This document shows, in pieces, positions 1 through 64,000 of a stretch of DNA of 64,000 nucleotides (within the stretch, counting starts at the first letter, position 1; each line of letters starts with the position of its first letter). The notes under the pieces were generated by a model, which searched no databases, had not been told where the DNA came from, and saw only the letters and a program-made list of their open reading frames with translations. The translations under genes were made by a program, and so were the position numbers. Location: NCBI RefSeq assembly GCF_004010195.1, contig NC_057719.1, positions 5,820,570 to 5,884,569 of the forward strand. Reading direction: 5' to 3'. This DNA comes from Chiloscyllium plagiosum. Lineage: Eukaryota.

Positions 1-283
1 TACCTCATTTTTCCTCTGCTTATTTCCTTCTTAGTAATCCTCTGTTGCTCTTTAAAAGCTTCCCAGTCCTCAGTTTTCCCACTTATCTTTGCTATGTTAT
101 ACTTTTTCTCTTTTAACTTTATATGTTTCTTAACTTCCCTCGTCAGCCACGGCCGCCCATGCCTCCTCCTGGAATCTTTCTTCCTTTTAGGAATGAACTG
201 ATCCTGCAACTTCTGCATTATGCACAGAAATATCCGCCATTGTTCCTCCACGGTCATCCCTGCTAAGGTATTGCACCATTGAA
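1..283 (-). mobile_element. CR1 ORF2 fragment
   Basis: Homologous to the minus-strand CR1 segment near 49430-49700. Confidence 0.7.
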
Positions 284-569
284 CGTGTGTTTAAGCTTTT
301 ATACCTTCTGACCGATGGAAGAGTTTAGAAGAGATTATAACTGGGGTAAAAAGTGTACAATGTAGTTGCTCGAGGAGATAGCTGATTGCTGCTTTCTCAA
401 AGGCAACTAGTGAAGAATAATAAATGCATTACTCCCAGTTGATTTATTGCTGAGTTTGAAGCTGAGTGGTCTGCCTGATTTTATTCTAATTTTTGTAATG
501 ATTTGATTTAACTGGATTCATAGGCTGTTTCAGAGAACAATTAAGAGTGAATCACGTTGGTGTGGTTCT

Positions 570-631
570 CTAATAGGCCAGAATAGGTAAAGATGGTGAG
601 TCACTAATAGGCCAGAATAGGTAAAGGTGGT
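570..631. repeat. 28-bp tandem duplication (34-nt period)
   Basis: ctaataggccagaataggtaaag(a/g)tggt at 570-597 and 604-631. Confidence 0.9.
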
Positions 632-861
632 TCAAAAACACAGCAACAGCAGGTCTGGCAGAATATGTGAGAAGAAAGCAAATTTCATGTTTTAAGTCTG
701 GCGACTCTTCATCATTTTCATAGTTACTTGGCACCGTTACTTTCTAAGACTCCTCAGATATTGTAGTATTTTACTAATTTAAAAGTGAAATCATTTTACA
801 TATATTTCATTATTGCACGTTGTTTATCCTGCTAATTCTTCTTGTGTTGTATTCTATACAG

Positions 862-940
862 AAATTTAACAAGAGGAGTTACTCGCTTTCGAGAAATTTT
901 GAGGGCCGTGGAAACGAGGACCACACAGAATTTGCGGATG
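862..940 (+). CDS. TTC7B: TTC7B internal exon A (79 nt): NLTRGVTRFREILRAVETRTTQNLRM
   Basis: Acceptor tatacag ends at 861; donor GTGAGT at 941. The peptide matches my recollection of vertebrate TTC7B (TPR scaffold of the PI4KA complex) rather than TTC7A. Ends in phase 0, matching the next exon. Confidence 0.95.
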
Positions 941-1404
941 GTGAGTAACCAGACATGTTCCACAGTATTGGACACCATAAATAAATATGATGCCGATCTG
1001 GTACCTGCCACAGAGCTATGTACAGATTGTTTCCTCTATTAATCATTGGTTAATAGCCTGATGCTGAAATGGGCTACCTGGGCAGTATTGTCACATTCTA
1101 GCTAATTGCACTATATATCATTTTAGTCCAGAAAAGGAATTGATCCCCTATCTCCAATATTACTCCCCTCTGTAGCTGCTGGCATACAGTTCCAAGGTCA
1201 TTAGCTGTCTGCTGGCGCTTTGCCCACATTGTTGTTCATCTATCAACTTGTGTGTCAACAGGCTCTGCCATGAATAACATTATAGTTGAGTCAACATGCA
1301 ATTTCCAGCATGGGTCACTGGTTACTGCTGGCAGTCCATCTTCCATCCTTTATAAGTTGAACTGATTCAAAATTCTACTATCCAAACAAAACTTGCATTG
1401 ATTA

Positions 1405-2017
1405 AAAGCAAAGTGCTATAAATTCTGGAGAACTGAAACAGAAACAGAAAATGTTGGAGGAATTCGGCAGGTGTGGTAGCATCTGTGGTGAGAGTTCATA
1501 TCTCAAGTCCAATATGATTCCTTTTTGAAACTGCAGGGTGACGGGGTGGTGGTAGTGAAAAAAATACTTCCTTTTAATGCTATTGAAAGACATGGGGGAA
1601 ACAAGTGGAATGAGTGGCGATGCTGTCCAGAACCAAAAGCAAAGGGAGTAGAGAAGAAATATCAGTGTAAAATAGGTGTTCGTAGCAGCAGAATCACTTG
1701 AGGGCAAACCCCTGCCAGGAGAGGGGCTTGATGTAATGAAAATGAAGGACACTGATTGAACTTATTAAATTCAATGTTGAGTTTTGAAGACTAAATGTAT
1801 CTAATTAAGTGTTGCTCTATAGCTTGCATTGACCCTTGCCAGACATTTTGAACACCCTTATGATCCATTTCTCTTGCTCCCATTCCGCTTTGTCGATAAA
1901 TACAGTAATTTTCTAGCCTACTTCAGTTTCAAGGAAGTCATCTTGGACCTGAAACCTTCACTTTCTTTTCCTTTGTACAGATACTGCCACATGCTGAGCT
2001 TCTGCAGCACTTTCTAT
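1405..2017. mobile_element. Old PLE family 3 inverted arms with a ~390-nt spacer
   Basis: ~1405-1533 (ggcaggtgtggtagcatctgtg...aagtccaatatgattcc...gaaactg) is complementary to ~1924-2017 (cagtttc...gtcatcttggacctgaaac...acagatactgccacatgctgag). Confidence 0.5.
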
Positions 2018-2599
2018 ATTTCATGTATATCGAGTCCTGATCATCCATTCTGTGCTTGGAGACATGCAGCATTCAGTCCAACCACACCTCATTTTATAAT
2101 CTGCAATTTTCCAATCCCTCCATGACCATCCTTGTGACTTCCTTCAGCCCTACAGAATAAACTGCTGCTTGGTGGGTGTGATTTCAGTTGCTGAGCTTGG
2201 AATTCCTCTCCAAAGTTCTATTTTTCCCTCTCGCTTCCTTTAAGATGATCCTTAAAACGTGCCTCATTGAAGCTTTTGGTTGTCTGTCATAATGTGTCTC
2301 CGTAAGTGACTCTGTATTAAATTTATTCGCACAATATCCCATGAAGCACTTTGGGATATTTTAAAACATTAGAGAGGTACAAATGAATACAGGTTTTATG
2401 TTGATTTGAAATCAAGACAAGAGCCAAGCAAGGATCATTATTTTTATCTGAGAAAGACATAGAAATGTACAGCACAGAAACAGACCCTTTGGTCCAACTC
2501 ATCCATGCCGACCAGTTGTCCTAACCTAATCTGGTCCCATGTAGAATTAGAATTCGAATTCCTACAGTGTGTGTCAGGGTTGTGTGTAGGTTTAGCTTA

Positions 2600-3265
2600 G
2601 ATTTAGTTTAGATTCCCTACAGTGTGGAGACAGGCTCTTTGGCCCAACAAGACCACACCGACTCTCCAAAGAGTAACCCACCCAGACCCATTCCTCTACC
2701 CTATATTTACCCCTGACTAATGCATGGTGGCTCAGTGGTTAGCACTGCAGCCTCACAGCGCCAGGGACCCGGGTTCGATTCCAGCCTCGGGCGATTGTTT
2801 GTGTGGAGTTTGCACATTCTCTCTCTATCCGCGTGGGTTTCCTCCGGGTGCTCCAGTTTCCTCCCACAGTCCAAAAATGTGCAGTTTAGGTGACTTGGTC
2901 ATGCTAAATTGCCCATAGTGTTAGGTGAAGGGGTAAATGTAGGGGAATGGGTCTGGGTGGGTTGCTCTTCGGAGGGTCGGTGTGGACTTGTTGGGCCGAA
3001 GAGCCTGTTTCCACACTGTAGGGAATCTAAACTAAATCTAAGCTAAACCTACACACAACCCTGACTATTGTGGGCAATTCAGCATGGCCAATTCACCTAA
3101 CTTGCTCATCTTTGGATTGTGGGTGGAAACCAGAGCACCCGGAGGAAACCCATGCAGACATGGGGAGAATGTGCAAATTCCACACAGTCGCCTGAGGCTG
3201 GAATTGAACCCAGGTCGGTGGTGCTGTGAAGCAGCAGTGCTAATCACTGAGCCACCATGCCGCCC
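2600..3265 (-). mobile_element. Antisense V-SINE (HE1-like), split by the + copy and itself inserted in a CR1 3' end (~2455-3354)
   Basis: Head at ~3265-3190 on the minus strand, body 3041-3190, tail 2600-2723. Confidence 0.85.
2724..3040 (+). mobile_element. V-SINE (HE1-like) inserted inside an antisense V-SINE
   Basis: A box tggctcagtgg, B box ggttcgattcc, V-domain gtgggtttcctccgggtgctccagtttcctcccacagtcc, CR1-like tail and (a)atcta repeats. Confidence 0.9.
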
Positions 3266-3354
3266 TACATTTGCCAGCACTTGGCCCATATCCCTCTAAA
3301 CCCTTCCTGTTCATATACCCTTCCAGATGCCTTTTAAATGTTGCAATTGTACCA

Positions 3355-3854
3355 NNNNNNNNNNNNNNNNNNNNNNNNNNNNNNNNNNNNNNNNNNNNNN
3401 NNNNNNNNNNNNNNNNNNNNNNNNNNNNNNNNNNNNNNNNNNNNNNNNNNNNNNNNNNNNNNNNNNNNNNNNNNNNNNNNNNNNNNNNNNNNNNNNNNNN
3501 NNNNNNNNNNNNNNNNNNNNNNNNNNNNNNNNNNNNNNNNNNNNNNNNNNNNNNNNNNNNNNNNNNNNNNNNNNNNNNNNNNNNNNNNNNNNNNNNNNNN
3601 NNNNNNNNNNNNNNNNNNNNNNNNNNNNNNNNNNNNNNNNNNNNNNNNNNNNNNNNNNNNNNNNNNNNNNNNNNNNNNNNNNNNNNNNNNNNNNNNNNNN
3701 NNNNNNNNNNNNNNNNNNNNNNNNNNNNNNNNNNNNNNNNNNNNNNNNNNNNNNNNNNNNNNNNNNNNNNNNNNNNNNNNNNNNNNNNNNNNNNNNNNNN
3801 NNNNNNNNNNNNNNNNNNNNNNNNNNNNNNNNNNNNNNNNNNNNNNNNNNNNNN
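3355..3854. other. Assembly gap (500 N)
   Basis: N run. Confidence 1.
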
Positions 3855-4265
3855 GAGCTTTGCTGAATTTCTGCAGTGCATCTTGTAGGTGGTGCACACT
3901 GCTGCTACTGAGTGCCGGTGATTGAGGGAGTGGATGTTAGTGGATGTGGTGATCATTAAGTGGGCTGCTTTGGCCTGGCTGATGTCCAGCTTCTTGAATG
4001 TTGCAGCTGCACCCATCCAGGCAAGTGAGGAGTATTCCATCATATTTCTGACTTGTGCCATGCAGAGGGTGGACAGGTTTTGGGGAGTCAGGAGATGAGT
4101 TACTTGCTGCTGGATTTCTAGCTTCTCACCTGCTCTTGGAACCATTGTATTTATATAACTGATGTTTCAATACGATAGTTTTGAGTGTTAGAGTCATACA
4201 CCGAAAACTTATGTTTGTATAGAGCTTTTAATGTAATAAGACATCACAAGGTGTTTCACAGGAAT

Positions 4266-4388
4266 GAAGAAGGGCTTGTGCCCGAAACGTCGATTCTCCT
4301 GTTCCTTGGATGCTGCCTGACCTGCTGTGCTTTTCCAGCAACACATTTTCAGCTCTGATCTCCAGTATCTGCAGCCCTCACTTTCTCC
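4266..4388 (+). mobile_element. Solo PLE family 1 terminus
   Basis: Starts inside the hammerhead core (gaagaagggcttgtgcccgaaacgtc) and ends ...ctcactttctcc; TSD TGTTTCACAGGAAT at 4252-4265 and 4389-4402. Confidence 0.85.
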
Positions 4389-4410
4389 TGTTTCACAGGA
4401 ATACCATAAA

Positions 4411-4762
4411 GAGTGACACGGGGGCTCAGTGGTTAGCACTGCTGCCTCAGTGCCAGGGACTCTGGTTCAAATCCAGCCTCGGTTGACTGTTTGTGTGGAG
4501 TTTGCACATTCTCTCCTTGTCTGCATGAGTTTCTGCTTTAGTTTCCTCCCACAGTCCAAAGATCTGCAGGTTAGGTGGATTGACCATGCTAAATTGCCCT
4601 GTCATGTCCAGGGATGTGTAGCCTCGGTGAATTAGTCATACTACAATGCAGGATTGCAGGGATAGGCTTGGGGGTTGCGTTTGGGTGGGATGCTCTTCGG
4701 CAGGTCGATGCAGATTTGATGGGCTGAGTGGCCTCCTTCCATACTGTAGCAATTCTATGCTT
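4411..4762 (+). mobile_element. V-SINE (HE1-like)
   Basis: tRNA-like head, V-domain and CR1-type tail; diverged. Confidence 0.85.
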
Positions 4763-7261
4763 CTGTTAAACAAAATATGACATCTAGTCATGTAGATATT
4801 TAGACAGATATCTGCAAGCTCAGTCAAACAGTGCTTTAAAGGAGGAAAAAGAGGTGCAAAAGTAGATAGAATCATCTGGGGCTTAGGCTCTTGTTATGGG
4901 AAGTCACAGCACCTAATGCTGGAGTGTTTAAAATTGACCTTTCAGTGAATTGCCATCTTGATGCGGTGAAGGGACTTGAATGTTCACTTGATCGCATGAG
5001 CAATGTCTTCAGGAGTTCTCAACTGCTGGCAGGGCCACCTATGACAGTAATGTCAGAGAGGAGGAACCAGAAAAAGCGCAATCCACAATAAGTCATCAGT
5101 AGCAGTCCAGGCGAAAACACTTGCATGATATCAGTGGCTGCAGCAGTGGATGACGACCGTATTAGTTGGACAATCCTCAGTCATTGAGATTTCCTTACTA
5201 CTGAAACTGGATTTTATGTCAAGGATCATGTGTTTGCTGATGTTAAAAGTCGTCTAACACAAAGCATTTACCTAAAATAATGCAAACCCCTGACACACAG
5301 ACAACACAAACCCTGCGGTGATTGGCGAGAGATGACTGGAGCAGGAGTATGAGATCTGGAATTTTGTAGCTTTAGGCCAGTTCAAAAGCGGCTGTGTTTA
5401 ACTCAGTCATGTCACTCTTTGAATAGGAACAGGAGAGCATTTTGTCAGCTTTCTTCGTGACTGAGCAGCCCTCTTCAGGATCCACTCTGCTCACTCCACC
5501 CTGGGAAGGGGTCAGAAAAGGTATGCTAAAAATAATCTGTTCTGTTACAAATCTGGCTGAAAAACCACATCTAGCAGGCTCTATTTCCTGCAATTTGAAA
5601 ACGGAGCAAAACTCAAATCTCAGAACCCGGAATGTATGACAAACAAAATAATTGCCTGTAATGAAGAAGTGCCCATTTGGGCAGTTCAACATTGATATTG
5701 CTGCCCTCAAGGAGATGTGAAGAGCAGGTGAAGGGCAGTTCAGGAAAGAAGATGGTGGTCGCACCTTCTTCTGAAGAGCAAAACCTAAGGATCAACCTAG
5801 AGCATGTGGAATTGGATTAGCTATGAAGAATGAACTTATCAACCAACTCTCGAAGTTCTCTGTTAGCATCAGCAATTGTCTGTCTGTTCAAAACTTGCCA
5901 TGAACCAACATGCAATGGTTGTGAGTACTTGTGCTCTAACCCCTTGATGCCACAAATGAGTCCAACGAAGGCTTCTATTCCATTTTGGACACCATATTTA
6001 CCAAAATCCTGAATGAAAATATAATTAGCCTCCTTGGATACCTCAGTATCGGACAGAAAGGGTACCAATTCTGGGAAGGAACCATCAAAAAGGGAGGAGT
6101 TAGAAATTGGAGCACCAGTAGAATTCTCCTGCTCACCAAATGTGAGGAATGCCAGCTGGTCATCACTCACCCAGTGTTCTTCCATAAAAACAAAGTCAAG
6201 ACTTTCTGAAGGCATCCACAAACAAAGCACTGGCACGTGATTGACTACATCATCGTGCAAAAGGATGTTCTCATTACCAAAGTAATGACCAATAAATACA
6301 ACTGCTGGACAAACCATCATCTTACCTGCTCCTTGATGTCCATCGAATGCCACCAGAAACAGCTGAAAATGAACAAACAGCCTAGAAAAAGGCTCAACAT
6401 TGCACAGCTTCAAGAGTCGAGCAGACTCATGAGCTTCCAATCATGTTGACACCAAAATCTCTGAAGAATTCATTTTAATGGCGGAAATCTGGAAAGTGCT
6501 GAAGACATGCTGTGAAGAAACCATTGGCTGCAAGACCAAGAAACACCAAGACTGTTTCAATAAGAATGTTCGTATCCAAGATGCCATCAACAAGTAGAGG
6601 AAAGCTCTACATGTCTTTAAAAAAAAACACCAGTGAGGCAAACAGGTGAACTTCTCAAACAGTAAAGGTGGAGTTATAAAGAATGAGGAAAAACAAGAAC
6701 TGATGGTGATCTGAGAAAGCTAAGGAGCTGCAACTGCTTGATGACAAGCATGACAGCCATGGTTTCTTCAGTGCCACGGACCCAACACCTTCAGCCTCAA
6801 GCTGGTGCGGAGTAAGGCTGGCCCCCTGTTGAGAATTAGGAAAAACACCAGCCTGCAACAGGGAGAACGTTTTAAAGAACTCCTAAACTACAAGAAAATC
6901 ATCACCAAGGACATGTTTGAGGAAATCCCTCAGCTCCACGCTGAGGATGATCTTGAATTCCTACCTAGTGTGGTAGAAGTTTAAGGCACCATTAGACACA
7001 AGAAGAATGAAAAGGCCACAGAGTTAGATAGGATTCCAGCATCAAGAATGCTGCCATCACCACCGTTTTCAAGAAGGGAGACAAAGTGGACTGTGGGATC
7101 TATTGAGGAATCTCCCCATTGCCAGGAAAATCATCGCATGAATCCTCACTAGGCGCCGTCTCCCAGTCTCCAAGGAAAACCTTCCCGAGAGGCAGTGTGG
7201 CTTCTGAACAAACTGGAATTATGAGCATGATTTTCAGTACTTGGCAACTCCAAGAGAAATG

Positions 7262-7941
7262 AAAATGTGTTGCTGGAAAAGCGCAGCAGGTCAGGCAGCA
7301 TCCAAGGAGCAGGAGAATCGACGTTTCGGGCATGAACCCTTCTTCAGGAATGAGGAAAGTGTGCCAAGCAGGCTAAGATAAAAGGTAGGGAGGAGGGACT
7401 TGGGGGAGGGGCGTTGGAAATGCGATAGGTGGAAGGAGGTTAAGGTGAGGGTGATAGGCCGGAGTGGGNNNNNNNNNNNNNNNNNNNNNNNNNNNNNNNN
7501 NNNNNNNNNNNNNNNNNNNNNNNNNNNNNNNNNNNNNNNNNNNNNNNNNNNNNNNNNNNNNNNNNNNNNNNNNNNNNNNNNNNNNNNNNNNNNNNNNNNN
7601 NNNNNNNNNNNNNNNNNNGGTGCAGCGGATGCAGTAAATGATGTGTGTGGAGGTGCAGGTGAATTTGTGGCGGATATGGAAGCATCCCGTGGGGCCTTAG
7701 AGGGAAGTAAGGGGGGAGGTGTGGGCGCAAGTTTTGCATTTCTTGAGATTGCAGGAGAAAGTGCCGGGAGTGGAGGTTGGGTTGGTGGGGGTTATGGACC
7801 TGACGAGGGAGTCACGGAGGGAGTGGTCTTTTCGGAATGCTGATAGGGGAGGGGAGGGAAATATATCCCTGGTGGTGGGGTCCGTTTGGAGGTGGCGGAA
7901 ATGACGACGGATGATACGATGTATATGGAGGTTGGTGGGAC
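7262..7941 (-). mobile_element. 5'-truncated Penelope-like retroelement (Neptune-type Cys linker plus start of GIY-YIG endonuclease, then hammerhead-bearing terminus)
   Basis: Minus-strand peptides RHFRHLQTDPTTRDIFPSPPLSAFRKDHSLRDSLVRS..CNLKKCKTC and HKFTCTSTHIIYCIRC. Hammerhead core at 7320-7347 on the same strand. Flanked by the 17-bp direct repeat CAACTCCAAGAGAAATG (7245-7261, 7942-7958). Spans a 150-N gap. Confidence 0.85.
7469..7618. other. Assembly gap (150 N)
   Basis: N run. Confidence 1.
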
Positions 7942-9499
7942 CAACTCCAAGAGAAATGCCAGGAATAACACCAACCACTCTACGTGGCCTTCATCAACCT
8001 TACCAAGACTTTTGACTCAGTAATCGGAAAGCACTTTTAAAGATCCTTCCAAAAGGCCAGCTGTCCAGTGAAATTCATTAACATTCTCTGTCTTCACTAT
8101 GACAGATGGTCCTCACTGTAAAATGACACAATCCTTTGAGGTCAAGGAGGGAGGTTTCATCACCTACACAATTTTTTCCATCTTCGTTGTTGTCATTCTT
8201 CATCTTATCACGAACAGACTTTCCAGTGGTTTGGACATTATCTACAGGACGGATGGCAAACGTTGCCACCTTAACCAGTTGAAATCCAAGAAGAAAACGA
8301 CACTAACCTCACTTGCGTATGGATGACCGCATCATCTCTGCTCTCTTAGAAGAGAATCTTCAAACCTCACTTGATACCGAAGAATTAGTCTCAGCCTCCA
8401 CCTCAAGAAGACTCAAATCCTTTACCAACCTGTGCCAGGCAAAGTTGTGGTCCATCCCTCCATTAAGATCAACACATCCAGTCTGCAAGCGCCAACTTTG
8501 GATGGGAATCTTCAACAACTGTGACATCCATGTTGTTACCAAGATCTTTGTATATAAGGCTGCCATCCCTCCAACTCTTCTACTTGGCTGTCACAGACGC
8601 TACCTCAGGACACTTGAGAAGTATCATCAATGTTGCTTGAAACAGATTCCTCATATCAGCTGAGCAGACAGACATGCTAACATTGGTATCCTTGAAGTAG
8701 CTAATGGCTCCGGCATCAAAACCATGATAAATTGATACCAACTCCAGTGGGCTGGATACTTGCTTAAGATGCCTGGGTTCTGACTACCAAAGCAAACTTC
8801 TTCACCCAACTCAAGAAATGCACTTGAATGTGCAGAGGACACCTCGTTTCAAAGACTCCATGAAGGCTTCCCTGAAGAGATGCCAGAAGTCACATGACAT
8901 CAGGTTATAGTCCAGGTTTATTTGAAGTCACAAGGTTTTGGAGAATGCAACATCGATGTCAACACATGGGAGGTCCTGATTCAGAAGAAACCGACTTGGA
9001 TGAAAGTCCTGTACGAAGGCATACATTTCTTTGAAAACACCTGGTGACAAGATGACGAACTGGAGAAAGGAATATCAACAATCTCAAGGCCAAGGACCAA
9101 ATTCCACCTTCCAGAAACACTGACCAAATATGCAGTTGGAAATACACCTGTAGGACTGGGCTCACCAGCCACTCAACGACTCTCAGAACCCATGACCAGT
9201 GACATGGAGTTTCTTTGTGGACAGTTATACATGTTAGCAAGTGATTACTGATGATGGATTGAAATTGAGAACAATCAAGAGTCCACAATTAGAGGAGTGG
9301 AGATACCTTTGGTTTATTGAGGGACTTGAGGGTAATAGAGAGTAGTGACCAAGGACATGAATGAATTCCAAATTATAGACAATGACAGGACAGAAAAAGG
9401 CCGTTCAGCCCATTGTGCTCATACTGGCTGAGCTATCTAGATTCTGTGACAATTATTAGAAACGTTTTACATTTCTACACATATGCAAGCCTCATATGC

Positions 9500-10072
9500 A
9501 AGGATAGTGAAGAAGACATTTGGTATGCTTTCCTTTATTAGTCAGAGTATTGAGTACAGGAGTTGGGAGGTCATGTTGCGACTGTACAGGACATTGGTTA
9601 GACAACTTTCGGAATATTGTGTGTAATTCTGGTCTCCTTCCTATTGGAAGGATGTTGTGAAACTTGAAAGGGTTCAGGGAAGATTTACAAGGATGTTGCC
9701 CGGGTTGGAGGATTTGAGCTATAGGGAGAGGTTGAATAGGCTGGGGCTGTTTTCCCTGGAGCGTCGGAGGCTGAGGGGTGACCTTACAGAGGTTGATGAA
9801 ATCATGAGGAGCATGGATAGGGTAAATAGACAAGGTCTTTTCCCTGGGGTAGGTGAGTCCAGAACTAGAGGGCTTAGGTTTAAGGTGAGAGGGGAAAGAT
9901 ATAAAAGAGACCTAAAGGGCAACATTTTAACGCAGAGGGTGGTACATGTGTGGAATGGGCTGCCAGAGGAAGTGGTGGAGGCTGGTACAATTGCAACATT
10001 TAAAAGGCTTCTGGAAGGGTATATAAATAGGAAGAGTTTGGAGGGATATGGGCCAAGTGCTGGCAGGTGGGA
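9500..10072 (+). mobile_element. CR1 3' fragment
   Basis: LERVQGRFTRMLPGLEDLSYRERLNRLGLFSLERRRLRGDL. Confidence 0.92.
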
Positions 10073-10679
10073 CTTCTGCACACAGACCTCAGAGAACCTT
10101 GCAGGTAACGTTCTAGTCACTACTGTCTTTGGGCTAAGCTCCTATTCAGTTTGCAGTCAGGCAAATATGATTACTCAAACAAGAAGTTGGCAAGTAATAG
10201 GCACTTGATGGACCAAAATGGGCATCAACTTTGAGACAAGGAGAAAGAGTGAAGGAATTAAAAATGTTCGAAATCTGGGAATGATTTTAAGATTCCCATC
10301 TGAATTAACCAAGGGCAGAGCTATAATATGACCAACATAAAGGATCTGATTATACCATTTGTACATTACTATAGTCACTCCTTATGTTCCAAGCAAGCTT
10401 ACTGTCAAATTCTAGTTTCCACTTCTTAATCCATTCCTGGGTGGTCCTCTTCTCTTTGCACGCTTGCACTAGACAGGAGTAAACAATTTTTGTAGTTTGC
10501 CACTCCAGATTGCAAACACAGGAGGATCTGGAAATATGTGTGTAGTGTTTGTCATCTTCCAAAATTTATTAGACTTTGGAACAGTCTCACAAGATTGGAA
10601 GGTGGCGAATATAATATAATGCTTTTTTTTAAAAAAAAGGTGGGGAAAGTGGAGAGAAAACTGGGAATTGTAGACCAGT

Positions 10680-11300
10680 TCATAGAGTCATAGAGATGTA
10701 CAGCATGGATACAGATCCTTCTGACCAACTCGTCCATGCCGACCAGGTATCCTTAATTAATCTCGTTCCGTTTCCTGACATTTGACCCAAATCCCTCCAA
10801 TTCCTGAAGAAGGGCTTTTGACTGAAATGTCAATTTTCCTGCTCCTTGGATGCAGCCTGACCTGTGCTTTTCCAGCACTACATTCTTTAACCATATCCCT
10901 CAAAACCCTTCCTATTTATACAGCTATCCAATTAAATATTGTAATTGTACTAGTCTCCACCACTTCCTGTGCCGACTCATTCCATACACGCAAGACCCTC
11001 TGTGTGAAAAAGTTGCCCTTCAGGTCCCTTTTAAATCTCTCCCCTTTCACTTTAATCGTATGCCCTCTAGTTTTGGTCTCCCCAAATCCAGAGAAAAGAC
11101 CTTATCCATGCCCCTCATGATTTTGTAAACGTCTATAAGGTTACCCCTCAGCCTCCGACGCTCCAGGGAAAACAGCCCCTGCCTATTCAGTCTCTCCCTG
11201 TAGCTCAAGCCCTCCAATCCTGGCAACACCCTTGTAAATCTTTTCTGAACCCTTTCAAGTCTCACAACATCTTTCCTGTAGCAGGGCGATCAGGATTTAA
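10680..11300 (-). mobile_element. CR1 3' fragment
   Basis: LERVQKRFTRVLPGLEGLSYRERL on the minus strand; ctctatgactctatg tail. Confidence 0.9.
10800..10890 (+). mobile_element. Decayed PLE family 1 terminus inserted in CR1
   Basis: attcctgaagaagggcttttgactgaaatgtc...gatgcagcctgacctg; imperfect direct repeats ccaaatccctc / ccatatccctc on either side. Confidence 0.75.
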
Positions 11301-11328
11301 TGCATTAAACCAGTTAGCCTATCATCAG

Positions 11329-12250
11329 TGTTATGAAGGTATAGGTGTATACTGTACCTTTAAGAGAGAGTGAAAGCTAGAAAGGACTATGTGAAAGCAC
11401 AGAATGTGCTAAACAATTTAAAAATGTAAACATTTGGTTGTGAAACAAATAGCTGGAGCTGTGTTGCCATGGTACACAACAAATTTGAATTGGGCCAATC
11501 AGTTTAAATTATGCTCGGAGATACCAAAATCGAATTGAATTTGAATTTTAATGTTTTGATGACATCAAAACAATGAGACGGTCCGATGTTTTGGAGTATA
11601 TAAAGTCAGATGTTTTGAACAGTTAGCCAGAGCGGCAAAGAGCACCAATAAAAATACGGCCTGCAGAGCCTCTCTCTGAAAGGTACCTTTTCATATGAAA
11701 TTTGTGAAGCTGACTTACATCTGCCCTACATCTCATTCCCAAACATTTAATCATTAACGATTAGCTAATGGGAAAAGCTTTTCTTCATTTCAGTCTCAAT
11801 CTTTAGATAAGCACTTATAGATGTTGATGGGATAGTGTAGGGGGATGGGCTTAGATTAATTCACAGGTCAGCGCAACATCGAGGGCTGATGGGCCTGTTC
11901 TGCGCTGTAATGTTCTAAGACCGAAGAAAAGACCCAGAAAAGTACAGACGAAGATACCAAGGAAAAAATGACAACTGACTGGTTTTGAAATTTGATATTT
12001 TTTGTTAAACTTAATCAGGGGTTTTTATCGGATCAGTATATTGTTGCAGAGTGGGAGATACATAAATTGATCAGACAAAGGAGGATTACAGCGTAGATAG
12101 TTGGTGTTCATTGTTGTTGTGTTTCTTAGAATTAATGAATAAATTGTTAAATGTTTTTCTTTACATAGAGGGGTTTTTGTAGTTGTTGGTCACTCATACT
12201 TTAACAGATTACGATGTGAGGTGAGCTTTTCTGTGTGTCTGGTTTAATGT
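11329..12250 (+). mobile_element. Possible solo LTR-like element
   Basis: Starts TGTTATG...gtacctttaagagag, then CCAAT (~11495), TATA (~11597) and AATAAA (~11647, ~12138). The 3' CA end and TSD were not identified. Confidence 0.3.
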
Positions 12251-13719
12251 GTCAGGGGATATGTTCCAGGACATAGCGTGGAAGCCCGCAACTGCGAATA
12301 GGAGCGAACCCATTCACTTAAATAGGAAACGTACTGTCCCAGCAGCCTCCTGGTCCCTGATTCCAGAACATTCCCTATGATATGTTCTGGCTGCGGGTAA
12401 CTGAACCAATGGAAAATGATTCCACAGATACGTGTGTCGCCTCTATCTCCATACTCCAACTGTGGAAAGCAGCTTTCTGCTGCAATACTGGTTTCCACCC
12501 TAACTATCCCATTGTGACTCAGAGTTACTGCTAACCTAAAGGTCTGTGGCATAGACCTGTATTTCTCTAGGCGTTAGATTTGAGCTGGATTAACTCATTT
12601 CATATAAGATCCTTCTATCACATACAATTTTCATAAATAATCTGATTTTCAACATTTTGGCAGTTACCATCTGTGATATGACCTGAGAGAGAACTGAAAG
12701 CTGACTCACTTTTACTGGCATAAGATCTGTTTCCATCAGAAGATTTGAAGTTAAATATAGACACTGTGGGTGTTACATAGACTCAGTAGTTTTCTTCTTA
12801 ATTATCAGGATTTTTTGTCTTCTCTTCACTGAACAGTTTCCAATTATTTTTCCCCTTGGATAATTTTTTATTTTCCAGATTTTCTCCCTTAACCATCTGT
12901 TTAATTATCTTGCAATCATGAGTTTTTTTTCCATTTCTTCGAACTGTAAGTGTTCCTTGCTTTCCAAAATCTTCTCTTGCTCTGCATTCCAATCACATTA
13001 GGAGCCCTATCATGTTGCTTTTATATTTCCCTGCTTGCAACTGCAAATTATACTTTAAGAAGGAAAATCACTAACTTTATTTATGAATATCATTGTTCCC
13101 TTCTTTCTTTCTCCTTCCCTTCTCCCTCCTGCCCCCACCACCACCACCACCACAAAAACCACCACCTGTGATTTTGACCACTTTTTTCTGGGCTTTTTCT
13201 TTGAACAATTTTTCAAATACCTGTGACACTTCATAAAAGTGCAGAACTTTACTAATCATTATCATGCAAGATTGCCCTTAAGTACAGCCGGGAAGGAAAA
13301 CAGTCAAGGAAAGAGAAACCGCAGGAGACCAGCACTATCAAAATGCTGAGAGAACTGGCATGAGCCAAATGGCCTCTTTCTACCCATAACAATTCTGAGA
13401 TTCTGGTTCGGATAGATATGACTTGAGTATTCCTCTGCAGATCTTCAGCAGTCACACACCTTTCATTTTAAAGACAAGTGTAGTGGTTGTAATGAGGTCA
13501 GCCAGGTGGACTTCAAAGAAAATGAGTTCCCTGAATGGGCTGTTAATCTGGACCAGGGAGCTCTGGCTGACAGATATAAGCAGGAGTGCAGAGTTCTGTT
13601 CACTCTGAGATCTGGTTCTGAGAAAGTTAGACCAGTGTCAAGTACAATGCACATGTAAGTAAAAGGTGACTTGTTGATGGGATACTAGCCTCTGTGAAGT
13701 TATTTCAATAAGAGAAAGG

Positions 13720-14115
13720 AAACTTACTTATATAACTCCTTATACTACCTCATGACATCCAGAAACACCTTATAACTTGTGAAGTACTTTGAATGTGTAA
13801 TCAGTGTTATACGAAACACATTTTCTCAATTTTCACAAAGCAAGCCCCTCCCAATAACTATATGGTAATAACCAGATTTTTAAATATGATTATTGAATGA
13901 AAAAATAACTATTGGTCACACCAAGGATAACTTCCTTGGTTTTTCTTTTGATGCTGAGATCTTCTTTGTCTCCATAGAGGGAAGATGACTTAATATCTCA
14001 GCCAAAAGATGACAACTCTGACACTGTAACTGTCCCTCAGCACCATGCTAGGTGTGTCACACTTGTGCTTGTGTCTCAGGAGTAGAACTCTAAACTATGA
14101 CTTTCTAATTCAGAG
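13720..14115 (-). mobile_element. Decayed DeuSINE
   Basis: Reverse complement resembles 51660-52080 (ttaatatctcagccaaaagatgacaactctgacactgtaactgtccctcag). Confidence 0.55.
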
Positions 14116-14426
14116 AGAGACCTTCCTTTGGAGAGGTTGGTTAAGAGATAAATGTTGGCCAGGCATCAAATAAACTACTCACTCTTTCTTGAGTAGTGCC
14201 ACAAATTGACCAGTTAAGTAAGGAATACATATTGCCCCAGAACACCAGACAGAATTCCTTTCTTCAAAAAATTCAAATAAAAGAACAGACGGTGATAATG
14301 TCCCTTCCAAAGGAGTCACCGCCTCCTTCAGGATTGCACTGGAATGGCAGTCTAAATACTGTTTTCAAGTTTCTGGTCCTCAGTTGGAGACTGGACTTCA
14401 GAAAAAAAAGGCATAAAGGAAAGAAT

Positions 14427-14779
14427 GGGTGGCACACAGTAGCTCATTGGCTAGCACTGCTGTCTCATAGCACCAAGGACCCAGGTTCAATTCCATCCTC
14501 AAGCGACTGTCTCTGTGGAGTTTGCACATTCTCCCTATGCCTGTGTGTGGTTTCCTTCAGATGCTCCAATTTCCTCCCACAGTCCAACGATGTGCAGTTT
14601 AGGTGGATTGGCCATGCTAAACTACAGGGGTGTGTAGGTTAGTTGGAATAGTCAGGGGAAATACAGAGGTACAGGGATAGTGGGGGAGGTGGGGGGGTTC
14701 TGGGTGGGATGCTCTGTGGAGGGTTGGCTTGGACTTGTTGGGCTGAATGGCCTGTTTCCACACTGTGGGGATTCTATGA
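14427..14779 (+). mobile_element. V-SINE (HE1-like)
   Basis: Full head-to-tail copy ending gattctatga. Confidence 0.85.
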
Positions 14780-14963
14780 AATAATTAGAGCAGGAATTTG
14801 GAAGGGAAGAATTTTAAAAAAAAACAATGTAGGAGTAAGCTATGTACAAGAGTTTGTCTTTGAAATACTTATTTTTCATGGTGATGAAACCAATAATATT
14901 AAAAGTGCACAGTTTTCTCTTTGTTTTATACCAAACATTTTTCTTGCATTCTATACCTTGCAG

Positions 14964-15136
14964 ACAATTGCCAGACAACTTGCCGAAATACTACTACGAG
15001 GAATGTGTGAGCAGAGCTACTGGAATCCACTGGAAGACCCTCCACAGCATTCCCTACTGGATGACCCGCTACATGTGAGCTCTAACACAAAGAATTATGC
15101 ACTAAGCAGGAGGCCCAAAGTGTATACTGGAGATAG
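14964..15136 (+). CDS. TTC7B: TTC7B internal exon B (173 nt): TIARQLAEILLRGMCEQSYWNPLEDPP...KVYTGD
   Basis: Pyrimidine tract plus ttgcag acceptor; GTGAGT donor at 15137. Phase 0 to phase 2; continues directly from ...QNLRM. Confidence 0.96.
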
Positions 15137-16219
15137 GTGAGTCGTAGGAAGATGAAAACATACGCTTCATCATTTTAGTCTATTCTGCCATCCAAATAAA
15201 TCTGGTTTATAATCCATGATAATCTTGCCAGACACAAATCTAACAATCTCAGTTTCAGTTGACTCCCATCCTAAGCAGTACATTTGAGAAAAAGAGTTCC
15301 ACATTTCCAGCACCTCATGGGGCCATCCAGCTCAATTCCATACCTTGGCTTTATGATGCAAAATGTCCTCCACATAAACTGAGGTTGATTATTTTGAATG
15401 ATCTATCCACCCAAATTGGGTAAGAAAAATGGCGCCTGTTCTCTGTTATTGAAAAATGTTTAATTCAAATTCTGGGTCCTTACAGAATTTTGTTATAACA
15501 AAAATAATAATTGATTTCTCAGGAACAGATGGATAAGCCCAACACTGGAAGAGTAATGAATTATTCAATGCTTGCTATTTTTTGGTGGCACCCTGAAAGC
15601 TGTAGTATTATTCAGGGCTAATTTCTAGTTTTCTCCTTGTTTTCTTAGGTCTTTCATACGAAACCTAATTATCGTCATTAAGCTTCAGAATGGACTATTC
15701 TGCCTAGGGAGGTTTTTTGGTGCTGAACCTTATGAATGTTTGGCCCCAGATGGTTTAACTAATTAAGTGCCCTTAATGTCAGTTGCACTGATAATTGTGA
15801 TCCTTAAGAACTGCAGAACTGCATCTGATGGTTTGCTCAGAAATTTATTTTGGTTTTATGATGATAAATTACATTGCCTGTATTGATTGTACAGCTGGGA
15901 CACCAGCTCAGTTATACAGATTGTTGATGATGAACATTTATTTCCCAAGGTACATGCTATCTAATCCTTTTAAGCCATCAAGTGCATGCCAATTTATTTT
16001 GAGGCTTACTTTTATTCCTTTCAAATCAGATGCCACATCATCTTCCATATGTTGGTTTACCTGGCTGTTTCAGAAGGAAGTTTATTGTCCTAAAAGAAGC
16101 CCTTGCTAGTTTCTTTTGCTAAGACAAAGCTACTTTGGTAGGCTGTTGAATAGGCTTAAATCCTTAGCTTAGTTTTCTTTATTTCTATTTATTATAAATT
16201 CTTCTCGAAATCAATGACC

Positions 16220-16537
16220 GGCACGGTGGCTCAGTGGTTAGCACTGCTGCCTCACAGCGCCAAGACCCGGGTTCAATTCCCGCCTCAGGCGACTGACTGT
16301 GTGGAGTTTGCACATTCTCCCCGTGTCTGCGTGGGTTTCCTCCAGGTGCTCCGGTTTCCTCCCACAGTCCAAAAATGTGCAGGTTAGGTGAATTGGCCAT
16401 GCTAAATTGCCGTAGTGTTAGGTGAAGGGGTATATGTAGGAGAATGGGGTCTGGGTGGGTGCGCTTCGGCCGGTCGATGTGGACTTGTTGGGCCGCAGGG
16501 CCTGTTTCCACACTGTAACTAATCTAATCTAATCTAA
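16220..16537 (+). mobile_element. Young V-SINE (HE1-like)
   Basis: Intact A/B boxes, CpGs retained, (ctaat)n tail. Confidence 0.92.
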
Positions 16538-17130
16538 ATGTGGAATGATACTTAAGAAGCTGGGCTTGCCATCCTTAGATTGGAGATGATTAAGGAAAGG
16601 TTTAATACAGGTATTCAAAATCGTCAGTGGTTTTGATAAAGTAGGATCATTAATCTGACAGAGAAAACAAAGTTATGATTGGCAAAAGGATGAAGAGGCT
16701 GGATGAAGAGAAAATTGTTTTTATGCAGCAAATTCTGATCTGGAATGTGCTGTCTGCAGGAAGAAAATAACTGGCTTCCGTCAGCTGTCAGGTATTGTTA
16801 CTGCAAAGAGAGATCATCCTGGCCTCCCAACAGTCCAAAGGTTTTGTCCTTGTATCATTCACGTACACAAGCTGTTCAGGCACCCAGGAACCAATCAGAG
16901 TTTGTTGTCAGGCTGATGATCCTCTTTGGCATCCACACCTCATCACAATTTGCACAAACCAATCAGCTGTTTGTGGCTGGCCACATTTTGCTCTGCATGC
17001 AACCCATGGTGTTGGACCTACAAACAGCTTCCCCCACTACTTGAACAAAGCAGCAGTGTAAACATCACACACAACGTGTTTCAGTATCTTGTTTTAAAAA
17101 GTGCAACAGTGCCTTCCACAATCAAAAATA

Positions 17131-17486
17131 GGGTGGCACGGTGGCTCTGTGGTTACCACTGCTGCCTCACAGCACCAGGGACCTGGGTTCGATTCCAGCC
17201 TCAGGCAACTATCTGTGTGGAGTTTGCACGTTCTCCCCCTGTGTGCGTGGGTTTCGTCCGGGTGCTCTGGTTTCTTCCCACAGTCCAAAGATGTGCAGGT
17301 GAGGTGAATTGGCCATGTTAAATTATCCATAGTGTTCAGAGATGTGTAGGTTAGGTGCACTAGTCCGGGTAAATGTAGAGTAATAGCATAGGGGAATGGA
17401 TCCGGGTGGGTTACTCTTCAGAGGGTCAGTGTGGACTTATTGGGCCGAAGAGCCTGTTTCAACACTGTAGGGATTCTGTGATTCTA
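17131..17486 (+). mobile_element. V-SINE (HE1-like)
   Basis: Full-length copy ending gattctgtgattcta. Confidence 0.9.
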
Positions 17487-18774
17487 AGTGATGCATTATA
17501 TACAGAGTTAACAGAAAACTGTGATCAGGCACCCCAAAGAGCCCACCAATAGCAGTTTGGGGCAAGACAGATTCCATGGTTCCTCAGCAACTCATTCAGA
17601 TGGTAGTGACTGCATGGGCCATTGAATCTCATTACAACTTTGTTTCCTTTGCCTGGGATTCCAGTTCATTTTTTGAAGACTAATATTGGAACTCATTTAG
17701 AAATTGCTTGGTCTTGGACTGTCTCAGAACTGATCTAGTCTGCTCACACAAGACTTCCTTCTGCTAGATTCTTCAGGTGGCACTTCAATACCTACTCATG
17801 AGCACAATTCCAACTCTTATGCAGACAGCTACTTTTATTGAGCTGACAGTGCTCCTGGATTTCTCCAACCTCCAGTATTTCACAGCTTCACCAAATAAGT
17901 ATTACCTGTTGGCTTCCTTTAACCATGCTGTCAGCTAACAGATAGATCATAGGACTTCAGTGAGCCTTCAAAGTTAAACATAGCTCTTAACTGCACAGAG
18001 ATGACGTATTTGGCTGCCCCTATCTCTGTATCGCAGAGCTCGTGATCTTCCATTGCCTTCTCAGCTCCTCAGGATTCCTTGTGAACCCTGAGTGCCTGGA
18101 GCCTGCTAACTAAAGCATCTTTGCTGCTTACAGCTTTTTCTCCCTTTTTCTAACCTTAATTAACCAACAGGTGGAATTAGCAGCCAGTATCATCTCTAAG
18201 ATGTACAACTGAACAACCGCACAGAGGTTCCACACGTGATGCATTGCCTTCTGATTCCAAAACCACCTCTGCATACAGATCTGAGAAGTCTGTGCAATAG
18301 CAGGAAAATTGACAGGGAAACCTAGATAGCAACCTGCTACTGTCTCTGACCAGCTAACTGGATCCTTTGTACACCACTATCATAGGCAGGCACAGCTGCC
18401 TTTGCAACAACTGCCATAGCACCCATAATACTGTGCTGAAGTTTTGAAGCCTGGATTATTCTGTGCACACATCAGAACTCTTGCCTGGAAATCACTCTCT
18501 CAGAGGGACATGTATTCTGTGTTTCTTAACAAATAAAAATAATGTTAGAGGAACTGAGAATCAGTGAAGTGAAGAAGAGCTCATTGGGTTAGCACTAGAA
18601 TCTGATCCAAGTTTTGGGAAAACTGAAGTTTCTGAAATGTACGAAAGCAAATTGTGAAGTAATTTAAATCACTGTAATAGTTGTAGAGTAGCTTAGGCCA
18701 CCGACGCAATTAAGCCTATAGCAAGTTAAAAATCACACGACACCAGGTTATAGTCCAACAGGTTTAATTGGAAG

Positions 18775-18809
18775 CACTAGCTTTCGGAGCACCGCTCCTT
18801 CATCAGGTG
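18775..18809 (-). ncRNA. Mirror hammerhead motif (PLE family 2)
   Basis: Reverse strand reads CAC-CUGAUGA-A-GGAGC-ggu-GCUCC-GAAAG-CUA-GUG. Confidence 0.7.
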
Positions 18810-18818
18810 ATTGACAAT

Positions 18819-18853
18819 CACCTGATGAAGGAGCGGCGCTCCGAAAGCTAGTG
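18819..18853 (+). ncRNA. Minimal type I hammerhead ribozyme motif (PLE family 2)
   Basis: CAC-CUGAUGA-A-GGAGC-ggc-GCUCC-GAAAG-CUA^-GUG: 3-bp stem I, 5-bp stem II, palindromic AGCU stem III. Confidence 0.75.
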
Positions 18854-20934
18854 CTTCCAATTAAACCTGTTGGACTATAACCTGGTGTTGTGTGATTTTT
18901 AACTTTGTACACCCCAGTCCAACACCGGCACCTCCAACTCAAGCCTATAGCAGCCTTTTTTATTAATCAAGTAATCCTGTTCGTCCCGTTCTTCATCATG
19001 TCACTGCAGTTTTTCTTTGTATATTTGTCCAATTCCCTTATGATAGCCACAGAATTTGTACCCACTTCCCTAAATAGAATGCTTTGCAAATCCTTACCAC
19101 TCATATAATAAAAAACACTTTTTCCTCATTTTCTTTTCAATTTTTTGACATTTATCTTAAATATGAACTCTCTGGTCATAAATTCTTGGTCATTGAAAAT
19201 ATGATTTTAAAATACTTCTGTTGAATCTTCTCTTAGCCTTCCCTGTGCTAAGGAAAACCATCCCAGCTTCTCCAGTCTATCCAAATAACTATTAACACTC
19301 ATTCTTAGAACAAATTCCAGTAAATATCATTTGTATTGTCTTCAAAGTCTTCATGATTTTCCTACATTGAGACCTGAGGTGATAAAGGCATATGTAATGA
19401 TTTCAGTAGCGAAGAACAGGGGATGTTACAGAGAAGATGAATAGGCGAAGTTTTCTAGTGGAGAGAATCTAAGGTTCACCTTTGAGATGACCAGATGATG
19501 AAGTTGCTAACACTCTATTTTGAACCAAGAATATGGCAGAGTATGAAGAGCAGACCAGAAAATTGAAAAGGTACAGATTTTATGTTAGGCTCAAGAGCAA
19601 GGCTTTCATCTGAAGGCTTAGTGAGAAGTCACTCAAGTACTTATTTTTCAAGCAGCATTCACTGTCCAGTATCAAAGGCAAAGAATATTCACTAGTTGTC
19701 AATGCCTTTGGGATCATACCTCAGTTCCACTCATGACCTGAGTAGAGGGGAGAGATGAACGAATGGTGATTCTGACCATGTGAGCATAACCACCAGCAGA
19801 ATAGCAGGCTTTCAAACCTCTAATTGTGACCCAACCAAAATACAACAGAATTTAGCAGATTTATGTTTCCTAATACTTCCTGGAAGGTTTGGAATATTGC
19901 TGTTATAAATTTATTGACGCTTACTTTCTGGAGTGATCTGCAGGTGTAAAACAGAAGCTTTGTAAATTTCAGTTAGCTGATACAGACTCTACTGTCTGCT
20001 GTTATCTGGTGTCAGACAGTCTGGATTGGAGCAAGTGAAAAGGAGTAGAGTGCACAGCAGACTACAGGAAAGATCTCCAAATTTTCACTACAATCTGCAA
20101 AGGAGTGCTTCCTGACATCACCTGTCTGAACAGACTAGATCTAAGTTTAAACTTGTACCATCACCACACCTTGTTTTGCACTTGTCCACCAGATGAAGTA
20201 GATTCTCCTGTCTGTCCTTTCAACTCTTTGAACAACTTAAACACCTCAGTTAGCTTTCTCCTTAATTTCCTACATTCAGGAGAGTAGAAGCTCAGTCTTT
20301 GCCATAAGACCAGGGGAGCAGGATCTCCTTTCCCTTCCAGTGCTGAACAATTTTACAAAGCAAGAAGTTATGAAACATGGTTTCTGTGTCTGCACTGAGT
20401 GGTACATTTAAAAATTAGCTTGAATTGTCATTCTTCAGTACCTTGGACATTCTGCTGTTCAGGTTTATCCAGAACCAAAGCTTTTTATTCATGTGAGCAC
20501 AAATTGCAGTCATGTTGAAAAAGTTCTACTTCTGATGTATCTTCAAATAGCTACTGTCACAAAAGTCCTGAGGTAATCAGCCAAATCTCATGGATCAGAA
20601 AAGCAAATTTTCTTTGATGAAGAGTGTGGTTAAAATGCAAAATTCACTTCCTCACAGAATAGTTAAGGTGAATAGTATGAGAAGTCTGGATAATTATGTG
20701 AGGGAGAAAGGAATGGATGGATATTTTAACAGGTCAAGTGAATTAAAATGGGGGAAACTTTTATGGAATATATGGAATTTTAAAACCATTAGGCCAAATG
20801 ACCAGTTTCAGTTCTGTTAAGTCATTGTCAAATTGTTGCTATGCACTTTAATTCAAAGCACATAACATATTAAGTCTGAGGATGTAACTTACAGGTGCAG
20901 AACTGGTGTTTTCCTTGATGCACCATGTAACAGT

Positions 20935-22120
20935 TTATTTATTTATTTGTGTGACATGGGCATTGCTGGTTGCCCAGCATTTATTGACCATTCCTTGTGT
21001 CCTTGAGACGGTGGTGGTCAGCTGCCACCTTGAATTGCTGCAGCCCTGTGCTATAAGTTGATCGCAATGCCCTTAGGGAGGGAATTTCAGGATTTTTGAC
21101 CCAGTGACGTTGAAGGAATGGCAATATATTTCCAAGTCAGGATGGTGAGTGGAACTTGCAGGTGTTCCTGTGTATCTGTTGCCCTTGCCCTTCTAGAGGG
21201 AAGTGGTCATGGGTTTGGAAGGTGGTGTCTGATGAATCTTGGTGAATTTATGCAGTGCATCTTGTAGATAGTGCACACAGTTGCTACTGAAGGTCAGTGG
21301 TAGAGTGTGTTGATGCTTGGGATGTTGTGCCAATCAAGTGGTCTACTTTATCCTGGATGGTGTTAAACTTCTTTAGTGTTGTTGGAGCTGCACTTATCTA
21401 GGCAAGTGGGAAGTACTCTATCACATTGCTGACTTTTGCCTTGTAGATAGGCTTTGGGGAGTCAGGATGAGTTACTCGCCACAGTATTACTAGCCTCTGA
21501 TCTCCTTTTGTAATCATTGTGTTTTTGTGGCAAGTCCAGTTAAGTTTCAGGTCAGTGGTAACTCCCCCTCCACCCCTTCCAGCCCCAAAAAAAGAATATT
21601 GATAGCAGGGAATTCAGTGATGGTAGCAGTATGGAATGTCAGGTGGTTAGGTTGTCTCTTTTTCGAGATGATCATTGCCTGGCATTTGTGTGGCATGAAT
21701 GTTACTTACCACATGTCAGCCCAAGCTTGCTATTGACCACATCTAGTTGCATTTGAATATGGGCAGTTTCAGTATTTAAGGAGTCATGAATGAGCGCTGT
21801 GCAGTCACTGTCATGTGTGGGGCGTGGGGGGGATGGTGGGGCATCATTGCTGAAGCAACTGAAGATGTTTGGGTGTAGGCCCAGTACCCTGATGAACTCT
21901 TGCTGAAATAACTGACCTCTAACTACTGCAACCATCTTCCTATCTGTGAGGTATGGCTCCAACCAGTGGCGAGTTTGCCCTGTCTAGAATAGAAAATTTC
22001 AGTTTTGCTGGGGCTCCCCAATGCCACATTTGATCACTTTGATGTCAAGGGTTGTCACATTTATCTCATGTTGAGAATTGAGTTCTTTTGTCCATTATTG
22101 AACCAAGGCTATAATGAGGT
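20935..22120 (-). mobile_element. 3' part of a second CR1/L2-group LINE lineage (other copies 3855-4160 minus, 42090-42660 plus)
   Basis: Shared peptide across copies: AQVRNMMEYSSLAWMGAA..LD.IQDKAA..SL.H..SVAAVCTIYKMHCRNS. Exact clade not determined. Confidence 0.7.
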
Positions 22121-23027
22121 GTTACAGGTTCCTAATGAGAGAAAAGAAAACCCGTGCTGATTAAGAAATTGTAGGTGTCTGGGAAGTGAAAATCAGCCAG
22201 CACTCCTGCTGCAGGAGCATTCTTGCTTGCATATTTGGATGCTTGGTTGGGAAAGGCTATGATTTCATTTGCCCTGCCTTAGAAATGAAGACCACTGAGG
22301 TGAGTTACCCATGAAATACTTCAATATTTCAGAGTGGGAATTTGAAAGGAAAACAAGGTCTAAAGGACCAATTTTCTGGTGATATTAAAGAAACCTGTTT
22401 TAATGACAATAGATTTTTCTTGTTTGGCCACTATCTTGTTATATTCTTCCTAGAGTTTGTTTTTCAAGGATGACCAAAGCTTTCACTTGACTGGGGAATA
22501 TTAAACCTATTTTTCAGATTATTAACTACTTTATGGTGCATAAAATGGGCACAATTCTCACCAACATTTTCATTTAAATTTACAGCAGGAGAAACCTCAC
22601 CCTGACTTTTCTTTTCAAAATTCAGATTATTGCTTGGTAATACAGAGCTGAAGTCATGCTACTAAGGGACGCTAAGTTGATGCTTTTCATCCTTCACTGA
22701 TTAGGACTAAGATGCAGTAAAAAAAAATTGGATAGAGAGAACCAACTTATACAGCATGGGAAGAGAATGCTGATTTTTTGAGCCATGTTGGCATGGCCAT
22801 ACAGTAGGAACATTTAGTTGTCAATCTCTGCTGGAATAACTCAGGTCATGTGTGCTCTCTAAATTGGCACTTTCTTTCTAATTTTGGTTTCTTGCATGTC
22901 ACGATGAAAAACTTTAATGTCTCTTTAGCAATGCTTAAATTTCAAATTACAGTTTTAGACTTTTCTTGACCAATTTTAAAAACTGAAAAGCTGTTAATTG
23001 CATTATTATATCCTCTTAATATTCCAG

Positions 23028-23091
23028 CATTTTCTGCCCTCAAGAAAACACAGAAGAGGCTCTTCTGTTGCTGCTCATTAGTGAATCTATG
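23028..23091 (+). CDS. TTC7B: TTC7B internal exon C (64 nt): (S)IFCPQENTEEALLLLLISESM
   Basis: attccag acceptor; GTAAGT donor at 23092. The first base completes the split codon AG|C. Not in the ORF track; translated by hand. Confidence 0.95.
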
Positions 23092-24436
23092 GTAAGTGTG
23101 ATTACTTGACAACTGAGGCACAAGTTCACTGTGTTGACATTTAATGTAATTTTAATAGTCCCGATGGAAATGATCACTTAATGCTTGTGAAATAGGGATG
23201 CTATGAAGAAATAGCATGTTAATAAATTCTGACTGTTCACTTTGACAGGTGCATTGGACTGCGCAGTTACAGCAAAGAAAGAATTCTCTTTAACTGGGCA
23301 TTCTGAGCTCCCATCTGCATACAGAAAAGTGCCATTCAACCCAACAAATCCAATGCTGGTGATTACTCAGCATTCCAGTGCCAAACACAGTGAGCACTGC
23401 ACTGTCTGTCTGGATTGTAGGTCAAAGTCCCTGGCTCACAAGCAAGGATGCTGTCAATTGAGCTATGGCTAGCACTTCAGATTCACAAAATCTTTACAGC
23501 AGCGAATAACGTCATTTGGCCATTTGGTCTCTGCATCACCTGTCCAAATGAACATTGTGCTTTAGTGCCCATTCTTCTGCCTCCTTGGTGTAACTATACA
23601 CGTTGTTCCTTTTCAAATATTGAACTAATGAACTCCATCACTGATTCAGTGAGGTCAAGGCTGACTACAGTCCATTCTTCAATAATGCAATGGTTGTGTC
23701 CTACCCAGTGTTATAAAAAAATTATGCTTTAGAAAGAGCACTTAAAGTGTTGACTCTGTAATTATATTACAGTCAACACATGTATTAAAGGTTTGTGCAG
23801 TAAAACAGTGTCCCCAATTCGTCAATCATGTCGCATTGAATTCGCATTGACACAATGCGAGTTATAACAATGATTTGTGTTGTGTCCGTAAAGATCAGCA
23901 AGAGAACAGATTGACTCTAGGTAAATTTTAACCAGCTTACCTATATCTATATAAATTCAGTCAATGATCATGAGAAGATTTATTCACAAGTTACATATCA
24001 TTTTTACAAGTTTTAACATTCCAAATAAGATGAAGTACTTGCAAGTCAACCAAATTTGATTTGGTATAATAAGGACTATGTAGCAAAGTTCTTGAGCTTA
24101 ATTCTTCTAGGTTGAAACTACATTCCAGTTTCAATTTACTGTCTTAAAAATAATTTTTTAATCACAAATCACTCGAATAAATTCCCATGCAGCCACCCAT
24201 ATGGGCTAGACCTACTTAGTTACTCCAGCAATTTGTGTTTTTGTTTCAAATCTCCAACATCCGCAGTTGTTTTTTTTTAATTTAGTATATCATAACACGT
24301 CTGAACTGGTTGATTAGAAAATATCAATCACCTGCCTTACCAAAGGGCAAAGTGAGGTCTGCAGATGCTGGAGATCAAAGTTGAAACTTTATTGCTGGAA
24401 CAGCACAGCAGGTCAGGCAGCATCCAGGGAACAGGA

Positions 24437-24474
24437 GATTCGACGTTTCGGGCACAGGCCCTTCTTCAGGAAAC
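24437..24474 (-). ncRNA. Mirror hammerhead motif on the other arm of the palindrome
   Basis: Reverse strand reads GUUUC-CUGAAGA-A-GGGC-cugu-GCCC-GAAAC-GUC-GAAUC (one stem I mismatch). Confidence 0.65.
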
Positions 24475-24475
24475 T

Positions 24476-24513
24476 GATTCCTGAAGAAGGGCCTGTGCCC
24501 GAAACGTCGAATC
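24476..24513 (+). ncRNA. Minimal type I hammerhead ribozyme motif (PLE family 1)
   Basis: GAUUC-CUGAAGA-A-GGGC-cugu-GCCC-GAAAC-GUC^-GAAUC: perfect 5-bp stem I, full core, 4-bp stem II, palindromic ACGU stem III. Activity untested. Confidence 0.75.
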
Positions 24514-25195
24514 TCCTGTTCCCTGGATGCTGCCTGACCTGCTGTGCTGTTCCAGCAATAAAGTTTCAACTTACCAAAGGGCAAGATAGGTGACTAGTTT
24601 CCAAACTGAGAAACCAGGTTTCATCGACCTGTTGAGTTGAAGGAGGATGCTCTACAATTGTCCCAATTTGAGAGCTTTTGAAGGCACAGCTGGAAAGCAA
24701 ATGGCTGACCTCTGGAAGGTACCCACTTCTCTTGCCACCAACATCCTCACCCAGTGCCTCTCCCTGCCATGACCCCACCCTATGAAGAGAGCATAAAAGG
24801 AACTTGCCTTCTCACTGTTGGATCCTCCCCTCACCCTAATGAATAGGCCTCAGCCAGCAGATGAAAGGAGCCGCTTCTGGAGACCTAGGGTTGCCAGCAT
24901 TGAGGCCTCTGATTTTCTGAGAGACCTGTCAATGCTTTGCCTGTCAACTCTCAATGTTCACCAATTCTCAATTGTGAATTTTCTTGGCATTGGGAGTGAC
25001 GTGTTAGTGCATAAAGATATTGATTGACATTGGTAAAGGAACCTTCATTTTACAAGTTTTTTTTTCAATTTCTTAGTTTCCTTATTTCATTTCTGAGTTT
25101 TCCATTTCAACGTAAGCTTAATGGACTGATGTCATACTGTGTCCTCTTGTGTGATCTATGTTCTGTGTGATCTATGTGATCTGTGTCCTCTTGTG

Positions 25196-25808
25196 TTGAG
25201 TTGTTGACAGTGAGGAAGGATGTGTCAGGTTACAGCGGGATATAGATAAGTTGCAGAGCTGGGCGGAAAGGTGGCAAATGGAGTTCAATGTAGGTAAGTG
25301 TGAGGTGATTCACTTTGGTAAGAGTAACAAAAAGACGGGGTACTGGGCTAATGGTCGGATACTTGGTAGTGTGGATGAGCAGAGGGATCTTGGTGTCCAT
25401 GTACACAGATCTCTGAAAGTTGCCAGGTAAATAGTGCGGTGAAGAAGGCATATGGCGTACTGGCTTTTATTGGTAGAGGAATTGAGTTCCAGAGGGTTTA
25501 GATAGGGTTGACCGTGAGAACCTTTTTCCACGTATGGAGTTAGCTATTACGAGGGGGCATAGCTTTAAATTAAGGGGTGGTAGGTATAGGACAGATGTTA
25601 GGGGTAGATTCTTTACTCAGCGAGTCGTGAGTTCATGGAATGCCCTGCCAGTAGCAGTGGTGGACTCTCCCTCATTATGGGCATTTAAGCGGGCATTGGA
25701 TAGGCATATGGAGGATAGTGGGCTATTGTAGGTTAGGTGGGCTTGTATCGGCGCAACATCGAGGGCCAAAGGGCCTGTACTGCGCTGTATTTTTCTATGT
25801 TCTATGTT
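25196..25808 (+). mobile_element. CR1 3' fragment with an internal deletion
   Basis: LQRDIDKLQSWAERWQMEFN and TRGHSFKLRGGRYRTDVR; ttctatgttctatg tail. Confidence 0.9.
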
Positions 25809-26544
25809 ATAATACAGATAACCATGTTTATATCACATGGCATTCCTTTTCTCTTTCGAGGGCTATGATATAAAGTGACAACTCTCTTGCTTGTATTTCA
25901 TTATACACTGATCTAGTGTTTTATCTCTTTCTGCTGATGTCTTTTTACAGTCACCACAAGTAGAATTCAGAATGCCTCTTTGATTAACCTTCACTGTTTT
26001 AATGTCTGCAAGATGATCGAAGACACAAAAAAGTTCTGACTTAATGTACACATTTGCGCAAAATATGTATAGAGTTTAATTTGCTAAAGTTCTTGTTTTG
26101 GTCTATAATATTCTCTCTATCAGTGGACTATAGATCCTTGCTATACTGTATTGGTGCTTCAGTACACTTCCAGCAAGGTCTTGTGTCAGTGATTTTCCCA
26201 CACAGCCAGTTCTTGATCTAAGGGAAATGCTAAGCAAAGATTATGAATGCTCCACATAGGGAGCAAAATACTTGGTGGCTGAGGTATCTCAGAGCTCATT
26301 AGGCATCTTCTGAGGATTATGTATTGTCAGCCTGACAGGCCACCCTCCAGCTGTCATAAATGCATGGTCCTACAGAACTGGAAAAATGTGTGCAATCCTT
26401 AGAGCTATGTTAATTGGAAAAGGATTCTAAAACTACACACGTATATTGCTGTTAATCACCAACAGCAGCTTGCACTTTTATGCAGCCTTAGATGCTCCAA
26501 GGTGTTTCATAAGAATGTTATCAAGTAGAATCTTGAGGTATGTG

Positions 26545-26942
26545 GGACACGACTCGGAGTTTTAGAAAGATGAAGGGAATCTGATTGAAATTTACAGAAT
26601 ACCGAATAGCCTGGACAGTGGATGTTGGAAAAGTGTTTCCATTGGCAGGACAGACGAGGATCCGGGTGCACATTGTTAGAGTAAAAGAAAGACCTTCTAG
26701 AACAGAGGTAAGAAGAAACTTCTTCAGCCAGGAAGTAGTTAATCTGTGGAATTCATTGCCACAGAACGCTGGGGAGGCCAGGTCATTGAGTATATTTAAA
26801 ACAGTGATAGATAAGTTCTTGATTGCCAAGGGGATCAAAGGTAAATGGGGTTGGAAAAAATCTATCAGCTACGATTGAATGGCAGAGCAGACACGATGGG
26901 CCGAATGGCCTAATTTCTGCTCCTTTGTCCTATGGTCTTCTG
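26545..26942 (+). mobile_element. CR1 3' fragment
   Basis: RRNFFSQEVVNLWNSLPQ. Confidence 0.85.
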
Positions 26943-27479
26943 GTCTAATCTGACATTGAGCTGCATGAAACTCTGGAATAAATTATTATAGGTGAAAGAG
27001 GCAGAGAAATTCAGGGAGGGAAATTCTGTAGCTGAGAGCCACATGCAAGGCATGACTGCGAATGATGGAACAAGAGACAAAAATGAGAGCAACTGAGCAT
27101 TCTCAAAAGGGTTGTAAGCTTAGACAAGATGATGGAGATAAGATGGGTAAAGGCCATGGAAGAAATTGAACACATGGATAATGATTTCAAAATTGAATCG
27201 TTTTATTTCTGTATCTCAATCTCTGACTCTTGCACTCTTGTTTCTCAGTTTGTTTCTCTTAGTCACTGTTGCCACCACCCTTTTTTTTATTTGTTCACAG
27301 GCTGTAGGTATCGCTGACTAGGCAATTTATTGCCCGTCCCAAATTGCCCAGAGGGCGGTTAAAAATCAGTCACGCTGCTGTGGGTCTGGAGTCACATGGA
27401 GTCCAGACCAGTTCAGGATGACAGTATCCTTCTCTAAAGGACATTAGTGAACCACTTTGTGCACCCTGTAAGATGACTG

Positions 27480-27703
27480 CTGTGTAATCCCTCAACGTGT
27501 AAAGTCACCCAAGCAGACTATAGGGCTAATCTCTTAGCGAGAGAGAGAAATGACTGGTGGTGAGTTTAACCTGAGGGTCACCAAGTGGGGTCATGAAGTG
27601 TGACCTTCCCTTTTACCTCCCCCAGTGCGGTAATTGACCCCACCCTGTTGGCATCGCTCTGCAATGCAAATCAACTATCCAGCCACCTGAGCTAACTGAC
27701 CCC
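27480..27703 (-). mobile_element. tRNA-derived SINE of a different family
   Basis: Minus head ggggtcagttagctcaggtggctgga...ggggtcaattaccgc (A/B-box-like); body unrelated to the V-SINEs. Confidence 0.6.
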
Positions 27704-28489
27704 TGACTGATTAATTAGTTACATCTGTATAAATAGTCTTCAAATTTCTCTATTTGTTTTTATCTTATCTTGGAACTGAGCTCCTCTTTGCAGCTGAAGA
27801 GAATTTCTCGGATTCAGTTCCTGCTTTCATACTTTTAATCTATCAAAAAACACAGAGCACTAATGAGCAGTTCCTACACATTATTCCTTGTTTCTACTTG
27901 TTAAAAACAAAGCATGCGGATTTTTCCAGTGTGTTATAGCTTTAGTATGGATCAGAAGAAGTCCCGATGTAAATACCCGAGTTGAAACTGTGATCAGTTA
28001 AAATATTATGGGGAGTACACATATTGTCATGATGCAGGTTGTGATTTTTTTGTCTGCCTGTTAGCTGCCTGATAGTATGCAGACCCTATTTGGGCCCTCG
28101 AAATTTACACAACTACCTTCTTAGTTACCTCCTTATTACTCAATGCTGTCCAGAGATAATGCAGTCCCATGTAAATGAGGCCTGAAAGTCATCAGGGTCC
28201 CTTCCTGGAAGTTGACTAGACCTATTTCTTTGTAACTATCCTGATCTATTATGAAATACTGAGTATTTCTCCCACACAGATTGTTTAGAAAGAACGTTTT
28301 TGAGCTGCACGCTGTTTCACTTCACCTGCTCATGATTGTCTTGTTTTCAGCTATTTGTTCACAGAAAGATGATGCAATGTATTTTCTTTGTTTTTAATGA
28401 ACACAGTCACCTTTAATCCTCTGAGAACATGCTAGTGGCTCACTAAGTAAAAGGAGCATCTAGTTAGTATTGAGCCAAGATCAAAAGAT

Positions 28490-28708
28490 TCTGGTTTCCT
28501 CCCACAGTCCAAAAATGTACAGGTTAGTAAGATTGATAATTGTAAATTCCCTGTAGTGTCCAGGGATGTGCAGACTTAAGTGGGTTAAACATGGTAAATG
28601 TAGGGTTACAGGAATAGGGTGGTGGGGAGGGGTGTTGGGTCTATGTGGGATGTTCTTCAGAGGTTCGGTGTAGATTGCAATCCCCACACTAAGGATTCCT
28701 GATTCTAT
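28490..28708 (+). mobile_element. 5'-truncated V-SINE
   Basis: Begins at ctggtttcctcccacagtcc. Confidence 0.8.
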
Positions 28709-29124
28709 CTTTTTTTAGCACAACCTGCCATCTTTTCCTCATGCATCCTCCTGGCTTTTCTTATTCTGCGGTTTGCATCATTTACCTGCTATTACTTCCT
28801 TACTTTCTCATCAGTATCCTTAGTCATCTAGGGTAAAGAGTGCTGTAACTTCTAATATCGTATTCATTTCTCATGGGTATGTAGATTTGCCCACTATTCA
28901 TTTCTCTTTATAAAGTCTCTCATTTTCTATCCACTGTTCCATCCACCAAAATGGGTTTCTGGTCAACCTGCTGCAGGCCAACTTTTAGACCCCTAGTCTG
29001 GGATCTTAATCCTTATCTGATTTTTATCCTTTTCCACTTCATATTGAACCTTATTGTAATATGGTCGCTATTTCCCAAATGCTCCCCCACTTTTTTTTGC
29101 TGTTCTCTTAATGTTTCTTCCCAG

Positions 29125-29577
29125 CCTCAGTGTGGATGTGGTGAGGTGCCGCAGGCAGCTCTCAGCACGGTCCCTTGGTGGCTCGTGGCATTGTCTCAGC
29201 TAGGTGTGCGATCAGGTCCTGCCTGGGAATGTTCCAGAGGCATGGGGGAAGATTTGGGAGAGCGAACGGTGAGGAAGATCCCCCAGTATCTGCAGCGATG
29301 GCTTCCAGTGTAGGCAGCTTATAAGTTTATTCCTTTATTTTTCTAGTTTATATTAAGAAGGACTTTAATGTTAACTCTTACATTATTTCTTTATTTTTCT
29401 ACTTCTATTAAGGTAATGCTTAACTTTTCAATTCTGTTTCTCTTCATACTTTGTACCTGAGTTTAATGTACCTAGACATCCTTTGTACCTAAGATTGGGC
29501 CATGAGACGTTACATTAGACACTTTTCACTGTACTCCTGTGCTTGAGTGCACGTGACAACAAAATCTAAATCTAATC
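29125..29577 (+). mobile_element. Non-autonomous element with a Rex1/Babar-type 3' tail
   Basis: GC-rich head, AT-rich middle, tail cttttcactgta...cacgtgacaacaaaatctaaatctaa. Confidence 0.55.
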
Positions 29578-29909
29578 CAACATCACAAGCTTTCCCAGAG
29601 TCTATGCCATCTTTACTGGTCAAAATGATGCACACTGCTGAGACTCTAAGCTACAAATAAATTTTCGAAGAGCTCTCCTCTCTTTGTTTTTTGGTTCGAG
29701 GAGCAGGGAGGGAGGGAAACACTACATGGTTGGGGCATCCCTATTCTTTAACACTGGGTCTTTCATGATCCACTTTGTAATTGTGGTGAGTGAGCCATCT
29801 TTTCCAAGAATCCCCCTGTCGCTTCTCACTACTGCCCTCTGTGCACCTCAGTGCAGTAAAGCAAGACTTCTGTTGTGTTTTGAACTTGTGTGTGCGGTCC
29901 TTTTAATGT

Positions 29910-30516
29910 GATTTATTATTGTCACATGTACCGAAATACAATGAAAAGTATTATTTTGCATCCTAACCAGACAAATTGTACCTTATGTAAGTACGTCAGG
30001 TTAATAGAACAGAATGCAGAATACAGTGCTAGAGCTACATATATTTAAGATCAACTTTAAATGTACGAGAATTCTGTTCATAAGTCTGATTACAGTCGGA
30101 AAGAAGCTGTTGTTAAATCCCTTGGTAGGTGACTTCAACTTGTGTATCTTCTGCCTGATGGAAGAGAGCATAAGCAGGATGTGAGTGGGCTTTTATTACA
30201 TTGGCTACTTTCCTGAGGAAGCAGGAATCAGTGGAAGTCTGGTTTTTGTGATGGATTGGACTGCATTCACTGTAATTTCTTGTGGTCTTGTGCAGAGTCA
30301 TTGTTGTATCACGCTGTGATACATCTAGATAGGGTGCCTTCTGTGGTGCATCTATAAAAATTTATAAGAGTCATTGTGGACATCCTGAATTTCCTTAGTC
30401 TTCTGAGGAAGTAGAGGCAATTGGTGTGCTTTCTTGACTGTAGTGTCAACGTGGATGGACCAGCACAGATTTTTGTTCATGTTTACTCCTAAGCATTTGA
30501 AGCTCTTGAACATCTC
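29910..30516 (-). mobile_element. Rex1/Babar-like LINE 3' part (resumes at 31742-31854 and probably ~33600-33890)
   Basis: Minus peptide FKCLGVNMNKNLCWSIHVDTTVKKAHQ and HSHPAYALF; 3' tail gtacatgtgacaataataaat. Confidence 0.65.
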
Positions 30517-31741
30517 AAGATACCTCATGATCCTTATTGAGTTCTTTAAGAAGGCGACCAAACAGGTGGATGAGAGTAAAGTGGTTGATGTGGTGTATAT
30601 GGATTTCAGTAAGGTGTTTGGTAGAGTTTCCCATGGTAGGCCATTGCACAAAATTAGGAGGCATGGGGTTTAGTGGTTTGGATCAGAAATTGGCTAGCTG
30701 AAATAAGGTAGAGGATAGTGGTTGATGGGAAATGTTCATCCTGGAATTCAGTAACTAGTGGGGTACCGCAAGGATCTGTTTTGGGTGTACTGTTGTTTGT
30801 CATTTTTATTAATGACCTGGATGAGGGCATAGAAGGATGGATTAGTAAATTTGCAGATGATACTAATGTCAGTAGAGTTGTGGGTGGTGATGAAGGATGT
30901 TGTAGGTTACAGAGAGACATTGGTAAGCTGCAGAGCTGGGCTGAGTTGAGAGGTGACAAATGGAGTTTAATGCAGAAACGTGTGAGGTGATTCACTTTGG
31001 AAGGAGTAACAGAAATGTGGAGCACCTGGCTAATAGTAAGATTCAGCAGGGAGGTCTTGGTGTCCAGGTACATGGATCCTTGAAAATTCCCACCCAGGTT
31101 GATAGGGTTGTTAAGAAGGCATACGGTGTGTTAGTTTTTATTGGGAGAGGGATTGAGTTTTGGAACCATGAGATCATGCTGCAGCTGTATAAAACTCTGG
31201 TGCAGCCACATTTGGATTATTGTGTACAGTTCTAGTCACGTATTATAGGAAAGATGTGGAAGCTTTGGAAAGGGTTCAGAAGAGACTTACTAGGATGTTG
31301 CCTGGTATGGAGGGAAGGTCATATGAGGAAAGGCTGAGGGACTTGAGGCTGTTTTCGTTAGAGAGAAGGTGGTTGAGAGGTGAGTTAATTGAGACATATA
31401 GAAAATTAACAGAGGGTTAGATAGGGTGGACAGGGAGAGCCTTTTTCCAAGAATGGTGACGGTGAGCACGAGGGGGCATAGCTTTAAATTGAGGGGTGAT
31501 AGATATAGGACAGATGTCAGAGGTAGTTTCTTTCCTCAGAGAGTAGTAGGGGCGTGGAATGCACTGCCTGCAACAGTAGTAGATTCGCCAACTTTATGGC
31601 CATTTAAATGGTCATTGGATAGGCATATGGACGAGAATGAAATAGTGTAGGTTAGATGGGCTTCAGACTGGTTTCACAGGTCGGCGCAGCATCAAGGGCC
31701 GAAGGGCATGCACTGCGCTGTAATGTTCTATGTTCTATCTC
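30517..31741 (+). mobile_element. CR1 (HER1-like) LINE 3' fragment nested in the Rex1-like LINE
   Basis: RT motifs VDVVYMDFSKVF, GVPQGSVLG, SKFADDT; tail gttctatgttcta; atctc repeated at both junctions. Confidence 0.92.
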
Positions 31742-31854
31742 TACTCAGCACCATTGATACAGGCAGTGGCATGACCTCCATTCCACTTCCTAAATTCGAT
31801 GACCAATTCCTTTGTTTTGCTGATGTTGAGGAAGAGATTGTTGTCTTTACACCA

Positions 31855-32354
31855 NNNNNNNNNNNNNNNNNNNNNNNNNNNNNNNNNNNNNNNNNNNNNN
31901 NNNNNNNNNNNNNNNNNNNNNNNNNNNNNNNNNNNNNNNNNNNNNNNNNNNNNNNNNNNNNNNNNNNNNNNNNNNNNNNNNNNNNNNNNNNNNNNNNNNN
32001 NNNNNNNNNNNNNNNNNNNNNNNNNNNNNNNNNNNNNNNNNNNNNNNNNNNNNNNNNNNNNNNNNNNNNNNNNNNNNNNNNNNNNNNNNNNNNNNNNNNN
32101 NNNNNNNNNNNNNNNNNNNNNNNNNNNNNNNNNNNNNNNNNNNNNNNNNNNNNNNNNNNNNNNNNNNNNNNNNNNNNNNNNNNNNNNNNNNNNNNNNNNN
32201 NNNNNNNNNNNNNNNNNNNNNNNNNNNNNNNNNNNNNNNNNNNNNNNNNNNNNNNNNNNNNNNNNNNNNNNNNNNNNNNNNNNNNNNNNNNNNNNNNNNN
32301 NNNNNNNNNNNNNNNNNNNNNNNNNNNNNNNNNNNNNNNNNNNNNNNNNNNNNN
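31855..32354. other. Assembly gap (500 N)
   Basis: N run. Confidence 1.
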
Positions 32355-33582
32355 CAACACCTTGTACAATTGCAGCAGAACCGCCTTGCTCTTAAATTCA
32401 ATCCCTCCAGCAATGAAAGCTCATATTCCGTTTACCTTCCAGATTACCTGTTTACCTGGAAATCAACTTTTAGCAGTTCATGCACGAGCACTCTTAAGTC
32501 CCTCTGCACAACAGCATGCTGCAATCTTTCACCATTTCAATAATACTCTGGCCTATTATATTTACTTCCTGGATAATCTCACATTTACCAACATTGTACT
32601 TCATCTGCCAGACCCTTGCTCACTCACCCAACCTATCCAAATTTCTCTGCAGACCCTCCATATCCTCTGCACAGTTTGCCTTTCCACTCGATTTAGTGTC
32701 ATCAGCAAACATGGATACGTTACACTCAGCCTGCTCTTCCAAATCATTTATAGAAATCATGAACAGTTATGGACCTAACACCGACCCTTGCAGTATCCCG
32801 CTCACCAGTGATCTCCACTCAGAGGATCACCCATTAATCTGAGTTCTCTGCTTTCTATTGGCTAACCAGTCCTCTATCCATGCTAATACATTCCCCACAA
32901 CTCCATGCATTCTTACCTTATGGATGAGTCTTTTATTTGGCACGTTATTGAACGCCTTCTGAAAATCCAAGTATACAACATCTACCTGTTCCCCTCTCCA
33001 TCCAACGCTCTTGTTACATTTTCAAAGAACTCCAGTACCTTTCTCAAACACAACCTTCCCTTCCTGAATCCATACTGCGTCTGTGGGATGGTACCCATTT
33101 TATCCAGATGTCTCACTATTTCTTCTTTAATGATAGCCTCCAGCATTTTCCCGACTGCAGATGTTCAGCCAACTGGCCCATAGTTAACCGCCTTTTGCCT
33201 ACATCCTTTTTTAAACAGCAGTGTGACATTCACTGTCTTCCAGTCCACTGGGACCTGTTTGGAGTCCAGTGAATTTTGGTACATTACCACCAATCCATCT
33301 ACTATAACTTCTGCCATTTCTTTCAACACCCTGGGATGCATTCCATCAGGACTAGGGGACTTATCTATCTTTAGACCCTCACATTTGCTCAAAATTACCC
33401 CTTTAGTGATAACAATTGTTAAGAATCGTATCCTTAATATCAATCTTTGGCATGTTAGACATATCTTCCACTGTGTAGTCTGACGCAAAATAGTTATTCA
33501 AGGCCTCGGCTGTTTTAGTACTACCTGATATTAATTCCCCTTTCTCAACCTGCAAGGGACATATGTCCACTTTAGCCACCCT
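32355..33582 (-). mobile_element. CR1 ORF2 fragment
   Basis: KSPSPDGMHPRVLKEMA, DWKTVNVTLLFKKG and downstream RT motifs. Confidence 0.88.
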
Positions 33583-33920
33583 GGTGGTCTGACCAATTGC
33601 AGCTAGAACATGAAGCCTTGCAGTTGTCCTTAAAAATAAGAAAGGCTATCTTCTTAATATGTTCTGAAGGGGGTTTAATCTGGTCCTTGTTGCTTGTGTT
33701 GAAGAGTATTATGGATGTGGTGTTATCGCTTATCCTTACTGATTACAATCAGTGGGTAAGGAAGTCAAGGATCCATTTGCAGATCAGGAAGCAGAGTTCT
33801 TGTTCGCAGAGTTTGGAGATTAGTTTTCTTGGAATTATGGTGTTGAAGGTGGAGCCCAAGTCAATAAATAGGTGGTGGTGTTATCCAGATGTTTTACTTC
33901 ACTGTGTCATTTTATTCCAG

Positions 33921-34058
33921 GCTAACAGGGATGCAGTGCTTAGCCGGATCCCAGAACACAACAACGATCGCATTATCAGTTTACAGAGTGCCTCCATTGT
34001 CTACGATCTTCTAACAATCGCACTAGGAAGGCGTGGTCAATATGAAATGCTGTCTGAG
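33921..34058 (+). CDS. TTC7B: TTC7B internal exon D (138 nt): ANRDAVLSRIPEH...ALGRRGQYEMLSE
   Basis: ttttattccag acceptor; GTGAGT donor at 34059; phase 0/0. Confidence 0.96.
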
Positions 34059-34261
34059 GTGAGTTCAATCAAGGAGATTCATACAAGGCACAATCAGAAC
34101 ACAGATAGAAAGCTGTGAACAAGTCTGGGACTGTTACCTAAGGAAAGATATACTGGCATTGGAGGCAGTCCAGAGAAGGTTCACTAGGAGAGACTAGCTT
34201 TTGAGAAAATCTTGAGCAGATGGACCTATTAGAACTATAGAAAGAGGTGCAACCTTTTTGG

Positions 34262-34367
34262 GGAGAAAGTGAGGTCTGCAGATGCTGGAGATCAAAGTTG
34301 AAACTTTATTGCTGGAACAGCACAGCAGGTCAGGCAGCATCCAGGGAACAGGAGATTCGACGTTTCG
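34262..34367 (-). mobile_element. Young PLE family 1 terminus inserted in CR1
   Basis: 34266-34367 is identical over 102 nt to 24349-24450; truncated inside the hammerhead. Confidence 0.85.
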
Positions 34368-34909
34368 AGCAAAATTCTTAAGAGGTCTAGACAGGGTAGA
34401 TGTGGAAAGTTTGTTTTCCCCATGTGGGAAAGTATAGGATTAGAGGGTATAATCTTGAACAAGGGCTCACAGAGATGAGGAGGAATTTCTTCTCTAAGGG
34501 TAATGAATCTGGAATTCTGTACTACTGAAGCCAGGACATGAAGTGTATTGAAGGATGAGATCAGCCATGAGTGGGCTGAATGGCCTACTTCTGCCCCTAT
34601 ATCTTATGATCTTAAGACAAGTTATTGGAAAGTCAGATCATTGCGGGCATACCTTTTGCCCAACATTGCACCAGCTGAATATGACCAATTCTGCATTTGC
34701 TTCGTATTGCACAAAATGGTGACATTTTAGCAGTTTTGAATTTTTTCATTCGTTCATAGGATGTGGGCATTCATTGCCATCTGTATTTCCCAGAGAACAG
34801 TTAAGGGTCAACCACATTACTGTGGGTCTGGAAAACATGTAGGCCAGGTCAGGTAAGAATGGTAGATTTCCTTCCCTAAAGAATCTTTACTGAAGATTCC
34901 TGATGAAAG

Positions 34910-36295
34910 CTTTATTGAAGTCCATGTAGACAACATCAATGTCTTTTCCCTCATCAATCATCCTCATCACCTCCTCAAAAATCTCAACCAAATTAATGAG
35001 GAACGATCTCCCCCTCGCTAAACCATGCTGTCTATCACTAATAAATCCATTTGCTTCAAATCTTGTCCCTGAGGATCTTTCTCAATAATTTCCCTTCCAC
35101 CAATATGAGACTCACAGGCCTGTAATTTTCAGGATTATCCCAGCTACCCTTAAACAATGGGACAACATTTGCCATTCTCCAGTCCTCTGGGACCTCACCT
35201 ATTGGCAAAGCGGTTACAAAGATGTCTGTCAATACTCCAGCAATTTGTTCTCTAGCCTCCCTCAATGTTTTGGGTTAGATTCCATCAGTATAAGGAGCAT
35301 ATCTACCGAAATACTTTTTAAGACGGACAGCACCTCATCCTTTTTAATAGCAACTTGGCTTAGAAACTCAACACTCCCTTCCCCGAGATCTTTTTGGTGA
35401 ATACCGACTTAAAGTATTTGTTTAGGACCTTACCTACCTCTTCTGGCTCCACACACACATTCCCTCCTTTGTCCTTGAGTGGACCAACCCTTTCCATGGC
35501 TACCCTCTTGGTTTTTATCTATGAATAAAAAGCCTTGGAATTCTCCTTAATCCAGTTTGCTAGGAACTTTTCATGCCCTCTTTTTGCCCTTTTAATTTCT
35601 TGTTTAGGTTCTTTCCTACTTTCTGTACATACTTCAAGGATTTCATCAATTCCAGTACTCCTACATCTTACATATGCTACCTTTTTCTTTTTGACCAATG
35701 TCATAACATCTCTAGTCATCCAAGGTTAACGTTACTTGCCATACTTATCCTTCATTCTCGCAGGAACGTGCCACTCCTGAACTCTTATCAATTGCTGTTT
35801 GAAATACCCCCATGTGTCCGATGCAGATTTACCCTCAAACAGGCACCTCCAATCAAATTTCTCCAGTTCCTGCCTAATATTGTTATAGATCGTCTTCCCC
35901 CAATCTAATGCTTTCACCCAAGGGCTGCTGTTATCCCTGTTTATGAGTACCTTAAAACTCTCAGTATTATGGTCACTACTCCCGAAATACTTCCCCATTG
36001 GAAGTTCACTCACCTGGCCAGGATCATTTCCCAAAACTAGGTCGAGTATGACTCCTTCCCTGGTTGGACTGTTTACATTTTGTGTCAAAAAACCCTCCTG
36101 CGTGGTCCTTACAAATTCTGCCCCATCCAAGTTCCAAGCACATAGTGAGTCCCAGCCTATATAGGGGGAGTTAAAACTATGCTGTCTTTACATCTTTCCA
36201 AAATCTGTCTACATATTCTCTCTCCTTTCTCCCACTGGCTGTTGGGAGGCCTGTCATGTGTCCCCAGCATTGTGATTTCACCTTTCCTATTTCTG
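34910..36295 (-). mobile_element. CR1 ORF2 fragment (endonuclease to RT start)
   Basis: PTREGVILDLVLGN, SSDHN, DWRMANVVPLFK, NYRPVSL. Confidence 0.88.
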
Positions 36296-36384
36296 AAGTA
36301 ACATGCAAATCTCTACTTACCTTCAGGAATTAAGAAGAAGTTGAGTATAATGCACTACCATCCACTTCGAAAAAGTGTCTATCA

Positions 36385-36795
36385 ATGGTCCCTTTCCTTT
36401 TCCCTCTGCTGTTTTTCTCTCCTGCATTATTCTTTGCTCTTTCTCTTTTCCTGCTGATTACATTTTCCTTCTGAGTTTTGTTCTCTCTCACTTTTCTTCT
36501 GAAGATATTTTCTTTAAAATGCCTTCCATTTGTCTTCCTTTCTCCAGCACTTTTTTCCCATTCTGTTTTCAATTTTTTCTTCCACCCACATTCCCCCTTC
36601 AGCTACTCTGTGCATACTCTGTTTGCGACCCTTTTCCCTCTCTTCCTGTCTGTCACCTTTTTATGGCTCTCCCTGTGGTTTTTGTTTACTTCTGTGTCAC
36701 GCTTTATAAAAAATCTCTTGTCCTCCCTTTTGTTTCCACTGCTGTCCCTCCGTCTCATCTCCGTGTCTCTCCTCTTCCATCTTTTTCCCCTAACC
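36385..36795. repeat. Pyrimidine-rich low-complexity tract
   Basis: About 400 nt of mostly C/T on +; a similar tract lies at ~12790-13215. Confidence 0.7.
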
Positions 36796-37331
36796 CAACA
36801 GTCGGATAACACTGAGAAGCAGGCAGTTTGATTTCCAATGGTTGGTAACGGTGTTATGGCTGCCTGAATAGGGAGTGCTTTAATCTGAATTAATTTATAA
36901 GTTATTGCTGATCTTCTCAATCTATCCAGTTTCCTTTCCTCATTTAAGATTTTTACTTAAACCCTAACTGTTAACACTATTAGCTGTCTCCTAACATGGG
37001 GACACAATTTTCCTTTGCTTGCTGTCAAGCATCATGTGCCATTTTTCTATACTAAAGTTGCTATATAAATGCAAGCTTTTCCATGTTATCAGATATAAAT
37101 TTGAGGCATTGTGCAATATAAAGTCGCTTTTATCTCTTGGTTCCTGTGCAGCACTGTCTTGATATAATCAAGATCTACTTTAGGTACTGGCTGTAAGGGT
37201 TTTGTGTGCAATAATTTTGGACCACTCCAATCCAACCCCTCATACCCGGGGGCCTGTGGTGTAAAATTGCCCATCATTGGACATGGGCAATTTCACCAAG
37301 TCTGCAATGCTTGGTGAGAGAAGTGGAGGTA

Positions 37332-37420
37332 ATATCTGGTTGTAAGTTTGCTTACTGAGGTGGAAGGTTTGTTTTCAGATGTTTTGTCACCATTCTAGGT
37401 AACAACATCAGTGAGCCTCA
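37332..37420 (-). mobile_element. Decayed PLE terminus, probable family 4
   Basis: Minus strand CA-CUGAUGu-U-GUUACC-uagaau-GGUGAC-aAAAC-aUC-UG: hammerhead layout with a 6-bp stem II and core mutations. Confidence 0.5.
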
Positions 37421-37569
37421 GTTGGAGTGCTCATGTACTGTCCGACTCTCTATTTATGTATCTTGGTCTATATTATTTAAGTGATGCAGTCAGGGGTGGT
37501 TTTGGGATTGGTCAGGACAAACTAGAGAGAGCAGCATTCTGCCTGACAATATTGTATATAGGAAGGACA

Positions 37570-38500
37570 AGTCCTTTAGCTGTTACATCATTGATAACAA
37601 ATTGCAATTATATCCAACTTTTAAAATACCTAGAGGTGTTTTACAGGAGTGTTAATAAAGGAAATAAACACCAAGCCACATAGGATATTGGGTCAAACTT
37701 GATCTAGGGTATAAGTTTTAAGAAACATCAAAGTAGGAAAGGGAGATGGAGCGATGTAGGGAGGAAACTCCAGAGTTGTAGGGCTATGGCAGCTGAAGAA
37801 ATGGCTGCCAATGGCAGGCCAGCTACATCAGGGATACTGACAAGGTAGAGGAGCACAGATCTCTGAGAGTTGTTGTAAGGCTGGTGGAGTTTAAGACCTA
37901 GTAAGTAAGGCTATGGAATAATTCGAAAAGAATTGAAATAAATTGAAGCTAGCACAGTGGTGAACAGGAGTTCAAAACATAAGATCTCCAGCAGCTGAAT
38001 GTTGGAGCAACATCAAGTTTTACAGAGGTTGAATGTACAAACTTGACCAGGAAATGTCAAGTCTAAAAAGAACAAAAAGCATGGAAGATGGTTTCAGCAG
38101 CAGATGACCTGACATGATGGCAGAGTTGGACATTGTTATAGATGCAAAAATAAGCAGTCTTAGTGATGATGTATGTGTGTAATTTAAAGATCATTTCAGG
38201 TTCAAATGTGATCACAAGATTTCAAACAACTTGGTTAATCTATTGACTGTTGGCAGGCAGAGAAATGGAGTCAGAGGCAAGTGAAATGGAGTTTGTGGCG
38301 AAGACCAGAAACTCCTTTCCAATATTTCAGTAGTGGAATAGAGTCTTAAAATATTACACTATAGAAGGAGACAATCAACCCATCCAGTCTTTACTGGCTT
38401 CTGAAAGAATTACCCAGCTAATCCCAGGGAAATTTGTGCTTGTCATGTATTTGTTATCAGGCAAGCAGTCTGACAGCTTTAACACAGCAGAGGGGCCACA
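37570..38500 (-). mobile_element. Old L2-like LINE fragment (similar pieces ~2060-2400 +, 52170-52790 -, 61480-61870 +)
   Basis: Shared diverged motifs among the copies (ggaattcc(a/c), tttaag...cttaaa, tataaatgcaagttg tail). Confidence 0.45.
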
Positions 38501-39618
38501 GGGATGGTGAACATGACTGATCGGTATCCAAATTCCACTTGCTTACTTTGGCTCCATTATCCTTACTGTGCTTGGCTAATAAAATTGTATCCCTGTGAGG
38601 GTTAGGGTTATTTATTCGGTTTGCATCTGCTGTTTTTGTGGGTGCAGGTTCCACACTTTTGCCACTCTTTGTGTGAACAAGTACTTGCTAATTCCTCTGC
38701 TGTACTGGCTACCCTTCAGTTAAGGTTACGTCCCTTTGTCTTAGACTCCACCACTTGAAGCAAAATGTGTTTCTATCAACCCATAAGCTGCTTTCAGAAT
38801 CCTAAAAAAAGTTCAATTACATCACCCTCATATTCCAGCAAATACAAGCTTCGTCTATTTCATTTTTTGTCTTTTGTAATAATTTAACCCTTGGAGGCTT
38901 GATAACATTTTTGGAAACCTGTGCTGGGCTTCTTCCAAGGTCAATGTGTTTTTCCTGAGGTGGCGTGCACAGAATTGTATCGTGCACCAGGTATGGTTTA
39001 GTCAGGTCTTTATAGAGCTTGTGTAAAATCTCAGGTTATGAAAGCAAAGATTCCATTAGCCTTTTAGATTTTCTTTTACTGCCTGACCATTATGATTTTT
39101 ATTCACTTCTGTCTGAATCTCTTTGGACCTCCATCATTGTCTTAGCATTGCTCATGTGAAAATAGTCAGAGCTGAACATTAATGGCTAGAGTGAGGTTTT
39201 TCTTCTTGAAATTCTAGAACAGTTGATGAGAATATTATAACCTGAAAGGTAATTCCACTGAATTCCACCAAAACAAAAATCAGATCTCTGCCTTCAAAGA
39301 AAGTGGGAGAAACCTCCATTTCAGTGAAAATATTATGCCTTGATGGTCGGACCAAATTTTAGTCAGAATACTTATTTCAAAAAAGGGGAGAAAAAAACTT
39401 TTATTATAAAGTGAAACATTTTTTAAAATGTGCTGATTCATAACTCCAGGGTAGCTAACTCTTACTGTGTTGTTGGGATGACTGCTGTTAATTCTTTTAA
39501 GTAACTGTATATTGGATATAAAGAGAGCCTGTACAGCCTTAATTTGTGTAATTTAACACCCCCCCCCCCGCCCCATTCATACTGTAGTGATCTTATACCT
39601 TGAAAAGTTCTAATAGAT

Positions 39619-39835
39619 GACAAAAACTGAAATTGCTGGATAAACTCAGCAGGTCTGGCAGCACATGTGAAGAGAAAGCAGGAGTAATGTTTCAAGTCCA
39701 GTGATTCTTCTTCAGCACTGGACACGAGACTCAAAACAATAATTCTGCTTTCTTTCCACAGATGCTGCCAGACCAGCTGAGTTTCTCCAGCAAGTTCTTA
39801 TTTGTGTTTCAGATCTTCAGCACCTGCAGTTCTTT
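39619..39835. mobile_element. Old fold-back element, probable PLE family 3
   Basis: Arms ttgctggataaactcagcaggtctggcagca / tgctgccagaccagctgagtttctccagcaa. Minus strand has a decayed core CUGAAGA-A-GAAUC-acug-GACUU-GAAAC. Related fragments at ~633-714, 24220-24270, 42775-42870, 51580-51650 and 63030-63085. Confidence 0.65.
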
Positions 39836-40004
39836 AGTTTATTCCCATAGGTGACATTAACCATTATTTGAGTCGCCTGGTTTGCGATCTTTGTTTATTA
39901 TTTTTAATTGTATGTAGGTAGTGGGTATTTCCTTAAGCCCTTTATAATTAGGCACAGATTAAACTCTACATCCTCCAAACCAAAACATTATACTTGTAAT
40001 ATTA

Positions 40005-41200
40005 CAGAATTGTTACAGTGCAGAAGGTGGTCATTCATTGTAGGGCTGTAGAACCTCTCTTTATATCTAACATACAGCTGTTTCAAAGAATTAAGTGTCT
40101 GCACTGGCAGTTTGAACATTTTGATTAGCTCCTTCCTCCTGACTTTTCCTCATAACCCTATACATTGTTTCTTTTCAAACTGTCATCTCATGCCCTCTAG
40201 AATGCCTCAATTGAACCTCCTCCACCACACATCCAGACAGTGTGACTCATCCCCTAACTGTTCAGTGTGAAGAATGTTTTTTTTCTCCCCACTCCACCCA
40301 TTTGCAAAACACCTTGAAATTTTGACATTTGATTTTCAATCCTTTTACAGATGAGAACAGTTTCTCCCTATCTATTCTGTCCAAATCCCTTGTGATTTTG
40401 AAAACTTCTATCACATCTTCTCTACGCCTTCTCCTCTTCAGTTCTCTAATCTTTCCTCATAACTGAAATGCCTTATCCCTAGAATCATTCTTGTAAAATT
40501 CTTCTGCACTTCCTTTCTAATACATATGCATCCTTCTTAAAGAGTGGCACCAAAACTGTACACAATACTCCAGCTGACAAGTATCCTGTATCAGTCTATC
40601 ACAACTTACTTGCTGTTATATTCTGTGCTCATATTAATGAAACCCATATGTTTTGTTAACAATTCTCTAAGTTCTGCCACCTTTAGTGACTCATGTACAT
40701 ATACGACCTCTCTGCTGTCTCTGATCTTTCTGCTTCTGCATGCTCCTTTGTACCCTTTATTTTATACTACTTTCCCATGTTCTTTGTACCAAAATATATC
40801 CTCCCACACTTTTCCACATTGAACTACATCTACTATCTGTCTGCCCACTCTACTACTTGTCAGTGTCCTTTAAAGGTTCTGCATTGTTTTCTACCTTATT
40901 TACAATTCCTCCAAGTTTTGTGTAATCTAAAAACATTGAGATTGTCTCCTGCACACCAAAATCTAGATCATTTAATTATACATCAGGAAAAGCAAAGGTC
41001 CCAATGGGGAACTCCACTGACATCCTCCTCCTAGCCTGGAAATTAACATTTAACCATTTTTCTTTGTTTCCAACCCCTCAGCAAGTTTTGGAACTAAATT
41101 GGGACTGTCCCTTTAATTCCATGACCTGTAACTTTCCTCACAAGTCTGTTATGTGGCATTTTATTAAACACCTCCTTGAAGTTCATGTGCAACTCCTCAA
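40005..41200 (-). mobile_element. Old CR1 3' half
   Basis: Diverged reverse-complement similarity to other CR1 3' regions. Confidence 0.7.
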
Positions 41201-44200
41201 TACCCAGGCCCTTTTCAACCCTTTCCAGGTGAAGATTGGAAGATAAGAAAAAGGCAGAAAATTACAATCCTAGTAACCAACATAAAACAAAATGACAGAA
41301 AGCAAGTATAAATTGTCGTGGTAATGATAATCTTCCATTGTTCTCAGAATCTGAGCCATATCCCAGTGGATGAATGTAGTTATGTCCCTACCAAAGAAAA
41401 ATTAAAATCAGAGCTAAAGTATTTTCTGAGTTGGAACGTGATAAAGATTTGGCCTTTTTATTAGAGTTCTTGGATTTTTTTTAAAAACTGTTCATTTGTT
41501 AAAAGTTTGTGGGGTCACATTTTGACATATCTCTAAAGAAAGGTGGTTATTCTGTGGAAAACTGTATATTGGTCTACAGCAAAATTTATAAGCAATTGTC
41601 AAAATTCAATTTAGGATTCCCAGGATTGATACTGGCATTTGTATAGCAAAACTGTGTTCCTGGTTCTAAATGGTGTTGGTCACTGGAAGGGACAAATCCT
41701 GTTGGTTCAGATATCTGCTATCTTGAAAAATATCCTTCAGGGAAACCCTTACTTCCTTCAACCTTCATGAAACAACTGAGACAGTCCACGGTGACACAAA
41801 GAATAAAAGATTTGATTTTAAAATTGATATTGCAGGCATTAATGTAATACAATTGAAGCAAGACTTTACTTCTCCTGTCCTCATCCTCTTGTTATAAAGG
41901 CTAACATTATATTAGCTTCCTTAATAGCTTGTTGCCTCTGCATGTTAGCTTTCAGTAACTTATTGACAAGGGCACCCACATCCCTTTGTACATTTACACT
42001 TTTCAACTTTACTGTTTAAGAAATACTCTTCACATTTACTTCTGTAAAAGTGATAACCACACGTTATGTTCCATTTGAAATGAAAAGTGATAAGTAAGAT
42101 TTGTGACGAACAAATGCCAAGTAATGACCATCTCCAATAAGAGACAGTTTAACCATAGTTACTTGACATTCAAGGGTGTTACCATACTGAATCCCCCACT
42201 ATCAACATCCTGGGGTTACCACTGACCAGAAACTAAACTGGACAAGCCACATAAGTGCTGTGACTCTAAGAGCATGTCAAAGGCTAGGAATACTGCAATG
42301 AGTAACTCACCACCTGATTCTCCAAAGCCTGTTCACAATCCACAAGGCACACGTCTAGAGTGTGATAGGATGTTCCCCATTTACCTGGATGGGTGCAGTT
42401 CCAACAATACTCAAATGTTTGACACCATCCAGGATAAAGCAGCATGCTGCATTGGCACTACATCTTCAGGCGTCCACTCCGTCCACCACCAAAGCTCAAT
42501 ACCAGCAGCGTGTACTATCTACAAGATGCATTGCAGAAATTCACTAAACATCCTTAGATAATACCTTCCGAACCCACAACCACTACCATCTAGAAGGTGA
42601 AAGGTAGCAGGTACATGGGAACACCACCAGCTGCAAGTTCCAGTCCAAGCCACTCATCAATCAGCTGCTTTACCTGTACTTGAGGTCATGCTGCTATTGG
42701 TCTCAGTGCGAGTAGGCCTCTCAGTCTACATGTTACTTCCTCTCCTCCCCACCTCCAGCTCCACTGACTTCAAAATTGAAGGGGGCGAAGTACCGGACTC
42801 TAAATGTTTACTTGTTTCTCTCTGCATAGGTGCTGTCAGACCTCCTGAGTTTCTCTAGTATTCTGAATTTTTTTCTTCCTTAGAAGGCCTCTTCTCTTTC
42901 CTGCTGGAATTCCCACATCGATCCAAATGGTCTCCTTAGCTCAGGAAAGATATTGGCATTGAGAGAGTACGTGAATGTTTGACAGACTTATTCCTGCGAT
43001 GGTGAACAGTCCTGTGAAGAGAGGTTGGACAAATGGTAGGAGATTTTGAACGAAATGGTGGAGGCAAGGAATCAAGTTTGGGAAGATGTGGGTAAATCAA
43101 ACCATAGAGTGAAGTCCACCAAAGAGATATTAATATGGAAAATTATAGATGCTGACAGGAAGGGATGGAAATTATGAATCTCTGAGTCAATAACAGATAA
43201 AATGGGGATTTACAGAGAAAGTAAAAAAAAAACTAAAGGCTCTGTGTAGCAATTCCTATAGCAGTTCAAATAAAACCGATGAACCTGAGATTGCAAGTAG
43301 AAGTAAATAAGTGTGATCTGAACTGAAAAATGGCAAGTTAGATTTGTGATGCATAAATGGATGAAATGGATTTACCACATCCTCCCAGAGTTGATCTCTT
43401 GCCCTCATCACTGAGTTTAAAATCTCTACTTCCCTAGTTATGCATTTGGCAAGAACACCTGTCCCAGCCCGATTCCAGTAGACACCATTCTATTGGAATA
43501 GATTCCACTTTCCCCAGTCCTGGTGTCAGTGACCCACATCAGTATTTGAGCCATGCATTCATATCTCAAATCTCATTTGAGCACTGGGACTTCCCAGTCC
43601 ACTGCTTATTTGCGAGTGCATTGAGTTCATTGAGAAAAAGGCAGTGCTGCTAGAAGGTGGTGCCGCAACACACAGGCCCTGGTTAATAACAACATGTACA
43701 CAAACACACACACACCCCTGCTGTGATGAATAATATTTCTCTGGGTAAGTGAAGTATAAAATATCAGAACAAAGTGACCCAAGAAGAATGGGTCCAGCTT
43801 TTTTTTAATCGTGAAGCAAATAGTAATACTATACAGCACATCTCAAAGTAGATCCAAAATCAACATGGAGTGGATTTCCTTCCAAGCAGCTTTCAACAGA
43901 GTTGTTGTTCAACTTTGAGTACTCTTTCTGATCTTCAGTTTTTGAGAGGAAATAATCATTATATTTAGAACTTAATCTTATTTATCAAAGACAATGTGCA
44001 AGTGAAAATGGTGATCCAGTTGTGAAAGTTTGACTGTTAGAATAAACAGTTTTTTTCTAGTTTTTTTTATTGCAAACATGATCCACCTTTCTTGAGTGAC
44101 AGTTAAACTGGGTGTGGTTATTCTCCGAACTCTGTGCAGATTGTTTCCTTCAGCGCTGATATATTTAGGCATCCAAGCAACTGTCTTATACACAAACACT

Positions 44201-45436
44201 GTGAGGGCCAAATGGAAAAATACATCCTCTGGTGTGAAAGCTATTGTTTCTGGCTTTAAGTTGTAATATTCAGAAAATCATTTTGTATTTGTAACATTTA
44301 TTGAATTTGAATCTTAAACTCTGAACCACTGAGCAACTATCGTATAGTATATTATGTGAAAGCACATGGAGAACAATGCTTGAGGTTAAGAGATTGGGAA
44401 AAACATGTGGTAGATTGCATTTTCTAAAATACAATCTGTAAACTGTCGCAAGGACTTAAGAAAGCGAAACAGCTGTAGATCATAGCATGCCTCAAGCCTG
44501 TTCAGCCGTTCAATAAAATCATGACTGATTCTATATCGATTCTAGTTTCCTCAAATTTCAATATTATTTGTGTCCAAAAATCTCAGTCTTCAGTCATCCA
44601 TTGACTGAATAATTGAACTGGACAGAATGTCAATAATTCATAACCCTCTGTTAGAATTTCTGTGTTCTCCAGCCAAGCCATTTCTGTGCTGTTTCAGTTT
44701 GTCATGCTGCTTAAGAATTTTCAACGCCATTATCTTTCATTCTTCTTAACCCCGAGAGAATAGAGGAACAATCATCTCAGTCTCCTGCAGGCTTAGCCAC
44801 ATCTCCAACTTTCTGCCTCTACTTATTGTTTCCTAACTCTTGTGAGATGTGATCTTATGGGTGAATTACTCATTCTTCTGCTTGAGCCCTGGCAATAAAT
44901 ACTGATTAGTTTTTTTCCACGGTGGGGAGCTCTCTGCCAAACTTAATCCATTCCTCGTGTTGTCCCCTCAAACATTTGTTAATAGGATCACTGAAGAGTC
45001 GTCAGGAATGGTACTTCAGATACTTTTTGTATTGCCTGAGATACAGGTGTTGTGGTAGAGGCTTGATTGATTCCTAAATTAATCATCTAATTTAGCACAG
45101 CTTCGGGAGCAAATCCAGCATTTTCCTGATTGGTGTGGCATTTCCTATGGTAGTGAGATTTAACTTGTTCTTATTTTAATGTCTTTAATGATCCCTGGAC
45201 TTCCAAAAGTTAATGCATTTTAAAGGACCACTGTTATGCAAACTAATGCAGCAACTGGATTTACACATGGCACGGTCCTGCAGACATTAGTGAGATAAAT
45301 AACCAAACATCTATGAATGCAGCATAAACAATGGACATGACACCAAGAGAATTCCCCCTATCATAATTGAATAATGACATCTGATCTGTTACATCCATCT
45401 GAAAGAACACAAGCAGACACAAACTGGGAGTAGAAC

Positions 45437-45759
45437 ATGTGTCAAAAAATGTGGCACTGGAAAAGCACAGCAGGTCAGGCAGCATCCAAGGAGCAGGAGA
45501 ATCAAAATTTCGGGCATAAGCCCTTCATCAGGAATTCCTGTGCGCTCTCGGCCTGTCATGCTGCTTAAGAATTTTCAATATTTCAACATGATTATTTTTC
45601 ATTCTTCTTAACCCCAGAGAATAGAGGGCTATTCTAGATGAAGACCTTAGACCCGAAGCGTCGATTCCCCTGTCCTTGGATGCTGCCTGACCTGATGTGC
45701 TTTTCCAGCACCAAACTCTTTGACTCTGATCGCCAGCATCTGCAGTCCTCACTTTACTC
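45437..45759. mobile_element. Fold-back PLE family 1 element with a ~90-nt foreign spacer
   Basis: Inverted arms ~45445-45538 and ~45632-45759; TSD CTGGGAG(T/C)AGAAC at 45424-45436 and 45760-45772. Confidence 0.8.
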
Positions 45760-46850
45760 CTGGGAGCAGAACTGGGCCATTTGGTCCATTGAGCCTACGC
45801 CTCCATTCAGTACAATCATGATTCGTCTATTTGTGGCCTTAACTTCACTTTCCTGTCTGCACAACACTCTTCTCCTGTCCCAATGCTTGACTTCTCTTGC
45901 CAATTTAAAATCTAACCAACAAACCTTGAATCTATTCAATGTCCCAGTCTCTTCTCTACTCCCAGGAAGATAATTCCACAGACTAATGACTCTCAAAGTG
46001 GGGAAAAGAAAACTCCTTTCCCTTGAATGGGACACCCCTAAATTTTAAATTGCATTCCCTAGTTCTGGACTCCTCCACAAGGAGAGACATAGACAGGGCC
46101 TCTGATCGACATCTCATCCATGAGGCAACACATAGAACAGTGCAGCATTCCGTCCACCACGTTATGTCTTTCACATTATGTAAAGATAGGTCAGGGTAGC
46201 TAAAAGCAATGGTATGCAGTGGTTGAAAATGTGAACCATTTTCAGAAGATTAACTGTGAGAGATATAAAACATGAGGGCAGAAGAAGCATCTGTACACAG
46301 TACAAGAGCAGTATGAAGGTTTAGAATTTGTTTCTGTGGTTGGCAGAGGCAGAATTGTTGGACAAATTAGATTGGAAAGATGACTAAGGGAAAGTGGTTG
46401 AAAGGATATGTCAACAATGTGAAAAATATGGTTTGAACGGTTTGCTCTTATAGTGGGTAAACATTAATGTGGGGCCTTTGAGACAAACACTATGCATCTG
46501 TGTTCATAATTTTGTATTTCTCTGTCAAGTCCTGGAATGAGACTTAAAAATTTCAAGAGTTATTTACAAGTTAAACTCGCACTTTACTGACAACCACTGG
46601 TTCTGTCTGGGGGAGCATGTCAGAAGTCCCAAAAAGGATCGCCAGACTTTTTTTCTGACATTTGCATGACCTTAATTCTGTAATGCAGTTCCTTGCTTAT
46701 GTAAGAACTAGGAACAGGAGTAGGCCCTTCGAGCCTGCTCTGCCATTCAATACGATTGTAGCTAATCTTTTTGTGAACTCAGATCCACTTACTCGCGCTC
46801 TCACTGTATCCCTTAATTCCTTTATTGTTCAAAAAAAATCTGTCTTAGCT

Positions 46851-47068
46851 TCATTCTCCCCGTGTCTGCGTGGGTTTCCTCCGGGTGCTCTGGTTTCCTC
46901 CCACAGTCCAAAGATGTGCAGGTTAGGTGAATTGGCCATTCTAAGTTGCCCGTAGTGTTAGGTGAAGGGGTAAATGTGGGGGAATGGGTCTGGGTGGGTT
47001 GCTCTTCAGAGGGTCGGTGTGGACTTGTTGGGCTGAAGGGCCTGTTTCCACACTGTAAGTAATCTAAT
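46851..47068 (+). mobile_element. 5'-truncated young V-SINE nested in CR1
   Basis: V-domain through the gtaagtaatctaatc tail. Confidence 0.88.
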
Positions 47069-47560
47069 CCTCAAGAACTTTTACTGAAGTAACATCAGCT
47101 ACTTCACTTGGGAAGGAATTCCATAGATTTACAACCCTCTGGGTGAAGAAGTTCCTTCTCAATTCAATCCTAAATCTGCTCTCTCTAATCTTGAGGCTAT
47201 GCCCCCTTGTCCTAGCTTCACCTACCAGTGGAAACAACCTCTCTACTTCTATCTTATCTATTCTGTTCATAATTTTATAAGTTTCTCTAAGATCCCCCTC
47301 ATTCTTCTGAATTGTAATGAATATAATCCCAGTCTACTCAGTCTCTCCTCATAGGCCAACGCCCTCAACTCCGGAATCAATCTAGTGAACCTCCTCTGCA
47401 CCCTCTCTAGTGCCAGTACATCCTTTCTCAAGAGACCAAAACTGCATACACTACTCCAGGTGTGCCCTCACCAGCACCCTATACAGCTGCAACATAACCT
47501 CCTTGTTTTTAAACTCAATCCGTTTAGCAATGAAGGGCAAAATTCCATTTGCCTTCATAA

Positions 47561-47856
47561 GGCCGGCACAGTGGTTAGCACTGCGGCCTCACAGCGCCAG
47601 AGACCCGGGTTCAATTCCCGCCTCAGGCAATTGTCAGTGTGGAGTTTGCACATTCTCCCCATGTCTGCGTGGGTTTCCTCCGGGTGCTCCGGTTTCCTCC
47701 CACAGTCCAAAAATGTGTAGGCTAGGTGCCCGTAGTGTTAGGTGAAGGGGTAAATGTAGGGGAATGGGTCTGGGTGGGTTGCTCTTCGGAGGGTCGGTGT
47801 GGACTTGTTGGGCCAAAGGGCCTGTTTTCACACTGTAAGTAATCTAATTTAATCTA
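47561..47856 (+). mobile_element. Young V-SINE nested in CR1
   Basis: Head, B box ggttcaattccc, V-domain and (ctaat)-type tail; small internal deletions. Confidence 0.9.
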
Positions 47857-48444
47857 ATTACTAGTTGTACCTGCAGACCAACCCTCTGTGATTCATGCAC
47901 AAGGACACCAGGTCCCTCTACATAGCAGCATACTGCAACTTTTTAACCATTCAAGTAATAATCCTTTTTACTGGTTCCTTCACATTTATTAACATTGTAC
48001 TCCATCTGCCAGACCGTTGCCCACTCACTCAAGGTATCCATGTTCCTCTACAAGGTTTCACAGTCCTCTGTACACTTTGCTCTGTCACTCATCTTCGTGT
48101 CATCTGCAAACTTTGACACCCTACACGAGGACCCCAACCCCAAATCATCGGTATAAATTATGAATAATTGTGGTCCCAAACTAATCCCTGACGCACACCA
48201 CTAGTTACTGATTGCCAACCAGGACAGTACTTTATCCCCACTTCTTGCTTCCTAATAGTCAACCAATCATCTATCAATACCTCTAACACACTTTACCTCT
48301 AACACCAAGCAACCTTATCTTGTGCAGCACCTCCCAAAAGACCTTTTGGAAATCTAGGTGCACCACATTTACTGGGTCCCCGCTATCCACCTTGCTCATA
48401 ATGTCTTCATAGAATTCCAAAAGATTTGTTAAGCATGACCTTCC

Positions 48445-48848
48445 CTAAATGCCCTAACCCCACGGCATCAATGTGGATTTCACCAGTTTCCTCATTTACC
48501 CTCCCCCACACCATATCCCAGTTCCAACTTTCCAACTCGGCACTACTCTCATAACCTGTCTTACCTGTCTATCTTCCTTCCCACCTATCCGCTCCACCTT
48601 CCTCTTTGACCTATTGCCATTACCCCCACCTCTGTCTACCTATTGCACTCTCAGGTACCTTCTCCCCAGCCCTACCGCCCCCCTCATTTATCTCTCCATC
48701 CCCTCAACTCACAAGCCTAATTTCTGATGAAGGGCTCTTGCCCGAAACGTCGATTTTCCTGCTTCTTGAATGCTGCCTGACCTGCTGTGCTTTTCTAGCA
48801 CCCCACTCTCAACTCTGATCTCCAGCATCTGCAGACCTCACTCTCTCC
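48445..48848 (+). mobile_element. PLE family 1 3' fragment nested in CR1
   Basis: End of the endonuclease region (PHGINVDFTSF), a C/T-rich 3' region homologous to 7350-7468 (-), the hammerhead core, then the shared terminus. Confidence 0.8.
48719..48756 (+). ncRNA. Hammerhead core in a PLE 3' fragment (weak stem I)
   Basis: CUGAUGA-A-GGGC-ucuu-GCCC-GAAAC-GUC intact at 48724-48751; stem I only partly paired. Confidence 0.55.
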
Positions 48849-50789
48849 TGCCCTTCATGAACCCATGCTGCGTCTGTCCAATGAGGCAATTTCTATCAAG
48901 ATGCCTTGCTATTTCTTCCTTGATAATAGATGTGAGCACCTTCCCCATTACAGAAGTTAAGCTAACCAGTCTATAATTCCCCATCTTTTGTCTACCTCCC
49001 TTTTTAAATAGTGGTGTCACATTTGCTGTTTTCCAAATGAGAGTCCATCAAATTTTGGAAAATTACCACTAGTTCACTTGTTATTTCTCCTGCCATCTCT
49101 TTTAGTGCCCTGGGATGCATTCCATCAGGGCCAGGAGACCTATCTATCCTTAGCTCCATTAGCTTGCCCAGCACTACCTCTTCTGTAATAATGATTGTTT
49201 CCAGATCCTCACCAGCCGTCGTCTCTTTGTCAATTACTGGCATGTTACGAGTGTCCTCCACTGTGCAGACTGGCACAAAATACCTCTTCAATGCCTCGCC
49301 CATTTCATCATACTCCATAATTAAATGCCCCTTCTCTCAAGGAGCAATGTTTACTTTAGCCACCTTTTTTTTTGTTTTATATATTTATCGAAACTTTTGC
49401 TATCTGTCTTTATATTCTGTGCTAGTTTTTTCTCATGTTCTGTCTTACTTTTCTTTATTGCTGTTTTTGTGGATTTCTGTTGACCTTTAAGGTTTTCCCA
49501 ATCTTTAGGTTTCCTGCTGTTTTTGGCCACTTTGTATGCCTTCTCTTTCAATTTGATAGCCTTCCTTATTTCCTTAGACACCCATGGCAAGTTACCCATT
49601 TTTCTTATAGTCCTTCCCTTTCACTGGAATGTATTTTTGCTGAGCACTGAAAAATTGCCTTGAAAGTCGTCCACTACTCGTCAACTGTCCCACCATAAAA
49701 TTTTTGTTTTCAGTCTACTTTAGCGAAGTCCTCCCTCATCCTATTGTCGTCTCCCTTGTTTAAGCACAGCACTCTGGTATTGGATTTTATTTTCACACTC
49801 TCCATCTATATTCTAAGTTCAACCATACTGTGATCGCTCCTTCTAAGAGGATCCCTAACTCTGAGGTAATTAATTATTCCTGCCTCATTACACAGGACCA
49901 GATCTAGGATTGCTTGCTCCCTTGTCGGTTCCATTACATACTGTTCAAGAAAACTATCGCGGATACACTCAATGCACTCCTCAAGGCTACCCTGACTGAG
50001 CAGGTTCGACCAATTGACATGTAGATTAAAATCCCCCAGGATAATTGTCATACCATTTTTACAGGCATTAGTTATTTCCTTGTTTATTGCCCTCCCCGAT
50101 GTGATATTATTATTTGTGCAGTTAACTCATTAACCTTTCTTTTACCCCTTGCATTTTCTCAAACCAACATTACAGGAATTCAATCCTGTTCTGTAGTGGA
50201 AGAATCACAAATTAATTGATGATTGCACAGAACTAATCCTCTCTAACCTTATTGTTTGCGTTTAATCACAATTCCTGGCCTAACTTTCAATGCAACAATT
50301 TGCTGACCTTCAGATTGTCACAGTAAATCTGTTGGAACTTGTTTGACACATTACCTGGAGTAGAATTTTTTTTCAAAGTCATCTGCAATATCTTTTTTGA
50401 GAGGACAGGAACATTTCTAAAATTAATTATGACTTTGAGTCACCCAGTGATGTCAGAACATACTGTGTGAAGAAGATCTAACAGTCTGAGTACATCAGAA
50501 AGAATATATTAATTAATTTGAAAGGGCTACCAGAGGATACAGGCAATGAGAAGGGACAGGAGTATTAAAGTAAATCCCTGCAGTTGAGTTGATACCAGTA
50601 CAGGGCGATGGCTCAGTGCTGGGGCTGTTCCATTGGTTGTCTAACCTTGACCATTAAATTTAGTAATTGATCTGCAGGTATTTATATTATAAAGCAGCAT
50701 CTCTGTAGAGCAAAACTGGTTTAACCCTTTGGATCGATGTCCTGACATTGATGTAAATGTTCTTATGTAAAGTCATTGACTTGAAGCTC

Positions 50790-51530
50790 CAAATTTATTT
50801 AGGTGAGGCTACAACTATAGCATTGTGTGCAATTCTGGTCACCACATTACAGGAAGGGCATAATTCCTGTGGAGAGAGTGCAGAGACGATTTACTAGAAA
50901 GTTGCCAAGGTTGGAGAGTTGAAAAATGTGGTGCTGGAAAACACAACAGGCCAGGCAGCATCCAAGGAGCAGGAGAATAGACGTTTCGGGCATAACCCCT
51001 TCTTTAGGAATGCCCAAAACATCGATTCTCCTGCTCCTCGGATTCTTCCTGGCCTGCTGTGTTTTTCCAGCACCACACTTTTCAACTCTGGTCTCCAGCA
51101 TCTGCAGTCCTCACTTTTTCCAGTGTTGGAGAATTGTAGTCATGAGGAGAGATTGGAGAAGTTGGGTTTGATTTCCTTGGAACAGAGAAGGCAGAGGGCT
51201 GACCGGTTACTGTATACAAAATTGTGAGGAGTAGAGATTGAATAGACAGGAAGAACCTTACAGGGAATTCAAAAACCAAGGTCATAGATTCAAGCTAAGT
51301 GACAGAAGGAATAGAGGGGACGTGAAGAAAGTGTTTCTCATGTGTAGAATGGTGGGTGTCTGGAATTTGCTACTTGAGTTGGTGGTGGAGGCGGAGACCA
51401 TAAATTGCTTTAAAAAGTACTTGGATCGGCACCTTAAGTGTTGTAAGCTGCAGGGCTCTGGCCCATGTGCAAGGAATGAGAAACAGCGTCCTGGTGTCTT
51501 TGAGTCGGCATGGACAAGGTGGGCCAAATC
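50790..51530 (+). mobile_element. CR1 3' fragment split by a PLE palindrome
   Basis: ERVQRRFTR before the insert; EERLEKLGLISLEQRR and VGVWNLL after it. Confidence 0.85.
50922..51119. mobile_element. Fold-back PLE family 1 element (older)
   Basis: Imperfect inverted arms centred near 51005-51012; degenerate TSD ccaaggttggagagttg (50905-50921) / ccagtgttggagaattg (51120-51136). Confidence 0.8.
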
Positions 51531-51659
51531 ACACCCCCCACCCCTTCTGTTCTTTATTATTTTTGTGGGTCTGTGGTTATTGCTCTCTCCACAGATGCTG
51601 CCACATATGATGAACCCTTCTCTTCTGGTTTTAGTTCAGATTTTCAGTATAATTTCTTT

Positions 51660-52080
51660 TGTATCAAGTCTCACTCCAAGGTTTATGCACAAAATGCAAG
51701 GTTGACACTTTAATAGAGTGTTGAGGGAATGCTACACTGTTGGATTTACAATCTTTTGGAGAGACAGTAAACTGAGACACCGCCAACTTCCTTGGGTGGA
51801 TGTAAAAATCCCATATTAGTATTTCGAAAATGAGCAGCAGAGTTATTCTCCATTGTCCTGGGAGACATTTATCCCTCAATCATCGTCAAAGATGCATATT
51901 GTCTGGTCACTATCTCAGTAGCGTCTGCCCGAGTTTCCCATCTGTCCGAGTTTTCTGTGCAGAAATTGGCTGTTGTATTTTCTACATTGCAACAGTGACT
52001 GCACTTCAGAAGTACTCCTTAGGCTGTAAAGTGCTTTAATACTTCCACCGATTGTAAATAGCACCAGATAAATACAGGAC
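51660..52080 (+). mobile_element. DeuSINE (SacSINE1/AmnSINE-like)
   Basis: Deu-domain-like tgagggaatgctacactgt...ggtggatgtaaaaatcccat...gtcctgggagacatttatccctcaatc with an L2-type tail. Related pieces at ~58190-58370 (+) and ~14130-14400 (-). Confidence 0.65.
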
Positions 52081-52914
52081 TTTGTTTTTATAAAGGAACA
52101 CTCTAGCAACATGTATTCTGATCTCTATGTGTTACGTTTTAAATTGAGAACTAACGGTAACCATTCTACACCAAAAACTGGATCAGAAGAATGTCTTAAT
52201 TGCGGTAAAACAAACCAAAGCATTTCATAGAAATCTTATCAGACTAAGTTTGATGCCACTCAATCTCCATGGTAGGGAATATTAAAGTAGGTAACCAAAA
52301 GTTTTGTCAGAGGTGCAGAGTTTAAGGACAATCTTAAAGGAGGTGAGAGAAGTAAAGAGGCTTGAGGAGAGGTAATTCCAGATCATATAGTACAGGAAGC
52401 TTTAAAGCATGACCACCAACATTAGAGTGACTAAAATCACCAGTTCACAAGAAGGTACAAATAGCACCATGCAAAACTTCCCAGGATTGTAGCACTGGAA
52501 GATATCTCTGATATAGAGAGCGTGGATGGATTTGAAAACAACGGTAAGAATTTTATAATCAAACTCTTATGAGCCACTATGGGTCAGTGAGCACAACTGG
52601 TGATCGGTGAATTAGCCTTGGTTGAAATTAAAATATCGTAGCAGAGTTTTGGATATGTCCAAGTTCACAAAGTGTGTAGGGTGGGAGGCTGACCATGAAA
52701 GCATTAGATTAGTTGAGTCTCGAAGCAGAAAATATGTGGATGAGGGTTCCAATATCTAGTTGACTGAGGGTCCGTTATTTGGCTACATTTACACTGGAGT
52801 TGTAGTATTGCTCCTCACAAGTTTCTCGGGTTTTTTTCTAATGTTTCTAAAGTGCCTAGAGAAGAACTTGTTACTTCATTTTATACTTAAGGCTGGAGAA
52901 GAAAATGGAATTGA

Positions 52915-54530
52915 TGAGGATAAGATCGAGTTATTGTGGTCCTTGTGGGAATCAATGACATAGGTAGAACAAGGAATGATGTGCGAAGTGAATTTGAGGA
53001 GTTGGGGTGCAAATTAAAATGCAGAATATCAAAAGTGATCATCTCCCAGTTGTTACTGGAGCTGATTCCCAATTGGCATAGGGCCAACCAGGTTAGTGTG
53101 TCAAACCTGTGGCTGAAAGAGTAGTGTGGCAAGAAGAGGTCTTGATGCATCTGCATCAGTTATCAGGAAAGAGAGGAACTATTCCCTTAGGATGAGCTCC
53201 ACTTGAGCCATGCTGGGTCCAGTGTCCTGACCCATCATATAACTTGGGGATGTGAACAGGGCTTTAAACTCAGTGGGGTGGGTTCAGGTTAACAGAGATT
53301 TAGAAATCCAAAGAGCAGCATTGAGGCATCAAGGTAGTACAGTGATGTAGGTAAAGGTAAGCAGAATGGCACATAAGGGACAAAAAGTCCAACAAAAATA
53401 CCATATCAGCAAAGAAGTTCTTTACAGAATACAGAGGTGAAAAGAAAAAGTTCATTATTTGAATGCACAAAGCACCTGCAATGAGATGGATGAACTAGTG
53501 GCACAAATAGAGATGCATGATTTAGACCTAATTGCCATTACAGGGACGTGGTGACAAGGTGATCAAGAATGGGAAGTAAGTATTCCAGAGTTCATAATAT
53601 TTTGGAAGAACAGACAAAATGGCAATGGAAGTAATGCTGACACTAAAGTGTAACATAAGGGCATTAGTGAGAAAGGATATGGTCTCAGAAGAACATGAAG
53701 TGGAATCTGTGTGGATGGAAATTTGGAAAAGCAAGTGTCTGAAAACATGAGTGGGAGTGGCATATAGACACTGTCATTAGTTGTAACATCAATCAGCACG
53801 TAAAACAAATTGTCAGAGCTTATAACAAAGACAATGTGATAATTGTAGGAGACTTTAATCTTCATATAGACTGAGGCAATCAAATTGGCTACAGTGTTCT
53901 AGAAGATAAGGTTGTAGAATATTTCCATGATATTTTCTTGAAGCAATGTGTTGTGGAACCCACCAGGGATAAAGTATCTTTGAGCTAGTATTGTGTAATG
54001 AAGCAGGGTTAATTCGTAATGTAGTAAAAAATTCCTCTGGAACATAGTGATCATGATACTGTGAATTTGCTGCTAATCTTGAAAGTGACATACTCCAAAT
54101 GCAAACAAAAATCTTGAAGCCAATTACATAGTTATGAGAGAATACTGGCAAAGGTTAATTGGGTAAATAGACTAACAGTTGTAAATGAACATTGGTAAAC
54201 AAGCAAATAATGAAACACTTCAAAATGTTGAGCGAGTATATAAAAAGGAAAAGGGTAACTAAAGTATTCATTGGTTCCTTCGAAGCAGAGATATAAAAAA
54301 TTATCATGGAGAATAAGAAACTGAAAGAGGCGTTGAATGCATGTTTTGTCTTTATAGAAGACATGACTTTATTCCAGAAATAGATTATGATTAAGGGGGT
54401 AAAATGAGTGAAGGAAATTGATATCAAAAGAGAAAAAAGTTTTGGAGAAACAGATCGAAAAGGCAACAACTCCCCAGCACCTGATGGCTTATGAGGGAGA
54501 TCACAACTAAAAAATTAAAATTAATTTTCC
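52915..54530 (+). mobile_element. Decayed CR1 ORF1 (SGNH esterase-like) and ORF2 endonuclease region
   Basis: VVLVGINDIGR (GxND block)...KVIISQLL; later LIAITGTW, ESVWMEI, IIVGDFN. Confidence 0.75.
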
Positions 54531-54539
54531 AAGGAATTA

Positions 54540-57400
54540 CTAATTGTGTCGCAGCGGGTATTGAAGTTGATGTAGTCTACGTGGACTTCAGTCAGGTGTT
54601 TGACAAGGTCTCGCATGTTGGTCTGGTTAACAAGCTAAAAATCCATGGAACTCAGAGCAGTTTGGCAAATCTGCAATGATTGTTGATTAGTGGCAGGAAG
54701 CAGAGGGTAATGGTCAAATTATATTTATGCAACGGGAAGTCTGTCTCTGGTGGTGTATCCACACTGTAGGAAGCATGCAATTGCACTAGAGATGGTGCAG
54801 AAACCATTCGCCAGGATGTTGCCTGAGCTGGAGCAATGGTGCTATGAAGAGAGATTGGTTAAGCTGGGGTGGTTTCCCTTAGAGCAGAGATGTCTCAGTG
54901 GTGGGAAATGGTTCTGATTGTGGTATATGAAATTCTGAGAGACATAGTTTTAAAACTCAGGTACAGCATGCCAAACTAACTCAGGCTCGCTATCACTGAA
55001 TTCTCGACATAATGAAGTTATAATATTCATTGACCATCAAAATTGCTGAATTGTTCCTAACCAAACTTCTATGAAAAACAGATCTGACACCAAATTGAGA
55101 GCTTAATAAAAATGAACAATTTATTAGTCATACTGCAACTTTAGCAGAGCAAAACTAAACAACATGGTAATCTATTAAAATCTGATTTAACCCCAATCTC
55201 CTTTGATCTTAACCCCCACTCTTGCATGTAGACACACAGACAGATAAGGAATAAATTAAAACAAAATGTAATTTGCCAGTTTGAGAACTGGTTCAACAAT
55301 GAGTACCAGGAATTATATTGGTGGATTATATTCCGACGTATAGGATTGCATCTTGCTTGAATTCTAAAGCTATTTGTTAGTGAAAACAGCTTCCAGGAGA
55401 GTCTAAGGTACATTCACTTATTTCTTGCATACTGCAATCCTCTTCTCGGGACATTCAATAATCCTTTAACTGGATATATAACTAGAGAGAGTAAAATTCA
55501 ATCACAGCTTCCCATCCAGCAACTTCTGAACATAAAGCCTTCTGCCCAAAAAAATACAATTCAGTTTATAGTTTCTTTCTTTCAACATTCTGTGTGGTTG
55601 GCTGGCCAGCACCACCCACACCTTGATTGACCAATGCCCTATCTATGTAGCTGCTAGTCCTTGAGCTTAAACCATACTGGTGCTAGAATGCCTGCAGTGA
55701 ACAATAGAACAATGATTAACCTGCTGTTACCTTTCTCAGCCAGTTCTCATAAATAAACAACAATTTGTTTGCTCTCTCTTCCTTTCTGAAAAAAGGTGGT
55801 GTTCCAAGTTCAATTCTCAATAACAGCTCACAGTTCCAAACTAATAATGAGAAAAATTAAATGGTCTCAATCATAGGGTAGATACGGAGAAACTTTCTCC
55901 TTTAATAGAGGAGTCAATAACCGGAAGCAGATGTTTAGAGGGAATTGGAGGCAAATCTTGTTCACCCAGAAAGTGGTTGTTATCTGGAATCCATTGCCTA
56001 AAATGGAGGTAGAAGCAGGAGTTCAAGAGATTTAGGATATATTTTGACAAGCATCATAGAATACAAGGCTTTCAACCAAGTGTTGGGAAATGGGATTAGG
56101 TTAGATTATGTTTGATGACTGACAAGGACACAAACATGGGCTGAAGAGCCTCTTTTCAGGATGTAAGAACTCTGAATCTGTGACCCCTTCGGATTTTATG
56201 AAGTAGCTTCAGGGACAGTGGATGCACTAGCAGGATATTCCAAAACTCTTCAGATTCAGGAATGGTCCCATCAGGCTGGAAATTAATGGAATGTTACATT
56301 GCTTTTCAAGAAAGATGGGAGAGAAATAAATATGGAATTATAGGCTAGTTATGCTAACGTCAATTGTTGGAAAAGTGCTGGAATCAGTTATTAAGAAAGT
56401 CTTAATAAAGCACTTAGTGAAGCATGGTATGATTAGAACAAATTCTTACAATTTCATTAAAGGAAAATCCTCTTGGACATGTGCATTGAAGTTGTGGATA
56501 TAAATAAATAGATGGCGGAGAACCAGTAGACGTATTTTACCTGTATTTCCAAAAAGCAATCAGTACGATTACATGTAAAACATTGATTGGCAAGATTAGG
56601 GCTCATGGAATTGAGAAATATGTATTAGCATAGCATAGGGAGTTGGTTAACAGGTAAGAACAGAGAGTGGGCTTGGAATATTTTCAGGTTAGCAGACTGT
56701 GAACAGTGGAGTGCCACAAGGATCAAGGTATGTGCAGTCTACATTATCCTCTGTCATTTGATCTAAGCTGTTGTTTTCTGATGATGCAAGAGTAGGTAGA
56801 AAAGCAGGATGTGGGAAGAACCAAAGTAGCTGCAAAGAATATAGAGAATAAAAATGAATGGGGGTGAAAGATGACAGATCAATTATAATGCAGGGAAGTG
56901 TGAAATTATTAGCTATTCTAAGAATATAAAAGCATTTTATTTTAACAGGTTTGAAACTTGTCAGCATTGATGTTCAATGAGAATTGGGTGTGCCCAAGCA
57001 AGGCGCACGATCAATTAGGAAAGCAAATGATATGTTGATCTTTATTGCAAGGGGATTGGATGACAGGAATAAGTAGTATTGTCAGAGATGGACTCTAGTT
57101 TTGTGAGACCACCTATAGAATATCATATCCAGTATTGGTCTCCACATTTAAGAAAAAGGTACGTTTGCGTTGGAGTCAGTACAGTAACAGTTCACTTAAT
57201 TACTTTGTGGGACCAGGAGATTGTCCTGTTTTGAAAGCTAAGGAAACTCGGTCTGTATTTTGTGGGGTTTGCAAGAATAAGACGCAATCTAATTAAAATG
57301 TACCGCATTCTGTAGGGGCTTGACTGAGTAGATGCACAGATTGTTTCTGCCTTTCAGGGAATCTGAAATATGGGCGTATAATCTCAGGACATTGGTTTGT
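54540..57400 (+). mobile_element. Several decayed CR1 RT/3' fragments with a ~920-bp unrelated insert (54948-55871)
   Basis: VDVVYVDFSQVFDKVSH at ~54567; GVPQGS at ~56708. Confidence 0.7.
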
Positions 57401-57527
57401 TGGACATATTACATTTCATGAAGTGAACAGAGCTTTTGAGTAGCTTTTCAGTATTTGAGAAGTGGACTATGGAATGTAAATCATTTTGGAAATGTAGGTG
57501 TTATTTATTGCTTTTTTCCAATTCTAG

Positions 57528-57611
57528 TGCTTGGAGCGAGCCATGAAGTTTACATTTGAAGAATTTCACCTTTGGTACCAGTTTGCATTGTCCCTGATGG
57601 CTGCTGGTAAG
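57528..57611 (+). CDS. TTC7B: TTC7B internal exon E (84 nt): [28 protein letters not shown]
   Basis: attctag acceptor; GTAAGT donor at 57612; 28 codons, phase 0/0; TPR-like helix. Not in the ORF track. Confidence 0.95.
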
Positions 57612-57733
57612 GTAAGTACAAGCTAAATAAGGCTGAATTGTGGCTATATATTTTTAACTCAGTTCAAATAAAATTTTAACTGTCAAAAACATTTAGTTCT
57701 TTTACTCTGCTGCATTCTCTCTGAGGGGGTTCT

Positions 57734-57806
57734 GGGCAATTAGCTCAAATGGTAGAGCACTGGCTTTGCATCTGAGAGGTAGCAAGATCACTGCCTGAAT
57801 TCTCCA
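57734..57806 (+). pseudogene. tRNA-Ala-like pseudogene (anticodon TGC at 57767-57769)
   Basis: 73 nt. Intact D arm (GCTC/GAGC, AATGGTA) and acceptor stem GGGCAAT/ATTCTCC with the G3:U70 alanine identity pair. Anticodon and T stems carry several mismatches and the B box is degenerate. Confidence 0.8.
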
Positions 57807-57812
57807 GTCTCT

Positions 57813-58147
57813 GGGGCAGCATGGTGGCTTAGTGATTAGCACTGCCAACTCACAGCACTAGGGACCTGGGTTCACTTCTAGCCTCGGGCGGTTGTCTGTG
57901 TGGAGCTTGCATAGTCTCCCTGTGTCTGTGTGAGTTTCCTCCCACAGGTTAAAGATGTGCAGGTTAGGTGGATTGGCCATGCCCATCGTGTCCAGAGATG
58001 TGTAGATCGAGTGGATTAGCCATGGGAAACACAGGGTAATAGGGATAGGATAGGGGTGAAAGTCTGGTGGAGATGCTGTGCAAAGGGTCAGTGCAGACTC
58101 GATGTGATAAATGCCCTGCTTTCACACTGTAGGGATTTTATGATTCT
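57813..58147 (+). mobile_element. V-SINE directly downstream of the tRNA-Ala pseudogene
   Basis: ggggcagcatggtggcttagtgattagc head through cacactgtagggattttatgattct. Confidence 0.85.
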
Positions 58148-59689
58148 GTCCTGCCATGTTACATCAAGGCCATTCCTGCTTTCTTGGGTAACCATAAAAG
58201 ATGCCACTGTGTTATTCATAGAAAATCAAGTCAATTTTGTCAGTATCCTGGGCTAATATTTAACCGTCCATAAATTTCACCAAGATAGTTATTCTAGTTA
58301 CTTATCTCATTGCTGCTCGCGGAACTTAATGTGTGCAAATTGGCTGCTGTGTTTTCTCTGGAGCAGTAGTGATAACCAGAGGCAAAGGTATTTGTTTTAT
58401 TTCAAAAGGCTCTGCTGCTATTTTTCCAAATGCTACTTTTGATTTTCAGGTCTTACATTTTCATTTTCTCTACTCATTTATTAGGTGATGCAGGCATGTG
58501 CTTTCTATATTTGTGCTGACCTATGGGACATTTGGACGTCCACAGAAACAGAATTAGAAGAATTTGTCAATATCTTTAATAATAAACAACTCTTCATTAA
58601 ACATAAAACAACAATACACAAGGAAAGCCTAGCTACCGTTGTATTTAAATCAGTACAAGACAAAAGGCATAGATTAACATAAATTAAATAACTGACACCT
58701 ACTTCAATGTATATTAAAAAAATCACTTACTAAACCCTCCTACCATGGACTGATGAAGTCATGGCTAGTGTCCTTTCCATCACTGGGCAAAAGGCTAGAC
58801 AATATTAATCAGGCAGATGCTGCTTTTCTTCTGCATTTTAGATCTCAGTCTCAGATATAATTTTGATGATGAAGACAGTGTTCATTACAGTAGGAACCAC
58901 CACATGCTTTCCGAATAATTTAATGAACTTATAAAGCCTTAATCAAGAGATTCCACATCCATTGGGAAAGAATTGATTGTCTTCATGATTTGGAGTTTTC
59001 TCAGGGTCAAGTTAATATTTCTGTAGTGAAAATAAAACTGTTCTTTCTCCATTGCAGCCTCCTTCTCTTTCCCTCTCAACTCTCCACCCACCCTCCAAAC
59101 ATTCAGACTTGGCTATCTTGCAAGCCCCCATCCCTCCCATGGCCATTCTGCAGGCATTTTATCTCCCCAGACTATCTTACACCTGCCTTCTCCCTTCCAC
59201 TCTCATCTACCAAACAAAAGGTGACAGAACTCATGAATCACCTAAAAGGCTCCTGGTCATCGCAAAAGGTAGCTTTTGTACTCACTCTGGTTGTGATTCA
59301 AGACAGCTCTTGGTCCTAGCTTTAGTGAAAGCTGGACCCAGATCCTGCCCTGAATCTGGTCTCCCACCTTCGGCTACATGCAGTCCCCAATGACTCCCTT
59401 GCTGATATCACTCACTGTACTATGTTTTGAGCATATCAGTAGTAACACAGGAAAGGCCTATGAGAAGCAGCTGCTCACTATTTCCTTCCATCCTGTTTAC
59501 AGGGGCAACTTTGCCTGACTTGTCATTCCCATGAGTAAATCTTTCAGAACGATATTGCCTACCACTTGTGTGCATTTTGAATATTGGTGACCACACTTCA
59601 GGAGCACTTCATTTCACTGTGAAGCACTTTAGAACGTCCTAAGATTACGAAACATGATTTCGGAGTGTAACCTTTCTTTTGGGGTTGGA

Positions 59690-61260
59690 GTGTAAGAATA
59701 GAGAATAGTTTTGGTCTCCTTATTTAAGTAAAGATATCATTTCTTCAGAGAAGCTTCACAAGGGTGGTCTCTGATATGGAGGGATTGTATTATGAGCAAA
59801 GACTAAACAGGTTGTCAATCACGGGAGTTTAGAAGAATGAGACATGATCTCATTGAAACATATAGGATTCTAAAGTGTCTTAACAGGGTAAATACTGGGA
59901 GGATGTTCCCTCAGGGAAAGTCCAGAACTAGAGGGCATAGTCTCAAAATAAAGGGGTGCTAATTTAAGACTGAGATGAGGAATTTCTTCTCTGAGGGTTG
60001 AGAGTCTTTGGAACTCTTGAGAACAGAGTGCTGTTGGGGCAGAGTATATTTAAGGCTAAGGTAAATTTTTGATCAGTAGGGTTTCAAAGGAAATGGCAGA
60101 AAAGTGGACCTGAGGTATGTCGAATCAACCTTGATCCGATTGAGCGATGGGGCAGGTTCAAGGGGCCAAATGACCTCTTTCTGGTATCATAGAATCGAAC
60201 AGTACAGAAGGAGGCCATTTGACCTTTACGTCTGCATTAGTATCTAAAACAGCAACCCAGCTCGTCTGTTCTCCACCTTATCTCCATAGCTCTCTAAATC
60301 AATCACTTTCAAATATATATATTCAGCTCTCCTTTGAAACCTCCTGTGGAACCCTCCCCCTCCACTGTCCCAGGCAGTGCATCCTAAATCCTAACAACTC
60401 TGAGTAAATAAGTATCTCCTCAACTCACCCCTGGCTGTCTTGCTGACAACACTGAGGTTATGACCCCTAATTACTAACATATGAACAGAAAAGCACAGCT
60501 GGTCAGGCAGCATCCGAGGAGCAGAAGAGTTGACATTTTGGGCAAAAGCCCTTCATTAGGAAGGGTTTCATTGCCCGAAACGTCGATTCTCCTGCTCCGT
60601 GGATGCTGCCTGACCTGCTGTGCTTTTTCAGCACCACACTCTCGACTCTGATCTCCAGCATTTGCCATCCTCGCTTTTGCTTATACGAACAGAATATCCT
60701 CCTTTAAAGATGTTCGTAACTTTGAACACTTCAGTAAGGTCACCTCTTGATCTTCTCTGCTCCAAGGCCAATAAACCCAATTTCTCTCACTTTCCCTTGC
60801 ATCTAAAATCCCTCTTGTATCATTCCATTAAATTTCTTTTGAACTCTCTCCAGGGCTTTAACATCCTTCTTTAACTGAGGTGCCCAGAACAGAGCACAGC
60901 ACGCCACATGTGGTCTGACAGTGATTTGTCAAGGTGTAGCATCACTTCTTTGCTTTTATACTCTATATCTCTCTTTATAAACCCAAGGATTCTACATCTA
61001 CTTCCTATTAACAACTGTTTCAGCTTGCCTGGCCCCCTTCAGAGAATCATAGACATGAACCCCAAGGTCCCTCTGCTCCTGTACTCCCCTCAAAGTTTTT
61101 ACCATTGAGCCTGTAATGCCTCTCCATGTTTGTTTCACCTGAATGCGTGATAACACACATTTCTGTGCATTAAAATTAATTTGCTAGGTGTCTGTCCATT
61201 TTGCCAACTTATCATTGTCCCTCTGAAGTCACTCAGCATCATCCTTACAATTCAGTCTTC
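59690..61260. mobile_element. Tail-to-tail CR1 3' fragments (+ 59690-60190; - 60190-61260)
   Basis: agaactagagggcatagtctcaaaataaagggg on +; antisense CR1 3' region after 60190. Confidence 0.7.
60491..60682. mobile_element. Fold-back PLE family 1 element (older)
   Basis: Inverted arms around 60560; TSD ATA(T/C)GAACAGAA at 60479-60490 and 60683-60694. Confidence 0.8.
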
Positions 61261-61347
61261 TCCCTCGGATCCAGATAAGGAAGGGAAATGAAATATAAAT
61301 TTAATAACTTTAAAATAAGATATTTATCTGCCATTTTCTTTTTCTAG

Positions 61348-61452
61348 TCTGCCCGGGCAGTGAGGGTGCTGAGAGAATGTATAAGGTTGAAACCGGATGA
61401 TCCCACAATACCACTCCTTGCCACCAAGTTGTGCATTGGATCTCTTCACTGG
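61348..61452 (+). CDS. TTC7B: TTC7B internal exon F (105 nt): [35 protein letters not shown]
   Basis: ttttctttttctag acceptor; GTAAGT donor at 61453; 35 codons, phase 0/0. Confidence 0.96.
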
Positions 61453-63084
61453 GTAAGTCATGAATTCTCTTTGTTCTTGCATACTGATTTTAGTCTGACT
61501 TTGAAGTACTTATCCTCCTTCTCCGTTCCTAAAACCTTCCTACTTCAGCACCTCCTCCAGCACTGCAACCCTGTCTGTACTGCCCTAATTTTGGCCTCTT
61601 GCCGACCTCAGATTGTAATCACCTCACCATGAGCCACGCCTTCGGCTGCCTCAGCCTGAGGATCAGGAAGTCTTTCTCGAAACCTCTCAACTTCTCTTTC
61701 CTTCGTCCAGTCATTTCTGCTGAGCCTTTCTATCCTATTTTATAATGTCACCTATTCTCTATGCTAACCTCCCCTTAATTTCTCATGTCAGATTTTGTCA
61801 AGTAAGGCTCTTGAAAAGTACCTTGAGATATTTTACTTAACTATGACATTGTATAAATGCAAGTTGATAAATCCCCCTGTGTGCTTATACATTTTCTAGA
61901 CTTTATCCTACTGCTTGTCTTCAAGGAGGCTCCTCCATGGCTGTATTAGTATCTTTCCTAACCGCGCTTTCCTTTCTATCGCCTCTTGCTGCATATATTG
62001 CATCTTCTTACTTCCCCTTTCTCATTAGTGTGTCACTACTCCCGCCATGAATACTCGTCTGTTTCTCACTTCTCCTGTACTCGATGCTATCAGCCATCAC
62101 TTCTGCTACAAGCATCAGTAGTTTAACTTCTGTGCTCTCTGCTGCCAAATTTTGCTGTCCACAAGCACTCATACTTCTTCGCTCCGAGCAGCGCCAGACC
62201 CTAACAAAAGCCTGCCCACTATGCTCGTCTCCTTGCATTCTTGCATGCTTCCCTTCCCACCACCTTCTATCCACTTCCCAATTGCCTCCATAGGCTGAAC
62301 CCCATTCAGAGTTCTTGCTTAATTCATTGTGTCTAGACCAGTGACATTCATACTTTATCACTCCCAGACCTCAAACTCCTTCATAATATAAAACTCAAAC
62401 AACCCTCCCTCCCATCACTGATGTTACCAGATCTCCGAACCCCACCCACTGCTATATCTCACCACTGCTGATGTGCTGAACAGTTCATTACTGTGCTACG
62501 GTTGCATTTGCAAGTGATATCGACCAATGGGAAAACACTGGTTTGAGGAACAATGGAGGATTGAGAATTTGTTTTGCAAGTTTACTTTCCCTTTTTGACA
62601 AAATGTTGGAATTGTTGATCAGAATTTAAATGTGAACAGCTGTTGTTTTATCGGTAGCAAGTCATTTTGTGGGATGGCTATGAATTTGTACACTCTCCCT
62701 GGAGTTTCTTTCATTTCAGAACCCTTTATAAACCAAAATAATGATCTGTGTGGCAGGTCTGAGCTGCTCAGCATTCTGTGAAAGTAGTGTTGTTATGCTG
62801 AAGCTCATTAGATTGCAGACAGTGTTGCCAATAGCGTTTCAGTGCAGAGGACCAAGGCCCACAGAGCATAGATATGTATGGCAGGCTTTCACATCAGCTT
62901 GACTGATACTTCATCCTCACTCCCACTTGCTGATATTCAGAATGAAGCTCTTTACTAGATGGGCTAAAAGAGCCCAAAATAGAACATGGTGGGGAAGAGT
63001 AATAAGCATGTCACAAACCAAATAAAAACCAACAAACTGTATATGCTGGAAATCAGGATCAAAAACAAGTTGCAGGTGAAACTG

Positions 63085-64000
63085 TTAGAGTCACAGAGAT
63101 GCATAGCACGGAAACAGACTCTTCGGTCCAACCTGTCCATGCCGACCAGATATCCCAACCCAACCTAGTCCCACCTGCAAGCACCTGGCCCATATCCCTC
63201 CCAACACTCCCTATTCATATACCCACCCAGATGCCTTTTAAATGTTGTAATTGTACCAGCCTCCACCACTTCCTCTGGCAGCCCATTCCATACACATACC
63301 ACCCTCTGCGTGAAAAAGTTGCTCCTTAGGTCCCTTTTAATTTTTTTCCCCCTTCACCCTAAATCTATGCCCTGTAGTTCTGGACTCTCCCATCCCAGGG
63401 AAAAGTCCTTGTCTATTTACCCTATTCATGCCTTTCATGATTTTATAAACTTCCTGTAAGGTCATTTGGAAAGGCAAGGACTGATTAGGGATAATCAACA
63501 TGGCTTATGCATGGGAAATCATGTCTCACAAAATTGTTTTGAGTTTTTTTGAAGAAGTAATGAAGAGGATTGATGACGGCAGAGCAGTGGATGTGATCTA
63601 TATAGACTTCAGTAAGGCATTCGACAAGTGTTGAACACTCCAGCCTGTTCAACCTCTCCCCCTGTAGCTCAAATCCTCCGACCCTGGCAATATTGTAAAC
63701 ATTTTCTGAACCCTTTCAAGTTTCTGATAGGAGCGAAACCAGAACTGCACTCAATATTCTAAAAGTGGCCTAGTCAAAGTCCTGTACAGCCACAACATGA
63801 CCTCAATGCTCTTTCCAATAATAGGAAAGCATACCAAACACCTTCTTCACTATCCTTTCTACCTGCAACTCCACTTTCAAGGTGCTATGAAACTGCATTC
63901 CAAGGTCTTTTTGTTCAGCAACACTCCCCCAGGACCTTACCATTAAGTGTATATTTCTGCTCTGATTTGCTTTCCCAAAATGTAGTACCCTACATTTATC
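63085..64000 (-). mobile_element. CR1 3' region with an embedded opposite-strand RT piece (63466-63630)
   Basis: Minus CR1 tail from 63085; the plus-strand piece encodes FFEEVMKRIDDGRAVDVIYIDFSKAFDK. Confidence 0.85.

Follow-up and report, generated by a model that had tools for sequence, protein, structure and literature searches.

What kind of element left a ribozyme-like sequence at this locus, and does the self-complementary tetramer within it keep the RNAs of one repeat family apart from those of another, as an earlier note on this DNA had proposed? In order to answer these questions, we analysed the window (the whole stretch of DNA around the motif, 64 kb in length) together with DNA and RNA sequencing runs and published hammerhead systems.

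A minimal type I hammerhead of a known class

Read directly, the plus strand at 18819-18853 is CAC CUGAUGA A GGAGC ggc GCUCC GAA AGCU A GUG. This is exactly the motif that the earlier note had described, with stems that pair, an extra A, and a self-complementary AGCU (Table 1). A strict descriptor, which demanded the exact core, at least 4 bp in helix II and at least 3 bp in helix I, found four sites in the 64 kb window, two in the repeat family of this motif (family 2) and two in another (family 1), and no site in 200 dinucleotide shuffles. All four sites contain a palindromic tetramer. The family 2 motif is a genuine minimal hammerhead-ribozyme sequence.

Minimal hammerheads (min-HHR) were described by Cervera and De la Pena (2014, PMC4209133) in the pseudo-LTRs of metazoan Penelope-like elements (PLEs), where they are marked by an extra nucleotide, a G10.1-C11.1 pair, a palindromic 15.2-16.2 stretch and occurrence in opposite-strand pairs. 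The family 2 motif has all of the sequence traits listed there: the core CUGANGA with GAAA and NUH, the extra nucleotide after position 9 (A18829), G10.1-C11.1 (G18830-C18842), a short helix I of 3 bp next to a paired helix II of 5 bp, and a loop-less palindromic helix III, which is AGCU in the family majority. The AU-rich 3' flank, the presence of several dissimilar families per genome and the opposite-strand pairs are also shared. Motifs of the AGCU type have been in print since 2014, with variants in turtle, rotifers and Schistosoma (PMC4209133), and family 2 is an ordinary addition to this class, AGCU version included, so that one more family joins those already known. Shark names were not found in the text of the supplement of that paper. 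Rfam returned no match for the family 2 element at gathering score, and no hammerhead model was among the 20 matches listed up to an E value of 10. Generic hairpin models that appeared at E values up to 10 matched only the palindrome centre, far below their own cut-offs, and were discarded.

Table 1. Features of the family 2 insertion, its surroundings and the comparison families (positions in the window; a dot marks features without strand)
Feature	Position	Strand	Remark
Minimal type I hammerhead motif	18819..18853	+	read and strict descriptor
Helix I, 3 bp, CAC/GUG	18819-21/18851-53	+	
Core CUGAUGA	18822-28	+	
Extra A	18829	+	
Helix II, 5 bp, GGAGC/GCUCC	18830-34/18838-42	+	3-nt loop
GAA	18843-45	+	
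Tetramer AGCU	18846-49	+	
H17	A18850	+	predicted cut after A18850
Second hammerhead motif, inverted arm	18775..18809	-	strict-descriptor site 18778-18806
Whole insertion, 217 bp	18724..18940	.	family 2 end piece twice, head-to-head, right copy tailed
Target-site duplication, left, 12 bp	18712..18723	+	direct repeat
Target-site duplication, right, 12 bp	18941..18952	+	direct repeat
AC-rich 35-bp tail, right arm only	18906..18940	+	predicted pairing with 18867-18875
Poly(A)-signal hexamer, ATTAAA	18860..18865	+	
Third family 2 fragment, decayed	8882..8943	-	hammerhead core lost
Family 1 comparison element, head-to-head	24345..24572	.	two intact ACGU hammerhead motifs, 24442-24469 minus and 24481-24508 plus
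Family 3 element, decayed, head-to-head	39632..39802	.	tetramers ACAU and ACAA; related to family 1
Family 4 motif, decayed, one copy	37375..37416	-	tetramer ACAU
TTC7-family exons	14965-15137 and about 33918-34115	+	TTC7_N; splice-site ends at 14965-15137

Anatomy and likely origin of the insertion

The motif lies in an arm of a palindrome that the earlier note had not described, and family 2 in the window therefore amounts to a single insertion and a decayed fragment (8882-8943). The arms of the insertion (18723-18813 and 18815-18905) are 91 nt each and 98% complementary, they start 7 nt ahead of the hammerhead core, and the twin motifs differ by one base, which lies in loop II.

For PLE insertions, PMC3846280 and PMC8557442 describe pseudo-LTRs (pLTRs) that are inverted head-to-head, a one-sided tail of 30-40 bp and a target-site duplication (TSD). 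The family 2 insertion resembles this unit in its head-to-head arms, the 35-bp tail at one end and the 12-bp TSD, and so shows the inverted, 5'-truncated pLTR with one-sided tail and TSD expected of an EN+ PLE; it differs from the unit as described in these sources in being the end piece alone, without the coding body. We scanned 150 of the 180 N-free open reading frames of at least 70 aa in the 64 kb window with Pfam. Since no PLE reading frame, and in particular no GIY-YIG match, was found in these 150, membership rests on structure and motif. These indicate that the insertion is likely the dead end piece (pseudo-LTR) of a Penelope-like element, and we infer a PLE origin for family 2. A metagenome scan with the family 2 motif and a scan of viral contigs gave no matches, and a metagenome scan with the downstream 20-mer gave a single locus (L001, 2733-2752) on a bacterial contig without a hammerhead, which we attribute to chance. 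Searches of the literature for palindromic shark PLEs also returned nothing.

The spacing within the insertion recalls Poseidon of Anolis carolinensis (PAc), in which reverse transcription initiates 111-118 nt downstream of the point where helix II begins (Frangieh et al., 2024, PMC11167929). In the family 2 insertion 111 nt separate the start of helix II from the end of the tail, and thus both have a hammerhead about 110 nt ahead of the end of an AC-rich tail. They also share two classes of 3' ends and the lack of RNA reads ending at the cut site. In contrast to family 2, which is known here from sequence and reads, PAc has been assayed for cleavage and its protein dependence; cleavage was protein-assisted, and hammerhead mutants were without effect on insertion in vitro (PMC11167929).

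Pfam TTC7_N matches twice in the window, once on each side of the insertion. As the insertion lies between these two stretches, and as the first of them has splice-site ends, it is intronic in a vertebrate-type TTC7 gene. The Pfam scan also gave one weak GDH_C match, and RVT_1 and Exo_endo_phos_2 fragments at 30712-30987 and 49809-50126, which are probably LINE remnants and lie far from the element. Three assembly gaps of N are present in the window (3355-3854, 7469-7618 and 31855-32354).

Relation to the other families in the window

The earlier note had called family 2 unrelated to family 1, and the two could indeed not be aligned beyond the core: their alignment score of 20 was reached by 15 of 500 shuffles (14.7 ± 2.2). 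For families 1 and 3 the score was 39, which none of 500 shuffles reached. Families 3 and 4 were found to be present and decayed, again as described. The term "full covariation", which the note had used for the comparison of families 1 and 2, had to be given up, because the contrast of two unalignable families is not a covariation test and because no compensatory pair was seen within family 2 among the best 40 of 86 variant rows, which are unphased. What the comparison demonstrates is an architecture conserved between unalignable families. The claim that a minimal hammerhead with a loop-less palindromic helix III, and hence a predicted need for a dimer, has been kept across families is supported, and was already published for families that are "full of covariations" and whose cleavage is low and dimer-dependent (PMC4209133).

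The tetramer of family 1 is ACGU in 8 of 13 arms (the others are AUGU twice, ACAU, GCGU and AUUU), with three further arms representing single CpG-decay forms of ACGU. The six arms of family 3 have ACAU twice, ACAA, ACCU and, as assigned by eye, AUGU and AUAU, and are best explained as decayed ACGU. The ACAU of family 4 is one step from either ACGU or AUAU and hence ambiguous, and probably goes back to ACGU. The family 1 palindrome (24336-24584) is flanked by a 15-bp direct repeat, and most family 1 arms start within a few bases of helix I.

Abundance and decay of family 2 copies

The right arm was compared with four sequencing runs, three represented by contigs (organisms A, B and C) and one by RNA reads (organism A). 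It aligned to 91,528, 83,464 and 14,899 contigs from A, B and C, respectively, figures that are not copy numbers, and to 3,953 RNA reads. Family 2 is very abundant in all three organisms. Shares are given below as depth-weighted contig counts, in which some differences in the two large runs are uncounted.

No position from 18844 to 18849 was among the best 40 of 86 variant rows, in which the majority changes fell at 18835 and 18861, and AGCU is therefore the majority tetramer. The family consensus thus retains the palindromic tetramer on which the earlier note had staked its reading. Variation in family 2 is mainly CpG decay, with C>T or G>A at 29 of the 37 listed places in run X1. In two DNA runs, C11.1 was decayed in 20.5% and 22.4%, and the catalytic G12 in 15.0% and 17.0%. 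CpG positions elsewhere were decayed to a similar extent (17-24% in the loop and helix II, 14-24% in the tail), so that there is no sign among the genomic copies that function has been maintained. The 3' ends fell into two classes, near 18903-18906 and near 18936-18941, which is what the tail model predicts.

A subfamily with two extra letters behind 18850 accounted for 4% of depth in X1, less than 0.1% in X10, 8% in X16, and 21% of the reads in X21. Just 5' of 18820, the loose ends of other copies have a pyrimidine-rich consensus that ends in CAG a few bases ahead of helix I, with an agreement of only 0.4-0.56. By analogy with Penelope of Drosophila virilis, it is perhaps a 3' splice site.

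Polyadenylated RNAs with an uncut hammerhead

In two DNA runs, AATAAA accounts for 53% and 62% of the depth at the hexamer downstream of the motif. In the RNA run X21, poly(A) follows 18877 (731 reads) and 18880 (931 reads), 12-15 nt past the hexamer, together 1,662 reads with poly(A) in the two loose-end rows that have the highest support. The poly(A) site in use is located 27-30 nt past the predicted hammerhead cut site. On the poly(A) strand, X21 depth dropped from 2,694 to 587 at the poly(A) sites and stayed level over the predicted cut (2,562 before it, 2,627 after it). The poly(A)-bearing reads and the unbroken depth through the motif indicate that polyadenylated family 2 RNAs with an uncut hammerhead exist. 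No pile of X21 reads beginning or ending at 18850 was found, at a place where short cut products (tailed, about 30 nt) would likely be lost, and for this reason the flat depth does not mean absence of cleavage. The X21 reads may stem from few loci. On polyadenylation of pLTRs, nothing was found in the literature beyond one review. Young, very abundant and equipped with a poly(A) site beside the ribozyme, family 2 offers a practical way into the role of PLE hammerheads in vivo.

The tetramer and pairing between families

In a double hammerhead, helix III and both copies of helix I form between the two molecules. Together, helix I and the tetramer could act as an address, so that co-resident PLE families pair and cut within the family only. 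As family 2 RNAs end at a poly(A) site about 30 nt past the cut, dimer cleavage in trans would strip poly(A) in proportion to the family's own transcript level and serve this very high-copy retroelement as a family-specific, self-limiting switch. If family-restricted dimer cleavage were true, these would be natural orthogonal ribozyme pairs that limit their own retroelements; we consider the whole scheme very improbable.

RNAs of families 1 and 2 can form two of the four helix III pairs and one contiguous helix I pair per core. Crude nearest-neighbour estimates, which ignore the core, predicted -21.3 and -17.3 kcal/mol for the homodimers and -0.3 kcal/mol for the mixed dimer of families 1 and 2. 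A dimer with the same tetramer and different helix I was predicted at -7.9 kcal/mol, one with the same helix I and different tetramers at -8.9 kcal/mol. Relative to two monomers, even the homodimers gained no stability (+1.1 and +3.3 kcal/mol). Helix I alone is thus predicted to exclude mixed dimers, and, as the penalties for helix I only and for the tetramer only are similar, the tetramer would help to separate family 1 from family 2 but would be redundant with helix I.

The earlier note had given this role to the tetramer, as a family-specific pairing code that would prevent mixed dimers of co-resident families. Part of this idea holds up in our calculations, since AGCU is the majority form in family 2, a meeting of families 1 and 2 produces two helix III mismatches, and the tetramer mismatch alone costs about 8 kcal/mol (predicted shift from -17.3 to -8.9 kcal/mol). 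The part concerning a selected code fares worse, because a mismatch confined to helix I is predicted to cost about the same and because ACGU is common to families 1, 3 and probably 4. Moreover, A15.1 and U16.1 are fixed, and hence only four Watson-Crick palindromes are possible. Figure S3 of PMC4209133 points in the same direction: by our hand count, 41 of its 56 rows are loop-less (the other 15, in which helix III is longer, were not counted), and of these 29 have ACGU, 5 AGCU, 5 AUAU, 1 AAUU and 1 ACAU, with at least two rows sharing a tetramer in 7 of the 8 species that have two or more loop-less rows. It is therefore very unlikely that the tetramer is a selected family code. The turtle AGCU row in the same figure agrees with the family 2 majority at 10 of the 11 letters just downstream, a likeness noted by eye that weakly suggests inheritance of AGCU within a lineage.

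Neither family-specific dimer codes nor hammerhead heterodimer specificity in retroelements were found in the open-licence papers searched. Dimer cleavage has reportedly been described by Lunse, Weinberg and Breaker, and mixed dimers may already be treated there.

Predicted folding and the fate of the insertion

The whole palindrome had a predicted folding energy of -172 kcal/mol (z -27), and the closing pair of helix II a probability of 2.5e-16 in this context versus 0.54 in one arm. The predicted fold of the family 2 insertion is thus a single long hairpin and not that of a ribozyme. Single arms, with folding z-scores of -0.48 and -0.09, gave no support, and in the monomer a competing hairpin was preferred over the tetramer (probability 0.86).

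This bears on the possibility that the short palindrome is a self-propagating, non-autonomous unit whose ribozyme is active in its own cycle, much as in retrozymes. Family 2 is very abundant, mostly as short pieces, and it is expressed and polyadenylated, all of which speaks for such a unit. Like the non-LTR retrozymes described in PMC7229834 and bioRxiv 10.64898/2026.07.22.740005, it is a short repeat without coding sequence that contains a type I hammerhead, of the dimer type in vertebrates. Those retrozymes, however, are direct tandem arrays of units with a hammerhead each, whereas the family 2 insertion is an inverted pair with no array and only one motif per strand, hence without a dimer in cis. 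Furthermore, the motif would be sequestered by the predicted hairpin, the copies retain sequence 5' of the cut site, indicating that the template was uncut, and the opposite-strand joints occur at many different places. We therefore regard self-propagation as highly improbable. That the host has put the copy at 18724..18940 to use in the TTC7 intron, either for polyadenylation or as a ribozyme with a regulatory role, is extremely implausible even with the intact motif and hexamer in TTC7 sense orientation, because the 98% identical arms and the perfect TSD explain intactness by youth and only 56 of the 3,953 RNA reads were 99% alike to the right arm.

The explanation that best accounts for the results taken together, and that we hold with high confidence, is a 217-bp head-to-head insertion, TSD-flanked and tailed on one side, that carries a minimal type I hammerhead twice and is likely a dead PLE pseudo-LTR. 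In the source PLE, the minimal hammerhead would have cleaved as a dimer; the insertion, as a dead end piece, would fold as the long hairpin predicted above. The tetramer would be one of four answers to the requirement for self-pairing, likely inherited within the lineage, and any separation of families, likely a by-product of divergence, would owe at least as much to helix I.

Base changes in the RNA were inspected for signs of editing. T>C and A>G at 18889-18904 in X21 were set aside, because their counts were near-equal on one strand and they may reflect one expressed haplotype. At 18878-18880, the RNA had A>G at 7.8% and 10.9% in reads of one strand and T>C at 16.5% in those of the opposite strand, compared with 1-2% for the same changes in both DNA runs. 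These strand-asymmetric changes, in RNA and DNA from different individuals, would fit A-to-I editing of long hairpins and agree with the long-hairpin fold predicted for the insertion.

What the first reader, a model, noticed from the sequence alone, without database searches (positions are those of the whole stretch)
24476..24513. Intact minimal hammerhead ribozyme in the sense strand of a TTC7B intron
Seen: GAUUC CUGAAGA A GGGC cugu GCCC GAAAC GUC^ GAAUC. This gives a complete CUGANGA/GAAA/NUH core, a perfect 5-bp stem I, a 4-bp stem II, an extra A between A9 and G10.1, and no stem III loop. Known: Penelope-like elements carry minimal type I hammerheads whose palindromic stem III is thought to require dimerisation. 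Inference: this motif is transcribed within TTC7B pre-mRNA and could cleave after C24508 if paired with a second copy through ACGU.
Basis: partly seen in the sequence, partly recalled or inferred. Interest (0 to 1): 0.75.

Follow-up and report, generated by a model that had tools for sequence, protein, structure and literature searches.

The report
Penelope palindrome burying its own hammerhead
The hammerhead motif is real, but it is one of over 12,000 identical copies carried by a young Penelope-type jumping gene; here it sits in a recent mirror-image insertion, missing from other individuals, whose RNA is predicted to zip the ribozyme shut, so it likely does not cut the TTC7B transcript.

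Summary
The motif is confirmed letter for letter, on the sense strand of a TTC7B intron. It is not a gene-specific ribozyme. It is the front of the right arm of a 224-bp head-to-head Penelope-like element (PLE) insertion with 95-bp perfect arms, a 29-bp tail on one arm and a 15-bp target duplication. The exact 33-nt core has 12,020 genomic copies. The parent encodes RT, a Zn-finger-like linker and GIY-YIG (Neptune-like). The empty site is present in all 4 DNA runs laid (three other samples of the species, one relative). In the pre-mRNA the antisense arm is made first and is predicted to pair the whole motif; forcing the hammerhead fold costs 61 kcal/mol. The fifth stem I pair is a junction accident. 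Old copies lose core CpGs like neutral DNA. Side result: 47 of 50 palindromes join one long and one short arm, none long+long or short+short, and most arms start at the ribozyme's 5' edge, not its cut site. This favours priming from both target nicks at two fixed RT start sites on uncleaved RNA. The layout is published, and this scan has noted these shark palindromes many times (155 notes). Ordinary; interest 0.22.

The parts
24336..24350 (.). Left copy of the 15-bp target-site duplication (CTTACCAAAGGGCAA); its last 2 bases overlap the long arm (microhomology)
   Evidence: empty-site joint 24335>24570 with 15 shared letters in 4 of 4 runs
24349..24472 (-). Long arm: PLE leader/pLTR from 3 nt before the ribozyme core to the far (tail) end
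   Evidence: 100% identical over 124 nt to the unit behind the RT-GIY-YIG ORF in L137
24349..24377 (-). Tail: part of the long arm with no partner in the short arm (family tail about 35 nt, between the two 3' end classes)
24437..24472 (-). Second minimal hammerhead, antisense to TTC7B, stem I 3 bp
24473..24477 (.). Palindrome centre (ACTGA); G24476 is not in the parent element and supplies the fifth stem I pair
   Evidence: centres differ among copies
24477..24572 (+). Short arm: same leader from 4 nt before the core to the near 3' end class
24476..24513 (+). The reported minimal type I hammerhead; predicted cut between 24508 and 24509
   Evidence: predicted sequestered in context
24557..24562 (+). 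AATAAA in the short arm, sense to TTC7B; possible intronic polyadenylation signal, untested at this locus
   Evidence: sequence; A-rich loose read ends just behind the same motif in family reads
24570..24584 (.). Right copy of the target-site duplication; its first 3 bases overlap the short arm
23028..23091 (+). TTC7B exon upstream of the host intron
   Evidence: AG/GT borders; fills the gap between the two exons matched
33921..34055 (+). TTC7B exon downstream of the host intron (3' end not mapped)

Best explanation
The motif is the hammerhead of a young Neptune-like Penelope retrotransposon, left in a TTC7B intron as one arm of a recent, polymorphic, head-to-head insertion that is predicted to pair the ribozyme into a 95-bp hairpin, so it is likely an inert passenger here. 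Shown: identity with the parent's leader, copy number, target duplication, empty alleles, and strict long+short arm pairing. Inferred mechanism: the element's protein nicks both target strands about 14-15 bp apart. Each 3' end primes reverse transcription at one of two fixed internal start sites about 35 nt apart on a transcript whose 5' end lies about 4 nt before the ribozyme core. Both cDNAs run off that 5' end through an uncleaved ribozyme and are joined head to head, often through microhomology. The ribozyme is maintained in the active lineage, where it likely acts on tandem transcripts or with protein help, and decays in dispersed copies.
For: Parent: ORF L137:3290-5536 has RVT_1 (E 1.2e-8, above cutoff), a C-x4-C-x2-C linker and GIY-YIG (27.5 bits, above cutoff), followed by a unit identical to the long arm. 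12,020 exact 33-mers, control 0. All 25 distinct best-matching loci are long+short palindromes; most have their own 12-17 bp duplication, and centres vary. 48 of 49 palindromes have an 11-17 bp flanking direct repeat. Empty site in 4 of 4 runs. Hairpin -211.7 kcal/mol, z -24.6; hammerhead fold +61 kcal/mol. 3' ends bimodal at +89 to +91 and +124 to +126, matching the two RT start sites and tail shown in vitro for a lizard PLE whose protein cuts and extends both strands (PMC11167929). 47 of 50 pairs long+short, 3 long+shorter, 0 long+long, 0 short+short, 0 tail-to-tail. In 7 of 47 the short arm keeps 50 nt or more that the long arm lacks, so it cannot be a copy of it. 5' ends: 70 of 97 within 0-7 nt before the core; in a sample anchored downstream of the ribozyme, 14 of 30 there and 1 of 30 at the cut site.
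Against: No cleavage assay or transcript of this allele was seen; sequestration rests on equilibrium folding. The transcript start at the ribozyme's edge is inferred from insertion ends only, and RNA reads showed no start or end pile-up (387 reads). One-sided deletions at palindrome centres after insertion could mimic the arm asymmetry. 'Neptune' rests on the linker motif, not a tree; GIY-YIG in the L137 copy scored just under the Pfam cutoff (21.5 vs 22.6). Eight palindromes genome-wide have both arms starting exactly at the cut site, a weak hint that cleaved RNA is sometimes used.
Confidence: 0.82

Rival explanations
1. The motif is an active intronic ribozyme that cuts TTC7B pre-mRNA after pairing with a second copy through ACGU.
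For: Intact core and 5-bp stem I in isolation. Dimeric PLE hammerheads cleave weakly in vitro (PMC4209133). The family is abundant in RNA, so partners exist in trans.
Against: The antisense arm is transcribed first and is predicted to bury the motif. The ACGU self-duplex is only -3.1 kcal/mol. No tandem sense partner in the intron. Insertion absent from alleles in 4 of 4 other runs. The lizard PLE hammerhead did not cleave without the element's protein (PMC11167929).
Confidence: 0.03
2. Same element, but the mirror arm is made by self-priming: one cDNA, or an antisense template, folds back and copies itself (model in PMC3846280).
For: Many centres look like fold-backs through short repeats (overlaps of 3 or 11 nt recur; GAAA loops). 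The arms here are 100% identical.
Against: Solo copies end at the short site as well as the long one (24 short, 15 long of 39 unpaired hits), so the short end is a start site of its own. In 19 of 47 pairs the short arm is complete while the long one is cut back, against 5 the other way. Neither arm is then a copy of the other unless deletions followed.
Confidence: 0.2
3. The 224-bp palindrome is itself a mobile unit (SINE- or MITE-like) copied whole from a master locus.
For: Best matches are 96-100% identical over the whole 224 bp. The centre seen here recurs in 4 other loci among the 25 best matches.
Against: Centres and arm lengths vary widely among 50 young pairs. The best-match sample was selected for likeness to this copy. 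Solo arms and longer copies form a continuum up to full ORFs.
Confidence: 0.06
4. The insertion matters to TTC7B, but through its 95-bp double-stranded stem (editing, splicing) or its sense AATAAA (early polyadenylation), not through catalysis.
For: Perfect hairpin 1.25 kb from the 5' splice site. 33 family reads have A-rich loose ends just behind the AATAAA.
Against: No read evidence for this allele. The AATAAA would itself be inside the stem. The A-rich ends may come from one other locus or from genomic A-runs (agreement 0.62). A>G differences in reads cannot be told from copy variants.
Confidence: 0.08

Closest known systems
Minimal type I hammerheads of metazoan PLEs (Cervera and De la Pena 2014, PMC4209133; Lunse et al. 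2017, seen only as a title and in a review's summary)
   Same: CUGANGA and GAAA core, extra nucleotide between A9 and G10.1, G10.1-C11.1 pair, palindromic loopless stem III, short stem I, location in the pLTR, most copies dispersed and truncated.
   Different: Stem II is 4 bp rather than the 7-8 bp of Schistosoma motifs. This copy is locked against its own antisense. Cleavage not tested here.
EN+ PLE insertions with inverted pLTR, one-sided 30-40 bp tail and TSD (Adineta Pen2a, PMC3846280; Fig. 2 legend of PMC8557442)
   Same: Head-to-head inverted pLTRs, tail at one end only, flanking duplication.
   Different: No ORF between the repeats: the insertion is reduced to two leaders of about 95 and 125 bp. 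Duplications are 11-17 bp rather than 8-10. The family is very abundant: 50 young pairs in the sampled loci alone.
Poseidon of Anolis carolinensis (PAc; Frangieh et al. 2024, PMC11167929)
   Same: Two fixed 3' end classes separated by the tail, downstream of the hammerhead; uncleaved RNA is the main template.
   Different: Here the ORF start lies behind the tail (ATG at +162), not in stem II. The protein has a Zn-finger-like linker. The strict long+short pairing is not described in the text I read (supplement not seen).
Non-LTR retrozymes (bioRxiv 10.64898/2026.07.22.740005)
   Same: Short non-coding, PLE-derived units with type I hammerheads. Tandem 320-nt deletion derivatives of this family exist elsewhere.
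   Different: This locus is inverted, not tandem, so it cannot give the same-strand dimer that defines an active retrozyme there.

Membership tests
PLE minimal type I hammerhead | Conserved core C3-U4-G5-A6-N7-G8-A9, G12-A13-A14 and NUH cut site | tested here: met
PLE minimal type I hammerhead | Stems I and II, extra nucleotide after A9, palindromic loopless stem III | tested here: met
   native stem I is 4 bp
PLE minimal type I hammerhead | Located in the pLTR of a PLE | tested here: met
   identical unit behind RT-GIY-YIG ORFs
PLE minimal type I hammerhead | Self-cleavage as a dimer or with protein help | not testable with these tools
   no assay; genomic footprint of cleaved RNA inconclusive; no read-end pile-up
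PLE minimal type I hammerhead | Core conserved more than flanks across the family | tested here: inconclusive
   subfamily differences fall at N7, loop II, stem I and flank and not in the core, but dispersed old copies lose core CpGs at about 20%
EN+ Penelope-like element | Single ORF with RT and C-terminal GIY-YIG | tested here: met
   parent copies, not the window locus
EN+ Penelope-like element | Inverted pLTR, one-sided tail, target duplication | tested here: met
Neptune clade | [quoted passage not shown] | tested here: met
   C-x4-C-x2-C before the endonuclease; shared with Nematis per that paper
Neptune clade | Phylogenetic placement of the RT | not tested
   no tree built
Non-LTR retrozyme | Two or more tandem same-strand units with hammerheads | tested here: not met
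   arms are inverted; no tandem partner
Domesticated intronic ribozyme of a host gene | Fixed and conserved at the orthologous site | tested here: not met
   empty site in three other samples of the species and in a relative

The most novel reading that the evidence does not exclude
PLE inverted ends are made by obligate asymmetric twin priming. One RT-endonuclease dimer on a short leader RNA assigns the two internal start sites one to each nicked target strand, so every palindrome is long+short, and both cDNAs end at a transcript start just before an uncleaved hammerhead. A small minority may use ribozyme-cut RNA, which would be a genomic record of PLE hammerhead cleavage in vivo.
Probability: 0.6. 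Interest if true: 0.5.

Novelty: new member of a known kind. Interest (0 to 1): 0.22.

Why it matters
As a ribozyme in TTC7B it does not matter: it is a recent repeat copy, predicted to be silenced by its own mirror image. The family is useful as a dataset. How PLEs make inverted ends with a one-sided tail is described as unresolved (PMC8557442), and thousands of near-identical young insertions let the twin-priming and self-priming models be told apart by counting arm ends. The element also looks recently active, so it is a candidate for in vitro reconstitution and a source of insertion markers.

Tried and rejected
Rfam scan of 22000-27000: no hammerhead family, only three chance-level hits. 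Cap-derived extra G before the 5' end: 7 G, 10 A, 4 T among 21 copies ending 4 nt before the core, not supported. Two same-strand copies 2.6 kb apart on C1 did not bracket an ORF. Footprint of ribozyme-cut RNA: junction-type patterns gave 111 starts at the cut site against 18, 27 and 28 at neighbouring bases. But 7 of the 12 loci inspected are joins through the stem I complementarity to the partner arm, and most others are also ambiguous by microhomology; two of the three controls used pyrimidine junction bases while the test used purines. I reject this excess as evidence. 8 of 15 palindromes start both arms exactly at the cut site; the shifted controls (60 and 93 loci, 50 listed each) show 0 and 1-3 exact double starts among those listed, read by eye. 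Inconclusive. RNA: no RNA holder listed for the window stretch; run X22 gave 0 reads; X21 gave 387 family reads with no start or end pile-up. The first descriptor script had a greedy-match bug, rerun. Lunse et al. 2017 is not held. Literature searches for twin priming in PLEs or for shark PLE hammerheads found nothing relevant by title or abstract; subscription papers and Repbase reports are not covered.

Full report
Observation. The 38 bases at 24476-24513 are exactly as described. They fold with stems I and II in isolation. The host gene is TTC7B on the + strand: two exons match human TTC7B chains at E 4e-24 and 6e-21, and the exon between them lies at 23028-23091. The motif is in intron 23092-33920, in sense. 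The genome is 3.56 Gb. That it is a shark rests on repeat families I recall and on earlier scan notes, not on a test of mine.

What surrounds it. The motif opens the right arm of a perfect 95-bp inverted repeat (24378-24472 / 24478-24572). The left arm runs 29 bp further, to 24349. A 15-bp direct repeat flanks the whole. Laid on four DNA runs (three other samples labelled as the same species, one relative), each shows a contig that joins 24335 to 24570, skipping 234 bases with those 15 letters shared. The insertion is therefore polymorphic or private. Contigs show that the empty allele is present; they cannot show that the filled one is absent.

Family and parent. The exact 33-nt core occurs 6032 + 5988 times, control 0. 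All 25 distinct best-matching loci are long+short palindromes, most with their own 12-17 bp duplication, and centres vary. A fetched copy carried GIY-YIG. Searching with it led to ORFs of 534-893 aa with RT motifs in 7 of 14 fetched regions. L137:3290-5536 has RVT_1 above cutoff and GIY-YIG just under it, a C-x4-C-x2-C linker, and a downstream unit identical to the window's long arm over 124 nt. The linker fits Neptune or Nematis (PMC8557442, passages); no tree was built. In tandem junctions the ORF's ATG lies 162 nt after the first core base, so the unit is the element's leader. The parent has C where the window has G24476, so the fifth stem I pair comes from the junction.

Can it cut TTC7B RNA? 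Probably not. The region folds as a 95-bp hairpin (-211.7 kcal/mol, z -24.6). Forcing the hammerhead costs 61 kcal/mol. Because the antisense arm is transcribed first, the hairpin dominates at all six transcript lengths tried (equilibrium prediction). The ACGU duplex is worth -3.1 kcal/mol. The nearest other descriptor-positive sense copy is at 48724. Published PLE hammerheads cleave weakly even as dimers (PMC4209133, parts 1-2 of 4 read). The lizard one needs the element's protein, and uncleaved RNA is its main template (PMC11167929, parts 1-2 of 4 and passages; supplements not seen).

Conservation test. Of 357 copies anchored downstream of the ribozyme, 287 retained the ribozyme region (the other 70 were dropped); 163 were classed young and 124 old. 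In the old set the majority-base frequency was 0.91 in the core and 0.90 in the 3' flank (0.94 and 0.90 without CpG sites). Core CpG bases were lost at about 20%, equally on both sides of a CpG (C to T 20, G12 to A 23). 43 of 124 old and 123 of 163 young copies keep an intact core. Subfamily differences fall at N7, loop II, stem I and the flank. Other families in the same DNA keep the core with different stems. So selection acts on the active lineage, and dispersed copies decay.

How the palindrome arises. 3' ends fall in two classes, +89 to +91 and +124 to +126 from the first core base, like the two RT start sites and tail of PAc. Among 50 young head-to-head pairs, 47 are long+short, 3 long+shorter, none long+long or short+short, and none is tail-to-tail. 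Fourteen came from a sample anchored on short ends. Among the other 36, 33 are long+short; independent choice would give at most one half (my arithmetic: 0.5^33, about 1e-10). The long arm is cut back with the short arm whole in 19 pairs, the reverse in 5. In 7 the short arm holds 50 nt or more that the long arm lacks, and in L175 the long arm stops where the short one ends. 5' ends cluster 0-7 nt before the core in 70 of 97 copies selected on the core. In 30 copies anchored downstream, 14 start there, 7 further up, 9 inside the ribozyme, and 1 of those 9 at the cut site. The cluster sits on a TCATTC that resembles an initiator consensus (recalled). I infer priming from both nicks at two fixed sites on a short uncleaved transcript, run-off at its 5' end, and end joining. 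Self-priming (PMC3846280, passages and Discussion read) remains the rival, since centre deletions could mimic the asymmetry.

Is cleaved RNA ever used? Eight palindromes start both arms exactly at the cut site. Single-arm starts there outnumber neighbours 111 to 18, 27 and 28, but 7 of 12 inspected loci are joins through stem I microhomology. This is inconclusive. Single-cell RNA reads (387 in one run, 0 in the other) showed no end pile-up; 33 had A-rich loose ends behind the AATAAA.

Comparison and novelty. Minimal PLE hammerheads, dual motifs on opposite strands, and inverted pLTRs with a one-sided tail and duplication are all published (PMC4209133, PMC3846280, PMC8557442; PMC8969392 and PMC6765202, passages; PMC2377424, abstract and one section; the retrozyme preprint, part 1 of 5 and passages). 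I found no paper on strict long+short pairing or twin priming in PLEs, within a library that lacks most subscription papers. The scan's index holds 155 notes with these words in at least 16 genomes, several with the same twin-priming reading. I had recorded that reading before looking, and the notes are not independent support. Verdict: a real motif, an ordinary member of a known kind, likely inert at this site. Interest 0.22; the mechanistic side result would merit about 0.5 if confirmed.

Noticed in passing
L071:2029-2475; L161; L062:1297-1937: Tandem, internally deleted derivatives of the element (about 225-320 nt units: ribozyme, tail, ORF start, jump back to the 3' UTR), retrozyme-like and able to give same-strand dimers. 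RNA-type contigs of two species show a related joint (L071 2279 back to 2024 with 6 letters between), a unit of about 262 nt that may be tandem or circular.
   Followed up: partly
window 24557-24562; L071:2105-2119: The young subfamily has an AATAAA that older window copies lack; 33 single-cell reads have A-rich loose ends about 10 nt behind it.
   Followed up: partly
window 24511: The young subfamily has A where most older copies have T (98 of 121), turning a U-U mismatch in stem I into a pair.
   Followed up: partly
window 45457-45755, 50917-51117, 60488-60677: Three older head-to-head pairs of the same family, each with a shorter left and a tail-bearing right arm; cores damaged.
   Followed up: partly
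window 34266-34371: Young minus-strand copy, 99% identical to the long arm, truncated inside stem II.
   Followed up: no
window 39632-39793: Diverged inverted pair of another hammerhead-bearing family with a different stem II.
   Followed up: no
window 18723-18905: Near-perfect palindrome, 91-nt arms, 98% complementary, 1-nt centre; not matched by this element's unit.
   Followed up: no
window 2573-3187, 14434-14775, 16220-17477, 46852-47847, 57819-58139: Abundant SINE-like family with inverted and nested copies; resembles shark SINEs as I recall, not tested.
   Followed up: no
L038/L039, L051, L100, L127, L128: Longer head-to-head pairs with near-identical arm spacing (286-291 nt) at separate loci; possibly segmental copies or a recurrent join.
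   Followed up: no
window 23886-24176: The assembly differs from three other runs, including the relative, at several shared bases and a 6-nt indel at 23911, so the insertion sits on a distinct haplotype.
   Followed up: no
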